From Treponemataceae bacterium (lineage in GTDB: Bacteria; Spirochaetota; Spirochaetia; Treponematales; Rectinemataceae), in assembly GCA_963667725.2 (NCBI GenBank), contig CAXXHO010000003.1, positions 1,632,001 through 1,696,000 on the forward strand: 64,000 bases of DNA, read 5' to 3'. The translations under genes were made by a program, and so were the position numbers. The notes beneath the pieces are model-generated. The model saw only the letters and a list, made by a program, of their open reading frames with translations, was not told the DNA's origin and did no database searches. Below are positions 1-64,000 of this stretch, one piece after another (positions within the stretch are counted from its first letter, which is position 1; the number at the start of each line of letters is the position of its first letter).

Positions 1-354
1 CATGGTGGTGTCTATCTTCCCTATAGCGCCGGATCCCGAGTCTTCCGAGGCTTTCTCTGGCTCACCGATGATCCTCGCTTCGAAGCACAACACTGGGCCA
101 CGAATCTGTCAGGAAAATGTGGCGACCGCACACAAGTGCGCCTTACGATCGAGCTGCCTGAAGGAACAAAGATAAAGCCCTGGAACACTATCGCGAGAAC
201 GCTCTTTCTCTTGAGCCCCACCGATCTATGTGCCTTCAACCTCGCGGGGCATTCCGACGGTTCGCACTGGTACCTCTACCGCGGGGTGATCCCCGCTTCC
301 TGGATTATCGAGAAAACGGAAAGAACAAAGGAGTATGTCCATGGCAAGTCTTGA
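1..354 (+). CDS. Phage hypothetical protein, 5'-truncated by window edge
   Basis: Frame 1 is open from base 1 (HGGVYLP...FLWLTDDP...WYLYRGVIPASWI) to the stop at 354; overlaps the start of the next gene. Confidence 0.6.
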   Translation, partial: HGGVYLPYSAGSRVFRGFLWLTDDPRFEAQHWATNLSGKCGDRTQVRLTIELPEGTKIKPWNTIARTLFLLSPTDLCAFNLAGHSDGSHWYLYRGVIPASWIIEKTERTKEYVHGKS

Positions 355-943
355 AGTAATCGAGATCAAGCCCATCAACCTCAAGTACACGGAGATCAGG
401 ATCATTGGTGACACGCCTCTCATCGTTCACGCCTGGAGCGAGAAGATCAAGAAAGAAATGCTCGATCGGCAGATGAAGAAGGCGAAAAACGCGAAAGGTG
501 CTAAGAACCCAGAAGAGGAGTATCTTGCTTCATTCTATCGGCTTCCGGATGGTAAGTACGGCTTCCCCGCAATCGGCTTCAAGGCCGCGGCCGTATCCGC
601 CGGCGGACGGTTTGCCGAAGGTATGAAGATGACGGAGCTTCGGGGATCCTTCTTCGTCCTGGGAGAAGAGGGGAGCGACCTCGTCCCCATCGAGGGCGAG
701 CCTTCCATGAGGGAGGACACGGTCAAGGTCGGGATGGGGGTCGCGGACATACGCTACCGGCCCGAGTTCAGGGTCTGGGCGACGACGATACGGGTGAGAT
801 TCAACGCGGACAAGATCAGTCTCGAGCAGCTTGTGAACCTGTTCAATCTGGCGGGATTTGGGGTTGGGGTTGGCGAGTGGCGCCCTGAACGCGACGGTCA
901 ATTTGGCTGTTTCCATGTCGAGGTCAATGCCCCTCAAGGGTAA
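335..943 (+). CDS. RAMP/Cas7-like phage protein (candidate Vipr-like RNA-binding effector)
   Basis: ~200 aa; N-terminal IRIIGDTPLIVH strand, FPAIGFKAA helix and C-terminal Gly-rich loop GFGVGVGEWRPERDGQFGCF, matching the RAMP/Cas7 motif order; AAGGAG RBS just upstream (start 335 or 341). Confidence 0.7.
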   Translation: MSMASLEVIEIKPINLKYTEIRIIGDTPLIVHAWSEKIKKEMLDRQMKKAKNAKGAKNPEEEYLASFYRLPDGKYGFPAIGFKAAAVSAGGRFAEGMKMTELRGSFFVLGEEGSDLVPIEGEPSMREDTVKVGMGVADIRYRPEFRVWATTIRVRFNADKISLEQLVNLFNLAGFGVGVGEWRPERDGQFGCFHVEVNAPQG

Positions 944-1100
944 TGCCTCGTTGGAATATGACTCGGTTAGGTGCGGCTAGGCCGGGAAGGGCATGGCTTT
1001 GTAAGGCAAGGCATGGCAGGGACGGCAGGCAGGGGATCATGGAAGAGGCGATCGTACCGGAAGAGGAAAAGCGCAACGACGCTCTTTCTTCTGGCGCGAG
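944..1100 (+). ncRNA. Candidate guide-like ncRNA: periodic GGY-NN array plus downstream hairpin
   Basis: Intergenic (next real start is 1136); 12 in-phase 5-mers at 965-1024; imperfect stem-loop at ~1057-1095. Confidence 0.6.
965..1024 (+). repeat. 5-nt periodic array (GGY-NN)x12
   Basis: GGT-TA GGT-GC GGC-TA GGC-CG GGA-AG GGC-AT GGC-TT TGT-AA GGC-AA GGC-AT GGC-AG GGA-CG; 9 of 12 triplets are GGY. Confidence 0.9.
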
Positions 1101-1135
1101 GCGCGAAGGCTCTGGATAAGGGCAAGGAGTGGTAC

Positions 1136-1834
1136 ATGGTGTACAAGTGGAAGGAAGACTCGCCCCTGGTGAAGAAAGCGGATCCTCAGGCGATCGCGCG
1201 AGAGATCCTGACGATCGGCGGGGCGTCGGTACGGCCGAAGGATCTGGTTCAGGAAGCGTACTTGAAGAAAAACTCCGAACTCCACAAGTGCTTTGAGTGG
1301 GACAATACGGTCGCGGCCATCGAGTATCGAAAGTCCCAGGCGAAGGAGATCCTCTACTCGCTCGTGAAGGTGGAGAGCACGAAGCACGGCACCATGGAAG
1401 TGCTTGCTTTCGTTGAAAGCAGCCCCGTCTCGCACTCCCCAGAGACCGTACACTTTTCCGTTCGCGATGAGACAGAACGGCAGAAACATGAGACGAAGAA
1501 GCCCAAAGAAGCGCCCCCCTCGTTCCACCAAGGGCCGTTTGTGGCCATGGATGATACGGTGGGTACCCCTCCCCCTCTAAAGCGATCCTACGACGATCCT
1601 GAGCCCGCGACAGCGAAAGAACGAGAACAGGCGCCCGGCGAAGCGAGCGAGGAACGAGAAATTCAGGAAGGGAGTGACATGGAGGAGCTTATCAGGAGGC
1701 TTTCATCGATCCAGGATGAGCTCATGACGTATGGACGGTTTGAGGATCTCGGGGAGAAGCTTGGGGCATTGATCGACGAAATAAAAGAAAGAACGACTCG
1801 CGGGACTTCCAAGCTTGTTGCCAGTGTCGCGTAA
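1136..1834 (+). CDS. Phage hypothetical protein (LHKCFEWDN..AA..YR..QA motif), possible partner of the RAMP-like gene
   Basis: ATG at 1136 with AAGGAG at 1124-1129; ordered N-terminal domain followed by a low-complexity tail. Confidence 0.75.
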   Translation: MVYKWKEDSPLVKKADPQAIAREILTIGGASVRPKDLVQEAYLKKNSELHKCFEWDNTVAAIEYRKSQAKEILYSLVKVESTKHGTMEVLAFVESSPVSHSPETVHFSVRDETERQKHETKKPKEAPPSFHQGPFVAMDDTVGTPPPLKRSYDDPEPATAKEREQAPGEASEEREIQEGSDMEELIRRLSSIQDELMTYGRFEDLGEKLGALIDEIKERTTRGTSKLVASVA

Positions 1835-1846
1835 GGAGCATGCATC

Positions 1847-3136
1847 ATGGGAAGAATACGAAGTATAAAACCAGAATTCCCGCAATCGGAGAGCATTGGC
1901 AGGATGACCCGCGATGCCCGGCTTTGTTTTATTGAACTATGGACCATCGCCGACGATGAGGGAAGACTCCGGGGAAACACGCGGATGCTCGCGAGTTTAC
2001 TGTTTCCCTATGATGATGATGCCCCTGGCCTCATAGGCTCATGGCTTTCTGAAATCGAACGGGAAGGCTGTATTGTGCGCTATGAGGGTGCAGGACAGCA
2101 TTATGTTCAGGTATCGAACTGGGCTGCCCACCAGAAAATTGACAAGCCTTCACCGTCAAAGTTCCCGCCTCCCCCTGCAAAAGCCGAGACGCCTTCAGCG
2201 GCTGAGAGTACTCCACGCCAATTCGCCGAGGATTCGCGAACTATCGATACATCCTCGCGACCATTCGCCGAGGATTCGGCGAGTATTCCCCGAGGACTCG
2301 ACGAGGATTCGGCGAATGATCGAAGAACCTTCGCGACGGATATGGATCTAGGAAAGGATCAAGGAGAAGAAGGGAAAGGATCTTCCGCGCGCGAGGATTT
2401 ATCAAGCGAAGAGGGCGAGGAAAACAAAGAAATAATGACGGAGTGTCTTGTCCAAGAAGGTCATGATTCGTTTATGTTGGATCCGTCACTAGCAACGATG
2501 AAGCAGGATCATGACGATGTCATGACGAACCATGACGATATCATGAGAGAGAGCAAGCCTACTCAGCAAGAAGAACAGAAAGAAGAGAAGACGCGCATGT
2601 GTGAGGATCAGACTCCAATCCGAAAGACTTCATCCCGCGGGGCGTCGGCGAATGAGCCCGTCATCTTTTCGGAGCTTCCTCAATTCAAGATCGCCGGCTA
2701 TTGGTTCAGAAGGTACAATCAAGTGACGGGGATCACGCTCCTTCCTGATGAACGGGCAAACCACGCGGCAAAGGAGCTTTATGAAGCCTTAGGGAAGAAC
2801 AACACACTCGCGCAGCGCGCGGTGGATTACTACTTCGAGAACTGGCGAGAACTCTGGTTCGCTCAGAAGCGTATGCCGAAAGAGACGCCTCTTGAGAAAC
2901 GACAGTGGTCCTTCACGTTCATAAGCTTCACGAAGAACATCCAGGAGATTCTCTCGCTCATGCAAGCCTCTCCAACATCAACGAGTCCACGGACCACGCC
3001 TGAGCGTTGGAGTACAGGGATATCCTTCGATGAGGAGCACATACCCGAAGAAGAACGGGTAGAAAATGCGCGAAAACTATCGGATTTTGTACAGAATCTG
3101 GGCAAAACGAAGCGGGTTTCGTTGCTGGCAAATTAA
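1847..3136 (+). CDS. Phage replication initiator / replisome organiser
   Basis: N-terminal RIRSIKPEF...ADDEGR...HQKIDKPSPS motif typical of phage initiators; internal direct repeats. Confidence 0.75.
   Translation: MGRIRSIKPEFPQSESIGRMTRDARLCFIELWTIADDEGRLRGNTRMLASLLFPYDDDAPGLIGSWLSEIEREGCIVRYEGAGQHYVQVSNWAAHQKIDKPSPSKFPPPPAKAETPSAAESTPRQFAEDSRTIDTSSRPFAEDSASIPRGLDEDSANDRRTFATDMDLGKDQGEEGKGSSAREDLSSEEGEENKEIMTECLVQEGHDSFMLDPSLATMKQDHDDVMTNHDDIMRESKPTQQEEQKEEKTRMCEDQTPIRKTSSRGASANEPVIFSELPQFKIAGYWFRRYNQVTGITLLPDERANHAAKELYEALGKNNTLAQRAVDYYFENWRELWFAQKRMPKETPLEKRQWSFTFISFTKNIQEILSLMQASPTSTSPRTTPERWSTGISFDEEHIPEEERVENARKLSDFVQNLGKTKRVSLLAN
2220..2550 (+). repeat. Iteron-like direct repeats inside the replication gene (putative origin)
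   Basis: CGAGGA(T/C)TCG at 2227, 2269, 2291, 2302; CATGACGA-like at 2510, 2521, 2531, 2542. Confidence 0.55.
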
Positions 3137-3163
3137 TAGATGTACACCATGTGAGGAGCATCA

Positions 3164-3355
3164 ATGACCCTTGAATACGAAGATATCGAAGAGCTGAGGA
3201 AGGCGCTCGCAAATGTTGAATTCGGCAAGGTGGAGATGCAGATTCATGAAAGTATCATCATTTCAATAACCGTTACCACCGTTAAGAAGAAGCCAGTACC
3301 CAAGAAGGATCGAATCGTAGTACATACGCCCTCAAAACCATTAAAATTGGTTTAA
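3164..3355 (+). CDS. Small phage protein (YezD/DUF2292-like)
   Basis: 63 aa, GAGGAG RBS, L..V.FG.V...IH pattern; paralog at 9922. Confidence 0.6.
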   Translation: MTLEYEDIEELRKALANVEFGKVEMQIHESIIISITVTTVKKKPVPKKDRIVVHTPSKPLKLV

Positions 3356-3398
3356 CCTTTAAATCCACAAATTTATAAGGTTGAAGCAATTGTTAGGC
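3339..3398 (-). repeat. attC site, internally deleted and degenerate
   Basis: R'' GCCTAAC at 3398-3392 and L-box arms retained; central loop lost; R' decayed. Confidence 0.65.
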
Positions 3399-3401
3399 TT
3401 T

Positions 3402-4217
3402 TTATCCTTTATTCTCTTGTCCGCAATCTGTACCATCATTACTACTTTTCTCAGCTTCTTTTATTTTACTTTTTTGTTTTTCAATTTTCTTAATAGTTTT
3501 CAAATATTTATCATTAGTCTCAATTGCTTCAGGTGTATCTATAATTTCTCTTTTTAATACATCATTTACTATTATCGTATCTATTTCATCTACTTCAAAT
3601 TTAATTGTAGGATCAACTTTTCTAAATTCTCTTTTGATTGCTTCTATTACATATTCAGACCTAATAAATGCTCCTATATAATATTTATTAACAATCATCT
3701 TATGCTGTGTAAACTCATCTATTGCATTCTTCTTAATTCCTTCTTTACAAATAATATATAATTTATCTAAATCATTTCTATTTTTAATTTTTACATCTAA
3801 AATATTAAACTCACATACAAAATCAGTTTTTATTGGCTTTTCAAACTTAACTTTATATACTTTCCATACCACACCATTTGTAAGTATAATCCACTCATTT
3901 CCATTATTAGCACCGTAATCAAGTACTTGTTGATAATGCTTATCGGCAAGAGTCGTTCCAATTGCCTTTACTTCAATAAGGAACTTTACACTACCATCAA
4001 TTTTTACTGCTAAATCACAATATGTACTTTTTATGCAATATTCACGAGTAACTTCAGTATATTTATCATATCCAAAGAGAAGCGTTAATATATCTGTAAC
4101 TATTACAACAGTATCAGCTTCATTTATATCTCTATCTTTAGCTTGTTCTAGAATTTTTTGAATTTTCCCTAAATTTTCTTTGAATCTTTCAATAACCTTT
4201 ACATTGATTTGTGCCAT
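3402..4217 (-). CDS. Type I restriction enzyme HsdR N-terminal-like (PD-(D/E)XK) nuclease, cassette
   Basis: NEADT...LFGYD...E...CDLAV...LIEVKAIG...Q...Y...ILTNG pattern. Confidence 0.8.
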   Translation of the reverse strand: MAQINVKVIERFKENLGKIQKILEQAKDRDINEADTVVIVTDILTLLFGYDKYTEVTREYCIKSTYCDLAVKIDGSVKFLIEVKAIGTTLADKHYQQVLDYGANNGNEWIILTNGVVWKVYKVKFEKPIKTDFVCEFNILDVKIKNRNDLDKLYIICKEGIKKNAIDEFTQHKMIVNKYYIGAFIRSEYVIEAIKREFRKVDPTIKFEVDEIDTIIVNDVLKREIIDTPEAIETNDKYLKTIKKIEKQKSKIKEAEKSSNDGTDCGQENKG

Positions 4218-4343
4218 ACAAAACTCCTTTGATAAAATGCTTAAATTGCTAATCTTTAAAATTAGCTTTGTCTCGCGCCGAAAGCGTCATCCTAACATTG
4301 GCAATTAAAGTTTAGTATGTATCTTTGCGCGCCGAAGACGTCA

Positions 4344-4468
4344 ACCTAACATTGGCTTGACCCTTAACGCCAGATCCTGAGCGTAGCGAGGGATTGGCGT
4401 GGTTTATGCATTGTTGTTCTGCACAAACCATGACAAAGGGCGTTATAGGGTTGAAGCATTTGTTAGGC
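4344..4468 (-). repeat. attC site
   Basis: GCCTAAC...GTTAGGT imperfect palindrome, 125 bp. Confidence 0.9.
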
Positions 4469-5221
4469 GATAGCACTTCTTCTTTTCTTACACTTTATCA
4501 CTATATAAATTGGCTCATTAAGTAAATCTTCGTATCTATCATTATTACTCTCTCTCCATTTTACTGGAGGTCCTGGTTCTTGTATCTCTTTTACTTCTAA
4601 CCCAGCTTCTCTTAGCCCATTTATATAGTCAGAAAAAGTATAATGATAGCTTTTGCATACAACTCCATTCTTACTCTTTCCATATTTTGTCCATGGTTGA
4701 TAGTACTCTCGTATCTCTTTATGTAGATATCGTATTTTCCATTCTCCATCTTTATCAAATGGGTATTCTGCAGTATATAGTGGATGCATAGCCGATAGGA
4801 TAACAATTCCATTTTCTGCAAGAACATTATGGATACTTCTAAAAGCTTCTTTAAGATCCGGAAAGTAATGTGTGGCTGTTGATGAAAAAACAAAATCAAA
4901 CTTTTCAGACACTATCTCACTGATGTCTTCTACTGAACACTTTTGAAACTTAATCCGATAACTTTTATTCTTATTTTTAGCATAAGCTAACATTTCTTCA
5001 GATATATCTATTCCAAGAATAGATTTTGGCTCATATGAATCAAAGTAGAACGAGAATCTTCCAGTTCCACATCCAATATCCAAGATTGTTTTATCTTTCA
5101 ATATTGGAAGCATTTCTTTAATACAAGGCCATTCTATCTCATTACTATATGAATTTTCTCTATTCGTAAAATCTTCATAATCTGAAGTCATTGAATCCCA
5201 TATCGTTTCGATGTCTTTCAT
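4463..5221 (-). CDS. Class I SAM-dependent methyltransferase, cassette
   Basis: ILDIGCGTG motif; stop codon lies within the attC R'' box. Confidence 0.9.
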   Translation of the reverse strand: MKDIETIWDSMTSDYEDFTNRENSYSNEIEWPCIKEMLPILKDKTILDIGCGTGRFSFYFDSYEPKSILGIDISEEMLAYAKNKNKSYRIKFQKCSVEDISEIVSEKFDFVFSSTATHYFPDLKEAFRSIHNVLAENGIVILSAMHPLYTAEYPFDKDGEWKIRYLHKEIREYYQPWTKYGKSKNGVVCKSYHYTFSDYINGLREAGLEVKEIQEPGPPVKWRESNNDRYEDLLNEPIYIVIKCKKRRSAIA

Positions 5222-5273
5222 ACTTCCTGTTTCCTAATGAAAAGTATTTACTTTCTTAGCGCCTAAGGCGTCT

Positions 5274-5379
5274 GCCTAACGATGGCTTGACCTGCGAAAG
5301 GCGTTGGCGCGCAATTTGCATTGCAACTCACGCAAATTGCGTGACAATACCCTGAGTCAGGTCGAAACGATTGTTAGGC
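5274..5379 (-). repeat. attC site
   Basis: GCCTAAC...GTTAGGC, 106 bp. Confidence 0.9.
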
Positions 5380-5420
5380 GACTTCATTTTTTAAGAATTA
5401 ATGAAATAATGCTTTATATA

Positions 5421-6086
5421 TTAATCAGAGAATCTGCATGCTCCCACAAATGCATACCCAAGCCTCGTAAACTCAACTCGTTGGTATGAAAACCATTCTG
5501 TACTACTACTACTCTCATCCCCCATTAAATAAGAACTCTGTGATGCTCTGCAAAGATTGAGTCTTACTAGGTTACCCATTAATAATTCATACTCCCATGT
5601 AGCTATCTTAAATACTTCTTGAATTTCGTTGAATGTTGCAATCCAACCAATTTGTTTATGAACACGATCTGTCATCCATTCCAAAATTCTTGCCTCAATT
5701 GAGGAAATCTCAGAGAGTATTTTTGGAAATGCAGGGGGAACTTTTTCGGGTTTCTCAGCAGCACTAGCTAATAATGCAGCCCATCTGTTTTTCATATCAG
5801 CTTCTTCTTCTAATGAACCCGCTTCAAGTAAGGGAGCAACTACTTTTGGTAGGAGACGTTTCGGTTCAATGCCCTTCTTCTCAAGAAAGGCTTTTGCTTT
5901 TAAAATTAGGTTTACTTTGTTCTTGAATCTCCAAAAGGCAACTGTATCACCAATTAATCCACCAGACTGTTCTAGACCAGGAACTATCAATTTATCAAGA
6001 TAATCTTTGGCGATCTTGGCCGTCTCTTCAATTCCTTTCTCAAGTGCAATACGCATCGGATCATTGGGTTGATGATTGTCACTCAT
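5421..6086 (-). CDS. Abi-alpha/DUF4393-like protein, cassette
   Basis: PLLEAGSLEEEADMKNRWAALLASAA...FPKILSEIS..EARIL and C-terminal LVRLNL..FTRLG..FV pattern. Confidence 0.7.
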   Translation of the reverse strand: MSDNHQPNDPMRIALEKGIEETAKIAKDYLDKLIVPGLEQSGGLIGDTVAFWRFKNKVNLILKAKAFLEKKGIEPKRLLPKVVAPLLEAGSLEEEADMKNRWAALLASAAEKPEKVPPAFPKILSEISSIEARILEWMTDRVHKQIGWIATFNEIQEVFKIATWEYELLMGNLVRLNLCRASQSSYLMGDESSSSTEWFSYQRVEFTRLGYAFVGACRFSD

Positions 6087-6219
6087 ACTACTCAATCCTT
6101 AATATTTAGCTCCGTTTTTAGAGGCTCATTTTTTTTATTTATTTCAAATAATTCAAAGAAGAAATATACTTTGCGCAATACGCGTCCGCTTAACATCTCT
6201 TTATATATTTAATTAATGA

Positions 6220-6501
6220 CTATAGTTTACCTTGGAGTTTATGAGATCTTTGCCAGCCTGCTGCACTGCGAGATTGCACATAACATATAAGGAGATCGGC
6301 AACAGATCTTGATTGAACCCAACATATTTTTGAAGTTGCTGATGCGTCACTTTGAACAAAACACCATATGCCATCTACACCATCTGCGGGTCCGCGTGAT
6401 TCCGATATACAAACGAGCAAATCAGCTACAGATCTAGATTGTACTTCGCATACTAGATAATCTGCTGATGACCTAGATTCTTTTACCCTAATTAATGCCA
6501 T
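6220..6501 (-). CDS. Small repeat protein (DUF6150-like), cassette
   Basis: Repeated V.SRS.ADL.V units; GGAGG RBS before ATG at 6501. Confidence 0.7.
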   Translation of the reverse strand: MALIRVKESRSSADYLVCEVQSRSVADLLVCISESRGPADGVDGIWCFVQSDASATSKICWVQSRSVADLLICYVQSRSAAGWQRSHKLQGKL

Positions 6502-6534
6502 AGTTCCTCCTATTTTAATAAGCGTGAAGCGTCC

Positions 6535-6661
6535 GCCTAACATTTTCGCTTAACCTTTAAATCCTGGCCTGAGCTACTGCGAAGGCTTGGCATGGTTTGT
6601 GCATTGTTGTTCCTGCACAAACCATGCCAAAGGATTTATAAGGTTGAAGCAGTTGTTAGTA
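6535..6661 (-). repeat. attC site
   Basis: TACTAAC...GTTAGGC imperfect palindrome. Confidence 0.9.
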
Positions 6662-6674
6662 GGTTACTCGAAAA

Positions 6675-8150
6675 TTAAGTATCAATTCTTAATTTATGAT
6701 TTTCTTCAGCTTTTTGTATATCTTTTGAGCTAATAAATTGACTAGATAGACTAAGCCACTTCAATACTTCAAAGTATGCATTATAATATTTTTTACTATC
6801 AAATTTAAAATAAACAAAATTATTTATATTAGAGGGTATTATAACTTTATCTTCAACAAGTACAAGAATTTTTTTTGAATTTTCTAATCCATAGTGTCTT
6901 AAGAAAAATCCTATTTCGTGATACACATTTGGACGCGAATAATTATTTTTTTTCTCAGTTATATCATTTTTAAGAATTGCAATAGTAAGTGTAGATTCAA
7001 GCATTGTTGAATATATTTTTTTTGATAATTCTTCCCCAAATCCAACTTGAACAATATTTGTTTTTGCTCCCTTATCAAAGAAATCTTCTTTAAGCCACTT
7101 ACTTAATTGAAACGCATATTCATTAGGTATTGTCTTTCCTTTCTTCTCATCATATTCCCAACTACATGTAATAAATATTTTTTCTTCTGTTGGTATAGAT
7201 ATTACTTCTCTTACATTGTTCTTTAAAACATATACAAGACTTGCTTTCCATTTATTTAAAGCAATTTCATCTAAAGAATTTTTTTCATTATCGATACTTT
7301 TTGAATTAAAAAATGTTGCTTTACAATTATAATTAATGTCTTTAGGATCCTTTATTCTTTTCAAACCGTCTTTCTTATTACTTTTATAGTATGTAGCATC
7401 ATCTGATATCATAGTACTATCTAATGTCCATAAATATCTCCAATGCTCTGCTAGAGAATTAAAAAGTTCAACGTCATCTGTTTCATTTGCACAAAGCATT
7501 GGATAATTTAGTAATAATTTATCAGAATTTATATTTTTTTTTGTTAGTATATATGCATCAGAATAAATATTATTATTAATTTTTAATATAGATACATTTA
7601 AGCTAGAAGTTGTAAATCTTACCATTACTTTATTTTCTTCATTATCAAAAGAAAGTAATTCTTCATTTATATAACTATGAATTGTTTTCAGAGAATTATT
7701 AAGATTTCTTACTGTCATTGAACCCCAAAATGTTCTTTCATCTATTTCATCAACTAAATCAAAACTTCTATAATATAATGGTTCATCAATAGTAGTTCTC
7801 TTTCTGCTATTTTCAGCTTGAAGAATAGAATACGTATAATCTGAAAATGGATAAACAAATAAAAGCCTAAATCTTACAGCAATCCCTTGATCGTTAATTG
7901 TTTTTATATTTTTTATTGTTTCTTGCAGTTTTTTAGCAATCGATGGATCGGAAAACATTCCCCCTAAATCAAAAAGAATGCTACCAGATAAACCTGCATA
8001 ATCTATTGTAGCTATTTTCTTATACTTACTTTCTTCTAGATCTAGTGGGTTTTTTTTGTCGTAAGCAGATTTAATTAATGAGTCAAGACATAAATCATTA
8101 ATTATTTTTTCATTTAACTCTTTTGAATATCTACTTTCATAATATTTCAT
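6675..8150 (-). CDS. Protein with C-terminal TIR-like nucleotide-binding domain, cassette
   Basis: C-terminal KIFITCSW...SRPNVYHEIGFF...ILVLVE...IPSNI motif; N-terminal ~300 aa unassigned. Confidence 0.7.
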   Translation of the reverse strand: MKYYESRYSKELNEKIINDLCLDSLIKSAYDKKNPLDLEESKYKKIATIDYAGLSGSILFDLGGMFSDPSIAKKLQETIKNIKTINDQGIAVRFRLLFVYPFSDYTYSILQAENSRKRTTIDEPLYYRSFDLVDEIDERTFWGSMTVRNLNNSLKTIHSYINEELLSFDNEENKVMVRFTTSSLNVSILKINNNIYSDAYILTKKNINSDKLLLNYPMLCANETDDVELFNSLAEHWRYLWTLDSTMISDDATYYKSNKKDGLKRIKDPKDINYNCKATFFNSKSIDNEKNSLDEIALNKWKASLVYVLKNNVREVISIPTEEKIFITCSWEYDEKKGKTIPNEYAFQLSKWLKEDFFDKGAKTNIVQVGFGEELSKKIYSTMLESTLTIAILKNDITEKKNNYSRPNVYHEIGFFLRHYGLENSKKILVLVEDKVIIPSNINNFVYFKFDSKKYYNAYFEVLKWLSLSSQFISSKDIQKAEENHKLRIDT

Positions 8151-8239
8151 TTTTCACTCCTAAAATAAATTTCTTTGGTTTTGATACTTGTATTTATATA
8201 TATATCAAACTTAAATATTTTTTCTTGCCCGAAGGGTCA

Positions 8240-8364
8240 ACCTAACATTGGCTTAACCCTTAACGCCTGTTCCTGAGCGAAGCGAAGGATTGGCGTGGTT
8301 TTTGCATTGTTGTTCTGCAAAAACCATGACAAAAGGCGTTATAGGGTTGAAGCATTTGTTAGAT
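8240..8364 (-). repeat. attC site
   Basis: ATCTAAC...GTTAGGT, 125 bp. Confidence 0.9.
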
Positions 8365-8373
8365 TTCTTTTAT

Positions 8374-8835
8374 CTATTTAGGAAATACTAAATCTACTGT
8401 TTTAAAAGACTCTGGTAATTTTAAATCTTTTACTAATCCATCATATATAATCATTACAATATCATTGTATTTATAATATTCTTCTTTTTGTATTTGTATT
8501 CGTTTTATCCATTTATCTTTTACATATTTATTTTTGATGCTTTTATCATACTCATCTACATCATGAGTTTCTAGCAAGATACCATTTTTTCTCATTAATC
8601 CAATTCTTCCAATAATTTCTTCATTCTTATTGCTACATTCAATTACTATTATTGAGTGATCACCATTTTTGCTTCCAGTAAATTCAATTATTCCTTTTTC
8701 ATAAGGGATAATGAATTTTTTCTTATTATCAAAAAGCAAATCATATTTACTACAACTTCCTAGAGATACACATAACAACACAACTTGAAGGAAAAGAATT
8801 AGAAAACGCTTCTTATTTCTAATATTTTTACTCAT
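8374..8835 (-). CDS. Putative lipoprotein, first cassette of array A
   Basis: Basic N-terminus, hydrophobic stretch, LGSC lipobox. Confidence 0.65.
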   Translation of the reverse strand: MSKNIRNKKRFLILFLQVVLLCVSLGSCSKYDLLFDNKKKFIIPYEKGIIEFTGSKNGDHSIIVIECSNKNEEIIGRIGLMRKNGILLETHDVDEYDKSIKNKYVKDKWIKRIQIQKEEYYKYNDIVMIIYDGLVKDLKLPESFKTVDLVFPK

Positions 8836-9041
8836 AGAGTTTGCCTACTTTATCTGAATAAAATATTCTCTATATAGATTTGCTTACTTCTATGGAAACA
8901 AATATTACTTCTTTTAACCGAACTCTTGTTAACCTAACACTAACAATAAAATGATCAGAAAATTGCTTTTATTACCTAATTCACTAATTTTGCAGTGCCA
9001 CCGAAATTATGCAATGTTTTATTTCTGCCCGCGCAGCGTGA

Positions 9042-9565
9042 ATCTAACAATAATTGGATTGTTCCAGATAAATTTGAAATACCAAGAATTACCTTTCTTT
9101 GTAATGGGATAGATAAGTTCTATCCTAAAAAATAGAATATTTTTTGGAAAAGAAATACAAATTTCCTGTTATACGAATATATCTTTTATACTGTTAGGCA
9201 TAAATTCTAAATGATAATAGTATATTTATAGTGGTAGTATCATTTTCTCAGGAAAGGCAACTATGCTTCTCATCTCTCTTCTAATGACTATACTAGGTAA
9301 TGTTCTTTCCTAGCAGCCCTTCCCGGCTGTTACTGAAAGACGCTTGATAACAACACATGAGCGTGTTCTTCGCCGAAACAGAATGAATACGCTCGGGGAA
9401 CTTTCCTAAACTTTAATATTTTATGTTTCTTTGTTATCATAAAGAGTCTATCTGGAAAGTCAATCTGAAAACGATATTCTCTATTGGTTAATGTAGAGTA
9501 ATCAACTCTTTTTACATCATTAATTATTACTATATCAGTAATCATTAAGCAGGCAAAACCTCATA
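9042..9565 (-). promoter_or_regulatory. attI-like site and leader of array A
   Basis: GTTAGAT core without an upstream attC palindrome; ~520 bp homologous to 22058-22576. Confidence 0.6.
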
Positions 9566-9770
9566 AAAGGAAAGGAGCATCATGTTCAGAGACTCTCTAC
9601 ATCATAGATTGAGTACACTTTTCTACATCCAGCCTAACCTGCAATCAGGAGAGATTGGCGGATTTGAGCACACTTCATCTACTCGATCGTCATAAATAGC
9701 ATCTTAGCGAGCTTCTCTAATATACCATCCTCTTCTTCTGTAACGACTTATCAGGTAAATCAAGAACAAA

Positions 9771-9897
9771 AGTATTGAGGTACCCTTCGAAAGCAAATAT
9801 AAATCCTAAGTAAATCAAACAAAAAACGTTAGATACTATCAAATTTTAAGCTGAATTAGGGCAAAACAATGCGATTTTTACTACAGGCACCTCGTAG
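9771..9897 (+). pseudogene. Decayed copy of the 3' end of the replication gene
   Basis: Colinear matches to 3011-3140 (CCTTCGA, ACTATC..ATTTT, GGGCAAAAC.A.GCG). Confidence 0.55.
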
Positions 9898-9921
9898 TAA
9901 GGCACTGTGTAAGGAGAATCA

Positions 9922-10140
9922 ATGACCCCGGGAAACGAGGATATTAAGGAGCTGAGGGAGGCGTTGGTCAATGTCAAATTTGGGGAGGTGGAGGTACGGG
10001 TTCATGAAGGATCTAATTTTTCAATGACGATCACTACCTTAAAGAATAAGCTTGCGGCTAACAAAGAGAGGGTTGTCATACATTCCCGCCTACGGAGTAG
10101 CGACAAAGGAGAAGTGAGACATAAGCAATGCGATTCTTAA
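9922..10140 (+). CDS. Small phage protein, paralog of 3164-3355
   Basis: EDIKELREALVNVKFGEVEVRVHE vs EDIEELRKALANVEFGKVEMQIHE; AAGGAG RBS. Confidence 0.65.
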   Translation: MTPGNEDIKELREALVNVKFGEVEVRVHEGSNFSMTITTLKNKLAANKERVVIHSRLRSSDKGEVRHKQCDS

Positions 10141-10735
10141 GCTCACAAGTTATATCCTTAACACCGAGGGAGGGGGGGGCAAATCTCTAGGGCATTTAGG
10201 TGTAAACCGCAGCGTTTCGGCTCACTCCCACTCTACGGATTCAGGGGGTAAGGGGGTCACGAAAAAATATTCTAAATAATCTTCAATTTTTTAATAAACC
10301 AGATCATAGTCCAAGCATTGTTAAAAGGGAGATAAAGGCTCTAGGAACAGTTGTATAATCAGGAATGACATTAATACTAGGATGTGTTATATAATGTGCT
10401 CCAGAATGTACAAAACTTGATTCACCTTTCAAATGTAGCTCGATTAATCACAAAGTAAAAGCTAATCTTTCTCCTATTACCTGCTTTTTCTAACCGTTAC
10501 CATTCATGGAAACTAGGGACCGATGAAATTACTAATAACCTTATTCGCTAATACTCATCAAAAGGATCCGACATGAAACATGTTTCACTAATCGCTGTAA
10601 CCGTATTGCCTACAAACTCAATATGAAACATCGTAAGAAGTTTGGTTATAAAAACCATTTCGGGTTATTCTACAACGTCGCCTCTCCGTTGCCCCTCGAC
10701 CTTGAATTCAGGTTAATCTCATGGATACTCAGTTC

Positions 10736-11509
10736 TTATGCTTTCTTGCCAATATAAAAAACATACCCATAGTACTGTTTGTATTTTGAATATAGCTCAG
10801 CTTCATACTTCATGTTTTCAACAAAATCTTTAGCAGCACTATTCCCTGCATGTTCACTTAAAAATGTTTTTTGTATTGCTTGTTGCGGTTTGAAATAAGT
10901 ATCAATCCAGCATGTTTCTGGTAACGTAAACGCAGCAACAAGCCTATACCCTGTGTTTTGCATTACAGAAATATTATACCCAATTGTATCCATTTCAGGG
11001 ACAGCATCAACCCAGAACTTTTCAATTTCAGTAGGTCGTTCATCGGTAAACCATGACTCATATGTTATAGCAATATAGCCATCTTTCTTTAGAAATTCTT
11101 TCCAATAGTTCAATCCCTTTCTAAATCCAATATTGGCAATGGCCCCTTCAGACCATATAACATCAAATTTTTCATTTCGAAACGGTAAATTATCCATTGA
11201 ACCAACGATACCTTTTACCCTATTCTGCAAACCGAGTCTTTTAGCGTTTGCATTAAATTTACCTACAAAATCGGGGAAAATATCAAGCCCAGTAATAGTA
11301 CCTTTTGTATGTTGTGCAAGAGTCATCGTTTGACCGCCTGTTCCACAGGCAAGATCCGCAATTTTTATTTCACTTGAAAAATTATCAATAAATCTTAATG
11401 CCCTAATAGTAGATTCTGAACTACCAGGTCCCTGCCGTTCCAACCTTCCAAAATAGTCACAGATCAATTCTAAATCAAAATCATGAATTGACATTTCTTT
11501 ATTTTCCAT
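10736..11509 (-). CDS. Class I SAM-dependent methyltransferase, terminal cassette
   Basis: [18 protein letters not shown] and FDVIWSEGA motifs. Confidence 0.9.
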
Positions 11510-11629
11510 AGGTAAAATCCTTTATCAAGAGAATACTACTATACGGCTAAATCTTTTTTAAAGAGCAGTGAAAATGATATTACCTTTAACCCTTACTATT
11601 ATCCTTTTTTCTTCTTGCGCGAAGCGTCA

Positions 11630-11788
11630 ATTTAGCATTCGTTTAGCCTACGAGCGAATTCCCGAGCCACGCGAGGGATTGGTGTCATTCTTGCTCGCTT
11701 CTTACTAATTATGGCTTTCTTCTCTTCTTCCTTTCAACCTCACCAGAATAATGACAACGTGCGAGTCAGGTTGAAACGGTTATTAGGC
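11630..11788 (-). repeat. attC site, degenerate cores
   Basis: GCCTAAT...GCTAAAT with internal arms intact. Confidence 0.75.
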
Positions 11789-11793
11789 GATAA

Positions 11794-12546
11794 CTATTTT
11801 TTTACTCCAACGACCTTTGTCCATGTAAAGTTTCCACCATCAAGCTCAAGCATTTCTACGTCACCAGTCCTTTTTAGTATCCCGGCTTCTTTCAGTGTTT
11901 TATCCCAATGTAGCCATATATTATACCCATTAGGCATATTCTCTGCTTTTAGTACATCAACACATTCTGACCTGGCCCATAACCTTGACCACCATTCCGG
12001 TGTATGGTGTGTATAATTGTATGGTTCCCAATATTCCCCTATTCTTTCAATATCTTCTTGCGTCCATTCATGGTTTACACCAGGTACAACAATGCCTATC
12101 TCACCCTTTGGTTTGAGGTATTTCGTTATGTATGACACATACATCTCATCTGTACCAAAATAGTGATATGCATCTAGGCTTACTACTGCATCAAAAAAAC
12201 CATACGCAAATGGCAGGGAATGTGCTTCTATGTTAATGGGATATACCAAATCTTCAACTTCTTTATCCTTTATTCGTACAAAGTTATCTACTGCCTTTAT
12301 CCAAAGATCAGCAGCCCAAACCTGGGCCTTATATTCTTTGGCTATAAATATTGAACTTAATGCTTTCCCGCATCCAAGATCTAATACACGCATCCCCGCA
12401 TGCAATCCCATTGTTTCACATAGATACTCTACAAGCCATGTTGAGCTTGGTCCCATCTCGTTTTCATTCAACCATTCTATGTCATATTTTGCTGATAACG
12501 GGAATTGTGGTGACTTCATCTTTTCTTGAAGCATTAGCTTGTCCAT
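11794..12546 (-). CDS. SAM-dependent methyltransferase, cassette
   Basis: MGPS, VLDLGCGKALSSIF and LPFAYGFFDAVVS motifs. Confidence 0.9.
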   Translation of the reverse strand: MDKLMLQEKMKSPQFPLSAKYDIEWLNENEMGPSSTWLVEYLCETMGLHAGMRVLDLGCGKALSSIFIAKEYKAQVWAADLWIKAVDNFVRIKDKEVEDLVYPINIEAHSLPFAYGFFDAVVSLDAYHYFGTDEMYVSYITKYLKPKGEIGIVVPGVNHEWTQEDIERIGEYWEPYNYTHHTPEWWSRLWARSECVDVLKAENMPNGYNIWLHWDKTLKEAGILKRTGDVEMLELDGGNFTWTKVVGVKK

Positions 12547-12650
12547 GATTAATCCAATCCTCACAACATCATTAGTTACAATACCATTACTATTTTACTT
12601 GCGCGAAGTACAAGTCCGCCTAACATTGGCTATAACAATCTTTTTGCTTT

Positions 12651-12983
12651 TCATCTTGTTTTCGCTATCTGAAGCAGTTCTATTGGCATTCCTTCCTCTT
12701 CAATAAATGCAACAAGATTCCCTTCTGACGGGCTATTAGGCAGAATTATTACCTTTTTATCTTTGATGTATTCATACAGATCTTCTACTTCAAAGGCAAG
12801 GTGTGGTCTTGTTTTTACGAGTTCTGGAAGAAGACAATCCTCTTCATACCGCATATACTCAATTCCATATATGCTATTCTCAAATCCATAATGATAGCAT
12901 TTATATTCTTTGAGATATACTTCCCCAATTATTCGTTCTTTTACTGGTACACCAAGATGATGATATTTCAGTCGATTATCCAT
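12651..12983 (-). CDS. VOC/glyoxalase-like protein, cassette
   Basis: YHHLGVP, PHLAFEVEDL and PIELLQ motifs. Confidence 0.75.
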   Translation of the reverse strand: MDNRLKYHHLGVPVKERIIGEVYLKEYKCYHYGFENSIYGIEYMRYEEDCLLPELVKTRPHLAFEVEDLYEYIKDKKVIILPNSPSEGNLVAFIEEEGMPIELLQIAKTR

Positions 12984-13030
12984 AGTATTTTTGCCTTTAT
13001 CCTGAATTGTGATGCACGCAAAGCGTGTCC

Positions 13031-13155
13031 GACTAACATTTGCTTACCCCTTAACGGCCGCTCCTGAGCAAAGCGAAGGATTGGCGTGGTTTGTGCATTG
13101 TTGTTCTTGCACAAACCATGACAAAAGACTTTTAAGGTTGAAACATGTGTTAGCC
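13031..13155 (-). repeat. attC site
   Basis: GGCTAAC...GTTAGTC. Confidence 0.85.
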
Positions 13156-13166
13156 GATTCTTTTCT

Positions 13167-14156
13167 CTATAGTGTTCCCGATTCTACCAATTCCAAGAAA
13201 ATTTTCCCAAGCTTTGGGTCAAACTGAGTTCCTAAATTGGCATATATTATATCTATTGCTTCTTTTACATTAAGTGCTTTTCTATATGATCTAGTAGAAG
13301 TAATTGCATCATAGGTATCAGCAAGAGCTAAAATCCTACTTCCGATATTTATTTCATCTCCTCTTTGTCTATCAGGATATCCATTTCCGTCATATCTTTC
13401 ATGATGATGTTTGGCAATATCAATTACTTCCTTAAGATTCAAAAAGGGTGATAGTATTTGCGCTGTTATTGTTGGATGCTTCTGCATCTCAATCATTTCT
13501 GCTTCTGTGAGTTTTCCCGACTTATTTAGAATTGTTTCGCTTACACCGATTTTCCCAATATCATGAAGCTTTGCAGCAAGTTCAATATCCGCATAGAGTT
13601 GTGATTGACCATATACTTCTTGCACATATTTTGTTGATATTTTTGTTACTCTCTCCGAGTGACCTTTTGTATATATATATTTAGCTTCTAGAGTATAGAC
13701 TAAAGAATTTAGGGACTCAATAAAAAGACTATTTAATCGATCAGTTAATCCTGTTATTTCTAGTTTGAGCTTTTGATTATACTTAAGGTTTTCTTCCTCT
13801 ACTCTATGTTTTTCAGTTATATCTCTTGATAATACTATTGAGCCTACTTTTAAATCTTTATCATTAGAAATGATTTGATAAATATTTTCATAAACTTTAC
13901 CGTTAGCATTATCGATAACCATTCTCTTGAATGATTTTTCTTTTTCTTGCAAATAAACAACAGCACGCCGAACCTTTTCATGTGATTCTGGTTTATGACA
14001 GCTAATAATATTTTGTCCAATTTTTTCTTCTCGTTTGATATGTCTTATCTTTTCAGCAGCACTATTCACAAAAATGATTTCATCATTTTCATCAGCTACT
14101 ACCAGCCCATCTGGAAGATTTTCAAGGATAGTTTTGTAAATCATTTGATCTGACAT
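13167..14156 (-). CDS. PAS + HD-GYP phosphodiesterase, cassette
   Basis: N-terminal PAS; LHDIGKIG and HHERYDGNGYP motifs. Confidence 0.9.
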   Translation of the reverse strand: MSDQMIYKTILENLPDGLVVADENDEIIFVNSAAEKIRHIKREEKIGQNIISCHKPESHEKVRRAVVYLQEKEKSFKRMVIDNANGKVYENIYQIISNDKDLKVGSIVLSRDITEKHRVEEENLKYNQKLKLEITGLTDRLNSLFIESLNSLVYTLEAKYIYTKGHSERVTKISTKYVQEVYGQSQLYADIELAAKLHDIGKIGVSETILNKSGKLTEAEMIEMQKHPTITAQILSPFLNLKEVIDIAKHHHERYDGNGYPDRQRGDEINIGSRILALADTYDAITSTRSYRKALNVKEAIDIIYANLGTQFDPKLGKIFLELVESGTL

Positions 14157-14191
14157 AACTGTTTTTCTCCTTAATTCTGCCTAGAGGGTCT

Positions 14192-14309
14192 GGTTAACAT
14201 CGACTTTAAGCTTGGAGCTTCGATCGCGAAGCGGTTGGCGCACTTTTTGTGTGAACTTCTCGCAAAATGTGTGACAAAGAAGCGACTCATCTTGAAGCAG
14301 TTGTTAGAA
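14192..14309 (-). repeat. attC site
   Basis: TTCTAAC...GTTAACC. Confidence 0.85.
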
Positions 14310-14840
14310 TTCCTCTTTTACTTTTGATTCAAATACTATCGGCAAATAAGCTTCAAATATTGTAACAAATTCCTTTGTCTTCATCATCTTGTGTATTTCT
14401 TCTTTACTTACTATCCTCGCTTCTTCTACTTCTGTTTCTTGACATACTATATCTTCAATCTTAACCTTTTGTTCGAATAGCCATACATCAACAAAGTTAG
14501 GGCTAAATGTATTAGTCCCATCGTACTGATGTATGATTCTTCCATTTTTTGGATCCAGATCTATTCCTAATTCTTCTTTTGTTTCCTTCAATGCTGTGGT
14601 AAGGCTATCGTGGCCTGCTATAGCTGATCCGCCAGTACATTCCCATAAGCCAGGGAATATTGGCCTATTATTCTTTCTCTTTGATATAATATATCGATTC
14701 TTTGATGTTCTTACCCAAACGTGTACAACTAAATGGAAATCACCGTCTGCAAGTTTTTTCCCTCGTTGTATTGTTCTTCCAGTTTTATTCCGATTTGAAT
14801 CAAGAATATCCCAATACTCATTTTCCATATATTGTTCCAT
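14304..14840 (-). CDS. NUDIX hydrolase, cassette
   Basis: GGSAIAGHDSLTTALKETKEELG Nudix box; stop codon in R''. Confidence 0.9.
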   Translation of the reverse strand: MEQYMENEYWDILDSNRNKTGRTIQRGKKLADGDFHLVVHVWVRTSKNRYIISKRKNNRPIFPGLWECTGGSAIAGHDSLTTALKETKEELGIDLDPKNGRIIHQYDGTNTFSPNFVDVWLFEQKVKIEDIVCQETEVEEARIVSKEEIHKMMKTKEFVTIFEAYLPIVFESKVKEEF

Positions 14841-14865
14841 GTTTTCATGTGATCTTAATAGGTAA

Positions 14866-15020
14866 TTCTTGCATTCGCTTAACCTGTTAGCGCATACCCA
14901 AGCGAAGCGAGGGTTTGGCAACATTATTGCGGCTATCTTAAGTGCAGCTTTCTTTATTCTATACGTGCATCACGCAAGAATGATACCAAAGCGTGAGTTA
15001 GGCTTAAGCATGTGTTAAGT
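14866..15020 (-). repeat. attC site with mutated R'
   Basis: ACTTAAC...GCAAGAA (GTTAGAA expected from the next cassette's R''). Confidence 0.7.
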
Positions 15021-15032
15021 CGTTTTTCTTTA

Positions 15033-15614
15033 TCATATTTCATATTTCTTTAATTCTTCATTACCATATAATTCGAAATACTCTTGTGAAATTATATCCA
15101 TCAATATTTCATCATAGTATTTGTTCCCAATAATTCGTCTATGCCTATGTCTCCCAATAATTTTGAATCCTACTTTTTCATATAAATGTATCGCTGGTTT
15201 ATTGAATTCCCATGTCCCAAGCTGAACACTCTCTAGATTTATATCGATAAATGCATGTTTCAACATTAATTGTATTGATTCTATTCCAAAACCTTTTCTT
15301 CTGTTTTCTTCTCCATAAATCATAATACTCAACGTTCCAGATCTATTATATATATCAATTGAATTGATACTTATATCTCCAATTATTATATTAGTATCTT
15401 CTCGAAATATTACGTAGGTTTGATCTTTTTGATATCCTTCTAGTTTATCTTTCATTTGTTTTTCATATACAGCACTGCCGCAATTCCGACCATATACTTT
15501 TATATGGTCATCATTCATATAATTTGCAAGAATTGGAATATCATTTTCTTGAAGTGGATTAAGATAAACCTTTTTACCAACCATAGACATAAACTTTGTC
15601 ATAAGTAACTCCAT
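15033..15614 (-). CDS. GNAT (RimJ/RimL-like) acetyltransferase, cassette
   Basis: RRKGFG and N.PAIHLYEKVGF motifs. Confidence 0.9.
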   Translation of the reverse strand: MELLMTKFMSMVGKKVYLNPLQENDIPILANYMNDDHIKVYGRNCGSAVYEKQMKDKLEGYQKDQTYVIFREDTNIIIGDISINSIDIYNRSGTLSIMIYGEENRRKGFGIESIQLMLKHAFIDINLESVQLGTWEFNKPAIHLYEKVGFKIIGRHRHRRIIGNKYYDEILMDIISQEYFELYGNEELKKYEI

Positions 15615-15646
15615 TTAGCATTTTCAGTCTTCATTTTCGTAAATCG

Positions 15647-15761
15647 ACCTAATATTCGTTTAGCCTTTAAATCCGTGCCCGAAGGGCTTGGCACGTTTTG
15701 TGCGTTGTTGTTCTACACAAAACATGCCAAAGGATTTATAAGGTTGAAACGGTTGTTATGC
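15647..15761 (-). repeat. attC site (R' G>A)
   Basis: GCATAAC...ATTAGGT. Confidence 0.8.
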
Positions 15762-16766
15762 GCTTTTTCTTAAGTTACTATAATAATCTATAAGCCCAAT
15801 CCTAAACGCTATATCATTAACCTTTCTCTCTTCTTTTCTCCAATCATTTTCAAGCGATATTCCTGAATATGCACCCCATTTCGTAAACGAATATGGTCTC
15901 TTAATATTTTTGATACTTTCTATCATGTTCTCAACATTATTTAGATTTCTGTTCACTTTTTTAAGGGTATTGATGTCTCTAAGTAATCCCATTCTTGCTA
16001 AGTATTCGTTTCTTATTAACCATTCTGCTTTTTTATCATCATTACATTCAATAAAATCGGTATCTATTTCATGCATTAAGTAACTACCTGGAGCTATCAA
16101 TTGCCCTTTATAAGGAATATAGACATTAGGAATGGGCTGCAATCTACAAAGTCTTTCAAATGCTTTTACCATCATTTCAATAGTATGGACACTTTTCCAA
16201 GATTTTGAAAATGCCAATACTCTAAAATTATAATAATCAGGGAATAGCTTCCCTTCTTTATAAACCCATGTGTCGCTCTTCTTTACTGCAAAGTCATCTA
16301 TCGAACTATAATCAAGTACTGCTTTAAAGCACTTTAATGAATGCTCAATACGTTCAATAACATCAGGATGCGAATCGAACCCTGAACTCGCTAAGAGTGA
16401 TGCCTTTATCGTTACCGATGCACTATACCCCTTATCTTCAACGTACTTACCTACTTTCGTGATTCCTCTTGTAAACAGTGCGCCGTTATTATCTGTTTGA
16501 CGAACTAATTCAAGGATTCTTTTATAATGCGGCTCATCTTTATCAATTCCATACTCAGAAAGGATTTTTGCTAAACTTTCTATACTATTATACCCATGAA
16601 ACAGCACCTTCTCGAAGCTCATAGTATCTATAATATTGAAAACATCTTTTATGATTTTCATATCAGCAATTTGATTGTTGATATCAGATGAGCAACTTTT
16701 AAGTAGTCCTAAAGCAAACAATCGTTTACGCATTGCTGGAGAAGGATTTCTTATGTAGCGAAACAC
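15756..16766 (-). CDS. Hypothetical protein, cassette
   Basis: GTG at 16766 after AGGAGA; stop codon in R''. Confidence 0.75.
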   Translation of the reverse strand: MFRYIRNPSPAMRKRLFALGLLKSCSSDINNQIADMKIIKDVFNIIDTMSFEKVLFHGYNSIESLAKILSEYGIDKDEPHYKRILELVRQTDNNGALFTRGITKVGKYVEDKGYSASVTIKASLLASSGFDSHPDVIERIEHSLKCFKAVLDYSSIDDFAVKKSDTWVYKEGKLFPDYYNFRVLAFSKSWKSVHTIEMMVKAFERLCRLQPIPNVYIPYKGQLIAPGSYLMHEIDTDFIECNDDKKAEWLIRNEYLARMGLLRDINTLKKVNRNLNNVENMIESIKNIKRPYSFTKWGAYSGISLENDWRKEERKVNDIAFRIGLIDYYSNLRKSA

Positions 16767-16799
16767 TATTTCTCCTGATTGCGCGCGCGTAGCGCGTCC

Positions 16800-16931
16800 G
16801 CATAACATTGGCTTGACCCTTAACGCGTCCATTGGTGTGATTCTTGCCACACTTTACGTTACAGCTCCTGCTTTACGTCGATTCGCAAAAACCATGACAA
16901 TAGCGTTATAGGGTCGAAGCGGGTGTTAGGT
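16800..16931 (-). repeat. attC site
   Basis: ACCTAAC...GTTATGC. Confidence 0.9.
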
Positions 16932-16939
16932 GCTATTTT

Positions 16940-17632
16940 TTACTTTAGTAGCACTTCTAGCTCGTCCCAAGAATGTATAATATTTTCTTTAATATCTTCA
17001 GATCTATTTGTATTACCAGTATATAAAAACGGAATCATCCCAACATTTTTACTCGCTATATAGTCGTTTTCCCTGTTATCCCCAATAAACCAGATATCAT
17101 TACTTTTTAAGCTAAGCTTCCCTCTTGCTAACTCAAATATGAAGGGATGTGGCTTTCTTATTCCATAATCTGCACTAGAAATTACAAATTCAAAATACTT
17201 GTTTATCCCATGACTTTCCAATTCATACTCAAGAGTATTTCCACAAAAAGTATTATTGCTTATAATACCTATTCGAATATTTTTTGATTTTATTATATTT
17301 AAAGTATTATTAATTCCAGGTGCTAAATATTCTTCTACAACTTTTTTAAAGTATTCTATTTCAATAGAATTATTTGTTTCAACTTTCATCTGAAGACTTT
17401 CAAATATAAGCTTTATAGCTGATACCCAAGAATGCTCAATTAGAGATGACATTCTTTTAGGTCGTATATCACTATATATTTTTTCTTTATGCTCGTTAAA
17501 TTCCTTGAATGATACCTTTTTGGGGTTGCTTGCATTGTTAAAAAGCCATAAGTTTCCTTTATCCCAGTCAAGCTTCGTCTCATGGAATATTGTATCTGCA
17601 AAATCAAATAATATTGCCTTTGGTTTTTTCAT
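16940..17632 (-). CDS. HAD-family hydrolase, cassette
   Basis: FDFADT, ISN, RKPHP and IGDNRENDY motifs. Confidence 0.9.
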   Translation of the reverse strand: MKKPKAILFDFADTIFHETKLDWDKGNLWLFNNASNPKKVSFKEFNEHKEKIYSDIRPKRMSSLIEHSWVSAIKLIFESLQMKVETNNSIEIEYFKKVVEEYLAPGINNTLNIIKSKNIRIGIISNNTFCGNTLEYELESHGINKYFEFVISSADYGIRKPHPFIFELARGKLSLKSNDIWFIGDNRENDYIASKNVGMIPFLYTGNTNRSEDIKENIIHSWDELEVLLK

Positions 17633-17659
17633 TTTTCCTCTGCGTGAAGCGTCCACCTA

Positions 17660-19300
17660 GGGATTCCTGAAGAACCCGCTTTTCAATCTTTCAAGCCGCT
17701 CTCAACAGCCCCATTGGTATAAATTTTAATCGTTCTGCTATTTCAATAATCGTATCAATGAGCAACACAAAAAGGGCTTTCGCCTTTCTCCTTGCCAACA
17801 CCATGAGGTTCATCACCAAGAATACCATCATGATGGAAGTCTCGCTCGTTTCCTTAAGCTTCGTTCCAATACTATCGAGCGTATAACGTCGTTTCGCTTC
17901 TCCAAACTTGCCCTCTACCGCGATCCTCATGCTCTCATCTTCTCGCTCGATTCTTTTTTGTTCACGTATTCGTTCTTTATTCTTGCCGTTAACCTTGAAC
18001 GGCCTTCCCAGCTTCGGCCCCGATAATCGTATCCCATACTCTTGGCAGTACTGCAGATTCTCCCTCGTCCTATAGATCTTATCGGCGCATACCGCTTCTG
18101 GATATCTCCCATATCGCCGCTTATAGCTTTCTATTTGCCCTTTCAAATCTTTGCATTCGTTGTAGGAATCCCATGAGAGCCTATAGACTTCCGCCATTCC
18201 ATCAACAAGGCTCAACGAGAGCTTCGCTCCAAACTCATACATTCCTCGGGCCTTTCCTCTCGCGATCGGACGCACCCAAGGCTTACTTATGCTTAAGATC
18301 CTTCCTTCTATCGACCAGGTGTCACTGCGGTACAATTCTCTCTGCTGGCGGACCAATTCTCCGATTACCCACAGATCCTGCCGCTGCTTTCTCGAGAGCG
18401 AAGTTATCCCTACTTTGTCCTTGTATTCATTGATCAACCGCAGGTTCCGCTCGACATATTGGATCTGCGTTTTCAACGCTCTCCTTATCGTATTCACTCT
18501 CGGCTTTCGGTTCCGTATGAAGGTCAGAAACTCTTTTCTCGCCTTCTTCCTATACGTCCTTGGTTTTTCCCAACCCTCCGGCATTTCTTTCTGGAGCGTA
18601 TCGATGATACTTTCAGTCTTCCTTCTCGCTTCATCCAGCAAGGTCACATCATGGGGGAATCTCATATCTTCGGGAGCGCAGGTAGCATCAACGATCAAGG
18701 TCCCTTTATTCTCTTGCCCTTTCTCTTCTCCATCCCCTGCGCCGTTGCCTTTATCTTCATCATCATGGTGTTCATCGTCGGCTTTGCTCTTCTCGATGAT
18801 CAATGAATTCACTTCTTTCAGGACGTCAGCAGATAATCGTTTCCTGAAATGCACCATCATGCTCGGATCGAAAGGTATCTCATATTTGTATCCTTCGTAT
18901 CCTAAGAAGAACTGTAGATAAGGACTCTCTCGAATATCCTCCACCAGTTCTTCATCTGAAAGATTCTTCTTCTCTTTTATTATGAGAGCGCCTAACGCGA
19001 CTCTCACCGGTATCGCCGGCCTTCCATTATTAGCGACGAACAGCTTTGAATATTTCTCTTCGACATCTTTCCAAGGGATCAGGCTTGCCAAGATTACCCA
19101 ACGATTATCCGCTTTCAAGCTGCCGCCGAACACCATGTCGAACTGATCAAACTCAGGCGTATACTTTGGTATTCTGTACATCTTCGCCTTCCAAGTGCAC
19201 GACTTTTTCACGCTTTTCTTCAATTTCCGTGCACTTTTCCGGTCCATTATATCATATATTCCTTTAACTGATTTGACTTTATTTCTTTTTCAGGAGCCCC
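17660..19300 (-). mobile_element. IS5-family insertion sequence
   Basis: Imperfect TIRs GGGATTCCTGAA / GGGGCTCCTGAA; target duplication CACCTA at 17654-17659 and 19301-19306. Confidence 0.9.
17691..19181 (-). CDS. IS5-family DDE transposase
   Basis: NRWVILASLIPW, IVDATCAP, CADKIY and VEGKFGEAKRRY motifs. Confidence 0.92.
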   Translation of the reverse strand: MYRIPKYTPEFDQFDMVFGGSLKADNRWVILASLIPWKDVEEKYSKLFVANNGRPAIPVRVALGALIIKEKKNLSDEELVEDIRESPYLQFFLGYEGYKYEIPFDPSMMVHFRKRLSADVLKEVNSLIIEKSKADDEHHDDEDKGNGAGDGEEKGQENKGTLIVDATCAPEDMRFPHDVTLLDEARRKTESIIDTLQKEMPEGWEKPRTYRKKARKEFLTFIRNRKPRVNTIRRALKTQIQYVERNLRLINEYKDKVGITSLSRKQRQDLWVIGELVRQQRELYRSDTWSIEGRILSISKPWVRPIARGKARGMYEFGAKLSLSLVDGMAEVYRLSWDSYNECKDLKGQIESYKRRYGRYPEAVCADKIYRTRENLQYCQEYGIRLSGPKLGRPFKVNGKNKERIREQKRIEREDESMRIAVEGKFGEAKRRYTLDSIGTKLKETSETSIMMVFLVMNLMVLARRKAKALFVLLIDTIIEIAERLKFIPMGLLRAA

Positions 19301-19301
19301 C

Positions 19302-19419
19302 ACCTAACATTTTTGCTTAAGCTGGGAGCTTCGATCGCGAAACGGTTGGCGCGCTTTGTGCATTGTTGTTCTGCACAAAACGTACTAAAGGATTTATAAG
19401 GTTGAAGCATTTGTTCGGC
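19302..19419 (-). repeat. attC site
   Basis: GCCGAAC...GTTAGGT. Confidence 0.85.
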
Positions 19420-19453
19420 AGTTCTTCATTCTCTTATTTCCTCACAAAACATA

Positions 19454-20320
19454 TCATTCTAAAACAATCATTTCTTCACAATAGTCGGTATAAGGCCGTA
19501 TCTTATTGTAATTTCGTATGAATCGAAGCTTCGGATCTATTTGTTGTATTAAAATGTTTGTCGATTCTTCATTATACCTTTTACATATGTTTCGCGTATC
19601 TAAATCAAGTATTTTACATGCCTCTAAAGTTGGACAAAAATTCATCGAATGAAATACAAGCTTTTTATTATTTCTATTTACTATTGGTGCTTCTTTCTGG
19701 TCTATTCCAAAACGACACAACAGTAGTCTATAGGCACTTTGTAGTGAATCTTCACTGAGAAATCTAAATAAATCTTTCTTTTCATCAAACCAGGCTAATC
19801 TTCGATTAACTGAGTCCTTACAAAGAATATCGAGCCCTTCTTCATTTATATTCCGTAGCCTTTTTACTTCATCACGAACAGTTTTATTATATAATAATTC
19901 ACAGTTATGAAATAAAATACCGGAATGAACAACTACTTCTTTTCCTGCTCTATCAAAAACTTCTTTACATAATAAATTGATCCTTTTTCTCCCTTGCTCA
20001 ATTGATTGTTCTATAGAATAGCCATATGCAACTTCAGCGATTCCTGACCACACAATGGCAGAAGAACACATGGGACACGGCTCATGAGTAGACACAATCA
20101 TACATTTAGAAAGGTCCTTACCAATTATTTTTGTTGCATGCTTTATTGCATTAATCTCTGCATGTGATGTGGGATCACAAAGTGTTTCTTCTTCATCATG
20201 TGCTTGTGAAAGTATTTCATTGCCTTTTACTATTACTGCACCAAAGCCATGATTACCTTCTTTTAAGCTAGTTTTAGCTTCATGGACTGCGATTTCCATT
20301 ATACTTTCGATAAAGCTCAT
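19454..20320 (-). CDS. Nucleoside deaminase (TadA/guanine deaminase-like) with C-terminal extension, cassette
   Basis: HAE and EPCPMC zinc motifs. Confidence 0.88.
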   Translation of the reverse strand: MSFIESIMEIAVHEAKTSLKEGNHGFGAVIVKGNEILSQAHDEEETLCDPTSHAEINAIKHATKIIGKDLSKCMIVSTHEPCPMCSSAIVWSGIAEVAYGYSIEQSIEQGRKRINLLCKEVFDRAGKEVVVHSGILFHNCELLYNKTVRDEVKRLRNINEEGLDILCKDSVNRRLAWFDEKKDLFRFLSEDSLQSAYRLLLCRFGIDQKEAPIVNRNNKKLVFHSMNFCPTLEACKILDLDTRNICKRYNEESTNILIQQIDPKLRFIRNYNKIRPYTDYCEEMIVLE

Positions 20321-20364
20321 TTAATTCCTACTCAATAACAGTATTTTTTCTAGACACTTAATCC

Positions 20365-20515
20365 GCCAAACATTTTCGCTTAACCTTTAAGCTCGACCTG
20401 AGCGAACGCGAAGGTTTAGCGCGATTCTTGCACCACTTTACGTTGCCGCTCCTACTTTACTGAATCTCGCAAGAATCGTGACAAAGGGCTTATAAGGTTC
20501 AAGCGGGTGTTGGGT
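20365..20515 (-). repeat. attC site
   Basis: ACCCAAC...GTTTGGC. Confidence 0.85.
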
Positions 20516-20981
20516 TTCTTCTTTTAAAATCTTTCAATTGTCTTATTATTCCAAGATGGAATGCACAATGAGCGATTATTGCTATACTTCCACCTAAGTA
20601 ATCTTCATTTTCCCATTTATCTATCTCTTCTACAAATTCCTTAAGATTCTTGTATTCTTCTTTTAATCGCTTCTTGAGTTCTTCCCATTCCTCTTTTCTA
20701 ACATCTTTTATCTTCCAACTTTCATTCCAATCTGTCTTCCCTGTTCTCTTCCCTGTTATATATTCCTTTAAAACTACTATATAAAAGATTACATGGTTTA
20801 CATGTCCAGCTATTGTTTCAGGTATCGCATGAAAGCTCTTTCCAACTTTTTCATACGGTATGGTATCAATTGTTTCAAATAGTGATGTATTTTTATCTAG
20901 GTATATTCCATGAGACCGTTCAAATGTTTCTTCAAGTACTTCAAGTATCTGTTTTTTAACAATGTCTTCTGTAATATTCAT
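20499..20981 (-). CDS. DinB-like protein, cassette
   Basis: TIAGHVNH and IAHCAFHLGIIRQ His motifs. Confidence 0.75.
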   Translation of the reverse strand: MNITEDIVKKQILEVLEETFERSHGIYLDKNTSLFETIDTIPYEKVGKSFHAIPETIAGHVNHVIFYIVVLKEYITGKRTGKTDWNESWKIKDVRKEEWEELKKRLKEEYKNLKEFVEEIDKWENEDYLGGSIAIIAHCAFHLGIIRQLKDFKRRNPTPA

Positions 20982-21052
20982 TCGCCTGCTCCTTTTATCG
21001 TTTATATACAATTCAAGAAGATTGCTTTTTATCTTCCTGTGCGGGAGCGTCA

Positions 21053-21177
21053 ACCTAACATTGGCTTAACCCTTAACGCCAGCTCCTGAGCGAAGCGAGG
21101 GATTGGCGTGGTTTTTACGTCATCTTCTCGCAAAAACCATGACAAAAGGAGTTATAGGGTTGAAGCATGTGTTAGGT
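21053..21177 (-). repeat. attC site
   Basis: ACCTAAC...GTTAGGT, 125 bp. Confidence 0.9.
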
Positions 21178-21695
21178 TATTCTTTCTTCATTATTGTTCT
21201 TTGTACCCATGTGATATTATTCTTCGAATAATCATCTTCAGAATATATATGCCATTCTCTCCATTCTTTTGTCTCTTCATAATCATTCTCTTTAATAAAT
21301 CTTGATAATGGTTTATATGATTTAGGTACAGACCAATTAGTACCCCATACTAGGATTCCTGCCACAACTGTTGATTTTACTTTTTCTATCTTTGCATTAG
21401 TCTCTACTTTTAATCCTTTCTCAATTTTGAATCCTACTTGAACAGTATACATTTTATTTTCAGGTAGATCTAAGAACCTTACTAATAATGCTGGTGTGTT
21501 TTCTGTATTAAAGATTCTTATATACTCTTCATATATTTTTGGAGTAATTCTCCGTACTGATCGTAGAGCATCATCTTCAAATATATTTGCTTCTTCATGA
21601 TAAAAGTAATTGAATCCAATAACTCTTTGAAGTTTTGGCTCACTAATAACACATTCAGGAATGGATATACCAGTTTTAAGATCTCTCATTTCCAT
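21177..21695 (-). CDS. GyrI-like small-molecule-binding protein, cassette
   Basis: G....VPKSYKPLSRFIKEN...WREWHIY pattern. Confidence 0.6.
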   Translation of the reverse strand: MEMRDLKTGISIPECVISEPKLQRVIGFNYFYHEEANIFEDDALRSVRRITPKIYEEYIRIFNTENTPALLVRFLDLPENKMYTVQVGFKIEKGLKVETNAKIEKVKSTVVAGILVWGTNWSVPKSYKPLSRFIKENDYEETKEWREWHIYSEDDYSKNNITWVQRTIMKKE

Positions 21696-21759
21696 AGCAG
21701 CCTCACAATTGATATTCAACATATTGTTATTAAATCTTACACTTTGGCGCGAAGCGTCA

Positions 21760-21908
21760 ACCTAACATTTGTTTAACCTTTAAACCCGTCCCGAGCTACT
21801 GCGAGGGATTGGCGCGATTCTTGCAACACTCTAGTAAGCAGTAACATTCTAATGTGATATGCAAGAAGCGTGACAATAGGGTTTATAAGGTTGAAACGTT
21901 TGTTAGAA
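21760..21908 (-). repeat. attC site
   Basis: TTCTAAC...GTTAGGT, 149 bp. Confidence 0.9.
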
Positions 21909-22064
21909 TTTTCACCCCAAAGAGCACTTCTTTCTTCTCTTCTCTTTTACTAATCTACTTTCTTCTCTTCGCCGTTTTTTATGTGGATAAACCACGCGAG
22001 AATAAGGGAAAGACGCGCCGCTTCTCTTCCCTTTTCGAGCATCTATTCACTCAATAATTCTAAC
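21909..22064 (-). other. Very short first cassette of array B (gene-less, or a 30-aa ORF at 22042-21950)
   Basis: Bounded by GTTAGAATT and the matching AATTCTAAC. Confidence 0.7.
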
Positions 22065-22576
22065 AATATTTTGATTGTTCCAGATAAATCCTAATTGCTG
22101 AGAATTGCTTTTCTTAGTAATGCCATAAAAAATTAGTCCTAAAGAGTAAATAGTTATCAAGTAAAGGAATGAAAAAGTATTTTTGTACAAAAATACTTTT
22201 TATAAAGTTTGGCATATTTCTAATTACAAATAGTAGATTTATTGCAATAATACCTTTATAGCATGGCAGGCGATCATGCTTCTAAACCTTACCCTAACGA
22301 ATATCTCAAGTAATGCCTTTCCCTTACAGCCTTTCCAGACTGTAAGGGAAAGAGGAAGGATAGCATCAAATGAGTGTACCCTTCGCCGAAACAGAATGAA
22401 TACGCTCCAGTAACTTTCCTAAACCCTTGCTATGTATGTCTTTTTGTCATGATAAAGTGCTTACCTGAAAAGTCAATCTGAAAACATTATTTTCTTTTAG
22501 AATAGTTCTAAATATTTCTCTTTTAAATCACTATATAATACTAGATTAGTAACCATTAAGCGAGCCAAGTCTCATG
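22058..22576 (-). promoter_or_regulatory. attI-like site and leader of array B
   Basis: Homologous to 9042-9565; contains a perfect 30-bp palindrome at 22172-22201. Confidence 0.6.
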
Positions 22577-22596
22577 TACAGAACAGTGCAGTGTGT

Positions 22597-22980
22597 TCAG
22601 AGATTCTCTGCGTTATAAATTGTATATTTTTTCCTCCCATTTGACTTGACGGGTTTTGATTGGCTTTCATAGCGCTCCACCTGATCCTTCCATGTCCTGA
22701 TCACCGCTTCTGGTGTATCCGGCCTTAACCAGGCTTGAAACGCTTCTCCTGCATCTTTCATGCTTTCCATAAACTGATCCTGCAGTTCATAGAAGATCCG
22801 ATGCATCTCCGCGGTACTAGCTTCCGTCTTTCGATAGATATTGATCTTCGATTCCGCTTTCTCAAGGGCATCCAATATCAGCTTGGCATCTTTAAGGTTT
22901 ATGACGTGATACCCATTCCCTGACTGTTCCTTGATTTCCTGTCTCACTGCTTCAAGCTTTGCCTTCTCTTCGTCATTCAT
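22597..22980 (-). CDS. Phage hypothetical protein
   Basis: 127 aa; overlaps the methyltransferase stop; AAGGAG RBS. Confidence 0.65.
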   Translation of the reverse strand: MNDEEKAKLEAVRQEIKEQSGNGYHVINLKDAKLILDALEKAESKINIYRKTEASTAEMHRIFYELQDQFMESMKDAGEAFQAWLRPDTPEAVIRTWKDQVERYESQSKPVKSNGRKKYTIYNAENL

Positions 22981-23737
22981 CGGTAGTCTCCTTTTCTCTA
23001 TACTTCTTCAGCCGATCAAGTGCGAGCTCATGATACGACGCTTCCTTTTCAAAGCCGATAAAATGCCTTTCTTCAGCCATGGCCGCAATCGCTGTTGTCC
23101 CCGACCCCATGAAAGGGTCAAAGACGACTTCCCCTGGATTAGAGTATGTCCGGACGAGGTACCGGAAGAGTGCAACGGGTTTCTGGGTAGGATGTCTCCC
23201 CGCTCCCCCACCCTCCTTGTTGAAAGGAAGGATGCTCGTCGGATACTTCCCTTCATGCTCGTAGGCGATCTTCCATGTCTTTTTGTAGACTCCCCTTGTC
23301 GAATGCTCCTGCCCTTTGAGCTGCCTGGCCACATGAGAGGCATCCTTCTTCATCTGGGGGTTATATACCGGAAGTCTTCTATAGAACACGAGAATGAGTT
23401 CGTGCTGTCGCATCGGCATTTTATGGGAGTTTAGGAATCCGACGGGGTTTGATTTCACCCAGACCAGGTCATAGCGGAACCATTTTCTATTGGAGTTGAT
23501 CAGATCCGTGGCGAAAGGCTGTGTTGCGGTGATCACCGCGGCGCCGTTAGGTTTCAGAATCCGGAGGAACTCGGTCCACATGAATCCTAAGTCTGGCCGT
23601 TTGTCCCAGGCGCAGTCCGTGACCCCATAAGGGGGATCCGTGAGAACGAGGTCGATTGAACCATCGGGGATCCGTTTGATCCCAACCTCATAGGGAGCTA
23701 GTAAGATTTTGTCGAGCAAAGTTGAGGAAGTCGGCAT
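22973..23737 (-). CDS. Orphan N6A/N4C DNA methyltransferase (beta class)
   Basis: TDPPYG precedes HPTQKP and FDPFMGSGTT. Confidence 0.92.
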   Translation of the reverse strand: MPTSSTLLDKILLAPYEVGIKRIPDGSIDLVLTDPPYGVTDCAWDKRPDLGFMWTEFLRILKPNGAAVITATQPFATDLINSNRKWFRYDLVWVKSNPVGFLNSHKMPMRQHELILVFYRRLPVYNPQMKKDASHVARQLKGQEHSTRGVYKKTWKIAYEHEGKYPTSILPFNKEGGGAGRHPTQKPVALFRYLVRTYSNPGEVVFDPFMGSGTTAIAAMAEERHFIGFEKEASYHELALDRLKKYREKETTDE

Positions 23738-23956
23738 TGAGGCAGTGTAATATTCTACTACACATTTGTAAAGTAATATTGATTCATCGATAGCTTCATA
23801 AGTGCACATTAAAGGTTAGCTCTGGAGCTTACGATTCCTAGAATGATCTTTAGCAGCCCCATAGTGGTGTACTCTCAGGCGAGCATGACCGGTTAAAATG
23901 AAGTACTTGGGATAGGCTATATGCAACCTGGCTTTTGACCAGGAGGCTCTAGGGTG

Positions 23957-23985
23957 ATTTGACAATACTTACCGTATTGTCAAAT
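23957..23985. promoter_or_regulatory. 12-bp inverted repeat near the att site (operator or recombination-protein site)
   Basis: ATTTGACAATAC-N5-GTATTGTCAAAT. Confidence 0.45.
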
Positions 23986-24109
23986 TGCAAATAAAACATG
24001 TACCCCATGGAGTACATCATATTTTCTCATCATGTGATTCTGTAAGATTGCCGATTCATTTTACCCAATAAACACAGGGGTATTATAAATCGTGTGTGTA
24101 TATTTCCCC

Positions 24110-24152
24110 GTTCGGGACCAAGATGTCGGAGGTTCAAATCCTCTCAGCCCGA
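24110..24152 (+). other. att site: 3' half of tRNA-Pro(CGG)
   Basis: TTCGGGA anticodon loop, GGAGGTTCAAATCCTCT T-arm and CAGCCCGA acceptor strand; 5' half absent. Confidence 0.85.
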
Positions 24153-24153
24153 T

Positions 24154-24191
24154 AAAAGAAAAGCCGCCTTTACGGGCGGCTTTTCTTTTTT
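24154..24191 (+). terminator. Rho-independent terminator (probably bidirectional)
   Basis: AAAAGAAAAGCCGCC-TTTACG-GGCGGCTTTTCTTTT. Confidence 0.85.
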
Positions 24192-24215
24192 GTAGGCGTT
24201 CTCGCATCGGCTTGA

Positions 24216-25121
24216 TCAGTAATATGAAGACATAGCTCTATAATCGTATTGTATCGCCGAATGGCCAGAATACTGGTCGCCATCGGTCGTATAGACCCTA
24301 CAGTGCCGGATAGAATTCAGCGCCGTCGCGCCGACGGCATTCCCGTTGCTGTCGAAGATATCACTTCCGCTTAAGGCTATTGTATTCTGGGAATCGGGAG
24401 CGTTCTGGAAAGAACCTGACGAGAATTTCGTCGAGCTCAATTCGGTTAGCTGGTTAAAAAAATAAACGGATCGACCTATATAGTCGCCGTTGGCGTCGTA
24501 GAACCAAATCCAGCCATTCCGGACGTTGCTGCCTTTCACGGTGAAGGTGGTCAGAAGCTGTCCGCCTGAAAGCGCGAGGCTGTCGACGATTGGCCGCATG
24601 ATAGCTGGAGTGGAGAAAGCGGGGATTGAGGCTGTGGCTTCATCATCAAGACAATAGACATAAGAGTACCCTCCTGTGGATGTAGAGCCAGGTTTTCCCA
24701 TTATGAAGCTATAGGTGTCGCTTTCCCCATTGGTACGCAGTATCTTCGCGGTGAGCGCGCCGATCGGCAGTTCCTTGGGGTTAGCGCCGTACCAGTAACG
24801 AGCCGATCCCCCGACGCTATTAGTGTCCGCATGGAAGTATCTATCTTTATCAATCGTCCAATATAAGTCGGAATTGTCGGGCAGGTAAATCCTTACATAT
24901 TCGATGTCGGACGCGCTAAGGTCTTCCTTAAAAAATACCTCGAAACTATAGGTGAGCGACGGCTTTACATCGCTCCCTGCCGCCCAACGATCGCTTGCCA
25001 CGTTCTCAATGAACCAGCCAACGTCCTCAATCGTCACTGTTTTAGTGCCACCGATGATCAAGGAACAAGAGTACTGCATGAGCAGTCCAACAAGGCATAC
25101 CAACAATGTCAATTTTTTCAC
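24216..25121 (-). CDS. Putative exported protein/lipoprotein
   Basis: Signal peptide ending in YSC; GGAGG RBS. Confidence 0.7.
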   Translation of the reverse strand: MKKLTLLVCLVGLLMQYSCSLIIGGTKTVTIEDVGWFIENVASDRWAAGSDVKPSLTYSFEVFFKEDLSASDIEYVRIYLPDNSDLYWTIDKDRYFHADTNSVGGSARYWYGANPKELPIGALTAKILRTNGESDTYSFIMGKPGSTSTGGYSYVYCLDDEATASIPAFSTPAIMRPIVDSLALSGGQLLTTFTVKGSNVRNGWIWFYDANGDYIGRSVYFFNQLTELSSTKFSSGSFQNAPDSQNTIALSGSDIFDSNGNAVGATALNSIRHCRVYTTDGDQYSGHSAIQYDYRAMSSYY

Positions 25122-25388
25122 AGAACCCTCCAGCCGCGGCTTTTTTATTCTATTTTTTTACGATCAAACATAGTATATTCCCTGATCGCGGTCCTAGGAA
25201 GTCAAGAATATAGCCAATTATAAAAACAATTGGACAGGCAATGAAAACGTGGCACACAAAGGTTTAGCTGTTTCACGGCGCAAAGGAAACCAGGCAAGAA
25301 AAGCTAGCTTTACCAAGATTTATGCAATAGACTATTAATAGCGATCTTTAGAAAACCTGGGTTTTATTGATCATCGGTAAGCATCGGG

Positions 25389-28085
25389 GTGAAGATAATG
25401 GGCAAAACGCTGCGGGTACTGAACATCGAAGATTCCGACAATGACGCGATTCTCACAAAGCATGCGCTGGAGAAGGGCGGTTATACGCTGGAATTCGAAA
25501 GGGTGAATACAGCCGAAGCCATGCAGGCCGCCCTGGGGACGAAGTATTGGGATCTCGTGCTTTCCGACTATCATCTTCCCCATTTCAGCGGCCTTCAGGC
25601 CATCGAGATACTGAAAAAAATGAATCTGGATCTCCCTTTCATCATCGTCTCAGGAGCCATAGGCGAAGAGACGGCGGTAGGAGCCATGAAAGCCGGAGCC
25701 CACGACTACATCATGAAGGGGCATCTTCAGCGCCTCGTGCCGGCGGTGGAGAGAGAGCTCCTGGAAGCGAGTGTCAGAGAGGAGCACAGAATCACCCTGG
25801 AGGAGCTCAAGGCCAATAAGGCGCAACTTTCCAACGCCCTGGAAATCGCTCATCTTGGCCACTGGGAATACGACGTTTCCAGGGACATTTTCACTTTCAA
25901 CGACCAATTCTACAAGCTTTTCAAGACCACGGCGGAAAATGTTGGCGGCTATACGATGAGTTCAGGGGAATACGCAAAGCGCTTCGTACATCCGGACGAC
26001 ATAGAAATCGTCACGCAGGAAACGCAAAGAGCCATTGAAACGAAAGATCCGAATTTCAGTAGACAGATCGAACACCGCATCCTGTACGAAGACGGGACGA
26101 TAGGCGATATCGCAGTACGCTTCTATATCATCAAGGACGAGCATGGGATTACGCTCAAGACATACGGCGTGAATCAGGACATCTCGGAAAGCAAAAAGGT
26201 TGAGCGCTCTCTCCGGGAAAGCGAAAGGAAATACCGTCTCATCACCGAGACTATCGCCGATGTTGTGTGGACCTGTGACCTTGATTTCAAGGTTACTTAT
26301 ATAAGCTCTTCTGCGGAAAAAATGTACGGAGAGCCCGTCAAGGTTCAGAAAAATCGTACCGCGGATGAGAGGTTCCCTCCCGAATCGCTCAAACAGCTAC
26401 GCGAAGTATTGTCCGAAGAACTTGAAAAAGAAACCGATGACTCGATCGATAAAAACAGATCACGGCTAATGGAAGTGCAGGGTTGCCGCGCTAACGGCAC
26501 GAAATTTTGGGTTTCCATGAATGTATCATTCCTTAGGGACGAGTGTGGAAAGGTTATTGGATTGCACGGAGTATCCCGCGATATCTCCGAACGCAAACGA
26601 AATGAGGATGAAATTCTTCGCAACGAGGCCAGACTGGAAGGCTTACTGAGGATCGCCCAACACAAGGCAGCTTCGATTCAGGAACTTCTCGATTACGCCC
26701 TTGAGGAAGCGATTCAACTAACCGACAGCAAGCTTGGCTATATTTATTTCTATGATGATGAAAGCAAGGAATTTACCCTCAACACATGGTCTAAAGAAGT
26801 CATGGATGAATGCAATATACCCAATGCTCCTAGAACCTACCGGCTGGAAATGACGGGGATTTGGGGCGAAGCGGTAAGGCAGGCTAAACCTATCATCCTC
26901 AATGATTTCCAATCTCCGCATCCTTTGAAAAAGGGGTACCCGGATGGACATGCGCGGATCTACAAATACTTAACCGTTCCGATCTTCTCGGGCGAGAAGA
27001 TCGTGGCGGTGGCCGGTGTGGCGAACAAAGCGGAGGACTACAACATCTCAGACGTCAGGCAGTTAACCTTGCTGATGGACTCGATATGGAGAATCCTCGA
27101 GGCAAAACGATTGACAGAGGCTCTGCTCAAGACTGAGGGAAAGTACCGAAGCATCTTCGACAATGCGCAGGAAGGCATTTTTCAGACGAATAAAGAAGGC
27201 AGATTTCTCACCGCGAACAAGGCGATGGCGACCATGGTCGGCTATACGTCTCCCGAGGATCTCATCGTCAATATCAAAAATATCGTATCGGAAATGTATG
27301 TCGTTCCCGCCGATCGATTCCGTTTATTGAAGGAGATCGATGAACAAAATTTCGTTAAGGGATATATCTGTCAGTATTATCGCCGGGACAGAAGCATCAT
27401 TTGGGTATCGATAGACCAGCACGCCGTCCGGGACAGCAAGGGGAATATTCTCCATTACGAGGGCTTCTGCGAAGATATCACCGAGCGACAATTGAGCACC
27501 GAGCGCCTGCGGAAGGCGTTGGGAGCCACGGTCTCCGCAATCTCCGCCGCCGTCGAAGCCAGGGATCCTTATACGGCGGGGCATCAGAGCCGGGCGGCTA
27601 GCCTGGCTCAAGCGATCGGCGCGGAGATAGGTTTATCCGCCGATCGTATTGAGGGAATTCGCCTGGCCGCATCCATTCACGATCTCGGAAAACTGTCCGT
27701 TCCAGCCGAAATTCTGACAAAACCCAAAAAATTGCTAAAGATAGAGTCCGATCTCATCAAGATTCATTCCCAAGCCGGGTATGACATTCTTAAGGATATC
27801 GAGTTCCCGTGGCCGATCGCGCGTATCGTCCTGGAACATCATGAGCGTATGGATGGATCAGGTTATCCGCACAATCTGGCGGGGGATCAAATACTGCTGG
27901 AGTCCCGGATCGTGGCAGTCGCCGATGTCGTTGAGTCGATGGCTACCTATCGTCCTTATCGACCGGCCTTGGGAATTGAGGCGGCTCTCGATGAGATCGA
28001 CAAGAATAAGGGGCTCCTCTATGACAGGGATGTCGTGGAAGGTTGCCTGCGATTATTCCGCGAGAAAAGGTACAGTCTCGCATAA
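25389..28085 (+). CDS. REC-PAS-PAS-GAF-PAS-HD-GYP signalling protein
   Basis: IEDS/LSDY/KAGAHDY receiver; IHDLGK and HHERMDGSGYP. Confidence 0.92.
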   Translation: MKIMGKTLRVLNIEDSDNDAILTKHALEKGGYTLEFERVNTAEAMQAALGTKYWDLVLSDYHLPHFSGLQAIEILKKMNLDLPFIIVSGAIGEETAVGAMKAGAHDYIMKGHLQRLVPAVERELLEASVREEHRITLEELKANKAQLSNALEIAHLGHWEYDVSRDIFTFNDQFYKLFKTTAENVGGYTMSSGEYAKRFVHPDDIEIVTQETQRAIETKDPNFSRQIEHRILYEDGTIGDIAVRFYIIKDEHGITLKTYGVNQDISESKKVERSLRESERKYRLITETIADVVWTCDLDFKVTYISSSAEKMYGEPVKVQKNRTADERFPPESLKQLREVLSEELEKETDDSIDKNRSRLMEVQGCRANGTKFWVSMNVSFLRDECGKVIGLHGVSRDISERKRNEDEILRNEARLEGLLRIAQHKAASIQELLDYALEEAIQLTDSKLGYIYFYDDESKEFTLNTWSKEVMDECNIPNAPRTYRLEMTGIWGEAVRQAKPIILNDFQSPHPLKKGYPDGHARIYKYLTVPIFSGEKIVAVAGVANKAEDYNISDVRQLTLLMDSIWRILEAKRLTEALLKTEGKYRSIFDNAQEGIFQTNKEGRFLTANKAMATMVGYTSPEDLIVNIKNIVSEMYVVPADRFRLLKEIDEQNFVKGYICQYYRRDRSIIWVSIDQHAVRDSKGNILHYEGFCEDITERQLSTERLRKALGATVSAISAAVEARDPYTAGHQSRAASLAQAIGAEIGLSADRIEGIRLAASIHDLGKLSVPAEILTKPKKLLKIESDLIKIHSQAGYDILKDIEFPWPIARIVLEHHERMDGSGYPHNLAGDQILLESRIVAVADVVESMATYRPYRPALGIEAALDEIDKNKGLLYDRDVVEGCLRLFREKRYSLA

Positions 28086-28182
28086 ATAGGCTTTTGCCAT
28101 GATGACGGGGCAGGGTTCGCTTTCAGGAAAATGTGAACTGATCCGGATTGCTAAGTTCAAGGTGAAGCAATAATCCCCTCAG

Positions 28183-29346
28183 CTAAATCTGGCATGCCTT
28201 TTTCGGAAGTCCGATAGCGAGTATCACCGCGGCGGCGAGCGAAAGGAAAGCGCCCAACGCGAACGGAACCACAGGACCAAATATATTCCACAAGAAACCA
28301 GCGATCACGCTCGCGGGAAGCAGCGCGATTCCGACGATCGTAGAATGAAGGCCGAGCACGGTGCCCTTAAGTTCCTTGGGCGCGATCTCAGCTATGAAGG
28401 CGCGTTCGACGCCGGCCGTCATGGCGGTGAAGACTCCGTACAAGGCGAAAGCCGCGACGATGACCGCTTTACCTGTGGCCCAGGCAAAGCCTGCGTACAC
28501 GATCGCGAATGTCACATACCCGGCGACCAGCACCCATTTTCTCCCGACGCGGTCGGATATCCTGCCGAGCGGTATGGAAAGAAGGGAGGTGACGATGTTG
28601 TACAGGAAATACAGCAGCACCACCGTGGCCGAATCGAACCCCATGTTTTTTGCCCGCAGGAGCAGGAAGGTGTTCGAGGAATTGCCGAGGGTAAAGATGA
28701 ACACGACAACCAGATAGAGTTTCAGGCGCGAATCGAGATTCCGGAGACTGCTAAAGACGTTGAGCGGCGCCTTTGACTCGCGCGGTTTGTGCGTCTCCTT
28801 GATGAATATGAACATGAAGAGGGCGGCGAGCGTCGGAATGGCCGAAAGCAGGAAAATTCGCTTGTACGCGAATTCGCCGTTGCCGGTCTTCATTATGAAA
28901 AACGCGAGGAGAATGCCCGCCGCGGATCCGGCCATGTCGAGAGCCTTATGAAGGCCAAACGAGTGCCCAAGCTTTTTCGAATCGCTGCTCTCGCTGACAA
29001 GCACATCGCGCGGTGCCGTCCTGATGCCTTTTCCGAAGCGATCGATGACCCGCGCGGCAAGCACGCCCACCCAGGAACTGGCGAAAATGAGGGCCAGCTT
29101 ATATATAAGTCCCGTGGAATAGCCGAAGAAGGCGATGGGCTTTTTCTTCCGGTATTTATCCGTGGCGTAGCCGCTGAATACCTTGAGGAGGCTCGCGAGG
29201 CTTTCGGCGATTCCCTCGATCACGCCGACGAGAGCGGGCGTGGCGCCGAATACGGTCGTCAGATACATGGGAATGAGGGGATAGACCATCTCGGTGCTCA
29301 GATCGGCGAAAAAGCTGACAAGCCCAATAAATATTACGTTGTTCAT
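28183..29346 (-). CDS. MFS transporter
   Basis: Multiple TM helices; DRFGKGIRTAPRD and GRISDRVGRK motifs. Confidence 0.9.
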   Translation of the reverse strand: MNNVIFIGLVSFFADLSTEMVYPLIPMYLTTVFGATPALVGVIEGIAESLASLLKVFSGYATDKYRKKKPIAFFGYSTGLIYKLALIFASSWVGVLAARVIDRFGKGIRTAPRDVLVSESSDSKKLGHSFGLHKALDMAGSAAGILLAFFIMKTGNGEFAYKRIFLLSAIPTLAALFMFIFIKETHKPRESKAPLNVFSSLRNLDSRLKLYLVVVFIFTLGNSSNTFLLLRAKNMGFDSATVVLLYFLYNIVTSLLSIPLGRISDRVGRKWVLVAGYVTFAIVYAGFAWATGKAVIVAAFALYGVFTAMTAGVERAFIAEIAPKELKGTVLGLHSTIVGIALLPASVIAGFLWNIFGPVVPFALGAFLSLAAAVILAIGLPKKACQI

Positions 29347-29348
29347 CG

Positions 29349-30119
29349 TTAGGTCAACCTTTCGGGTACAGTATAGACGATAGGCGACGCGGCGCCGATC
29401 CTTCCGACGAGGGTCAGTCTCTTGTCGACCGCGAGCGAAAACGCAGCCGTCGTGGGAATGCTTCGCGAAACCACGAGGGGAATGCCCGCAGCGACAGCCT
29501 TGGCCGCCATGTCCGCGGCGATGCGGCCGGAACTGATGAGGCAGCATCGCGAAAAATCCACTTTTTCTCGGAGGCCGCGGCCTATGGCTTTGTCAACGGC
29601 GTTGTGTCGGCCAACGTCTTCAAAGACGAAGACGGACCCATCCTCGGGGACGAGAGCGGCGCAGTGTATGCCGCCTGTCGTTTTGTAGAGCCTGGCCTGG
29701 TCGAACATCTCCCGGGCCCAATCGCGCAGGGATGCCATGGCGAAGATCCGCGATGAAGAAAGACGGGCGAGCCTATCGCTATAGATAATCGAAGCCGAAC
29801 CCGCGCCGCAGGCCGAGGGAACGACGGCAAAGCCAGTCTCGCGGGCGATATCATGGGTACATTTGATGTGCACGCGCGAATTATCGGGACAAACCCACAG
29901 ACTCAAGACTTCGTCCATGGAAGCTATGAGTCCGCCGCTGAAAAGGTGGCCCAAGGCGAGAACCTCCAGATCGAAGGGACTGCACATTAGCGTAACAAGG
30001 TCTCTTCCATTTACCTCGAGGGTGACGGCGCTTTCCGGAGCCAGGAGGCGATTTCTGGAATCGGGAAACGAATCGATGTCCGAAGTCGATGAAACGTCCA
30101 TATAGCGGCTTGCGTCCAT
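29349..30119 (-). CDS. fdhD: Formate dehydrogenase accessory sulfurtransferase
   Basis: TGGIHCAAL, EDVGRHNAVDKAIG and SSGRI motifs. Confidence 0.9.
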   Translation of the reverse strand: MDASRYMDVSSTSDIDSFPDSRNRLLAPESAVTLEVNGRDLVTLMCSPFDLEVLALGHLFSGGLIASMDEVLSLWVCPDNSRVHIKCTHDIARETGFAVVPSACGAGSASIIYSDRLARLSSSRIFAMASLRDWAREMFDQARLYKTTGGIHCAALVPEDGSVFVFEDVGRHNAVDKAIGRGLREKVDFSRCCLISSGRIAADMAAKAVAAGIPLVVSRSIPTTAAFSLAVDKRLTLVGRIGAASPIVYTVPERLT

Positions 30120-30238
30120 TCGGCAATCCTCCCTGGGTCGCGAGGCATAGTATAGCCTCCCTGGATGAGGCCGAACAGTTCTCTCCCAAGCGTCACGAAG
30201 CCCTGAAGGATCTATGACGCATGGAAACACGCTCAGCC

Positions 30239-31177
30239 TCACTTTGCGCGTCCGGCGCCCCGCTTTAGCAGCATCGAATTGATCGCCAAGCCGGCGAGGA
30301 GAAGCAGCGTGCCTAGGAGCTTGCGCAGTTCCAGATTTCCCGCTTTGGAGTAATCGATGAGAATGCCGGCGAGGGCCTGGCCGGAAAAAACGAGCAGGGT
30401 GGCGGAAAAAGCCTTTATCCGCGGAAAAATGAGATTCATCGATGTCACGACCACGACTCCCATAGTGCCGCCCCCGAGGGCGAGAAAGGGGCCGGCGGCC
30501 TTCACGGAACGCAGCGAGCCGCCGATATCGGGCCTCGCCGCGGCCACGATGGCCAAGGTCGTCGCGAGACCGACGATATAGTTGGTGCGCGTGCTCCGCA
30601 GAACGCCGATTTTACGGCCAAGCTCGGAGTTGAGGGTGAAGGAGAGCGCTGGTATCGCTCCCGACACGAGAGCCGCCATCATCGCGAGAATGTCGGCGCG
30701 CCAGCGTCCGCCCGCCATCACCATCACGCCGGAAAGCGCCAATGCCAACCCGGGCAGGCTGCGGAGGCTCAAGGGATATTTTTTTCGGCCAAGGAATCCC
30801 GCGGCGTCTATCGCGACAGAACAGAGGGTCTGGCCGAGAAGAGCGAGCGCGACCGCCAGGGACGCGCCGAGAACGCCGAACGCGTAGTTGTTGGAAAACA
30901 CCGTACCGACGCCGATAAACCCTCCGAGATAATTGTAGAAGGGAAGACGGTCCGGCAGTTTCGGCAGATCCGACTGCCCTGGCAGCCTCGGCAGTCCCGC
31001 CCGCCGAACCCTCCGCGGTTCACGCCTTGCCAGAAGGACGATGGAAACCGCGACAAGTCCCGCTACATGTATGGCAAGCGCCGCCACCAAATTACCGGTG
31101 ATCGCGGAAAGACGGCTGTTCAGACCGTTCATGATCGTGATGAGAGCGCCGACGAAAGGCGCTAGCGCGCTGTACAT
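30239..31177 (-). CDS. DMT-family transporter (YdcZ-like)
   Basis: Two hydrophobic repeats with GQ...ID..G motifs. Confidence 0.8.
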   Translation of the reverse strand: MYSALAPFVGALITIMNGLNSRLSAITGNLVAALAIHVAGLVAVSIVLLARREPRRVRRAGLPRLPGQSDLPKLPDRLPFYNYLGGFIGVGTVFSNNYAFGVLGASLAVALALLGQTLCSVAIDAAGFLGRKKYPLSLRSLPGLALALSGVMVMAGGRWRADILAMMAALVSGAIPALSFTLNSELGRKIGVLRSTRTNYIVGLATTLAIVAAARPDIGGSLRSVKAAGPFLALGGGTMGVVVVTSMNLIFPRIKAFSATLLVFSGQALAGILIDYSKAGNLELRKLLGTLLLLAGLAINSMLLKRGAGRAK

Positions 31178-31269
31178 ATGCTGTGCTCCTTTTCCATACC
31201 TCTAGTATCCCACTATACTTGAGACAGCAATAGGACATATGTCCTATAATCGAAAAAAAGGGGCACAAA

Positions 31270-31971
31270 GTGGAAATAGTGGAGAACTACGCGCGGCGGT
31301 ACTCTCTCGACAGGCTTCTCTCCGCCGATCTCGTCGAGGCATTGTTTCCGCTTCAGCGAAAGCCGGGCGAATACATCATTGTGGCCGGCGATCCGGTGCG
31401 CGATCTCCTGTTCTTCGTGGAAGGCAGGAGCAAGGCCTACAACACCTTGGACAACGGCGCGAGCATTCTTGCCGCTTTCTACGCGCCCTTCGATGTCTTC
31501 GGCGAAGCCGAGCTCTTTTCATCGGAGCGCTACGCGCTGAGCGTGGAGGCCATCTCGGAAACGGTCTGTCTCGGGCTCCCGATCGCGGCCATCAAAAAAG
31601 CCGCCGGGCGCAATGAACAGCTATTCATGTACCTCTGCGGCAGGCTGGGCGCAAAGCTCCTGGACCGCAACCTCGCCGAATCGATAAATTTGCGTTATCC
31701 GGTGGAAAGCCGTCTGGCCAGCTACCTCCTCGCCTCGACGGACTCAGAGGGTCGCATCCTCGGAACGGACAATCTCGGGGAACTTGCCGATTATCTCGGG
31801 GCCAGCTACCGTCAGCTCGCGCGGATCGTGCGCCGGTTCCGGGACGAGGGCGTCATGGAGACGGCGAGAGGCCGAATCAGGGTCCTGGACAGGACGAGAC
31901 TCGAGCCTCTCGCCGGCGATTTGTACAGGCACACGGGCAGCCGCCTCTCCCCTCAGGCCTTCCTCAAATGA
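31270..31971 (+). CDS. Crp/Fnr-family transcriptional regulator
   Basis: FGEAELF cNMP domain; ELADYLGASYRQLAR HTH. Confidence 0.88.
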   Translation: MEIVENYARRYSLDRLLSADLVEALFPLQRKPGEYIIVAGDPVRDLLFFVEGRSKAYNTLDNGASILAAFYAPFDVFGEAELFSSERYALSVEAISETVCLGLPIAAIKKAAGRNEQLFMYLCGRLGAKLLDRNLAESINLRYPVESRLASYLLASTDSEGRILGTDNLGELADYLGASYRQLARIVRRFRDEGVMETARGRIRVLDRTRLEPLAGDLYRHTGSRLSPQAFLK

Positions 31972-32019
31972 CCGTCTCGCCGTCGGGGAAGGCCCGGGCT
32001 CGACCGCTTCAGCGAAGCC

Positions 32020-33243
32020 TCACTCGATCTCCTCGATCGCTAGGGGGAATTTGGAGAGCGGCTCGCAACCTTCTTTCCCTATGAGGATGGGATTTTCATA
32101 GCGGAAGCCCACTCCCTCGTCGGGAGCGGCGTACTGCATGGCGCAGATGAGGAGTTCGCCCGCCTTGTAGGCGTGATCGGGGTCGGTCCAATAGGGGAAA
32201 GGGCCCTCGTCGGCGCGCCCTATCCGCCATTCGTCGCCGAAAAGGCCGATGCCGTGCTCGCAGCCCGGGAGCAGGAAGTCGGCGCAGCCAAGGGTTTCGG
32301 CTCGGTCCATCATCGCCATCTGAAGAGATGAGGGCGTGGCGCCTTCCTTGTAGTTGTCGAGGACGGTGGAGACGAGATCGACGAAGTTGTCCGCGTGCCG
32401 TCGCAGGCGCGCGCTGGCCGGTCCTATCAGGTAGTTGTGCGAGTGGTCGCCCAGGGCGAGCATGAACATCGAGTGAAAGTCCAGCATGAGCGGCTCTCCC
32501 GAGCGGAATTCCCGCGTCGTGGGAGGCGTGCACGCGCCGAGACCCGTGCGGTATCCTGAGGAAATCTCGTTCAAGCCTGCGAAGTTCCATTCGGAGACGG
32601 AGCCTGAACGGCGCATAGCCAAAGCGGCGATTCCCGCGATCTCGGTCTCGGTCATGCCGCGCCAGCCACCGTGCTCCAGCGCCGCGCGGGCCGCCTTCTG
32701 CCCTTCGTCGACGATGCGCGAAGCCTCCCGGAAACGGGCGATCGTACCGGAATCCTTGATGAAGGAGAGTTCGTCCACGATTCCATGCGCGTTGATAAGT
32801 TCCCAGCCGGGTAAGGCAACCTTCAGGGCTTCCCATTCGTAATGGCTCAGGTTCCCCTCGGGGGTGTAGCTGGAGATGCCATCCTCGACGCCGAGCCTTC
32901 CCGCCGCGATGCCGAATTCATCCACCAATACCGATGAAATGACCGACATCTGATCCTGACCGCCCATGGGCGCGTAAGCCCTGACGTTGTCCGAAGGCAG
33001 CCAGGTCTCATCAGCCACCCTGGCCGCGTCGACGATGAAGGTGAAGAGCACGGGGGTCCCTTCCCCCGGGATTACGAGATAGCTGCGCCAGGGGCAGAAT
33101 GCGTCCAGCACGAAGCTCAAGGTCCTCGGTCTCGTGCCCAGGTACGCGTCGATTCCCTTTTCGGCCATCGATTTCTGGATGGCGCGAACTCGGGCGGGGT
33201 TATCGATCCAATACTGACTTGCGCGATCTATTGTTCTTGGCAT
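32020..33243 (-). CDS. M24-family (Xaa-Pro-like) peptidase
   Basis: TETEIA, EHGIGL and GFRYEN motifs. Confidence 0.75.
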   Translation of the reverse strand: MPRTIDRASQYWIDNPARVRAIQKSMAEKGIDAYLGTRPRTLSFVLDAFCPWRSYLVIPGEGTPVLFTFIVDAARVADETWLPSDNVRAYAPMGGQDQMSVISSVLVDEFGIAAGRLGVEDGISSYTPEGNLSHYEWEALKVALPGWELINAHGIVDELSFIKDSGTIARFREASRIVDEGQKAARAALEHGGWRGMTETEIAGIAALAMRRSGSVSEWNFAGLNEISSGYRTGLGACTPPTTREFRSGEPLMLDFHSMFMLALGDHSHNYLIGPASARLRRHADNFVDLVSTVLDNYKEGATPSSLQMAMMDRAETLGCADFLLPGCEHGIGLFGDEWRIGRADEGPFPYWTDPDHAYKAGELLICAMQYAAPDEGVGFRYENPILIGKEGCEPLSKFPLAIEEIE

Positions 33244-33252
33244 GTTGAGCTC

Positions 33253-33654
33253 CTAATAATCGGTCGGGATGCCCGCGAGCACCTTGTTCACTCGATCGGC
33301 GAGAGGCGCCAGGCGAACAGCCTTGGCCATGTTGCCGCGAAGCTTGAGTTTGCCCGTCATGAGAGCCCTGGTCGAACTTAGTTCGCCCCGGGTTATCGCC
33401 GCGAAGGTCTCGTATGTTCCCCTGATCGAGAACTCTGCCGCCGGGGCCTGCCCCGCGCCAGTCTCGAAACGAGTCACCTTCCCCTCTGCGCATTCGAGAA
33501 AGAGGTACATTTCCCCCCCGCCAGGGCATGCTTCGTAGATGTCCGCCATCGACGTGCTCACGCCGTTCATCTTGCTCGTGTCGAGCTCTGCCGTCAGGCG
33601 CGCGAGACCCGCGTCGCGCCACTCGGGCCCGAGATAGGCCAATTTCTCTTTCAT
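33253..33654 (-). CDS. SCP2 sterol-carrier domain protein
   Basis: ALMTGKLKLRGNM motif. Confidence 0.85.
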   Translation of the reverse strand: MKEKLAYLGPEWRDAGLARLTAELDTSKMNGVSTSMADIYEACPGGGEMYLFLECAEGKVTRFETGAGQAPAAEFSIRGTYETFAAITRGELSSTRALMTGKLKLRGNMAKAVRLAPLADRVNKVLAGIPTDY

Positions 33655-33657
33655 GAT

Positions 33658-34314
33658 TCAGTCCCCCTTATCGCTTTGTATCATTGAGGCCTCGGTCACG
33701 GCCCGCGCGGGATCGCGGACGCGCAGCCCGTTGAGCACGAGATCGAGGCTCTGTTCGAAAAGAAGCGTTTCGCCGGCTTCTTCCTCCACATAGGCTTTTT
33801 CTATGAAGAGTTGATAGAGAGAAAAGAGAACGCGCGCGGCGATGCGGGGATCGGGGACGGCAAAGGCGCCGACCACCATTCCTTCGCGGATGAAACGTTC
33901 GAGGATGTCCACCGAACGGCGGTTGATCGCTTCGAAAGGATCCTCGGCGTCCACGACGGGAAAGAGAGCCGGGTCCCCGGCGAGAATCCTGCGCAGGCGG
34001 GGCTCGCCAGCCAGATGCCGGAACGCGGTCAAGCAGAGAAGCCTAAATCGCTCCAGCGGATCGCCGGAAGCCTCGGCGGCCTGCACCGCCTCCGCCTGCC
34101 ACGACTCGAAAGCGTACTTCACCGCCTTACGGTAGAGGTCCTGCTTGTCGTGGGCGTAGCGATACAAGGTGCCGACCGCCAGCCCAAGGCGCTTCGCGAT
34201 ATCTTCCATGCATGCCTTGCGGAATCCGAATTCCGCGAACACATCGAGCGCGGCCTCATAGATGATCGTCTGTTTTTGGTTCCGCTTTTGTGAATTTATG
34301 AATTTTTCGCTCAC
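33658..34314 (-). CDS. TetR-family regulator
   Basis: AALDVFAEFGF...MEDIAKRLGLAVGTLYRY. Confidence 0.9.
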   Translation of the reverse strand: MSEKFINSQKRNQKQTIIYEAALDVFAEFGFRKACMEDIAKRLGLAVGTLYRYAHDKQDLYRKAVKYAFESWQAEAVQAAEASGDPLERFRLLCLTAFRHLAGEPRLRRILAGDPALFPVVDAEDPFEAINRRSVDILERFIREGMVVGAFAVPDPRIAARVLFSLYQLFIEKAYVEEEAGETLLFEQSLDLVLNGLRVRDPARAVTEASMIQSDKGD

Positions 34315-34438
34315 ATATTCATTTTTATCTCATTTACGCGGATTGTCAATGAAAATTGACGCCGCGAAAATGAAAAACCGCGATGAAAGGACAAAACCCG
34401 CGTTTATGGTCTCATTCTTGACAGTCCCGGCGATCGGG

Positions 34439-35740
34439 TCAACGCTCGCGAAGGATGAGGTCCTCGTATGTTTCGCGACGCACCGAAAGGCGATGTGAAC
34501 CATCCTTGGTCATGACGACGGCGGGACGGGGAATGCGATTATAGTTCGAGGCCATGGAGTGGTTGTAGGCTCCCGTGGAGAAAACGGCGAGGATGTCGCC
34601 CGGTTCTGGATCGGGCAGGTCGAGGTCGCGTATGAGGATATCCCCCGTTTCGCAGCACTTGCCCACTACCGTCACCGTGGTTCCGCTCGCCCGATCCGCC
34701 TTATTGGCGCAGAGGGCGTGGTATTTCGCCTCGTAGAGAGCCGGGCGGATGTTGTCGGCCATGCCCCCGTCGACGCCGACGTAGGTGCGAATGTCGGGTA
34801 TCGTCTTGACTGAACGGAGAGTATAAAGGGTGATGCCCGCTTCGCCGATGATCCAGCGGCCCGGTTCGATCGTCACTCTGGGCACGGGGATTCCCGCTTC
34901 TTCGGCGGAGGCGCGGACCAGCTCCATCATGGGATCGATGAAGTAGCCGAGGCTCAGCTCGGGATCGCCGGGGAGATAGCGGATGCCGAAGCCTCCGCCG
35001 AGGTTGAGCTCTGAAGTCGCATAACCATAGCCGTTCTTTACGTCGGCCATGAGTTTCAGCGCTATCCGCAGGGCCGCGAGATGAGAAAAGTTGTCGTGGA
35101 GCTGGGATCCTATATGGAAATGAAAACCCCTGAAGTCTATATGCGGCGCGTCCAGCACGGCGCGCATATAGAGGTCGCGCAACGATGGGTCGAGGGGAAT
35201 CCCGAACTTGGAATCCAGGCTTCCGGTGGAAATGAAGCGATGCGTATGGCTGTCGACGCCCGGCGTGATCCTGTAGAGAACCTTAACCTTTTTGCCGTAG
35301 AGCGCCCCCAGCCTTTCGATTTCCTGGATTTCGAAGAGGTTGTCTGATACTATGCGCCCGACATTGGAGCGTATGGCATAATCGAGTTCGTCGGCCGCCT
35401 TGGCGTTGCCGTGGAAAAAGATGGTTTCCGGGTCCACGCCTGCCTTGAGCGCCGCGTAGAGCTCGCCGCCTGAGACGACGTCCAGCCCCAAGCCTTCATC
35501 GGCGACGATTCTGCACATGTCGAGAGTCTGGAAGGCCTTGCTCGCGTAGACCGCCGAAGTATTGGGATACTTTTCCAGAAACGCCGATCTGATGAGGCCG
35601 CAGCGTTCCCTCACCATGGATTCGGAAACCACGTAGAGGGGAGTACCGTAATGAGCGGCCAGTTCCGTGGCGTCGACGCCATCGAAATAAAGCTTGCTTC
35701 CGCAGATTTCCGCGCGGGAATTGAATCCTGATATGCTCAT
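34439..35740 (-). CDS. lysA: Diaminopimelate decarboxylase
   Basis: YASKA, HFHIGSQ, LNLGGGFG, EPGR and CETGD motifs. Confidence 0.95.
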   Translation of the reverse strand: MSISGFNSRAEICGSKLYFDGVDATELAAHYGTPLYVVSESMVRERCGLIRSAFLEKYPNTSAVYASKAFQTLDMCRIVADEGLGLDVVSGGELYAALKAGVDPETIFFHGNAKAADELDYAIRSNVGRIVSDNLFEIQEIERLGALYGKKVKVLYRITPGVDSHTHRFISTGSLDSKFGIPLDPSLRDLYMRAVLDAPHIDFRGFHFHIGSQLHDNFSHLAALRIALKLMADVKNGYGYATSELNLGGGFGIRYLPGDPELSLGYFIDPMMELVRASAEEAGIPVPRVTIEPGRWIIGEAGITLYTLRSVKTIPDIRTYVGVDGGMADNIRPALYEAKYHALCANKADRASGTTVTVVGKCCETGDILIRDLDLPDPEPGDILAVFSTGAYNHSMASNYNRIPRPAVVMTKDGSHRLSVRRETYEDLILRER

Positions 35741-35897
35741 GGACGCATTGTACACGATCCCCGGGCGAAGATTAAGTACGGAATCCTCCCGCGAGGATTA
35801 TGTTCGCCGAAATATTTTCAATATGGAAAATCCGGCGGCGAGCGGGTATACTTCGCCCAACATCGCCGACGGCGACGCTTTTATCCGGGGGATGACC

Positions 35898-36614
35898 ATG
35901 AAACCACGCATCGGACTCACCACCTTCATCGATCCGCAGGCGCGGGCGAATTACGTATCGCTCAGAGAACACTATACCCGTTCGGTCAGGGACTCGGGCG
36001 GCATCCCCTTTCCCATTCCTCTCGTCGAGGACGCGGGGATGGCCGAGGATTATGTCTCGAACATCGATGGCCTCCTCCTGACGGGAGGCAAGGATATCGA
36101 TCCCGCGTATTATGGCCAGGAGCCCCTTGTCGGGATCGGCCCCTTCGGCGCGGGACGCGACGCATGGGAGTTGGCGCTGTTCGCCGCGGCGGCCAGGAAA
36201 GCCTTGCCTATCTTCGGGATCTGCAGAGGATGTCAGCTCATCAACGTGGCGATGGGAGGAACGCTTTTTCAGGATCTGAAAACGCAGCGGCCGGGCACGA
36301 ACGCACACAGTCCTGAGGATTTCCCCGTGGACAGGCTCTACCATTCCGTCGAACTCAAGGAAGGATCGACGCTGTATCGCGCCTTCGGAAAAAATTCCCT
36401 GCGGGTGAACAGCTTTCATCATCAGGCCGTCAGGGATCTGGCCCCGGGACTGAAGGCCTCTGCTTTTGCCGCCGACGGCGTCCTGGAAGGTTTCGAGGCG
36501 ACGGACGCTTCGCGCTTTCTCGTCGCCGTGCAGTTCCATCCGGAAAGCCTCACGCTGAGATTTCCGGAATTTCTCGCGATTTTCAGGACGTTTGTGGAGG
36601 CTTGCGGAGGATGA
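35898..36614 (+). CDS. Peptidase C26 / gamma-glutamyl hydrolase family
   Basis: GICRGCQ, VNSFHHQAV and VQFHPE motifs. Confidence 0.9.
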   Translation: MKPRIGLTTFIDPQARANYVSLREHYTRSVRDSGGIPFPIPLVEDAGMAEDYVSNIDGLLLTGGKDIDPAYYGQEPLVGIGPFGAGRDAWELALFAAAARKALPIFGICRGCQLINVAMGGTLFQDLKTQRPGTNAHSPEDFPVDRLYHSVELKEGSTLYRAFGKNSLRVNSFHHQAVRDLAPGLKASAFAADGVLEGFEATDASRFLVAVQFHPESLTLRFPEFLAIFRTFVEACGG

Positions 36615-36671
36615 AGAGTATGATCCGGCTCTGGAAGCCTCCATCTAGACCGTATTCCATCTAGACAATTT

Positions 36672-37778
36672 TCAATCGGCGAAGGGCGACTCCAGCAGTT
36701 CAAGGCTGGGGGCTTCGGCGTTCATCCTGTAGCTGAGGCCGAGCGGCAGAGTCAGCGTCGGGGCGCAGTGCCCCGCCTCGATGCCAGCGAGAACGGGTTT
36801 TCCGCAAGGCAGGATAAGGTCGCGAAGGATTTCCTCGATCGTCAGCGAGCGTTTGCCCGCGGCTGGGGCGCAGCGGGTCCAGGCGCCGATAGCGACGCCA
36901 GCGCAGTCTTCGAATTTTCCAGCCAGGCGCAGCTGGTTCAGCATCCTGTCGATGCGGTAGGGTGCCTCGTCTATATCCTCGATGAAAATGATTTTTCCCC
37001 GCGCGTCGAGCTCCCAGGGCGTGCCGATGGTGGCCGCGATGAGGGAAAGATTGCCTCCCGTGAGTTCTCCCTCGGCGATTCCGCCCGAAAGGGCATGGAA
37101 GGGACGGCCCGAGGGATTCTCGAGGCGGAGGATTGGGGCCGCGGCGGCTTTGGAGGCCGTGTCGGAGGTGGCGGCTATGGAGGCCGGGCTGGGGGTGGCG
37201 GCGCTGGAGGCCGGGTCAGGGGTGACGGCGTTGGAGGCCGGGTCAGGGGGGTCTGGAAGCCCGAAAAGCGCGGTTTCTAAGGAAGCCCTCGAAGCCGGAT
37301 CGAACTCGGGCACCATGTCGGAGGAAGGCATGGGGCCATGGAAGGTGACAAGTCCGACCGATTGGCGAAACGCGATATGGAGGGCGGTTATGTCGCTGTA
37401 GCCCAGGAAAACCTTGGGATGGGCGGCGATAATCGAGTAGTCGATGAGATCGAGGATGCGCGGCGTTCCGTAGCCGCCTTTGAGGCAGATCACGGCGCTG
37501 GTATCCGGATCGAGAAAGGCGAGTTCCAGCTCACGGGCCCGGGTCGCGTCTACTCCGGCGAGGTAGCCGTAGGCGTCGGCGCAATGGGGCGAAGCCTTCA
37601 CGCGGAAGCCGAGGTCAGTAAGGGCGCGTATGGAGGCTTCGACCCGGTCGGGGCCGCTGGCGGCGCCCGAGGGGGCTACGAGGGAGACTGCGTCACCTCG
37701 GAGCAGCCGGCGCGGCTTGAGGCGCCGCGGGGCGGGCGGGGGCCGGAAGGAAGCCGCGCCGGCGGCAACGGCCTTCAC
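36672..37778 (-). CDS. LD-carboxypeptidase (S66)
   Basis: KGGYG, GYSDIT, GGNLS, IEDIDE and AGH motifs. Confidence 0.9.
   Translation of the reverse strand: MKAVAAGAASFRPPPAPRRLKPRRLLRGDAVSLVAPSGAASGPDRVEASIRALTDLGFRVKASPHCADAYGYLAGVDATRARELELAFLDPDTSAVICLKGGYGTPRILDLIDYSIIAAHPKVFLGYSDITALHIAFRQSVGLVTFHGPMPSSDMVPEFDPASRASLETALFGLPDPPDPASNAVTPDPASSAATPSPASIAATSDTASKAAAAPILRLENPSGRPFHALSGGIAEGELTGGNLSLIAATIGTPWELDARGKIIFIEDIDEAPYRIDRMLNQLRLAGKFEDCAGVAIGAWTRCAPAAGKRSLTIEEILRDLILPCGKPVLAGIEAGHCAPTLTLPLGLSYRMNAEAPSLELLESPFAD
37141..37250. repeat. In-frame 27-bp tandem repeat (4 copies)
   Basis: TGGAGGCCG at 37151, 37178, 37205, 37232. Confidence 0.85.
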
Positions 37779-38962
37779 GAACGCTTACCCAGCAGCCTGG
37801 CGACCAGGCCCGCCTGCATGGCGACGCCGATGGGCAGACAGCCTTCGTCAATATCGAAGGCATTGGAGTGCAGCGCCGCCGTAATCCCCTTCCGGGGATT
37901 GCCGCAGCCTAGATGGTAGAAAGAGCCGGGCCTTTCCTGGACGAAGAAGGAAAAATCCTCGACGCCCATGCTCGCCTTATCCCGCCAGATTATGGAATCA
38001 GAGCCCAGCAGGTCCTTCGCCTCCTCGGCGATGAGATCCACCACCCAATCGTGGTTGATGAGCGCCGCGTAACCCGCGACGATTTCGACTTCCCCTGATC
38101 CTCCGAAGGCGACGGGCAGGTTGGCGACGATGGCCCTCACCCTCTCCGCGATTTCGGCCCTTACCTGAGGATTCGTCGTCCTGATGGTGCCTGTCATCCT
38201 CACCTCATCGGCGATGATATTGTTGCGGGTGCCTCCCTGGATGGTTCCAAGCGTCAGCACGGCTTCCTGGAGGGGAGAAACGTAGCGGGAAACCACCGAA
38301 TGGAGCGCGTCCACGACCTTGGCCGCTATCATGATGGCGTCGATGCCCGTGCTGGGATAGGCGGCATGAGCTCCCTTGCCCCGTATGGTGACGCCGAGAA
38401 AATCGGAGGAGCCGTTGAGGGCTCCATGCTTCAGCTCGACCTTTCCCACCGGCACATCCGGCATGACATGGAGCCCTATGACGACATCGACGTGGGGATT
38501 CTCGAGACAGCCGTCGGCGATCATCTTCGCCGCCCCGCCCGTCGTCTCTTCGGCGGGCTGGAAAAGAAATTTGACCGATCCAGCCAGCTCGTTTTTATGC
38601 TCCATCCAGTATTTCGCCGTGCCCAAAGCGATCGTCATATGAGCGTCGTGGCCGCAGGCGTGCATGTAACCCTTGTGGCGGGACGCATAAGCGCGATCGG
38701 CGGGTTCATTCACCGGCAAGGCATCCATGTCCGCCCTCAGGCCGATCACTTTGCCGGATTTTTTGCCCTCGACGAGGGCCACGACGGAGGTCCGTCTTTT
38801 TTCATAGGGGATGCCAAGCTCTTCCAGAATGCCGCAGACCGCTCCCTGCGTCTCGAACTCGGCGTCGCCGGCTTCCGGTATCCGGTGGAGCGCTCTGCGC
38901 GTCTGAACGAGCCAGTCCTTCATCGTTTTCGTCGCTTCCAGCAATTCCTTATCTGTCGACAT
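37775..38962 (-). CDS. M20 amidohydrolase
   Basis: LRADMDALP, MHACGHDAH and FQPAEE motifs. Confidence 0.92.
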   Translation of the reverse strand: MSTDKELLEATKTMKDWLVQTRRALHRIPEAGDAEFETQGAVCGILEELGIPYEKRRTSVVALVEGKKSGKVIGLRADMDALPVNEPADRAYASRHKGYMHACGHDAHMTIALGTAKYWMEHKNELAGSVKFLFQPAEETTGGAAKMIADGCLENPHVDVVIGLHVMPDVPVGKVELKHGALNGSSDFLGVTIRGKGAHAAYPSTGIDAIMIAAKVVDALHSVVSRYVSPLQEAVLTLGTIQGGTRNNIIADEVRMTGTIRTTNPQVRAEIAERVRAIVANLPVAFGGSGEVEIVAGYAALINHDWVVDLIAEEAKDLLGSDSIIWRDKASMGVEDFSFFVQERPGSFYHLGCGNPRKGITAALHSNAFDIDEGCLPIGVAMQAGLVARLLGKRS

Positions 38963-39002
38963 TCCTGACTCCTTGATTTTTACGGTCGCGCGGATCGGCG
39001 GA

Positions 39003-40199
39003 CTAGAGCCGCCGCAGCGTCGATCCCGAGAGACGATTATCCAGAGCGACAACCTTCCCTCTTCGCGTATATAAGCGAGGGACCCTTCTTCCGATGCCGC
39101 ACAGCAGTTCGTTCCTGTTGGTGGATCCCCAGTCGGAAGCTTCATTTAGGCTAATGGCGCCGCCGCCCAGAAGGATCACTTCGTCGCCTTCGGCAACGCC
39201 ATCGATGGCTCCCACGTCCACCATGGTCTGATCCATGCAGACGAGGCCAACTACTGTCGCTCTCTTCCCCCTGATGAAGACCTGAGCCTTGTTGCCGAAG
39301 CGCCGGGGATAGCCGTCGGCGTACCCGACGGGAAGCGTGGCCACGAGGGTGCCTCCCTTCGGAGCCTGCCATGAATCGTCGTAGGAAACCATTTCGCCCT
39401 CATCCAACCGCCTGATTCTCGCGATCCGCGTGATAAAAGTTCCCGCCGGGGGAAATGGGTACGCATTGTATTCAGGCCCCATTCTCGAAGGCCTGACGCC
39501 AAAGAACGCCGCCCCTACCCTGACCATGTCGAGCCTGAATTCGGGGTATCGGACGGCGCCTATGCTGTCGCAGACATGGCGCAGCCCGGTCGGAATGCCC
39601 TTCGCGGCACAGCCGTCAAGTATTTTATTATAGGCCGCGAACTGCGCCACGTCCGATTCACGATCGCGAAGCGCGAGATGGGTGAAGGTTCCCCGCAGTT
39701 CCAGTCCCGGCATTTCCGCGATAGCCCCGATTATGCCGACGGTATCCTCGTAAGGCTTCATGCCAAGCCGGTTCATCCCGGTATCCAGCTTGATATGGAC
39801 GGGAAGAACCGCGCCTGCCATGACCGCCGCGTCGGAAAAAGCCTGGGCGTTCTTCGCGTCGAACAAGGTGGGCATTACGCGATGCTCGACGGCAAGGCCG
39901 GCGAATTCCTCGGGGGTATGCCCCATGACAAGGAGTTCGGCATCGGGGAAGGCTCTCCGCAGCTCAAGAGCTTCGGAAATCGTGGCGACGGCGAGCAGGT
40001 CGGCCCCGGCCGCCAGCAGCGTCCCGCCAATCATCACGGCGCCGTGCCCGTAGGCGTCGGCCTTGATGACGGCGGCGATCTTTACCATATCCCCCACGAT
40101 AGTCTTCATGTCCCGGAAATTGGATTCCACGACATCGAGATCGATGGAATAATAGGTCTGTCGGCCCAGACTTCTCAGGATATCGCCGCCGGGCTTCAT
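39003..40199 (-). CDS. alr: Alanine racemase-family protein (paralog 2)
   Basis: VIKADAYGHG, KLDTGMNRLG, GYADG and CMDQ motifs. Confidence 0.85.
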   Translation of the reverse strand: MKPGGDILRSLGRQTYYSIDLDVVESNFRDMKTIVGDMVKIAAVIKADAYGHGAVMIGGTLLAAGADLLAVATISEALELRRAFPDAELLVMGHTPEEFAGLAVEHRVMPTLFDAKNAQAFSDAAVMAGAVLPVHIKLDTGMNRLGMKPYEDTVGIIGAIAEMPGLELRGTFTHLALRDRESDVAQFAAYNKILDGCAAKGIPTGLRHVCDSIGAVRYPEFRLDMVRVGAAFFGVRPSRMGPEYNAYPFPPAGTFITRIARIRRLDEGEMVSYDDSWQAPKGGTLVATLPVGYADGYPRRFGNKAQVFIRGKRATVVGLVCMDQTMVDVGAIDGVAEGDEVILLGGGAISLNEASDWGSTNRNELLCGIGRRVPRLYTRRGKVVALDNRLSGSTLRRL

Positions 40200-41137
40200 T
40201 ATTTCTCGCCCGCCAGACGGGGATTCCCGGCCCCTAAGGCGCCAGAATTCTTCAGGCTCAGTATCATCGCCTCAGAGAACCGCCCTTCGTATATGCCGAG
40301 CGCGGGACCCGTCATCAGCACCGATGGGCGGGAAAGATCAAGGGAAAGAATCCCTCCGGGCATATGGACCTGGACAAGCCCCTCGACCAATCCCAGCTTT
40401 TTGGCGACGCTCGCCGCGGCGCAGGAGGAAGAGCCGCTCGCCAGCGTGTAGCCCGCCCCCCTCTCCCATATTTCTATCCGCAGGTTGTGCCTGTCCAGCA
40501 CCGTGGCGAACTGCACATTGGTCCGCTCGGGAAAGAGCCGATGATGCTCGACAAGGGGACCCAGGCGTTTCGCCAGCCCAGGCGTCGGATCGTCGACAAA
40601 GACGACACAGTGGGGATTGCCCATGGAGACGAAGGTCGCCGAAACGCTTTCGGTTCCCAGTTCCAGCTTCCCTCGGACGAATTCCGGAAGATCGGTCGCG
40701 AGTCCGGCGGCGAAAGCCGAAAAAGAGGGCTCGCCCATATCCACCTTTATACGGGGCGGGTCGAGGCATTCGACCTTCGCCCGGACCCTGCCGCCTTTTG
40801 TGTCCACGGGGAATTCCTCCCCGTTCACGTAGCCTTGTTCCGCGAGAAAAAGGCAGAAAATCCTCAGCCCATTGCCGCTCTTTTCGGCTTCGGAACCATC
40901 CGGATTGAAAATCCTGACCCATGGCGTCGAGGCGCGGCCGAGAAGGCCGGCGGGCATACCCGCAAGATCTTTTTCGGAGGCGAGAGGTCCCAGCAGGATG
41001 CCATCGGAACCGGCGCCCATGTTCCTGTCGCAGATCGCCCGCACTGCGTCGGCAGCGGGCACGAAGGGGAATTCCCTTGGGTCGATGACGATATAATCGT
41101 TGCCCAAGGCATGGTATTTCCTGAACTCAGCCGGCAT
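40199..41137 (-). CDS. dapF: Diaminopimelate epimerase-family protein
   Basis: HALGNDY, SMGNPH and WERGAG motifs; catalytic positions read EKSGNG and ASGSS. Confidence 0.85.
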   Translation of the reverse strand: MPAEFRKYHALGNDYIVIDPREFPFVPAADAVRAICDRNMGAGSDGILLGPLASEKDLAGMPAGLLGRASTPWVRIFNPDGSEAEKSGNGLRIFCLFLAEQGYVNGEEFPVDTKGGRVRAKVECLDPPRIKVDMGEPSFSAFAAGLATDLPEFVRGKLELGTESVSATFVSMGNPHCVVFVDDPTPGLAKRLGPLVEHHRLFPERTNVQFATVLDRHNLRIEIWERGAGYTLASGSSSCAAASVAKKLGLVEGLVQVHMPGGILSLDLSRPSVLMTGPALGIYEGRFSEAMILSLKNSGALGAGNPRLAGEK

Positions 41138-42248
41138 CGGCTCCTCCCTTCGCGATCCTGGGCACGCGCTTCGAGATGCCGCAGGTCACTTCATAATCGA
41201 TGGTGCCCATGAGGCCGGCCAGTTCGCCCGCGGGCAATTCGGGAAGACCGAAAAGAGTAACCTCATCGTCAAGCATGGCTTCGGGGATATCGGTTATGTC
41301 TATCATCACCTGATCCATGCAGATTCGCCCCGCAATGGGCGCCTTCCTCCCCCTTACGATCACGCTGCCTTTATTCGAGAGAAGACGGGAATAGCCGTCG
41401 GCGTAACCGATCTGCAGAAGGGCGATGCGCGAATCCCTCTGCGCGGTGAACAGCCGGCCGTAGCTGACGCTTTCTCCCTTTTTCAGCAGGCGGATATTGG
41501 CTATGGACGCGCAGAGCTGCATGACGGGAAGGAATCCTTCGGGCGGATTCGGATTCGCGTCGGGGGAAAGGCCGTAGAAGAGTATGCCGGGACGGACCAT
41601 GTCGAATCGGGCTTCGGGGATATGGAGAAGGGCGGCGCTGTTGGATATATGACGTATTGGGGGGCAGACACCGGCCGTCTTCATGCCTTTGAGGGCACGC
41701 CGGAATTCCGCGATCTGGCGGTAGGTGAAGGAAGTGTCGGGATTGTCGGCATCAGCGAAATGTGAATAGACACCTTCGATATATAGTCCTTCCATGGACG
41801 CGAGCGAACGGGAAAAGGATTCCGCCTCATCCGGGGAGATGCCTTGGCGATGCATGCCCGTATCGATCTTGAAGTGGATCTTGGCCGGATGATCTCGGCG
41901 GCGAGCGGACTTGGCGAGGGCAAGCGCCAGTTCCAAGGTATAAACGGTCTGGGTGATGTTCTGCGATACGATGATATCGGCGTTCGAGGGATCGGTGGTG
42001 CCGAGAACGAGGAGGGGCGTGGCGATGCCGGCCGAGCGAAGCTCCAGGGCTTCTTCCAGAAGGGCTACCGCGAGGTAGTCTATTCCCGCGCGGTCGAGGG
42101 CGCGCGATACGGCGATGGCGTCATGGCCGTAAGCGTCGGCCTTGACGACGGCGCAGACTTTTGCCTGACCGGCAAGGCTTCGGATTTTACGCAGGTTGTT
42201 GACGAGATTGTCGGTGTGAATATAGGCGGCGGCTTTTCTGTTCATCAT
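41127..42248 (-). CDS. alr: Alanine racemase (paralog 1)
   Basis: VVKADAYGH, KIDTGMHRQG and GRICMDQ motifs. Confidence 0.9.
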   Translation of the reverse strand: MMNRKAAAYIHTDNLVNNLRKIRSLAGQAKVCAVVKADAYGHDAIAVSRALDRAGIDYLAVALLEEALELRSAGIATPLLVLGTTDPSNADIIVSQNITQTVYTLELALALAKSARRRDHPAKIHFKIDTGMHRQGISPDEAESFSRSLASMEGLYIEGVYSHFADADNPDTSFTYRQIAEFRRALKGMKTAGVCPPIRHISNSAALLHIPEARFDMVRPGILFYGLSPDANPNPPEGFLPVMQLCASIANIRLLKKGESVSYGRLFTAQRDSRIALLQIGYADGYSRLLSNKGSVIVRGRKAPIAGRICMDQVMIDITDIPEAMLDDEVTLFGLPELPAGELAGLMGTIDYEVTCGISKRVPRIAKGGADAG

Positions 42249-42254
42249 ATGGTA

Positions 42255-43469
42255 TCAGCCCTTCTCCTGAACTTGGGATTTCGGTTGCGTTATTGGATTT
42301 GATCGGCTCGATGAGCTCGGTCTGCGGCAGGCGGTCAGCGTCTTGTCCCATATGAACAGATCGGCTTTCGCTCCCAGCTCTATGCTTCCCCCCTGCCCGC
42401 GGGCCGTGAAGCCGAGGGCGGCGCCGGGCACGAGGCTCATGGAGGCAAGCGCAGGGGCGAGAGAAAGGCCGGTAGCCGTCATATAGGATTGGACGATCTG
42501 CATGCCTAGTTTATTGGATCCGATAAGCGTGCCCGTTTCGCTGTAGCGCACGCCGTTCATGCTGGAGACTATGGACTTTCCGAAATAGCGGTAGTCGCCG
42601 TATTCCAGGCCTGCGGAAACCACGGCGTCGCTCGTGAGGATGAGGCGTTCAGAGGGGATACAGCGCGAAGCGGCTATCATGCTGCTGCCGTTCACATGGA
42701 TACCGTCGGCGTTGAGCTCGGTCCACGCGGGGATGCCCGCGAGGGCTACGTTGACGAGGCCGCCGCCGCCGCTGCGGTGGTCCAACCCGCTCATCGCGTT
42801 GAAGAGGTGGGTCACGGAAAAGGGCGGCGGCGGCAAGGCGACCCCGGCGCTCGCGCCCGAGTGCCCCAGCGAAACGAGGACGCCGTTCTCCCTCAGTATC
42901 GGATAGAGCGCCTCGGCGCCCGGCAGTTCAGGCGCGAGCGCCATTATCCTGAGCCTGCCCCTGGCCGTCTCGATTATTTTTCGGCACAAGTCCGTGTTCG
43001 GAGCCTCTATCTGCGGCAGGTTTATCCCTCCGCGATGCTTCGGGTCGATGAAAGGACCTTCGATATAAATTCCTGGAATAGTCTCCATGGGCAACCTCGA
43101 AGCCTCGATGGCATCCACAAGCCTTCCCACGGCCCCCTCGTCCCAGAGAATGGTGGGGACAAAACACCCCACTCCCCTCTTTTCCAGCTTCCCCGCGACT
43201 TCGAGGATATCCTCGGCGCCACGGACGCTTTCAAAACCAATGCCGAAGGCCCCATGGATATGCATTTCCACGAGCCGCGGCGCTATATAAGAACCGCCGC
43301 AATCGACAACGGCCAGATCGCGGTCTCCGGGATTGGATGCCAGGTATTCTTCAAGAGTTTCGCCGCCGATATGACGGATACTCCCCTCCTTGACGACGAG
43401 GATTCCCCCTTCGAGAAGCCTGTCGGGCAGGACGAATGTGCCTCCGGAGAGGATTTGAATGTCAGCCAT
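42255..43469 (-). CDS. nagA: N-acetylglucosamine-6-phosphate deacetylase
   Basis: HIHG, EGPF, GHS, THLFNAM and ADGIH motifs. Confidence 0.88.
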   Translation of the reverse strand: MADIQILSGGTFVLPDRLLEGGILVVKEGSIRHIGGETLEEYLASNPGDRDLAVVDCGGSYIAPRLVEMHIHGAFGIGFESVRGAEDILEVAGKLEKRGVGCFVPTILWDEGAVGRLVDAIEASRLPMETIPGIYIEGPFIDPKHRGGINLPQIEAPNTDLCRKIIETARGRLRIMALAPELPGAEALYPILRENGVLVSLGHSGASAGVALPPPPFSVTHLFNAMSGLDHRSGGGGLVNVALAGIPAWTELNADGIHVNGSSMIAASRCIPSERLILTSDAVVSAGLEYGDYRYFGKSIVSSMNGVRYSETGTLIGSNKLGMQIVQSYMTATGLSLAPALASMSLVPGAALGFTARGQGGSIELGAKADLFIWDKTLTACRRPSSSSRSNPITQPKSQVQEKG

Positions 43470-43617
43470 ACTGCTCCGTATTGTCGTACAGCTTGGCCTC
43501 GCGTGTAAAGGCAAGGGAACTTCTTTCTTCGGCGTACATGACAAGGTTCCCGCTTCTGGGCTATCATGGATCGACCAATCGCCCCAAGGAACACTCGATG
43601 ACTCCCAAGGAACGACG

Positions 43618-44418
43618 ATGAAAAACGAAAAAATCGGCAATATCGCCCTCGACATGGACGGCACCATACTCGACAAGAACTATGTCCTCTCCGCTGCCGT
43701 AAAAGACACGCTGATCGCCTGCCGCGCGATAGGGAAAAAAGTAATCATATCGACCGGCCGCGTTTTCGCTTCCGCGAACAAGCATATCTCCGCCCTTGGC
43801 GGAGTCGACGGTTTCGTCTGCTCGAATGGCGCCGATGTCTATGACGGCAAGGGCATGATGATCGCCCAGACGCATATGGACGATGAGCTTTCCCGCCGGT
43901 TTGTCGATATAGCCCGCGCCTGCGATTCGCATTTTCACGCCTTTATCGGCGACAATTGGTATTATGAACGCGAAAAGACCTATACACAGTTCTATATCAA
44001 GCGATCGGGTCTCGAGGGAAACCATGTGAATTTCGACAATTTCGAAAAACTTTCTTTCACCAAATGCATGTTCCTGGACGATCACGAAAAGCTCGAAATC
44101 ATAAGAGAGAAGATCGAGGCGACGATGAGCGGCAGCGCCCAGGTCATGTATTCCGCTCCCTTCATGCTCGAGGTTGTCGTAAACGGGGTGAGCAAGGCAT
44201 CGGGGCTGCGGTCCTGCGTGGGCCACTGGGGCGGCAGCCTGGACGAAGTCATCGCGTTCGGCGACGCGGGCAACGACGAGGACATGCTCCTCGCCGCGGC
44301 GGTCGGGGTAGCCATGGGCAACGCTTCCGACGAACTGAAAGCCAAGGTCGACGCCGTGGCTCCTTCGGTCGACGAGGATGGCGTCGCGGTCTTCTTAAAG
44401 GATTTTTTCGATCTTTAG
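43618..44418 (+). CDS. Cof-type HAD-IIB hydrolase
   Basis: DMDGT, STGR and FGDAGNDEDM motifs. Confidence 0.9.
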   Translation: MKNEKIGNIALDMDGTILDKNYVLSAAVKDTLIACRAIGKKVIISTGRVFASANKHISALGGVDGFVCSNGADVYDGKGMMIAQTHMDDELSRRFVDIARACDSHFHAFIGDNWYYEREKTYTQFYIKRSGLEGNHVNFDNFEKLSFTKCMFLDDHEKLEIIREKIEATMSGSAQVMYSAPFMLEVVVNGVSKASGLRSCVGHWGGSLDEVIAFGDAGNDEDMLLAAAVGVAMGNASDELKAKVDAVAPSVDEDGVAVFLKDFFDL

Positions 44419-44547
44419 CTAAGGCCTAACCTTTATTTTCTCGCCTTGATTTCATCCTTGACCCTTCGAGGCTGTCTTGGATATCATTGCGGCGTTGCGC
44501 GGCCACGCGGCGTCCTCCGGACGGCCCGCGTTCCCGCTTTTCGACGA

Positions 44548-44633
44548 GCCGGGGTGGTGGAATTGGCAGACACCAGGGACTTAAAATCCCTTGCTGTGCA
44601 AACGGCGTGCGGGTTCGAAACCCGTCCCCGGCA
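44548..44633 (+). tRNA. tRNA-Leu(TAA)
   Basis: GCCGGGG/CCCCGGC acceptor stem, AGGGA-CTTAAAA-TCCCT anticodon arm, long variable arm, GGTTCGAA T-loop. Confidence 0.95.
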
Positions 44634-44679
44634 TTATTTGGATGTAGGGTTTCTCTGACGGTTCTCTCGGGGGGAAGGC

Positions 44680-45273
44680 ATGAATCCTGATCTATTGCCC
44701 ATGATTTCCTATATTTTCATCACCACGTTTACCCCCGGGCCCAACAATCTTTCCTCGGCCGCGGCGGGCATCAAGGTCGGGCTCCGGAGAACCCTGCCTT
44801 ATCTCTTCGGGATTTCCTCGGGCTTTTTCTGCGTCCTGGCGAGTTCGGGGCTATTCAGCGTCTTCCTGCGCACGCGCTATTCGGCCATAGCTCCCTATCT
44901 CAAATGGCTGGGGTTTTCCTATATGATCTGGCTCGCGGTATCGCCGTTTATAAAGCATAAGTCCGCCGGCCTGAAAGACGTAAGCTATTCCTACCCTACC
45001 GGACTGCTACTCCAGATCGTCAATCCCAAATCCATCCTCTATGGAATAACCATTTACGCTTCTTTTTTCGATTTGCTGGCAGGCAGCGTTCCCAGAGTCC
45101 TCTTCTCGGCTTTCCTGCTGACGATCGTCGGTTTCGTCTCGATCCTCACATGGACGCTGGCCGGCACCGCCCTGACAAAAATCCTCAAAGGCCCGAAAAG
45201 CGAGCTTATTTTCAATGTCGGCATGGGAATTTTATTGGTCTACTCGGCTATTTCCATCGTGTCCCATTCATGA
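44680..45273 (+). CDS. LysE-family exporter
   Basis: TPGPNN and QIVNPK motifs. Confidence 0.88.
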   Translation: MNPDLLPMISYIFITTFTPGPNNLSSAAAGIKVGLRRTLPYLFGISSGFFCVLASSGLFSVFLRTRYSAIAPYLKWLGFSYMIWLAVSPFIKHKSAGLKDVSYSYPTGLLLQIVNPKSILYGITIYASFFDLLAGSVPRVLFSAFLLTIVGFVSILTWTLAGTALTKILKGPKSELIFNVGMGILLVYSAISIVSHS

Positions 45274-45364
45274 TATTGCCGCCCGCGCGGTAATATCATC
45301 TCGCCATCCGGGTGGCAGAGCTGTCAACGGCTACCGCTCAAGCCCTAGAGAAAGGTTGCCCGAT

Positions 45365-45790
45365 TTATCGGCAGGCCAGTTCGTCCATCCTGCGCAGACG
45401 CCGCGAGAGATCTCTCGCGAGGTTCATCACTAGAAGGGAGAAAGCCTTGAGGTCGACTTTGGATATTTCGTAAAGGGCGCGGTTGGAGATGGTGACGACT
45501 TCGAGGGGTTCCTGGGCGATTATGGTGGCGATGCTGGGCATGACGTCGATGAGTTCCATTTCGCCGAAGGTCTCGCCCTCGCCCAATTCGGCGATGACGA
45601 TGCCTTGTTTGGAGACGCTCACGCGCCCGCCGATGATGAAGAAGATTTTATCGTTGGGATCGCCCTCGCGCATGGGCATATCGTCGGCATCGTAGCGGGC
45701 ATATCCGAAAAGCGGTTTGATCCGCTCTATCTGTTCGGGCAGCACGCCGCCGAACAGGGAATACTTCTGCAGTGCGTTAGTGTCGATCAT
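45365..45790 (-). CDS. Cyclic-nucleotide-binding domain protein
   Basis: GETFGEMELID motif. Confidence 0.85.
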   Translation of the reverse strand: MIDTNALQKYSLFGGVLPEQIERIKPLFGYARYDADDMPMREGDPNDKIFFIIGGRVSVSKQGIVIAELGEGETFGEMELIDVMPSIATIIAQEPLEVVTISNRALYEISKVDLKAFSLLVMNLARDLSRRLRRMDELACR

Positions 45791-45921
45791 CGCTCCCCTC
45801 GATTCCATTATACCTCATCCTATGCATTTTTGTGGATAATTTTGCTACATTGGAAAAATTGAAGGCTGGGGGCGCCGATTCAGGTCCCGACGGATTCAGG
45901 CGCTGCTCGGTCCGTCCGTGT

Positions 45922-46860
45922 TCAGGCCTTGCCGCGGGGGTTGGCGATGCCGAAGGGGACATGGACGCAGGCGGCCATGGGACCGGCCCCTTCGAGATGG
46001 CTCAGCTGATCGTCGAAAAACAGGTGGGGCTTGAAGACTTCGAGAATCCGGCGCTTATCGATGCCGCCCAGGAAGAATATTTCGTCGGTAAAAATGCCCC
46101 AGCTTTTGAGGGTGTTGATGACGCGTTCGTGGGCGGGGGCATTCCGGGCGGTGATGATCGCCGTCCTTACCGCCGTCCGGCTTCCGGAATCCTGGCCGAG
46201 TCCTTGGCGCTGATGCTTCTGGAGGGCCGCGAGCTTTTCGAAAAATGTCTTCATGGGACCGGGATCGAGGGGATTGTCGGCGTTGCGGAGTTCGGCGTCA
46301 GCGAAGGCTTCGCGGCCCCCGGGCGAGCGGTACAGGCGCTCGGCCTCATCGTCCGCGATGACGCCGTCGAAATCGAAGGCCACCCTGAGTTCGCCTTCTT
46401 CGTCCTCGCCGAAGCCTGAGGACATGATGAGTCCGGCGGGCAGGCCCGCTTCGATGGCTGAGCGCACGTCCTCGGGGTTCGCCGAAAGAAAGAGCGACGC
46501 GTTGAAGGCGGAAATATAGGGATAGGGGGAGCGGCCATCCAGGAAAGCCGCCCGGACAATATCGAGATCATAGTGGCGTATGGTCTTGAAGACGCGAATA
46601 CCCGCCTCGGGATCGTTGCGCGACAGAAGCACGACTTCGGCGGGACCTTCGCCCTGCGCGAATCCTTTGTTGAGCGAGAGGAAGCGGCGTATGAACCAGA
46701 ACGCGTTGCCCCGCTCCAGCGGTTCGTCGCTCCGGGCGCTCATCCATTCGCGGTATTCGTCGTCGCCCCGCGTCCTGAATATCTCATCGGAGGCCTTGAG
46801 ATCGAAGAGAGCGCTCGACGAGACCGCGATGACGATCTTGCTTTCAATGGGATACGGCAA
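45922..46860 (-). CDS. 5'-nucleotidase
   Basis: AVSSSALFDL, RVAFDFDGV and FFDDQ motifs. Confidence 0.88.
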   Translation of the reverse strand: MPYPIESKIVIAVSSSALFDLKASDEIFRTRGDDEYREWMSARSDEPLERGNAFWFIRRFLSLNKGFAQGEGPAEVVLLSRNDPEAGIRVFKTIRHYDLDIVRAAFLDGRSPYPYISAFNASLFLSANPEDVRSAIEAGLPAGLIMSSGFGEDEEGELRVAFDFDGVIADDEAERLYRSPGGREAFADAELRNADNPLDPGPMKTFFEKLAALQKHQRQGLGQDSGSRTAVRTAIITARNAPAHERVINTLKSWGIFTDEIFFLGGIDKRRILEVFKPHLFFDDQLSHLEGAGPMAACVHVPFGIANPRGKA

Positions 46861-46867
46861 TGTTCTT

Positions 46868-47821
46868 TCAGCGCCTCCCCGAATCGTAGATCTGGCCGGA
46901 AGCCTTAGGTCCCACCGATTTGCCCGCGAAGATGACGAGGGCGACGATGGTGAGCACATAGGGTAAGGCGTAGAAAAATTCTCCGGGCAGGTTCGAGAGA
47001 AAGGTGATGTCCTTCGCGTAGAAGGACAAGGCTGTCGAGAATCCGAAGAAGAGGCCTGCTCCCATCACGCCGAAGGGATTCCATTTCCCGAAGACCAGGG
47101 ACGCGAGGGCGATAAAACCTGTGCCATGGATGGACACGAGGGTGTACTGGATATCGGCCGTGAGAACCATGACGCCGCCCGCCAGACCGGCGAGAGCGCC
47201 CGAAGCCATGACGCCGAAGTAGCGCATCCAGGCGACATTAATGCCCATGCTGGCCGCTGCCTGGGGATGCTCGCCGCAGGAGCGCAGCCTGAGGCCGAAA
47301 GGTGTCTTGTAGACCAGGAGCCAGGTAAAAAGCACCATCAGGATGGCGATGTAGAAGGTTGGGTAGTTCTCTATGAAGAACATCTTTCCCAGCAGGGGAA
47401 TTTTTTCGAGCAGAGGCACTGTCATTTTCTGGATGCCGTTGGAGAAGGACTTCGTTCTCTGCTGGTGAAAGATGATCTGGCAGAGATAGACCGTCAGGCC
47501 GGCCGCGAGGATGTTGAGGGCTGTGCCCGATATGGTCTGGTCGGCTTTCATGTTGACGCTGGCGACGGCGTGGAGGAGGCTAAAAAGTATCCCTGCGGCG
47601 AAACCGGCAGCCAGGCCGAGCCATGGAGCGAGGGGCGTGACTCCCTCGAGGAGAACGGTGACCGTGGCGGCCGCGAAGGCGCCGATCATCATGATGCCCT
47701 CAAGGGCTATGTTGACTATTCCCGAGCGTTCGCTGAAAAGTCCTCCGAGGGCGGCTATAATGATCGGCGAGGCGAACATGAGGGCGATCGGAAACATTTC
47801 AAAAAATATTTTAACGCTCAT
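46868..47821 (-). CDS. Nucleoside/sugar ABC transporter permease
   Basis: FSERSGIVNIALEG motif. Confidence 0.9.
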   Translation of the reverse strand: MSVKIFFEMFPIALMFASPIIIAALGGLFSERSGIVNIALEGIMMIGAFAAATVTVLLEGVTPLAPWLGLAAGFAAGILFSLLHAVASVNMKADQTISGTALNILAAGLTVYLCQIIFHQQRTKSFSNGIQKMTVPLLEKIPLLGKMFFIENYPTFYIAILMVLFTWLLVYKTPFGLRLRSCGEHPQAAASMGINVAWMRYFGVMASGALAGLAGGVMVLTADIQYTLVSIHGTGFIALASLVFGKWNPFGVMGAGLFFGFSTALSFYAKDITFLSNLPGEFFYALPYVLTIVALVIFAGKSVGPKASGQIYDSGRR

Positions 47822-48912
47822 ACTCTATCTCCATCGGCCGAAACCGCCTCTTTCTTCTTGAACCGCTCCAGAAGAAGCTTGATCCCGAACTGCATCGCCA
47901 CGAAAAGGACGATCGAAGCCTGGATTATGCCCGCGATCTCGCGGGGTATGCCCTGAGACTGCATGAGGGGCTGCGCCGACTTCAGCATACCGAAGAGAAG
48001 GCCGGCGAAAAGTATGCCCGAGGCCTCGTTGCCGCCGACGAGGGCGACGGCTATGCCGTCGAAGCCATAGCCTTCGGCCGCCGACATGGCGCGCCCGAAA
48101 TTGAAGGTGCCGACCGTGATCACCGAACCAGCGAGTCCGGCGAAGGCTCCTGCTATCATCATCGAAAGGATTATGTTCCTGTTCACCTTCATGCCGGCGT
48201 AGCGCGCTCCGTCCTTGTTGAAGCCCACGGCGCGGAGCGAGTAGCCGAAGGTCGTCTTGTTGATGACAAATGAAAATATCAGCAGCGCGAGTAGGACGGG
48301 GATGAAGCCCCAGTTGAGCCTCGAGCCCCGCGTCAGCGACTGGAGGAAGGGCGACTTGAGCAGGGCCGTCTCGGGGAAAAAAGCCGTCTTCACCTTGTCC
48401 TGGGATCCGAAGATGTTGAGAATGACGAAGTTGTTGAGGTGCAGGGCTATGTAGTTCATCATGATCGACACCGTCACTTCATGGACGTTGAACTTAGCTT
48501 TCAGGAAGCCCGGTACGGCGCCCCAGAGCGCGCCCGCCGCCACGGAAGCGAGGATAACCAGGGGAAGATGGATGAACCTGGGCGCCTCGACGAGGAGGGC
48601 GACGGCGGTGGCGGCGAGGGAACCCACCATGAGCTGACCTTCGGCCCCGATACTAAAGAGTCCCGTGCGCGAAGCGAAAGCGAAGGCTAATCCCGTGAGG
48701 ATGATGGGCATGGCGTTGATGACCAATTCGCCAATATAGCGGGGATTGAAGGGCACGTCGTTGACCAGGTCGATGCCCGAAAAGCCCTTGAGCATGGCCG
48801 CGAACATGGCGAGGGGCGACCTGCCCGTCGCGGCGATGATGATGGATCCAAGGAGGAACCCCAGAAAAACGGCGATAAGCGGCAAGACGATTTTTTCGCG
48901 TCGTTTTGTCAT
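47818..48912 (-). CDS. Nucleoside/sugar ABC transporter permease
   Basis: GLFSIGAEGQ and GFDGIAVALVG motifs. Confidence 0.9.
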   Translation of the reverse strand: MTKRREKIVLPLIAVFLGFLLGSIIIAATGRSPLAMFAAMLKGFSGIDLVNDVPFNPRYIGELVINAMPIILTGLAFAFASRTGLFSIGAEGQLMVGSLAATAVALLVEAPRFIHLPLVILASVAAGALWGAVPGFLKAKFNVHEVTVSIMMNYIALHLNNFVILNIFGSQDKVKTAFFPETALLKSPFLQSLTRGSRLNWGFIPVLLALLIFSFVINKTTFGYSLRAVGFNKDGARYAGMKVNRNIILSMMIAGAFAGLAGSVITVGTFNFGRAMSAAEGYGFDGIAVALVGGNEASGILFAGLLFGMLKSAQPLMQSQGIPREIAGIIQASIVLFVAMQFGIKLLLERFKKKEAVSADGDRV

Positions 48913-50444
48913 GCTTGTCCTCCCTTCGGTGTTTTGCGCAGGGATCCGGACATCATGAGCCCCAGCTCGTTCTCGCTGGTCTCGGCCGCCGCGACGACGC
49001 CGACGATTTCGCCGCCATAGATGACGGCTACCCGGTCGGAGACATCGATGATCTCGTCCAATTCAAGGGAGATGAGCAGAATGGCCTTTCCCTTATCCCT
49101 CTCAGCCACGATCCGCTTATGGATATATTCGATGGCGCCGACGTCCAGGCCTCGCGTGGGCTGGGCGACGATGAAGACATCGGGAGAGCGGTCTATTTCC
49201 CTCGCGACGATGGCCTTCTGCTGGTTGCCTCCCGACATGGACCGTGTCGGCGTCGCGGCGCCCTGGCCCGTGCGTACGTCGAATTCGACGATGAGGCGAT
49301 CCGCGTTGCTCCTGATGGCTTTTCTGTTGAGCACCCCCCAGTGGGCGAAGGGTTTTCTCATGTAACTATGGATAACCAGGTTCTCGTCCAGATTGAAATC
49401 AAGGATGAGACCGTATCGGTGCCTGTCCTCGGGTATATGGCCCAAGCCCAGGTCCAGCCGCTCCTTGATGGGCATATTGGCGATATCCACATCGCGCAGG
49501 AGGATTCTGCCCCCCTCGACCTTGGTCAGTCCGGTTATAGCCTGTATGAGCTCGGTCTGTCCGTTTCCGTCAATGCCGCAGAGCCCCAGGATTTCGCCAG
49601 CCCTCACGTCGAGGGAAAGCTTCTTCACGCCCATCACACCCTTGGAATTCTTGACTTCCAGATCCTCTATCCTGAGGAGCGTTTCGCCGGGCTTCGCCTG
49701 CGCCTTCTCGACATGGAAGTTGACTTCCCTGCCGACCATCATCTCCGCCATGCGCTCTTCCGAAGTCTCGGCGACGGGAACCGTTCCGACGCATCTGCCC
49801 CGCCTGAGCACGGTGCAGATATCGGCCACCGCCTTGATTTCCTTAAGCTTGTGGGTGATGAGAAGGATGGTTTTGCCCTCGGCCACGAGGCGCCGCATGA
49901 TCTGCATGAGTTCGTGGATTTCCTGGGGCGTAAGGACGGCCGTAGGCTCGTCGAAGATGAGAATCTCGGCGTCCCGGTAGAGCATCTTCAGGATCTCGAC
50001 GCGCTGCTGCATGCCCACGGAAATGTCTTCTATTTTCGAACGCGGATCTACCGCCATGCCGTAAAGCTTGGAAATGGCCGCCACTTTTTTTTCGGCGCTC
50101 GCCGTATCGAGGAAAGGCCCCTTGCGCGGTTCCATCCCGAGAATGATGTTCTCGGTGACGGTAAAATTCTGGACGAGCTTGAAATGCTGGTGGACCATGC
50201 CTATGCCGAGAGAGGTCGCTATGTTGGGGTCGCTTATCTCGACTTCTTTGCCTTTGATCTTGATGATGCCCGTCTCCGCCTTGTAAAGGCCGAAGAGTAT
50301 GCTCATGAGGGTAGATTTTCCGGCGCCGTTCTCACCCAAAAGCGCGTGGATGCTGCGTTCTTCCACCTGGAGGGTAATGTCATCGTTGGCTCTGATGCCG
50401 GGAAAATCTTTGGTAATGTTGAGCATCTCGATGATGTATCCCAC
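48909..50444 (-). CDS. ABC transporter ATP-binding protein (dual domain)
   Basis: GENGAGKST, FDEPT and SGGNQQK motifs. Confidence 0.93.
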   Translation of the reverse strand: MGYIIEMLNITKDFPGIRANDDITLQVEERSIHALLGENGAGKSTLMSILFGLYKAETGIIKIKGKEVEISDPNIATSLGIGMVHQHFKLVQNFTVTENIILGMEPRKGPFLDTASAEKKVAAISKLYGMAVDPRSKIEDISVGMQQRVEILKMLYRDAEILIFDEPTAVLTPQEIHELMQIMRRLVAEGKTILLITHKLKEIKAVADICTVLRRGRCVGTVPVAETSEERMAEMMVGREVNFHVEKAQAKPGETLLRIEDLEVKNSKGVMGVKKLSLDVRAGEILGLCGIDGNGQTELIQAITGLTKVEGGRILLRDVDIANMPIKERLDLGLGHIPEDRHRYGLILDFNLDENLVIHSYMRKPFAHWGVLNRKAIRSNADRLIVEFDVRTGQGAATPTRSMSGGNQQKAIVAREIDRSPDVFIVAQPTRGLDVGAIEYIHKRIVAERDKGKAILLISLELDEIIDVSDRVAVIYGGEIVGVVAAAETSENELGLMMSGSLRKTPKGGQA

Positions 50445-50539
50445 CGTTCCGCCCCCTGGTACAGGATTGTTTTTATAAGTATAGCATGAAAAAAGTTGCC
50501 GAGGCTAGATAAAATCCGGCGGTGGCAGCAACGGCAAAG

Positions 50540-50574
50540 GAAGGGCCGTCCGCGATCTTCGCGGACGGCCCTTC
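50540..50574. terminator. Intergenic 16-bp inverted repeat (mRNA stabiliser or terminator)
   Basis: GAAGGGCCGTCCGCGA-TCT-TCGCGGACGGCCCTTC between the BMP and ATPase genes. Confidence 0.6.
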
Positions 50575-50620
50575 AGGCGAGTCGTCAGGTCCGCTTCGGG
50601 GCCTGACCTCTGCGATTGCC

Positions 50621-51622
50621 TTACTTCGCGGGAACTTCAGAAACCTTCAGCGTTCCAGCCTTGATCTTCGCGGCGAATTCTTTGACCTTGGCCACGATGT
50701 CGGCGGAAAGGTTGGGGTTCTTTTCGGGGATTCCGACGCCGTCGTTGGCGAGGGAGAAGACGAGGGTCTGACCGCCGGGGAACTTGCCTTCCATGGTCAT
50801 CTTGGAAACCGTGTAGGCGGCCACGTCGACGCGTTTCATCATGGAGGTGAGAACGGCGGACTTGTTGCCATAGACGCCGTCGGAGTACTGATCTTTGTCG
50901 ACGCCGATGCCCCAGCGGATGTCGCCTTTCTGCGAGCGTTCCTTGGCTTCCTTGATCATGCCGTTGCCGGTGCCGCCGGCCGCATGGAAGATAACGTAGG
51001 CGCCAGCGTTGAACTGTTTCTGGGCAATGGCTTGTCCCTTGTCGGGCGCGGCGAAGTCGCCGGCATAGTCGACGAGGATCGTCATGGAGGGATCGACAGC
51101 CTTGACGCCCTGCTCGAATCCGGCCTGGAATCTCTCGATCAGCGGGAACTGCATGCCGCCGAGGAATCCGAGGATATTCTTGCCGTCGGCTTTGGCTTTG
51201 AGCGCCGCGGCGACGCCGACGAGATAGGATCCTTCATGCTCGGAGAATACGGCCGAGGCGACGTTGGGTTTGTTGACGACGGAGTCGATTATCATGAACT
51301 TGCGGAGAGGATTGAGCGCCGCCACATCGCCCATCGCTTTCTCGAAGAGGAATCCGGGGGCTATGATGAGGTTGAGTCCCTCGTCGGCGAAGGTGGAGAG
51401 GTTCGGTACATAGTCGGCTTCGGCGGAGGACTGGAGATACTTATAGTTAGCCTTGGGCAGCTTGTAGTCCTTGGCGAACTTGACGATGCCTTCCCAGGTT
51501 CCCTGGTTGAACGACTTATCATCGATGCCGCCGACGTCAGTGACGAGACCGACCTTGAACTGCGCGAAAGCGGGGGCTGCCACGAGAGCAGCAATGAGAA
51601 GCACAAACAATGCTTTTTTCAT
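50621..51622 (-). CDS. BMP/PnrA-family substrate-binding protein
   Basis: GGIDDKSFNQ, IGVDKDQ and SMMKRVD motifs. Confidence 0.92.
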   Translation of the reverse strand: MKKALFVLLIAALVAAPAFAQFKVGLVTDVGGIDDKSFNQGTWEGIVKFAKDYKLPKANYKYLQSSAEADYVPNLSTFADEGLNLIIAPGFLFEKAMGDVAALNPLRKFMIIDSVVNKPNVASAVFSEHEGSYLVGVAAALKAKADGKNILGFLGGMQFPLIERFQAGFEQGVKAVDPSMTILVDYAGDFAAPDKGQAIAQKQFNAGAYVIFHAAGGTGNGMIKEAKERSQKGDIRWGIGVDKDQYSDGVYGNKSAVLTSMMKRVDVAAYTVSKMTMEGKFPGGQTLVFSLANDGVGIPEKNPNLSADIVAKVKEFAAKIKAGTLKVSEVPAK

Positions 51623-51759
51623 GCAAAATCCTCCCTTTAAAAACTAAGGAACGCCTCATTTCCGGTCTCAAAGGCCGGAACAAAGCCCCTAACAATAGTA
51701 AGGCTGGGCGCGGGGGTTGTCAACGATTTTTTCCTCAGGCCCAGCGTCATTGCCGAAAT

Positions 51760-52431
51760 TCAGTAATCGTTTCCGGCGACGATGGAAACGCCCGCCGAAG
51801 CGCCGATCCTGTCCGCTCCCGCGTTCAGCATGGCGATGGCGTCAGCCCTGGTCCTGATGCCCCCCGAGGCCTTTACCATAATGGAGCTGCCGACCGTCGC
51901 GCGGATCAGAATGATGTCGTCGATGGTGGCCCCGCCCGTGCCGAAGCCCGTGCTCGTTTTGACGAAATCGGCGCCCGCGGCCATGGCGGCTTGACAAGCC
52001 TTCACCTTCTCATCCGCGGTGAGATAGCAGGTTTCGATGTTGGCCTTCACGATATGACGCGCCGAAGCCTTTACGACGGCCCTTATGTCTTCTTCGACCG
52101 CTTTCCAGTCGCCCGCCTTGGCTTTCCCGATATTGATGACCATGTCGATTTCCAGAGCCCCCTGCTCGATCGCGAGCCTCGCCTCCGCCGCTTTGATCTC
52201 GCTATGGTTGGCGCCGAGGGGAAAACCGGTGACCGTGCTCGTCAGGATCCCGGAACCAGCCAATTCGGCGACGCAGAGCGGCACCCATACCGGGTTGACA
52301 CATACGCTGAAAAAATGGTGGAACTTAGCCTCGGCGCAGAGTTCGCGTATCGATGTCTCCGTAGCCGAGGCTTTGAGCAGCGTATGATCGATCGTCGCCG
52401 CGATTTCGGCGGAGGTCCATATCTTGTCCAT
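51760..52431 (-). CDS. deoC: Deoxyribose-phosphate aldolase
   Basis: [15 protein letters not shown] and VKASGGIR motifs. Confidence 0.95.
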
Positions 52432-52457
52432 GGCAGCTCTCCTTTGGTGGTTTTCGT

Positions 52458-53108
52458 TTAAATCTCGAATCTACGCGCCAGGTACTCGCGCCTTGTCGCC
52501 ACGAGCCCCTCGAGCTCCGCGAGCATGCGCGCGTCCGCCAGCCTGGCGATAGGGTAAACATGGTTCTCCGTCTCGTTCGTGTAACGCTGGACGAAGTTTA
52601 TGTCGGTGACATAGCCAAGGCTTATCATATTGGAAATTCTGTCGGCGGATTTGAGCACCTTGGCGCGCATGGAACCGAAATCGCGGATTCTCGCGAGAAA
52701 ATCGATCTTGTTCTCGATGGGCCGGCGCGTCACTTCCAGCACGAGCTTGTAGACGCCCGCAGCTTCGTCGTCTATGGAGAGGATACTGTCCCTGTCGATC
52801 TCCGGCACGTCCTCGATGAGGTCATGGATGAGGGAAGCCTTGAGCAGGATGGAATCGATGTATCCGTAGTCCATCAGGATGGCCATCGTGTCGAGCTGGT
52901 GCCTGAACATGTTGCCCCCGCTCCTTCTCAGCTTGCCGATGAGACCTGTGGCGAGCTGGATATAGGGCGCGAGGTGCATGTTCTTGAGTCTGAGCATCGC
53001 GCCCTCATCCATGGGAACGGATTCCGAACGCAGCGGGAGACTGGAATTCTGAATGCCGGGATAATCCTGGGCATCAAACGGAATACCTGACCTCCCGTCC
53101 GAATTCAT
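52458..53108 (-). CDS. HD-domain (RelA/SpoT hydrolase-like) protein
   Basis: LIHDLIED and KSADRISN motifs. Confidence 0.75.
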
Positions 53109-55771
53109 GAGAGCTCCTCGACGTAATGCCGCAGTTTCGCCACTTTCGATTCGGCTTCGGCACCCTTTGTCCTTTCCTGCGCGACGATTTCGGCCGGGGC
53201 CGAAGCCACGAAGGCCTGATTGGCCAGCTTGGCCTGGACCTTGGCGGCGAACGCCGATTCTCTCTGGATATCCTTTTCAAGCTTAGCGATAAGCTTGCCC
53301 GAATCGACAACATCCTTGACGTGGATATGGAGCTCGAATCCCTTGCCCACGAGGACTACGGCGCCCAGCGGTTTCGGCGTATCCGGATCGAGGAAGCGGG
53401 GTTCAGGGCCATTGACGAGAAGGCCGATGAGGGCGGCGCCCTGTCTCATGAATTCCCGGCCGTCGAACCCTGTCTCGAGGCGGATATCGATGGGCATTTT
53501 CACTTCGGGTGGGATCTGGAATTCGGAGCGCAGCGTGCGCCCGAGGGTGACGAGTTCGCGCAGGCTGTCGAAGCGCGCGGCCAGCCCGGGGTTGAGTCTC
53601 GAGCCGTCCCGCTTCGGCCAGGGCTGCGAAATCAGCCTTCCCTTGGCGTTGGGCAGCATTCCATAGATTTCCTCGGTGAGGAAGGGAAGGAAGGGATGAA
53701 GGAGCCTCAGGGATTCCTCGAGGACCATGAGGAGGACGGTGGTGGCCCTGTCCTTCTCGGCGTCGCCGCCGAATTTGGTGGAGAGCTTGGTGGCTTCGAT
53801 GTACCAGTCGCAGAAGTCGTCCCAGAAATAGGAGTAGGCGGCCTGGGCGGCGTCGTTGAAGCGCCACGATTCGAGGGCCTGGGCGGTCTGGGAAGCAGCC
53901 TGTTCGAGGCGGTGCAGGATCCATTTGTCGGTGTCGGAGTAGGTCAGCGATTCGGGCGCGACGAACTCGCGTCCCTCGAGGTTCATGAGGATGTAGCGCG
54001 AGGCGTTCCAGACCTTGTTGGCGAATTTCGAGCCCATCTTGAAGCTGTCGCGGTCGAGGAGGATGTCCTGGCCGGCGGCGCAGTTGTAAGCGAGGGTGAA
54101 CTTGAGGGCGTCGGCGCCGTATTCGTCGACGATTTCGAGGGGGTCGATGCCGTTGCCGAGGCTCTTGGACATTTTCCTGCCCTGTTTGTCGCGGATGAGG
54201 CCGTGGATGAACACTTCGCTGAAGGGGGCTTTCTCGGTGAATTCCATGCCCGCCATGATCATGCGGGCGACCCAGAAGAAGATGATGTCGTAGCCGGTGA
54301 CGAGAGCGCTCGTGGGGTAGAAGCGGCGCAGATCGGCCGTGTCCTTGGGCCAGCCCAGGGTGCTGAAGGGCCATAGCCAGGAGGAGAACCAGGTGTCGAG
54401 GACGTCCTCGTCCTGCCAGATATCGTCAGACCCGCACTGCTTGCAGTAGAGCGGGTCTTCGCGTTCAACCATGACGGCGCCGCAGTGGCGGCAGTAGAAG
54501 GCGGGTATCCTGTGTCCCCACCAGAGCTGACGGGATATACACCAGTCCCTGATGTTCTCCATCCAGTGCTGGTAGGTATGTTCCCACTTTTTCGGAAAGA
54601 AGGTCACATCCCCGTCCCGCCAGGTCTTGAGCGCTTTTTCGGCGAGGGGTTTCATCCTGACGAACCACTGCTTGGAGAGGAAGGGCTCGATCGAGGTATG
54701 GCAGCGGTAGCAATGACCAACCGCGTGCGTTATTTTCTCCTCGGATTTGAGGAGGCCCAAGGCTTCGAGGTCAGCGAGCACAAGTTTTCTGGCTTCGGCT
54801 ACCTTGAGATTACGGTATTTTTCAGGGACTTTATTCGAGAGGGTCCCGTCCGGATTAAGGATGTTGATGCGTTCGAGGCCATGCCTGTTTCCCACCTCGA
54901 AGTCGTTGGGATCATGGGCGGGCGTTATCTTGACTAAGCCGGTGCCGAAAGCCCTGTCCACGTAGGTGTCGGCGATGAGTGGGATGAGCCTGTCGGTCAG
55001 GGGGAGCTTTATCATTTTGCCGAGGAGGGCGCGGTAGCGATCGTCTTCCGGATGGGCGGCGACGGCTGTATCGCCCAAGAGGGTTTCGGGCCTGGTCGTG
55101 GCTATCTCGATCCTGCCCGACGGGCATTCTGGGCAGGGTCCGTCGGCCAGTTCGTACCAGATGTGCCACATGGCGCCGTTTTCGTCCTCATGCTCGACTT
55201 CATCGTCGGAGAGGGCCGTGCCGCAGCTCGTGCACCAGTTGACGAGATATTCGCCCTTGTAGAGGAGGTTGCGCTCATACAACGTGACGAAGACCTCCCG
55301 CACGGCTTTCGAGAGCCCTTCGTCCAGGGTAAAGCGCTCGCGCGACCAGTCGACGCTCGAGCCTATCTTGGCGAGCTGATTGTTGATGAAAGCCTTATGT
55401 TCCTTGGCTACCTTCCAGGTTTCCTCGATGAAGGCTTCGCGCCCCATGGCGCGCCTGTCCTTGCCTTCCTTGCGGAGCTTTTTCTCGACGACGTTCTGCG
55501 TGGCGATGCCCGCGTGGTCAGTGCCCGGTACCCAAAGGGTCGGCCGGCCTGTCATGCGGCGGTAACGGATCTGGATGTCCTGGAGGCTGTTGTCCAGGGC
55601 ATGGCCAAGGTGGAGGACGCCGGTTACGTTGGGGGGAGGGATTACGATGGTGAAGGGCTTCTTGCTCTTGTCACCTTTGGGCAGGAAATGACCTTCGTCT
55701 TTCCACATGGCGTAAATCGAGTCTTCGAAACTCTTTGGATCGTAGGCCTTGGCCAGTTCGATCGCCTTCAT
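53105..55771 (-). CDS. valS: Valine--tRNA ligase
   Basis: PPPNVTGVLHLGH, WCISRQLWWGH and KMSKS motifs. Confidence 0.98.
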   Translation of the reverse strand: MKAIELAKAYDPKSFEDSIYAMWKDEGHFLPKGDKSKKPFTIVIPPPNVTGVLHLGHALDNSLQDIQIRYRRMTGRPTLWVPGTDHAGIATQNVVEKKLRKEGKDRRAMGREAFIEETWKVAKEHKAFINNQLAKIGSSVDWSRERFTLDEGLSKAVREVFVTLYERNLLYKGEYLVNWCTSCGTALSDDEVEHEDENGAMWHIWYELADGPCPECPSGRIEIATTRPETLLGDTAVAAHPEDDRYRALLGKMIKLPLTDRLIPLIADTYVDRAFGTGLVKITPAHDPNDFEVGNRHGLERINILNPDGTLSNKVPEKYRNLKVAEARKLVLADLEALGLLKSEEKITHAVGHCYRCHTSIEPFLSKQWFVRMKPLAEKALKTWRDGDVTFFPKKWEHTYQHWMENIRDWCISRQLWWGHRIPAFYCRHCGAVMVEREDPLYCKQCGSDDIWQDEDVLDTWFSSWLWPFSTLGWPKDTADLRRFYPTSALVTGYDIIFFWVARMIMAGMEFTEKAPFSEVFIHGLIRDKQGRKMSKSLGNGIDPLEIVDEYGADALKFTLAYNCAAGQDILLDRDSFKMGSKFANKVWNASRYILMNLEGREFVAPESLTYSDTDKWILHRLEQAASQTAQALESWRFNDAAQAAYSYFWDDFCDWYIEATKLSTKFGGDAEKDRATTVLLMVLEESLRLLHPFLPFLTEEIYGMLPNAKGRLISQPWPKRDGSRLNPGLAARFDSLRELVTLGRTLRSEFQIPPEVKMPIDIRLETGFDGREFMRQGAALIGLLVNGPEPRFLDPDTPKPLGAVVLVGKGFELHIHVKDVVDSGKLIAKLEKDIQRESAFAAKVQAKLANQAFVASAPAEIVAQERTKGAEAESKVAKLRHYVEELS

Positions 55772-56038
55772 GCATCCCCTCCGCGCTGTTCAAAAAGATT
55801 GATTCAAAGAGCATAGCGAAAAAGATACCGGAATGGAAGGGGAGAGCTGATTCTGATCTATGGCGGGGCGGCGGCAGCGGTTATCGCGGTCGCGGCGCTC
55901 GAACCCTTCGGGCGAATCCCCGCGAGCCTTCTTTTCACGAAGATGGATCTATACGATAATAAACGCAGGGAGAATCGGCTTCCGTCGGCGGAATCCGGCC
56001 GACGAGCATTCCCCAACTATTCCGCGAGGTGGTTTCAT

Positions 56039-57760
56039 ATGGATAATCAGCAGCCTTGGACATGTCTCGATCCCTTCAGGGGAAGGCTTTTTTCGGGAGA
56101 GTGGCCTACCCTGCCCGAACTTTTCGGCATTTCCGTCGAGCGTTTCCCGGACCGCCCCTGCTTTACGGTGTATTCTCCGGACAGAATCAGCCTCACGTAT
56201 AGGGAAGCCCACGCGAAAATAAGGAGCGTGGCGGCCTACCTGCTGTCCATAGGCCTTGAGAAGGACGCGAAGGTCGCCCTGACCGGCAAGAACTCACCCG
56301 AGTGGGCGATCGCCTACCTGGCCATCCTCGAGGCGGGAGCCATCGTCGTTCCCATCGATTATCAGCTGAGCCTTCCGGAAACGACGAACCTGATCGCCGC
56401 GTCGGACGCGAAAATTCTTTTCGTCGACGAGGAAAAACTGGCCGAGCTCAAGTCCGCCTGCCCTCAGCTCTCGAAAATCCTGACCCTCTACGAGGGCGGG
56501 GAGAATTACCTCTATAATCTGGCCGCCCCTTCCGGCGGCAGCCAGGCCCCGGGGCATAAAGCCGCCCAGGACGATCTCGCCGCCATCCTGTACACCTCGG
56601 GCACGACGGGAAAGCCCAAAGGCGTCATGCTGACGCACAAGAACCTGGTATCGGACTGTATGCTCGCCCAAGCCAACCTCCATATTTTCCACACCGACGT
56701 TTTCTACGCCCTCCTGCCCATCCACCACTCCTACACGATGCTTTCCGTCTTCATCGAATCCTTTTCCGTGGGCGCCGAAACGGTGTTCGGGAAACGTATG
56801 GTCGTCAAACAGATCCTCAAGGACCTGAAGGACGCCCACGTGACCATGTTCCTCGGCGTGCCCCTCCTTTTCAATAAATTACTGAACGGCATCCTGAAAG
56901 GCGTCAAGGAAAAAGGTCCCTTCGTTTTCGGCTTAATATCGGCCTTGATGGGGATTTCGGGAGCGACCAAGAAGCTGTTCAAGGTCAATCCCGGGAAGAA
57001 GCTCTTCAATTCCGTGCTGGAAAAGGCGAGTCTCTCCACCATCAGAATCTGTATTTCGGGCGGAGGGCCGCTCGCTCCTTCGGTTTTCAGGAAATACAAT
57101 GAACTGGGCATAGATTTCGTGCAGGGCTACGGTCTCACCGAGACTTCGCCCATCCTCACCCTCAACCCTATCGAGCATTATAAGGAAACCTCGGTCGGAA
57201 AGGTGATTCCACAGACCGAGATGAAGATCCTGGATCCGAATGAAGACGGGATCGGAGAGATCGTGGTGAAGGGTCCCATGGTCATGAAAGGGTATTACAA
57301 GATGCCCGAGGAGACCAGGGAAGTGTTCACCGACGATGGCTGGTTCAAGACGGGAGATTTAGGGTATCTGGACGAGGAGAATTACCTGTATCTCACGGGG
57401 AGAGCCAAGAACATGATCGTCACGGCAGGCGGCAAGAATGTGTATCCTGAAGAAATCGAAAACCGCTTCCAGCTTTACGAGGAAATCGACCAGATTCTCG
57501 TGAAGGGCTATGTCGACAAGGATGAAGAGGCTTCGGAACTCATTGAAGCCCTCATCTACCCCGATCAAGACTGGCTGAAGAAACTTCCCGGCGAGCAGGA
57601 AGCCGCGTTCCGGGCAGCCGAAACGAGGATGAGGGAGATTGTCGAAGAGGTGAATCAGAAGCTGCTTCCCTACCAGAAAATAAGCAAGGTCGCCATGCTC
57701 CGCGAGCCTCTCGAGATGACCACGACGAAGAAAGTGAAGCGTTTCAGCGCGAACGCATAG
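56039..57760 (+). CDS. Long-chain fatty acid--CoA ligase
   Basis: YTSGTTGKPKG, QGYGLTE and TGDLG motifs. Confidence 0.9.
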   Translation: MDNQQPWTCLDPFRGRLFSGEWPTLPELFGISVERFPDRPCFTVYSPDRISLTYREAHAKIRSVAAYLLSIGLEKDAKVALTGKNSPEWAIAYLAILEAGAIVVPIDYQLSLPETTNLIAASDAKILFVDEEKLAELKSACPQLSKILTLYEGGENYLYNLAAPSGGSQAPGHKAAQDDLAAILYTSGTTGKPKGVMLTHKNLVSDCMLAQANLHIFHTDVFYALLPIHHSYTMLSVFIESFSVGAETVFGKRMVVKQILKDLKDAHVTMFLGVPLLFNKLLNGILKGVKEKGPFVFGLISALMGISGATKKLFKVNPGKKLFNSVLEKASLSTIRICISGGGPLAPSVFRKYNELGIDFVQGYGLTETSPILTLNPIEHYKETSVGKVIPQTEMKILDPNEDGIGEIVVKGPMVMKGYYKMPEETREVFTDDGWFKTGDLGYLDEENYLYLTGRAKNMIVTAGGKNVYPEEIENRFQLYEEIDQILVKGYVDKDEEASELIEALIYPDQDWLKKLPGEQEAAFRAAETRMREIVEEVNQKLLPYQKISKVAMLREPLEMTTTKKVKRFSANA

Positions 57761-57762
57761 CC

Positions 57763-59121
57763 ATGGAAGCCAGATTTTCCATCTTCGGCGCCGAAGCCGA
57801 ACCCCTCTCTCTTTCGGCCTGCGCGGTGCGGAAGAATGGGATCAGGGTCTGCGTCATCGGCGGCGGAGGCACAGGTATCGCTCTGGCCTATGATCTGGCG
57901 CAGCGCGGTTTTTCGGTAACCCTCCTCGAAAAGGGGGAGCTCACGTCGGGCACGACGGGACGCCACCATGGCCAGCTCCACTGTGGGGCTCGCTATGCCT
58001 GGGCCGACAGGAATATCGCGAGGGAATGCTACGCCGAGAGTCTCGTTCTCGCGAGGATAGCGGGAGAGTGCGTCGAATACAACGGCGGCTTTTTCGTCGC
58101 CCTCACGGAAGAGGAAAAAGCGATTGAAACGACGTTCATCGAGCGCTGCGGAGAAGCCGGAATTCCGGCCATGTCTTTCGATAGAGAGCGTCTGGCGCGC
58201 ATGGAACCCGGGCTTTCGAAGGCCGTGAAGGCCGCCGTGGCCGTGCCGGACAGCAGTTTCGACGCGTTCAGGCTGCCATTAATGTTCGCGGCGGCGGCGA
58301 AAAGGCTGGGCGCGGTCTTCCTGCCCTGGCATGAGGTCGTCGGCTTCGATTTTTCGGGGGGAAAGCTTCGCGCCGTGCTGGCGCGGAACCTGGGCGCGGG
58401 AGTTGGAGACGAGGCGAAGGCGCAGGGGCCGAGACGCGACATCAGGATAGACTGCGATTTCGCGGTGAGCGCGACAGGCGCATGGGCTGGGCAGGTCGGC
58501 AGGCTGGCGGGGATTTCCATTCCGATAGTGCCCGCGCCCGGCGCGATGCTGGCCGTGAAAGGCAGGCTCGTCGACCATGTCATCAGCCGCTTGAGGCCGC
58601 CCGGCGACGGCGACATATTCCTACCCCAGCGGGGACTTTCCATAATCGGCACCACCCAGCGCGTGGTCGATTCCCCGGAAGGGATCCTGCCTGGGAAGGA
58701 TGAAATTGAATTCCTCCGCGCCTCGGCGGCAGAGATGATACCAGACTTCGGGAAAATGCCGTTTCACGCCGCGTGGGCGGCCGCCAGACCGCTCGCGGGA
58801 CCGTCGACCAAGCCGCCCAAGGAACAGGTCGTTAAGCGACACGCGAGATCAGCCTCTGAACCCGCAGACCCCGCGGCAGTAAACAGGGCGGAACCGGAGA
58901 GCAGGGAACTCAGCCGCGACTTCGCGGTTCTCGACCACGGCAAGGATGATGGCCTCGAGGGCTTTCTCAGCGTCATCGGAGGCAAAGCCACCGTGCTCCG
59001 CGCCATGGCCGAAAAAACCTCCGATCTCATCTGCGAAAAATCCGGACTCGTCGCCGAATGCCGGACAAGCCGTTTCAGGCTGCCCTCATGGCGGTCGTAC
59101 TACCGCGGAGCTGGACGATGA
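57763..59121 (+). CDS. GlpA-like FAD-dependent oxidoreductase
   Basis: IGGGGTG and SGTTGRHHGQLHCGARY motifs. Confidence 0.8.
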   Translation: MEARFSIFGAEAEPLSLSACAVRKNGIRVCVIGGGGTGIALAYDLAQRGFSVTLLEKGELTSGTTGRHHGQLHCGARYAWADRNIARECYAESLVLARIAGECVEYNGGFFVALTEEEKAIETTFIERCGEAGIPAMSFDRERLARMEPGLSKAVKAAVAVPDSSFDAFRLPLMFAAAAKRLGAVFLPWHEVVGFDFSGGKLRAVLARNLGAGVGDEAKAQGPRRDIRIDCDFAVSATGAWAGQVGRLAGISIPIVPAPGAMLAVKGRLVDHVISRLRPPGDGDIFLPQRGLSIIGTTQRVVDSPEGILPGKDEIEFLRASAAEMIPDFGKMPFHAAWAAARPLAGPSTKPPKEQVVKRHARSASEPADPAAVNRAEPESRELSRDFAVLDHGKDDGLEGFLSVIGGKATVLRAMAEKTSDLICEKSGLVAECRTSRFRLPSWRSYYRGAGR

Positions 59122-59741
59122 AAATCGATATCGTACTGAAAAACGCCAAAGGCAAATCCAGTTATTCCCTCGATATCGAAGCTTCCTCGACGGTGCTCGA
59201 TCTTTTGGAAACGCTGCGCAAAGACAAGGCGCCTGGGCTTTTGTACAGGCATTCCTGCCATCATGGTTCATGCGGAACCTGCGGCGCCATGATAAACGGC
59301 AAACCCCGCCTGATGTGCCTAACAAGGTTGGGCGATCTACGGACTGGCAGCCTGCTCCTCGAGCCGCTGGCGAAAATGACGGAGATCGAGGGAATCGCTG
59401 TCTGGCCGGGGCCGCTGTTCGAGAATCTTCCCGACACCGATTATCTCAAGGCGACGGAAAACCATGGCGACGACGACAGCCGCCGGCTGGAGGACTGCAT
59501 CGAATGCGGGATCTGCGTCGCCGCCTGCCCTGTCGTGAAAGCATTCGTGGGGCCGGCCGCCCTCGCTGCGGCTGCCGTCGAAATGAAGAAACACCCCGAT
59601 AGGGCGGCCGAAATGGACGCGTTGGCCGATAGGGCGGACGGAACATCGGCCTGCGAAAGGGCTTTCGAGTGCAGCAGGCTCTGCCCCCAGGGCGTCGCGC
59701 CGGGGCGAAAAATCACCGAGCTTATGAAAAGGGTCAGATAA
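59118..59741 (+). CDS. SdhB/FrdB-like iron-sulfur protein
   Basis: SCHHGSCGTC, CIECGICVAACP and C..C...CP motifs. Confidence 0.85.
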   Translation: MKIDIVLKNAKGKSSYSLDIEASSTVLDLLETLRKDKAPGLLYRHSCHHGSCGTCGAMINGKPRLMCLTRLGDLRTGSLLLEPLAKMTEIEGIAVWPGPLFENLPDTDYLKATENHGDDDSRRLEDCIECGICVAACPVVKAFVGPAALAAAAVEMKKHPDRAAEMDALADRADGTSACERAFECSRLCPQGVAPGRKITELMKRVR

Positions 59742-59743
59742 AT

Positions 59744-60841
59744 ATGATGGAATACATCTGCTCCAGCTGCGGTCATAGAGAATCCGCCGCCACAAGGATG
59801 CCAGCCTGCTCCTGCGGCGGTCTCTGGGATCTGGACTTCACGCCTCCCCGATTCAATAGGAAGCTCATCGACAAGGAAACGTGGGGACTGTTCCGCTACA
59901 AGGCTTTTCTTCCTATGGAGAATGAGATTTGGAGGGATGTCACTCTGGGCGAGGGCATGACTCCCATCGTGCGCTTGGACAGTTCCGTCCTCCTCAAGAT
60001 GGATTATTTCATGCCCACTCTTTCCTTCAAGGACAGGGGAGCCGCGGTACTGATATCGCAATGCAAGGCCATCGGGGTGGATTCGGTCGTGCAGGACTCG
60101 AGCGGAAACGCGGGCAATAGCATTGCGGCCTATTGCGGCAAGGCGGGAATCGACTGCGAGATATTCGTCCCGGAAGGCACCTCGCCCGGGAAAATCGCCA
60201 TGATACGCGCCCACGGAGCCCTCGTGAACGTGGTGACCGGCGGCAGGGACCACTGCGCCGCCGTCTGCCGCGAGAAGGTAAAAAAAGAAGGGAAATACTA
60301 CGCGAACCACGTCTACAATCCCTTCTTTTACGAAGGAACGAAAACCTATATCTACGAAGTCTTCGAACAGCTCGGCCGAATTCCCGAACACCTGTTCATT
60401 CCTCTTGGAAACGGGACGCTATTTCTTGGAGCGATGAAGGCTCTGGAGGAACTCCTGGCCAGCGACGCCATTCCGAAGATGCCCCACCTGCTGGCCGTTC
60501 AGAGCGAGCGATGCAACCCCATTTTCAGGGCGTGGCGGGAAGGTCTTAGGGAACCTGCGATCCTCTCTCCTACCCCCACGCTGGCCGAAGGAATCGCGAT
60601 CGGCTTGCCGATGCGGGGGCAGAAAATACTCGACCTCGCCTACCGATACGGCGTGGAAGTCATCACCGCTCCCGAGGAAGGGATTCTGGAAGCGAGAAAT
60701 CTTCTGGCGCGCGCTGGGATCTACTGCGAGCACACGACGGCGGCCACCTATGCCGCATATCTCGCGTATTGCGGGAAAAACGGCCCTACCCCCGACAGCT
60801 TGATTCCCATGTGCGGCGCCGGACTGAAATCGGATCATTGA
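59744..60841 (+). CDS. Threonine synthase-like PLP enzyme
   Basis: LGEGMTP, PTLSFKDRG and DSSGNAG motifs. Confidence 0.85.
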   Translation: MMEYICSSCGHRESAATRMPACSCGGLWDLDFTPPRFNRKLIDKETWGLFRYKAFLPMENEIWRDVTLGEGMTPIVRLDSSVLLKMDYFMPTLSFKDRGAAVLISQCKAIGVDSVVQDSSGNAGNSIAAYCGKAGIDCEIFVPEGTSPGKIAMIRAHGALVNVVTGGRDHCAAVCREKVKKEGKYYANHVYNPFFYEGTKTYIYEVFEQLGRIPEHLFIPLGNGTLFLGAMKALEELLASDAIPKMPHLLAVQSERCNPIFRAWREGLREPAILSPTPTLAEGIAIGLPMRGQKILDLAYRYGVEVITAPEEGILEARNLLARAGIYCEHTTAATYAAYLAYCGKNGPTPDSLIPMCGAGLKSDH

Positions 60842-60957
60842 CCGGAGCGCATAAAACGATCTACAGGGAACTGGACACCCCCACGATGTTTATCGACCAG
60901 GGGATCATGTTGGACAATCTTAGGAAAAGTTGAAAGAATAGATATTCGTCGATTTCC

Positions 60958-61731
60958 TTACTGTCCGCTGATGATCGCTATGCTCGAGCTCGCACCGATC
61001 CGGGTAGCGCCCGCCTTGATCATCGTCACCGCGTCGTTGTAAGTCCTGACGCCGCCCGAAGCCTTCACGCCCATTTTCGGTCCGACCGTTCTGCGCATGA
61101 GAGCGATATCGGCGGCCGTGGCCCCGCTCTTGCTGAAGCCGGTCGATGTCTTCACGAAATCGGCGCCTATATCCTTCGCGATCTGGCAGGCGAGCACTTT
61201 TTCCTCGTCGGTCAAAAGGCAGGTCTCGATGATCACCTTGAGCACGATGCCGCTCCTGCAGGCCCTGCGGACCGCGAGCATGTCTTCCCGCACCGTCTTC
61301 AAGTCCTTGGACTTCATCGCGCCGACATTCATCACCATATCGATTTCAGCGGCCCCGCTCGCGACGGCCTGGCGGGCCTCGAAGCTTTTCGCCCTCGTGT
61401 CCATGGCCCCGAGGGGGAATCCGACCACGGCGCAGGTTTTCACGCCGCTTCCGCCGAGCCTTCGCACGCAGCGCTCGACCCAGGAAGAGTTGACGCAGAC
61501 CGAATAGAAGCGGTACTTGGCCGCCTCGTCGCAGAGCAGGTCCACCTGTTCGGGCGCCGCGTCGGGCTTGAGAAGGGTGTGGTCGATGTATTTCGGCAGA
61601 TCCGAAGGAAGGATCGTGTCCTCGACGGAAGTCGGGCGAGCCGGGCCGCCGGAAGCTTGAGCCCCCGCCGCGGGAGCCATCCTGGCGATGACTTCCTCGA
61701 CAATCTTCTGAATAATTTGATTCTGGTCCAT
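60958..61731 (-). CDS. deoC: Deoxyribose-phosphate aldolase with N-terminal encapsulation-peptide-like extension
   Basis: MDQNQIIQKIVEEVIARM plus linker, then IDHTLLK...FVKTSTGF. Confidence 0.9.
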   Translation of the reverse strand: MDQNQIIQKIVEEVIARMAPAAGAQASGGPARPTSVEDTILPSDLPKYIDHTLLKPDAAPEQVDLLCDEAAKYRFYSVCVNSSWVERCVRRLGGSGVKTCAVVGFPLGAMDTRAKSFEARQAVASGAAEIDMVMNVGAMKSKDLKTVREDMLAVRRACRSGIVLKVIIETCLLTDEEKVLACQIAKDIGADFVKTSTGFSKSGATAADIALMRRTVGPKMGVKASGGVRTYNDAVTMIKAGATRIGASSSIAIISGQ

Positions 61732-62222
61732 CAGTTGAAAGAGCCTCCTCGCTCGAGCGCCATTATTTTGTTTATGCGCACAATATGTCGGCCGCCCGCG
61801 AAACGCGTTTCCAGCCATACTTTTACCATCTGCGCGAGCTGGTCCGGTCCATGAAGCGGCCCGCCCAGGCTCAGCACGTTCGCGTTGTTGTGTTCCCTGG
61901 AGTTGACGATGGTCCGCAGATCATAGCACATCGCCGCCCTTATGCCTCGTACCTTGTTGGCCGCCATGCAGGAACCGATGCCCGCGCCGTCGAGGACGAT
62001 GCCCCGCTCGCAGTCGCCCGAGACCACCTTGCGGCAGACGGCCGCGGCGATGTCGGGATAATCCACCTTATCGGTTCCGAAGCAGCCGACGTCCACGACG
62101 CGGTAGCCCAGAATCTGAAGGTACTTCACCAGCGTTTCCTTCTGGCTCACCGCCCCGTGATCGGCCCCTATCGCCACGCTCCGCACGAGATCGACAGGTT
62201 CGCCGTTCGTTTCATCGCTCAT
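61731..62222 (-). CDS. rpiB: Ribose-5-phosphate isomerase B family
   Basis: GADHG, DYPD, GAGIGS..AANKV and REHNNANVL motifs. Confidence 0.9.
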   Translation of the reverse strand: MSDETNGEPVDLVRSVAIGADHGAVSQKETLVKYLQILGYRVVDVGCFGTDKVDYPDIAAAVCRKVVSGDCERGIVLDGAGIGSCMAANKVRGIRAAMCYDLRTIVNSREHNNANVLSLGGPLHGPDQLAQMVKVWLETRFAGGRHIVRINKIMALERGGSFN

Positions 62223-62500
62223 ATATTTTCCTCGATGTCAATTCTATCGATGATGCCGCAAATCGCCGTCCTTATGGTGAGGGCGCCCTCGTCGCCGACT
62301 ACGTTTCTCGCCGAACCGCCTTCGTCGACGAGGAGGACCCTGTCGCCAATCCCCGCCTGCACGCCGTCGACGGCGAGGAGGACTTTCCCCTTCGGCGCGC
62401 CCGAGGCGTCCAGGGGCTGGACCATGAAGAGCTTGTGCCCCACATAGTCGCGGTGCTTTTCCGTGGAAACCACGTTGGCCACTACTCTGCCGACGATCAT
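62219..62500 (-). CDS. EutN/CcmL microcompartment pentamer
   Basis: GRVVANVVSTEKH and AVD..AGIGD motifs. Confidence 0.9.
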   Translation of the reverse strand: MIVGRVVANVVSTEKHRDYVGHKLFMVQPLDASGAPKGKVLLAVDGVQAGIGDRVLLVDEGGSARNVVGDEGALTIRTAICGIIDRIDIEENI

Positions 62501-62775
62501 GGTGCCTCTTCCGCGTTTACCGCGTCGACGATGCCGATGATGGCGGCATCCCCGGGGTTGAACCAACCGTTGGGATTGGCCTGGGCCGCTTCCTTGCCCG
62601 ACTCGAAGAAAACGAGGTCGCCTTCGCCCGCCTTCACCGTGTCGTATGCAACGAGCACGGGACCGGCATCCACGAGGCGCTGATCGAGCGGCTGCACGAG
62701 GAGCAACTTGAGACCATCCAGATAGGGGAGCTTCTGCGTGCTCACCACCCTGCCCACAACCTTGCCTAATTTCAT
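62497..62775 (-). CDS. EutN/CcmL microcompartment pentamer
   Basis: GKVVGRVVSTQK and DAAIIGIVD motifs. Confidence 0.9.
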   Translation of the reverse strand: MKLGKVVGRVVSTQKLPYLDGLKLLLVQPLDQRLVDAGPVLVAYDTVKAGEGDLVFFESGKEAAQANPNGWFNPGDAAIIGIVDAVNAEEAP

Positions 62776-62785
62776 GCTTGTACCT

Positions 62786-64000
62786 TCATATGATCCTGAA
62801 CGCGTCGACGAGGGTACATCGGCGTTCGCGGGTGAACGTGAGCGGCCTCGTGATACCCTCGCCAGTGGGGCTCGCTATGGTGAACGACGTGTACCCCGCC
62901 CCGCCCTGTCCGAGCCCCGCGTAGCAGGGACCATTCTTGATGAAAAGCGAACAGTTCATGGCCTTGGCCATGCGTGACAGCTTTTCGATATCGTGCGAGT
63001 GGATCATGGCCGAGTGTCTGCACCCCCGCTCCACGATCACGGCGAAATCGATCGCTTCGTCCACGGTGCTCATCCGCACAAGGGGAAGCACCGGCATGAG
63101 CTGCTCCGTCCACACGAGGGGGTGCTCGCGCCCGACTTCCATGAGGAGGAGCCTCGTCGCGGCCGGCACTTCGATGCCCGCCGCCCTCGCGATGTACTGG
63201 GGGCTTTTCCCCACGTAGGCCTTGTTCGGGCTCCCGTCTCTTCCGGGGACGCCCGGCTCGGCGATGACGAGCTTCGTTACCGCGTCGATCTGCGCCCCGG
63301 TGAGTTCGAAGGCGCCGTTCTTTTTCATTTCCTCTTTCAACCGGTCGGCGATCGAGGCGACGGCGAGGACTTCCTTTTCGCAGATGCACACGATGTTGTG
63401 ATCGAAGCTCGCGCCCGCCACGATATCCCTGCCCGCCTTGACGATGTCGGCCGTCGAGTCGACCACGCAGGGGGGATTGCCCGGTCCAGCGCAGATGGCT
63501 TTCTTGCCGCTGCCCATGGCCGCGGCGACGACGCCTGGTCCGCCCGTCACGACGAGGAGGGAAATTCCCCTGTGTTTCATGAGGGAGCCCGCCGACTCGA
63601 TGGTGGGATTTCCCACGGCGCAGAGGAGGTTTTTGGGCCCGCCTTCGGAGACGATCGCGTCATTGAACATGCGCACGAGGCGGCAGGAAATGTCCTTGGC
63701 GTTGGGGTGCACGTTGAAGACGACGCTGTTGCCCGCCGCTATCATGCCAATCGCGTTGCAGGTAATCGTGGCGATGGGATTGGTCACTGGAGTGATCGCG
63801 CCGATGACGCCCCAGGGGGCGTGTTCGGTGAGGGTGAGCCCATGCTCGTCCGTGCTCGCGGAAGGCAGGATATCCTCGACACCGGGCGTCTTGGTCGCCG
63901 CGAGGGCGTTCTTTATCTGCTTGTCGGCAACGTTCCCGAGGCCGGTTTCGGCGACAGCCTGGGCCGACAGATCGGTATTGTTCCAGAGTATCACGCGCCG
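62786..64000 (-). CDS. EutE/PduP-like acylating aldehyde dehydrogenase (5' end outside window)
   Basis: AETGLG, P.TNP, GPGNPP, CICEK and SPTGEG motifs. Confidence 0.9.
   Translation of the reverse strand, partial: RRVILWNNTDLSAQAVAETGLGNVADKQIKNALAATKTPGVEDILPSASTDEHGLTLTEHAPWGVIGAITPVTNPIATITCNAIGMIAAGNSVVFNVHPNAKDISCRLVRMFNDAIVSEGGPKNLLCAVGNPTIESAGSLMKHRGISLLVVTGGPGVVAAAMGSGKKAICAGPGNPPCVVDSTADIVKAGRDIVAGASFDHNIVCICEKEVLAVASIADRLKEEMKKNGAFELTGAQIDAVTKLVIAEPGVPGRDGSPNKAYVGKSPQYIARAAGIEVPAATRLLLMEVGREHPLVWTEQLMPVLPLVRMSTVDEAIDFAVIVERGCRHSAMIHSHDIEKLSRMAKAMNCSLFIKNGPCYAGLGQGGAGYTSFTIASPTGEGITRPLTFTRERRCTLVDAFRII

Follow-up and report, generated by a model that had tools for sequence, protein, structure and literature searches.

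We consider it likely that the 64-kb window analysed here (the whole stretch of DNA, C3:1632001-1696000 of the host genome) carries a VIPR system on a defective prophage, and that this system is aimed at the carrier's own phage family. The locus has a gene for a RAMP/Cas7-like protein, a guide tract of GGY triplets and NN pairs, and a partner gene in the same direction, and a second system of the same kind lies on a related remnant in the same genome. The system itself is not new; it belongs to a staggered-array clade that is distinct from SUSP1 and has a different partner. Positions below are those of the window unless a contig or locus is named.

341..943, plus strand: vipr gene for a RAMP/Cas7-like Vipr of 200 aa (the ORF opens at 335, 202 aa from there)
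854..907, plus strand: G-loop coding stretch, residues 174-191, by alignment with SUSP1 Vipr
960..1019, plus strand: vrRNA repeat tract of 12 pentamers, the first (960-964) degenerate and the last being the clade's GGCAG terminal unit
1015..1032, plus strand: relic of staggered-array junctions (GGCAG units, 1-nt overlap), read from the sequence, with no further full guide
1048..1104, plus strand: hairpin between guide and vap (MFE -27.2 kcal/mol, z -2.25)
1136..1834, plus strand: partner (vap-type) gene of 232 aa, placed by homologue alignment, of a family adjoining vipr in 62 of 86 homologous loci
1847..3136, plus strand: phage replication initiator directly downstream of the partner, same direction (PHROG replication-initiation families, E 1.5e-33)
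24110..24153, plus strand: attR of the carrier, a 44-bp repeat of the tRNA-Pro 3' end (blastn 44/44, ARAGORN)
C3:1616332-1616375: attL of the carrier, about 15.7 kb upstream of the window
G000:C3:507152-508548 (L024:12134-13548), minus strand: second VIPR system, in a related prophage remnant beside tRNA-Glu/Gln

The Vipr protein and its partner

The ORF at 335-943 ends in a Gly-rich loop, as an earlier note on this DNA had described for a gene of about 200 aa, and its likelier start is ATG 341, with AAGGAG sitting 7 nt before. The sole PDB match of the product by phmmer was SUSP1 Vipr (36pp_D, E 7.3e-8, residues 129-197), and a profile search gave the same chain at E 1.4e-8; both times the C-terminal third alone aligned, which sets this protein apart from SUSP1 Vipr. 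The Pfam search returned no family, and in PHROG the protein matched phrog_4652. The AF2 model (pLDDT 84) contains the RRM core, thumb and G-loop of the minimal RAMP protein by which VIPR is defined. Csm3/Cmr/Cas7-like chains rank first for this model in two fold searches (Z up to 10.3), so the fold proposed in the earlier note was borne out by structure prediction. The likeness to type III CRISPR Cas7 (Csm3/Cmr4) in RRM core, thumb and G-loop is clear (Foldseek E 3.5e-6; VIA Z 10.3, rmsd 4.0 over 148 residues), but identity is 8-17%, there is no cas operon, and a pentamer guide stands in place of the crRNA.

In the accessible part of the cryo-EM work on SUSP1 Vipr, the GGY-gripping residues are H17, R138, D177, W178 and R179 (10.64898/2026.04.26.720927). 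The phmmer alignment places D177, W178 and R179 on E181, W182 and R183 of the present protein, and H17, R138 and K33 map to H32, R142 and K49, the N-terminal stretch being weakly aligned. Conservation was read from 79 of 120 listed proteins, the query counted in: W182 and R183 are invariant, E181 is at least 90% conserved, and the whole set of H32, R142, E181, W182 and R183 is invariant or nearly so across these close homologues. Homology to SUSP1 Vipr, the Cas7/RAMP fold and the retained GGY-gripping residues agree with the VIPR identity that the earlier note had suggested, and VIPR systems are indeed described in the literature.

The partner starts at ATG 1136, not 971, in the orientation reported before. 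Its N-terminal domain (1-90) is conserved, an insert at about 100-175 is lineage-specific and of low confidence, and a helical hairpin forms the C-terminus, according to the model. The family lies next to vipr in 62 of 86 homologous loci and matches phrog_15946. We found no Pfam, PADLOC or convincing PDB sequence match for it, and the fold search gave matches limited to the helical hairpin (Z <=7.7) and one uncharacterised siphophage protein. There is no detectable homology with the genes next to vipr in ESCO50 and LESphi2 (hhalign probability 0.1%), which served as proxies for the type II vap1. The Viprs of ESCO50 and LESphi2 fall on a separate long branch of a quick tree, where long branches make placement unsure. 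Judged by these proxies, neither the vap1 partner nor a Vipr inside the type II clade, as in SUSP1 and P. fulva, was found here. Because the partner is unlike the ESCO50 and LESphi2 genes and their Viprs branch separately, the system is probably not type II.

No cas gene was annotated in the element and the genome gave no Cas1 match, in line with the earlier note, which saw no CRISPR array or other cas gene in the window; the cas operon and CRISPR array of Class 1 CRISPR-Cas were not found by element annotation and genome Cas1 search. The two 3.6-kb VIPR loci had no Rfam match, and the repeat scan of the window spanned 3100-24300.

The Vipr clade counts 6574 proteins at E <=0.001, and a search of 100 relatives' genomes with the Vipr query found no Vipr. 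Gordonia phage Pipp (L126) and 29 mycobacteriophage records have Vipr genes 40-42% identical; Pipp has a 9/10 GGY tract, apparently ahead of vipr at a hypothetical ORF whose annotation may be wrong. Culturable actinophages such as Pipp would be an easier bench model for the clade. In the VIPR literature we found nothing on the topic beyond three preprints (10.64898/2026.04.26.720920, 10.64898/2026.04.26.720927 and 10.64898/2026.10.15.759431), in none of which 'spirochaet' is a term; the locus or clade may already be in the figures, tables S1-S3 or data S1-S4 of the first.

The guide tract and its grammar

The first GGY, at 965, is 21 nt past the vipr stop, as stated earlier. From 965 to 1019 GGY opens 9 of 11 in-phase pentamers (the other two open with GGA at 985 and with TGT at 1000), against at most 6 in 2000 dinucleotide-preserving shuffles of 944-1135. 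The periodic tract proposed for 944-1135 therefore exists, but its extent is just 960-1019 plus the junction relic to about 1032. Guide 1, as we call it, has about 10-11 informative NN pairs. A GGY score of 8/10 occurs at only two sites of the host genome (4.2 Mb, 8 contigs), this tract and one beside the second vipr. A 7/10 tract at C3:2243639 was treated as chance, having no GGCAG end and lying far from any vipr.

Three relatives with 93-99% identical Vipr have the identical NN string. The sole change in their tract is GGC to GGT, which is one change (Y to Y) in about 70 nt versus several in the next 100 nt.

Homologous loci were taken from IMG/VR and JGI, 86 in number with several duplicates. 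A sense-strand tract (at least 6 GGY in 10, within 1.5 kb of the vipr homologue) is present in 68/86 versus 2/86 antisense, and in 51 of the 57 loci that include 1 kb of downstream DNA. The pentamer entropy in the clade is 0.5, 0.9 and 1.3 bits at the GGY positions, low partly by construction because tracts were selected for GGY, versus 1.9 and 2.0 bits at NN. Adjacent tracts with conserved GGY and variable NN, expected of homologues by the earlier note, are indeed a property of this clade. The GGY tracts of L111 (8/10) and L107 (7/10) run opposite to the vipr strand, unlike all other loci.

The junction GGCAG terminates 214 distinct tracts in 49/86 loci. A guide ends in GGCAG and the next starts on its last G, with a spacing of 49, 54, 59 or 64 nt in 105/134 pairs. 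This is like the staggered vrRNA arrays in the legend of fig. S18 of the discovery paper (10.64898/2026.04.26.720920), in which guides overlap by 1 nt at spacings of 5n-1; unlike those, the array at 960-1032 has shrunk to one full guide and two junction stubs. In the clade, arrays lie upstream of, between or downstream of the genes of the locus. Other features also match VIPR as described in the discovery paper: a Vipr of about 200 aa homologous to that of SUSP1, 9-16 GGY/NN repeats (here 11-12 units), a two-gene locus, a proviral setting and a 1-nt skip on the wobble base. The pseudoknot tail of SUSP1 was not recognised here, and the clade uses the GGCAG junctions with 1-nt overlap.

A hairpin had been reported after the tract, and the one at 1048-1104 is stronger in a sister-strain copy (L050, z -4.6). 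In the second copy of the system, with Vipr 88% identical, this region has a different sequence and different hairpins, which makes a conserved guide tail improbable; the hairpin could serve as a signal for 3' protection, processing or termination.

The available SUSP1 work shows filament assembly, a triplex R-loop and transcriptional silencing (10.64898/2026.04.26.720920; 10.64898/2026.04.26.720927). By analogy, and judging from fold and residue conservation, Vipr would polymerise along an RNA from about 960-1019 such that every pentamer is covered by one subunit, with its GGY buried and its NN exposed. The NN string would then bind double-stranded DNA with two bases read and one skipped, and transcription would be blocked as in SUSP1. 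The partner protein may assist silencing, as Vap1 would suggest, and the element 1 copy is presumably expressed.

Carrier, second element and phage relatives

The carrier (element 1) is 39.8 kb long and bounded by the 44-bp direct repeat of the tRNA-Pro 3' end. Its gene order is tyrosine integrase, repressor, excisionase, ParB, vipr, partner and replication initiator, past which comes a low-GC run of attC-flanked cassettes with a DNA methyltransferase. No capsid or terminase was found in element 1, and the host genome (97% complete) had no match to the relatives' capsid and terminase families. The phage system proposed earlier sits on a prophage remnant in a bacterial chromosome and not on a free phage.

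At 3370-21920, cassettes with attC-like repeats stand where relatives have head and tail genes, and the same repeat is found in many copies on contig C5. Among other things the cassettes carry Abi-alpha, a TIR-domain protein, methyltransferases, a deaminase and an IS, and element 1 showed no sign of an integron integrase. Phage-derived scraps recur inside the cassette run (3164-3355, 9043-10257 and 22059-22635). They comprise small ORFs of DUF2292 type, segments that occur twice at a distance of 13 kb, and 90 bp that match the relative L127 at the junction immediately ahead of its small terminase gene.

The second system (in element 2) has a Vipr 88% and a partner 64% identical to those of element 1, and the early region is largely common to both elements at 78-93% identity. 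Between repressor and integrase (L025:3932-17010) element 2 has a NucC-like nuclease, DUF4297-HerA and a Ser/Thr kinase. There is a tRNA-Ser call in its early region (L025:849-933; by ARAGORN C3:515931-516014, which is L025:931-1014); the 3' part also matches element 1, and it is not an att site. Both resident elements appear to be defective prophages of one temperate phage family.

In the sister strain (L050:9920-11497) the tRNA-Pro attL region is joined almost straight to vipr via two short joins. About 16 kb with integrase, repressor and the target of guide 2 (the guide of the second system) was lost, yet vipr-guide-vap was kept. The join creates a fused ORF of 228 aa, and since the same fused protein occurs in Logan and in ENA (P0137), a one-off misassembly is improbable.

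The early module is shared by seven IMG/VR loci to which one early gene led; in four listed of the seven it is followed by terminase, portal and capsid genes. Loci of this family in public collections are few (7 and 16). One member (L140/G745) has a terminase together with its own vipr, array and partner; vipr was absent from four other family records searched, which are fragments.

Guide targets and their meaning

When 158 other clade guides were compared with all collected loci, the top bin held 5 matches with skip 1 and 2 each with skips 0 and 2, a lead of skip 1 that is only slight, and the best match was a vipr gene (24/26). The guides L020:311-375 and L010:2790-2849 decode to conserved stretches of other vipr genes (24/26 and 21/24). 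Computation supports a 1-nt skip, wobble-phased code, and the non-contiguous reading of the NN string predicted earlier is matched with such sites in phage genes.

For guide 1, the best 1-nt-skip sites in four whole family records, all related temperate phages, coincide in one run of codons of the phrog_13625 gene, with 17, 16, 16 and 16 of 22. The site peptide is F-E-x-L-R-Y-A-Y-E, read antisense, the skipped base is the wobble position, and the unit at 960 also pairs with it in 4/4 phages. The summed score of 65 was reached by 0/2000 shuffled guides (dinucleotide order) over 14,028 aligned positions, and by 6/1000 shuffles once homology of the sites is no longer required. The choice of the 11-unit window preceded this comparison; another gene had led to three of the four records, and the phrog_13625 gene, with patterns outside the site, to the fourth. 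The first six units give 12/12 in two phages, the best on ten units is 16/20, and several mismatches are of G-U type, so that 19-20/22 would be obtained under a hypothetical tolerance of such pairs. Guide 1 scores 10/22 at its own element's phrog_13625 copy and 9/22 at that of the second element, both of which read LRDS[ED]I, and 12-16 at more distant homologues. The fifth family record (G749) has no LRYAYE-type site, and nothing above 17/22 was found for the phrog_13625 gene.

These scores are at or just under the 80% cut-off for targets in the VIPR papers. The mismatches lie in the 3' half of the guide, which is the place of first engagement in the SUSP1 structures, as far as the accessible text goes (10.64898/2026.04.26.720927). 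Silencing of the four phages may be poor, as the mismatches fall where engagement would begin. Because of these scores and of the 3' mismatches, the true target of guide 1 is probably a member of the family not yet sampled.

Searches elsewhere gave the following results. In the host genome the best score of guide 1, 16/20, is background, and exact searches of IMG/VR found none with 10 units and none with 9 units from 960; three matches to 9 units from 965 were rejected, none being wobble-phased. With 11 units no target was found in JGI metagenomes or GTDB. Of 400 genomes of the phylum, 26 had sites with no more than 2 mismatches, many of them in AT-rich sequence, and 0/20 loci inspected were wobble-phased; 68 family genomes with up to 3 mismatches gave 5 matches, about the number of the reversed control. 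A relaxed pattern matched L127, from which it had been designed, so this match is circular, and its other six matches are not homologues.

It is also conceivable, though unlikely, that the VIPR is genuine and active and guide 1 is directed at some other unsampled element, the LRYAYE match being stale or coincidental. The best match of 17/22, the mismatches at the 3' end and the few known members of the family would agree with this. However, the same wobble-phased site tops four records with a null of 0/2000, the first six units match fully in two phages, the mismatches are partly of G-U type, and both resident copies differ at exactly the LRYAYE codons. On the preferred reading, with the phage family as target, guide 1 would read the LRYAYE region of a conserved early-operon gene and thereby silence the early and replication genes further downstream in a relative that enters the cell or already resides in it. 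The carrier and the second element would be spared, as their copies read LRDS[ED]I. A competing phage or a promoter had been suggested as an example of a target; the data favour double-stranded DNA inside coding sequences of related temperate phages over a promoter.

For guide 2 one site stands out in the whole host genome (18/20, next 15), and it is in element 1, at window -464 to -432, within an 82-aa DUF736-like gene about 800 bp upstream of vipr. The 18/20 window, one of three tried, was equalled by 1/250 shuffles; with the 13-unit window, significance in the host genome was not reached (49/250). Over 11 units, a window chosen after seeing homologues, guide 2 spells KFPDFYIEAWV. A protein 89% identical to the DUF736-like protein of element 1 (P0128) has exactly this peptide, which means 22/22 at the protein level because the first two codon bases are unambiguous for every residue. 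The sequence in element 1 is RYPDFYVEAWV (19/22), in which R and V are private among 11 homologues, and element 2's own copy has KFPLYFIEAWF (17/22). The differences in the footprints may represent self-avoidance or escape. An exact search for guide 2 in IMG/VR found none, and its high scores in G746-G749 were discounted as partly circular, since the pattern used to retrieve these records overlaps the site.

The family member L140 has a staggered array of five to six guides at L140:5219-5515 and also carries the best-matched LRYAYE site of guide 1. Two of its five parsed guides have their single best host-genome site, wobble-phased, in the integrases of elements 1 (17/18, next 14) and 2 (17/20, next 15), decoding to the integrase motifs MRYTYNTRM and TPYxLRHSF. 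For a further guide there is a partial match, to a methyltransferase gene that is shared, and the remaining two had no match. Taken together, the wobble-phased matches stay within genes of the one phage family.

VIPR guides are known to target related prophages as well as other vipr genes. As far as the available text goes, the SUSP1 and P. fulva systems are characterised and natural targets are given for types II, III and V only (10.64898/2026.04.26.720920), and targeting of resident prophages, recombinases and rival vipr genes with a lower self-match is already published. Like the P. fulva prophage clade and SUSP1 versus the F5 satellite, as far as described in the part of that source available (10.64898/2026.10.15.759431), the present guides point at competing or related elements including integrase/recombinase genes, with a self-match below the rival match. 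In contrast to these cases, the two VIPR-bearing elements here reside in one chromosome; both are remnants of a single temperate phage family and lack morphogenesis genes. The guide of one is directed at the other, and the DUF736-like gene and phrog_13625 are among the targets. The discovery paper found no own-contig match of at least 80% in its three controls (10.64898/2026.04.26.720920), whereas guide 2 matches its own contig at 86%.

Slightly less probable than another target is that the locus is a VIPR relic on a defective prophage, its operon repressed or decaying and its single guide no longer acting. Element 1 is without morphogenesis genes and filled with cassettes, the array is down to one guide with stubs, the partner has a long insertion, and the guide of element 2 may silence the operon upstream of vipr. 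Against a relic speak two intact ORFs, the retention of every known GGY-gripping residue, a tract that changed once in about 70 nt against several changes in the next 100 nt among the 93-99% relatives, and a sister strain that dropped about 16 kb of the element and retained vipr-guide-vap. It is very improbable that the tract codes for protein, either by extending the partner's N-terminus from GTG 971 or as ORF 943-1119, and that the RAMP/Cas7-like protein is an orphan Cas7: frame 971-1834 is open and one database entry (P0122) was called with the long start, but a period of 5 does not fit codons, homologues of the partner start at the methionine of 1136, homologous arrays also lie upstream, between or downstream of the genes, and the NN strings, once decoded, correspond in frame to codons of phage genes.

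The VIPR system, which is probably kin-directed, is of moderate interest for its decodable kin-against-kin targets and its co-resident pair. It provides decoded guide-target pairs for a distant staggered-array clade, which support the same 1-nt-skip code there. It also offers a natural test of self-avoidance by VIPR, with graded natural sites of 22 (P0128), 21 (L127), 19 (element 1) and 17 (element 2 itself) of 22 for guide 2, and of target escape by amino-acid change. Tentatively, we speculate that repressor-type VIPRs persist on dead prophages as a standing, host-retained immunity against one temperate phage family, and that co-resident remnants police each other. If this were true, the guide of element 2 would sit on the early operon of element 1, about 800 bp upstream, and mute vipr and rep; the K to R and I to V changes of element 1 would be a non-synonymous escape from a wobble-blind guide; and the deletion in L050 of the targeted stretch and the integrase, with vipr-guide-vap kept, would be a step toward domestication.

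Follow-up and report, generated by a model that had tools for sequence, protein, structure and literature searches.

A five-nucleotide periodic tract in a Treponemataceae prophage as a probable VIPR guide RNA gene, with a sibling prophage guide matching a gene of the same element

Overview

A tract of twelve five-nucleotide units, located between two genes of a bacterial prophage, is very probably (at a probability of about 0.93) a guide RNA (vrRNA) gene. It would belong to a VIPR system that lies in the early operon of element A, a defective prophage of 40 kb situated at a tRNA-Pro gene. The window (i.e. the whole stretch of DNA analysed) comprises 64,000 nucleotides of contig CAXXHO010000003.1 (here C3) of a Treponemataceae bacterium. 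VIPR systems, described in 2026 as phage-borne, CRISPR-related means of gene silencing and located mostly in proviruses or viruses, consist of vipr, vap and vrRNAs. A vrRNA has 9–16 YNNGG repeats; their NN pairs are matched to DNA with a skip of one base, which mostly falls on the wobble position, and transcription is repressed (bioRxiv 10.64898/2026.04.26.720920). The interleaved code, as well as the inference and the test put forward in an initial annotation of this DNA, is thus already published with VIPR. What is new here is that the chromosome also holds a sibling prophage whose Vipr is 88% identical and whose guide (guide B) matches a gene of element A. No VIPR match between two prophages of one chromosome was found in the literature searched, and the published data files may list this clade. 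Coordinates of the features are collected in Table 1.

Table 1. Features of the VIPR locus of element A and of its sibling (window positions unless a contig is named)
Feature	Position	Strand	Evidence
vipr, 202 aa, RAMP-fold guide-binding protein by homology	335..943	+	phmmer, profile, model, phrog_4652
vrRNA repeat tract (guide A), 12 GGY/NN-type units	965..1024	+	Periodicity, L146 comparison, family arrays
Phase slip GGCA/GGCAG, 1-nt overlap	1024..1032	+	Array-end, staggered-array motif of the family
Hairpin, candidate vrRNA tail or processing signal	1052..1099	+	Folds in window and L146 variants
vap accessory gene (putative), 232 aa, family start ATG 1136	1136..1834	+	Homologs at vipr loci, phrog_15946
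Phage replication initiation protein	1847..3136	+	phrog_2149, E = 1.5e-33
Right attachment repeat, 44 bp	24110..24153	+	Identical to 3' part of tRNA-Pro, C3:1616332-1616375, outside the window
Second VIPR locus, sibling prophage	G000:C3:507850-508548	-	L043, L135

Unit structure of the tract and its family

The tract starts 21 bases past the vipr stop codon and reads GGTTA, GGTGC, GGCTA, GGCCG, GGAAG, GGCAT, GGCTT, TGTAA, GGCAA, GGCAT, GGCAG and GGACG on the forward strand. Position 1 is G in 11 of the 12 units and position 2 in all 12, and position 3 is a pyrimidine in 10; three units (i.e. two GGA and one TGT) depart from GGY. These units, their counts and the string of NN pairs reproduce exactly those of the initial annotation. 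The phase slip described there (GGCA GGCAG) is also present, with G1024 serving both as the last base of GGACG and as the first of GGCA, and with GGCAG following at 1028–1032. Having GG in phase in 11/12 units, this was the top 5-periodic GG array of the window, the next best on both strands reaching 7/12. Against the observed GG phase score of 11, Markov simulations of the first 3.2 kb (n = 200) gave a maximum of 8, as did 20,000 shuffles of the tract itself. The tract was absent from the output of Tandem Repeats Finder, as expected if conservation covers just part of each unit. The same tract, slip included, was carried by three metagenome contigs sharing one variant (i.e. L146, L181 and L182), which rules out an assembly error.

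Arrays were found at 86 of 105 vipr-related loci, a set fetched by protein whose members are redundant and related, and hence non-independent; 365 arrays shared the strand of vipr and 6 had the opposite one. Among 2,213 internal units from 282 distinct arrays, the entropies at unit positions 1 to 5 were 0.41, 0.62, 1.28, 1.95 and 1.96 bits, where the low values at positions 1–3 are partly built in because the array detector required GG and GGY, and positions 4–5 are unaffected. Internal units other than GGC or GGT were frequent (447/2,213). The final unit was GGCAG in 184 of the 282 distinct arrays, and in 142 GC came next. Because of this preponderance, the slip GGCA/GGCAG is read as the array-end motif of the family, and the final unit or two of guide A (unit 11 being GGCAG) are probably end scaffold. 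Staggered arrays with one-base overlaps, as well as single-guide systems, have been reported for VIPR (bioRxiv 10.64898/2026.04.26.720920), the legend of Figure S18 of that preprint being where the staggered arrays are shown.

The interpretation of the tract as a scaffold interleaved with a spacer equals the published VIPR code, and a gene for a Vipr-type protein adjoins the tract. The initial annotation had also proposed a comparison of the NN pairs between related prophages. Guide A differs completely from the sibling guide and from other arrays, whereas 0 of 24 letters were changed in the near-identical L146, where the identity of the NN pairs is read as retention of one guide. Among the family arrays, the NN string of guide A was matched at six or more units in L146 alone.

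A Vipr-type RAMP protein encoded upstream of the tract

The 202-aa product of vipr matched the solved structure entitled 'SUSP1 Vipr protein' (PDB 36pp) in phmmer (E = 7.3e-8) and profile (E = 1.4e-8) searches, 36pp being its sole phmmer match among solved structures at E values up to 10; the likeness is limited to residues 129–197. The protein falls within phrog_4652 (E = 2e-36), has 6,574 database relatives and gave no match in a Pfam scan. A predicted model (pLDDT 83) resembled Csm3/Cas7-type RAMPs (Foldseek E = 4e-6; VIA Z = 10.1, rmsd 3.9, 149 aligned). The Foldseek and VIA matches of the model did not include 36pp, the structure libraries ending on 2026-04-08, before the VIPR preprints. 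In the structural preprint, H17, R138, D177, W178 and R179 are given as the SUSP1 Vipr residues that hold the guide GGY bases (bioRxiv 10.64898/2026.04.26.720927). These align with H32, R142, E181, W182 and R183 of the present protein, H32 lying in a weakly scored first segment; across 85 aligned homologs, conservation of E181 is 90% or higher and the other four residues never vary. Vipr proteins are RAMP homologs marked by an RRM core, a thumb and a G-loop; the C-terminus of the present protein has a GFGVGVGEWRP loop.

A single-protein search for Vipr in 60 related genomes found none. Full-length homologs with 38–43% identity, annotated as hypothetical, are encoded by cultured Mycobacterium smegmatis and Gordonia phages (records H1–H32), and these phages are possible laboratory models for this Vipr clade.

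Downstream genes and the prophage element

No sigma-70-like promoter was found in 700–1300. The hairpin downstream of the slip had a z-score of -2.55 (2/200 shuffles) on a 61-nt piece that was picked after the fold had been seen, and non-significant values of -0.45 to -0.74 in longer pieces. The L146 variant pairs better (z = -6.59). The hairpin comparison covers two sequences only, the sequence 3' of the sibling array differs from this region, and no Rfam family matched the region. A vap homolog was present at 68 of the 105 vipr-related loci, most of them beginning M[VI]Y, as at 1136, and the vap product falls within phrog_15946 (E = 5e-9). Structure searches with Vap gave no clear fold match, the wide search being swamped by C-terminal helices. 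In Vap of element A and in three database proteins (P0133–P0135), a long, acidic and proline-rich insert separates the N-terminal domain from the C-terminal helices; the rest of the family is about 155 aa long. Tandem repeats of 11 bp at 2263–2315 and 2508–2546, in the linker of the replication initiator gene, are possibly origin iterons.

Element A extends over approximately 40 kb from tRNA-Pro (C3:1616332) to the 44-bp att repeat, and the window starts inside it. At the left end tRNA-Pro(CGG) adjoins the integrase, and the left arm carries integrase, IS1595, CI-like repressor, excisionase-like, RusA-like and ParB genes; AT-rich cargo genes with ~140-bp repeats between them lie past the replication gene. 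No virion genes were seen among the ORFs of element A of at least 110 aa, the cargo ORFs being read by eye, and, as judged from its sequence, element A is a defective prophage. No Pfam match to a cas family was obtained in the 20 neighbouring ORFs scanned, and no repeat-spacer array was present among the tandem repeats of the window. Seven IMG/VR contigs have, to varying extents, the gene order of the left arm; the array and vipr were not seen in these seven, and one runs on into terminase-like and portal-like genes, as read from the sequence.

The ~140-bp repeats are imperfect inverted repeats, located at 4330–4466, 6522–6658 and further positions to ~21,700 between single AT-rich genes, and number roughly 250 merged copies genome-wide, of which 169 are on contig C5. 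We take these repeats to resemble integron attC sites. Cassettes with them occupy the late-gene place in both prophage-like elements. Two cargo genes on the minus strand are possible defence genes by eye, resembling a restriction-enzyme N-terminal domain protein (3402–4217) and a nuclease-plus-TIR-like protein (6675–8150). A DNA methyltransferase-like gene and a small gene (22597–23809, minus strand) adjoin the right att site.

Guide B of the sibling prophage and an early gene of element A

The second Vipr is encoded at C3:507958–508548. Its element (element B) is collinear with element A, lies at tRNA-Glu/Gln and has its own array with unrelated NN pairs; in this array one base is inserted behind unit 11 and the GGCAG end is missing, and two short hairpins follow downstream. 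A tRNA-Ser(CGA) was reported by ARAGORN at L136:931–1014 inside the sibling element.

The best 11-unit skip-1 match of guide B in the 4.2 Mb genome was at C3:1631539 (18/22), approximately 460 bases left of the window and approximately 800 upstream of the element A vipr, on the same strand. Since genome-wide shuffles also gave 17–18, it is the location, the register and the homologs that carry the argument. Within element A, 2 of 1000 shuffles attained 18/22 and 3 of 1000 unit shuffles attained the 19/24 of the 12-unit version, four guide–element pairings having been examined. The matched site falls within a gene of 82 aa, in a register that puts each skipped base at codon position 3. By atlas features this gene is DUF736-like, which is a lead. 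Read as codons, guide B gives K-F-P-D-F-Y-I-E-A-W-V-I, as compared to R-Y-P-D-F-Y-V-E-A-W-V-A in element A and K-F-P-D-F-Y-I-E-A-W-V-A in a homolog (P0122) known by protein search alone; from the genetic code, a site of the P0122 type would fit guide B at 22/24.

At the DNA level guide B scored 21/24 in L212 and 20/24 in both L213 and L214, exceeding 1000/1000 shuffles each in L212 and L213, although L212–L218 were fetched with a peptide pattern overlapping the guide B site and are not a blind sample. Relative to the level of at least 80% that marks VIPR targets, the matches in L212, L213 and L214 lie above the line and that in element A (18/22 or 19/24) is borderline. A skip of one base was the best or tied-best rule in 8/8 sequences tested; skips of 0, 2 and 3 gave 14–16 in most of these eight, with skip 0 giving 18/24 in L213 and L214. 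An exact scan of IMG/VR with units 3–11, picked after L212 had been seen, returned one match, the L212 gene, and units 2–10 returned none. The ortholog in element B itself (K-F-P-L-Y-F-I-E-A-W-F-P) scored 15/22, not far below the 18 of element A. Among 11 aligned sequences, element A alone has valine at the isoleucine position of guide B. These comparisons make it likely that guide B was derived from the 82-aa gene family; that it still silences element A is doubtful.

Searches for a target of guide A

The gapped-match search proposed in the initial annotation for its NN string yielded nothing above chance. In its own genome, with the tract itself excepted, the best matches of guide A on both strands with skips of 0, 1, 2 and 3 were 18, 18, 19 and 17 of 24, and skip-1 shuffles (n = 20) gave 17–19 of 24, equalling the real 18. 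The 11-unit version reached 18/22 there (shuffles 16–18), and 16/22 in the sibling element, a score attained by 293/1000 shuffles. Exact patterns of guide A in IMG/VR gave three matches for units 1–9, none for units 2–10 and 86 for units 4–11, the control being one shuffled 9-unit pattern with 0 matches. All 89 matches were rescored (83 + 6), the six reaching at most 18/22. In the best (L047, 21/22) the skipped bases are the second of each codon in the open frame, and its near copies L046 and L048 have a stop in both wobble frames; these three, being out of wobble register, are probably due to chance, judged with a single control scan.

In 401 genomes of the order, guide A had 9 matches at up to three mismatches versus 6 for a reversed control, and none in the 68 family genomes. 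A 20/22 match in L141, located on the antisense strand where a host gene begins, was rejected. No exact 22-letter match occurred in JGI metagenomes, none at up to three mismatches in five related phage records, and the best in L212–L218 and L222–L229 was 16/22. Two 15/22 matches are leads: one in the replication-gene linker of L213/L214, with seven whole units in a run and outside the wobble register, and one directly upstream of vap in L146. Host repeats were rejected as a decoy, the mean best score over ~250 copies being 12.19 versus 12.25 ± 0.25 for shuffles. Since the sibling guide B matches a gene of such a phage, the target of guide A is probably a related temperate phage absent from the collections searched.

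Conservation, decay in relatives and alternative explanations

The tract could share the proposed origin and yet be a decaying copy that persists in a dead prophage, its guide having ceased to be produced or used. Several observations agree with this: the lack of virion genes found in element A, the three of 12 units that are non-GGY, the guide A target not being found, and losses in relatives. The host flank of L146 is 98.9% identical, and its element, at the same tRNA, lacks all sequence from a point just within the integrase gene up to window position 186 and again 243–375. At L146:9920–10606, two nested deletions join the region directly after tRNA-Pro to window 186–243 and then to 375. 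The left part lost in L146 and its relatives is ~16 kb. These deletions take the targeted gene and the first codons of vipr; an open frame into vipr remains, as do the guide, vap and the replication initiator. Runs X5, X6 and X8, from three studies, have the same deletion joint, and X5 and X8 have an additional in-frame loss of ~135 bases inside vipr. In the read comparison of these runs, the tract had no gaps, and none of the 40 differences listed, out of 112, fell inside it. The losses fit a decay that spares the guide, like that of solo vrRNAs.

Against a mere relic stands vipr itself, which is intact here and, in comparison with L146, bears the marks of purifying selection (26 silent and 3 amino-acid changes; 27/543 bases differ). 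Window 951–1066 differs from L146 by one change (C to T at 992, a Y position), whereas the 68 bases after 1066 have ten changes and vap has 41/699 bases changed. With one independent variant behind the test, this conservation suggests retention in the direction expected for a guide. Non-GGY trimers are, moreover, frequent within family arrays. Decay to an unused copy is on these grounds an unlikely reading, and a functional VIPR guide gene is preferred.

Translation of the tract as an N-terminal extension of vap, with the period being incidental, is far less probable. The frame 971–1834 crosses the tract and is open both in the window and in L146, and one database protein (P0132) has a 291-aa form of Vap. 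However, 971–1135 has 2 silent and 7 amino-acid changes relative to L146 (as compared to 26 and 3 for vipr), the family proteins begin at the residue matching ATG 1136, and vap of the sibling element begins there with unrelated sequence upstream. The tract region of the frame shows, in its pattern of substitutions, no protein-coding selection, and the earlier statement that a 5-nt period is not derivable from codons holds despite the open frame crossing the tract. A degenerate microsatellite or chance G-rich tract without stored information, for which the G-rich region and the missing guide A target could speak, can be dismissed in view of a GG phasing that exceeds all simulations, the motif on the vipr strand at 86/105 related loci with near-maximal NN entropy, and the decoding of sibling guide B to a phage gene.

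Proposed mechanism and significance

The vrRNA would be co-transcribed with vipr. By homology with SUSP1, each unit would be bound by one Vipr subunit with GGY buried, forming a filament on the RNA, and the NN pairs would read double-stranded DNA, two bases with one skipped, such that the Vipr–guide complex would block transcription of a gene of a competing phage. The end of the guide may be set by GGCA/GGCAG or lie after the hairpin, which may cap the guide. In two of the preprints, substitution of GGY to GGA abolishes silencing and the binding pocket shuts out purines (bioRxiv 10.64898/2026.04.26.720920; 10.64898/2026.04.26.720927). As three of the 12 units break GGY, silencing by guide A may be weakened.

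A tentative and rather improbable extension is that the guide of element B silences the early operon of element A, that A has partly escaped, and that other strains lost the targeted arm and kept the guide. Silencing by guide B would take down vipr, the guide, vap and the replication initiator of A, at a site that would separate the two element lineages; escape would have involved first- and second-position codon changes, which a wobble-skipping code could not tolerate. If true, this would be a natural record of VIPR attack, escape and domestication in a clade far from those studied.

Computationally, the locus extends the one-base-skip, wobble-register rule to a GGCAG-ended Vipr clade that is distant from the two bench-tested clades. 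The genome supplies a ready-made test pair of related VIPR loci, the guide of one matching the other element at ~80%, which bears on tolerated mismatches, tolerated non-GGY units, target escape and the sharing of guides between co-resident systems.

Comparison with known systems

Vipr shares its fold with the RAMPs of class 1 CRISPR systems (i.e. Csm3/Cas7, Cmr, Cas5 and Cas6) by two structure searches. Unlike those systems, the guide information is interleaved, with no contiguous spacer, and no cas gene or CRISPR array was seen among the neighbouring ORFs.

VIPR guides against resident prophages and against other VIPR systems have been reported, and no match of at least 80% on their own contig was found there for the P. 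fulva, type III and type V guides (bioRxiv 10.64898/2026.04.26.720920). Unlike the latter, the sibling guide scores 79–82% on its own chromosome. The Vipr structure is given in a second preprint (bioRxiv 10.64898/2026.04.26.720927), and conflict between phages and satellites, with guides aimed at the VIPR loci of relatives, in a third (bioRxiv 10.64898/2026.10.15.759431).

Several features set this locus apart from SUSP1 VIPR. It belongs to a distant clade, with Vipr similarity over residues 129–197 only; a single guide is placed in the vipr–vap interval, in contrast to four surrounding the genes; the array ends in the GGCA/GGCAG overlap, as in staggered arrays; vap has a long insert; and the tail is a plain predicted hairpin. 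Relative to the SUSP1-family cases, as described in the third preprint, both rivals are here in one chromosome and both have vipr. What guide B matches is a small conserved early gene that precedes the vipr of its rival, in place of sites in vipr, vrRNA, recombinase or host-repeat sequences; guide A has no enrichment on the dispersed repeats of this genome.

The likenesses extend to the same SUSP1-family material, in which solo vrRNAs and VIPR-versus-VIPR guides of phages and satellites are, as here, aimed at related elements with a self match below that of the rival, and in which deletions likewise remove or damage vipr while the guide stays. As in the VIPR systems of coliphage SUSP1 and of a Pseudomonas fulva prophage, the locus is a two-gene proviral one encoding a RAMP protein of ~200 aa with conserved guide-binding residues. 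Its 12 units are in line with the published 9–16 YNNGG-type repeats, a structured 3' region is predicted, and the one-base skip with wobble register is fitted here by sibling guide B only.
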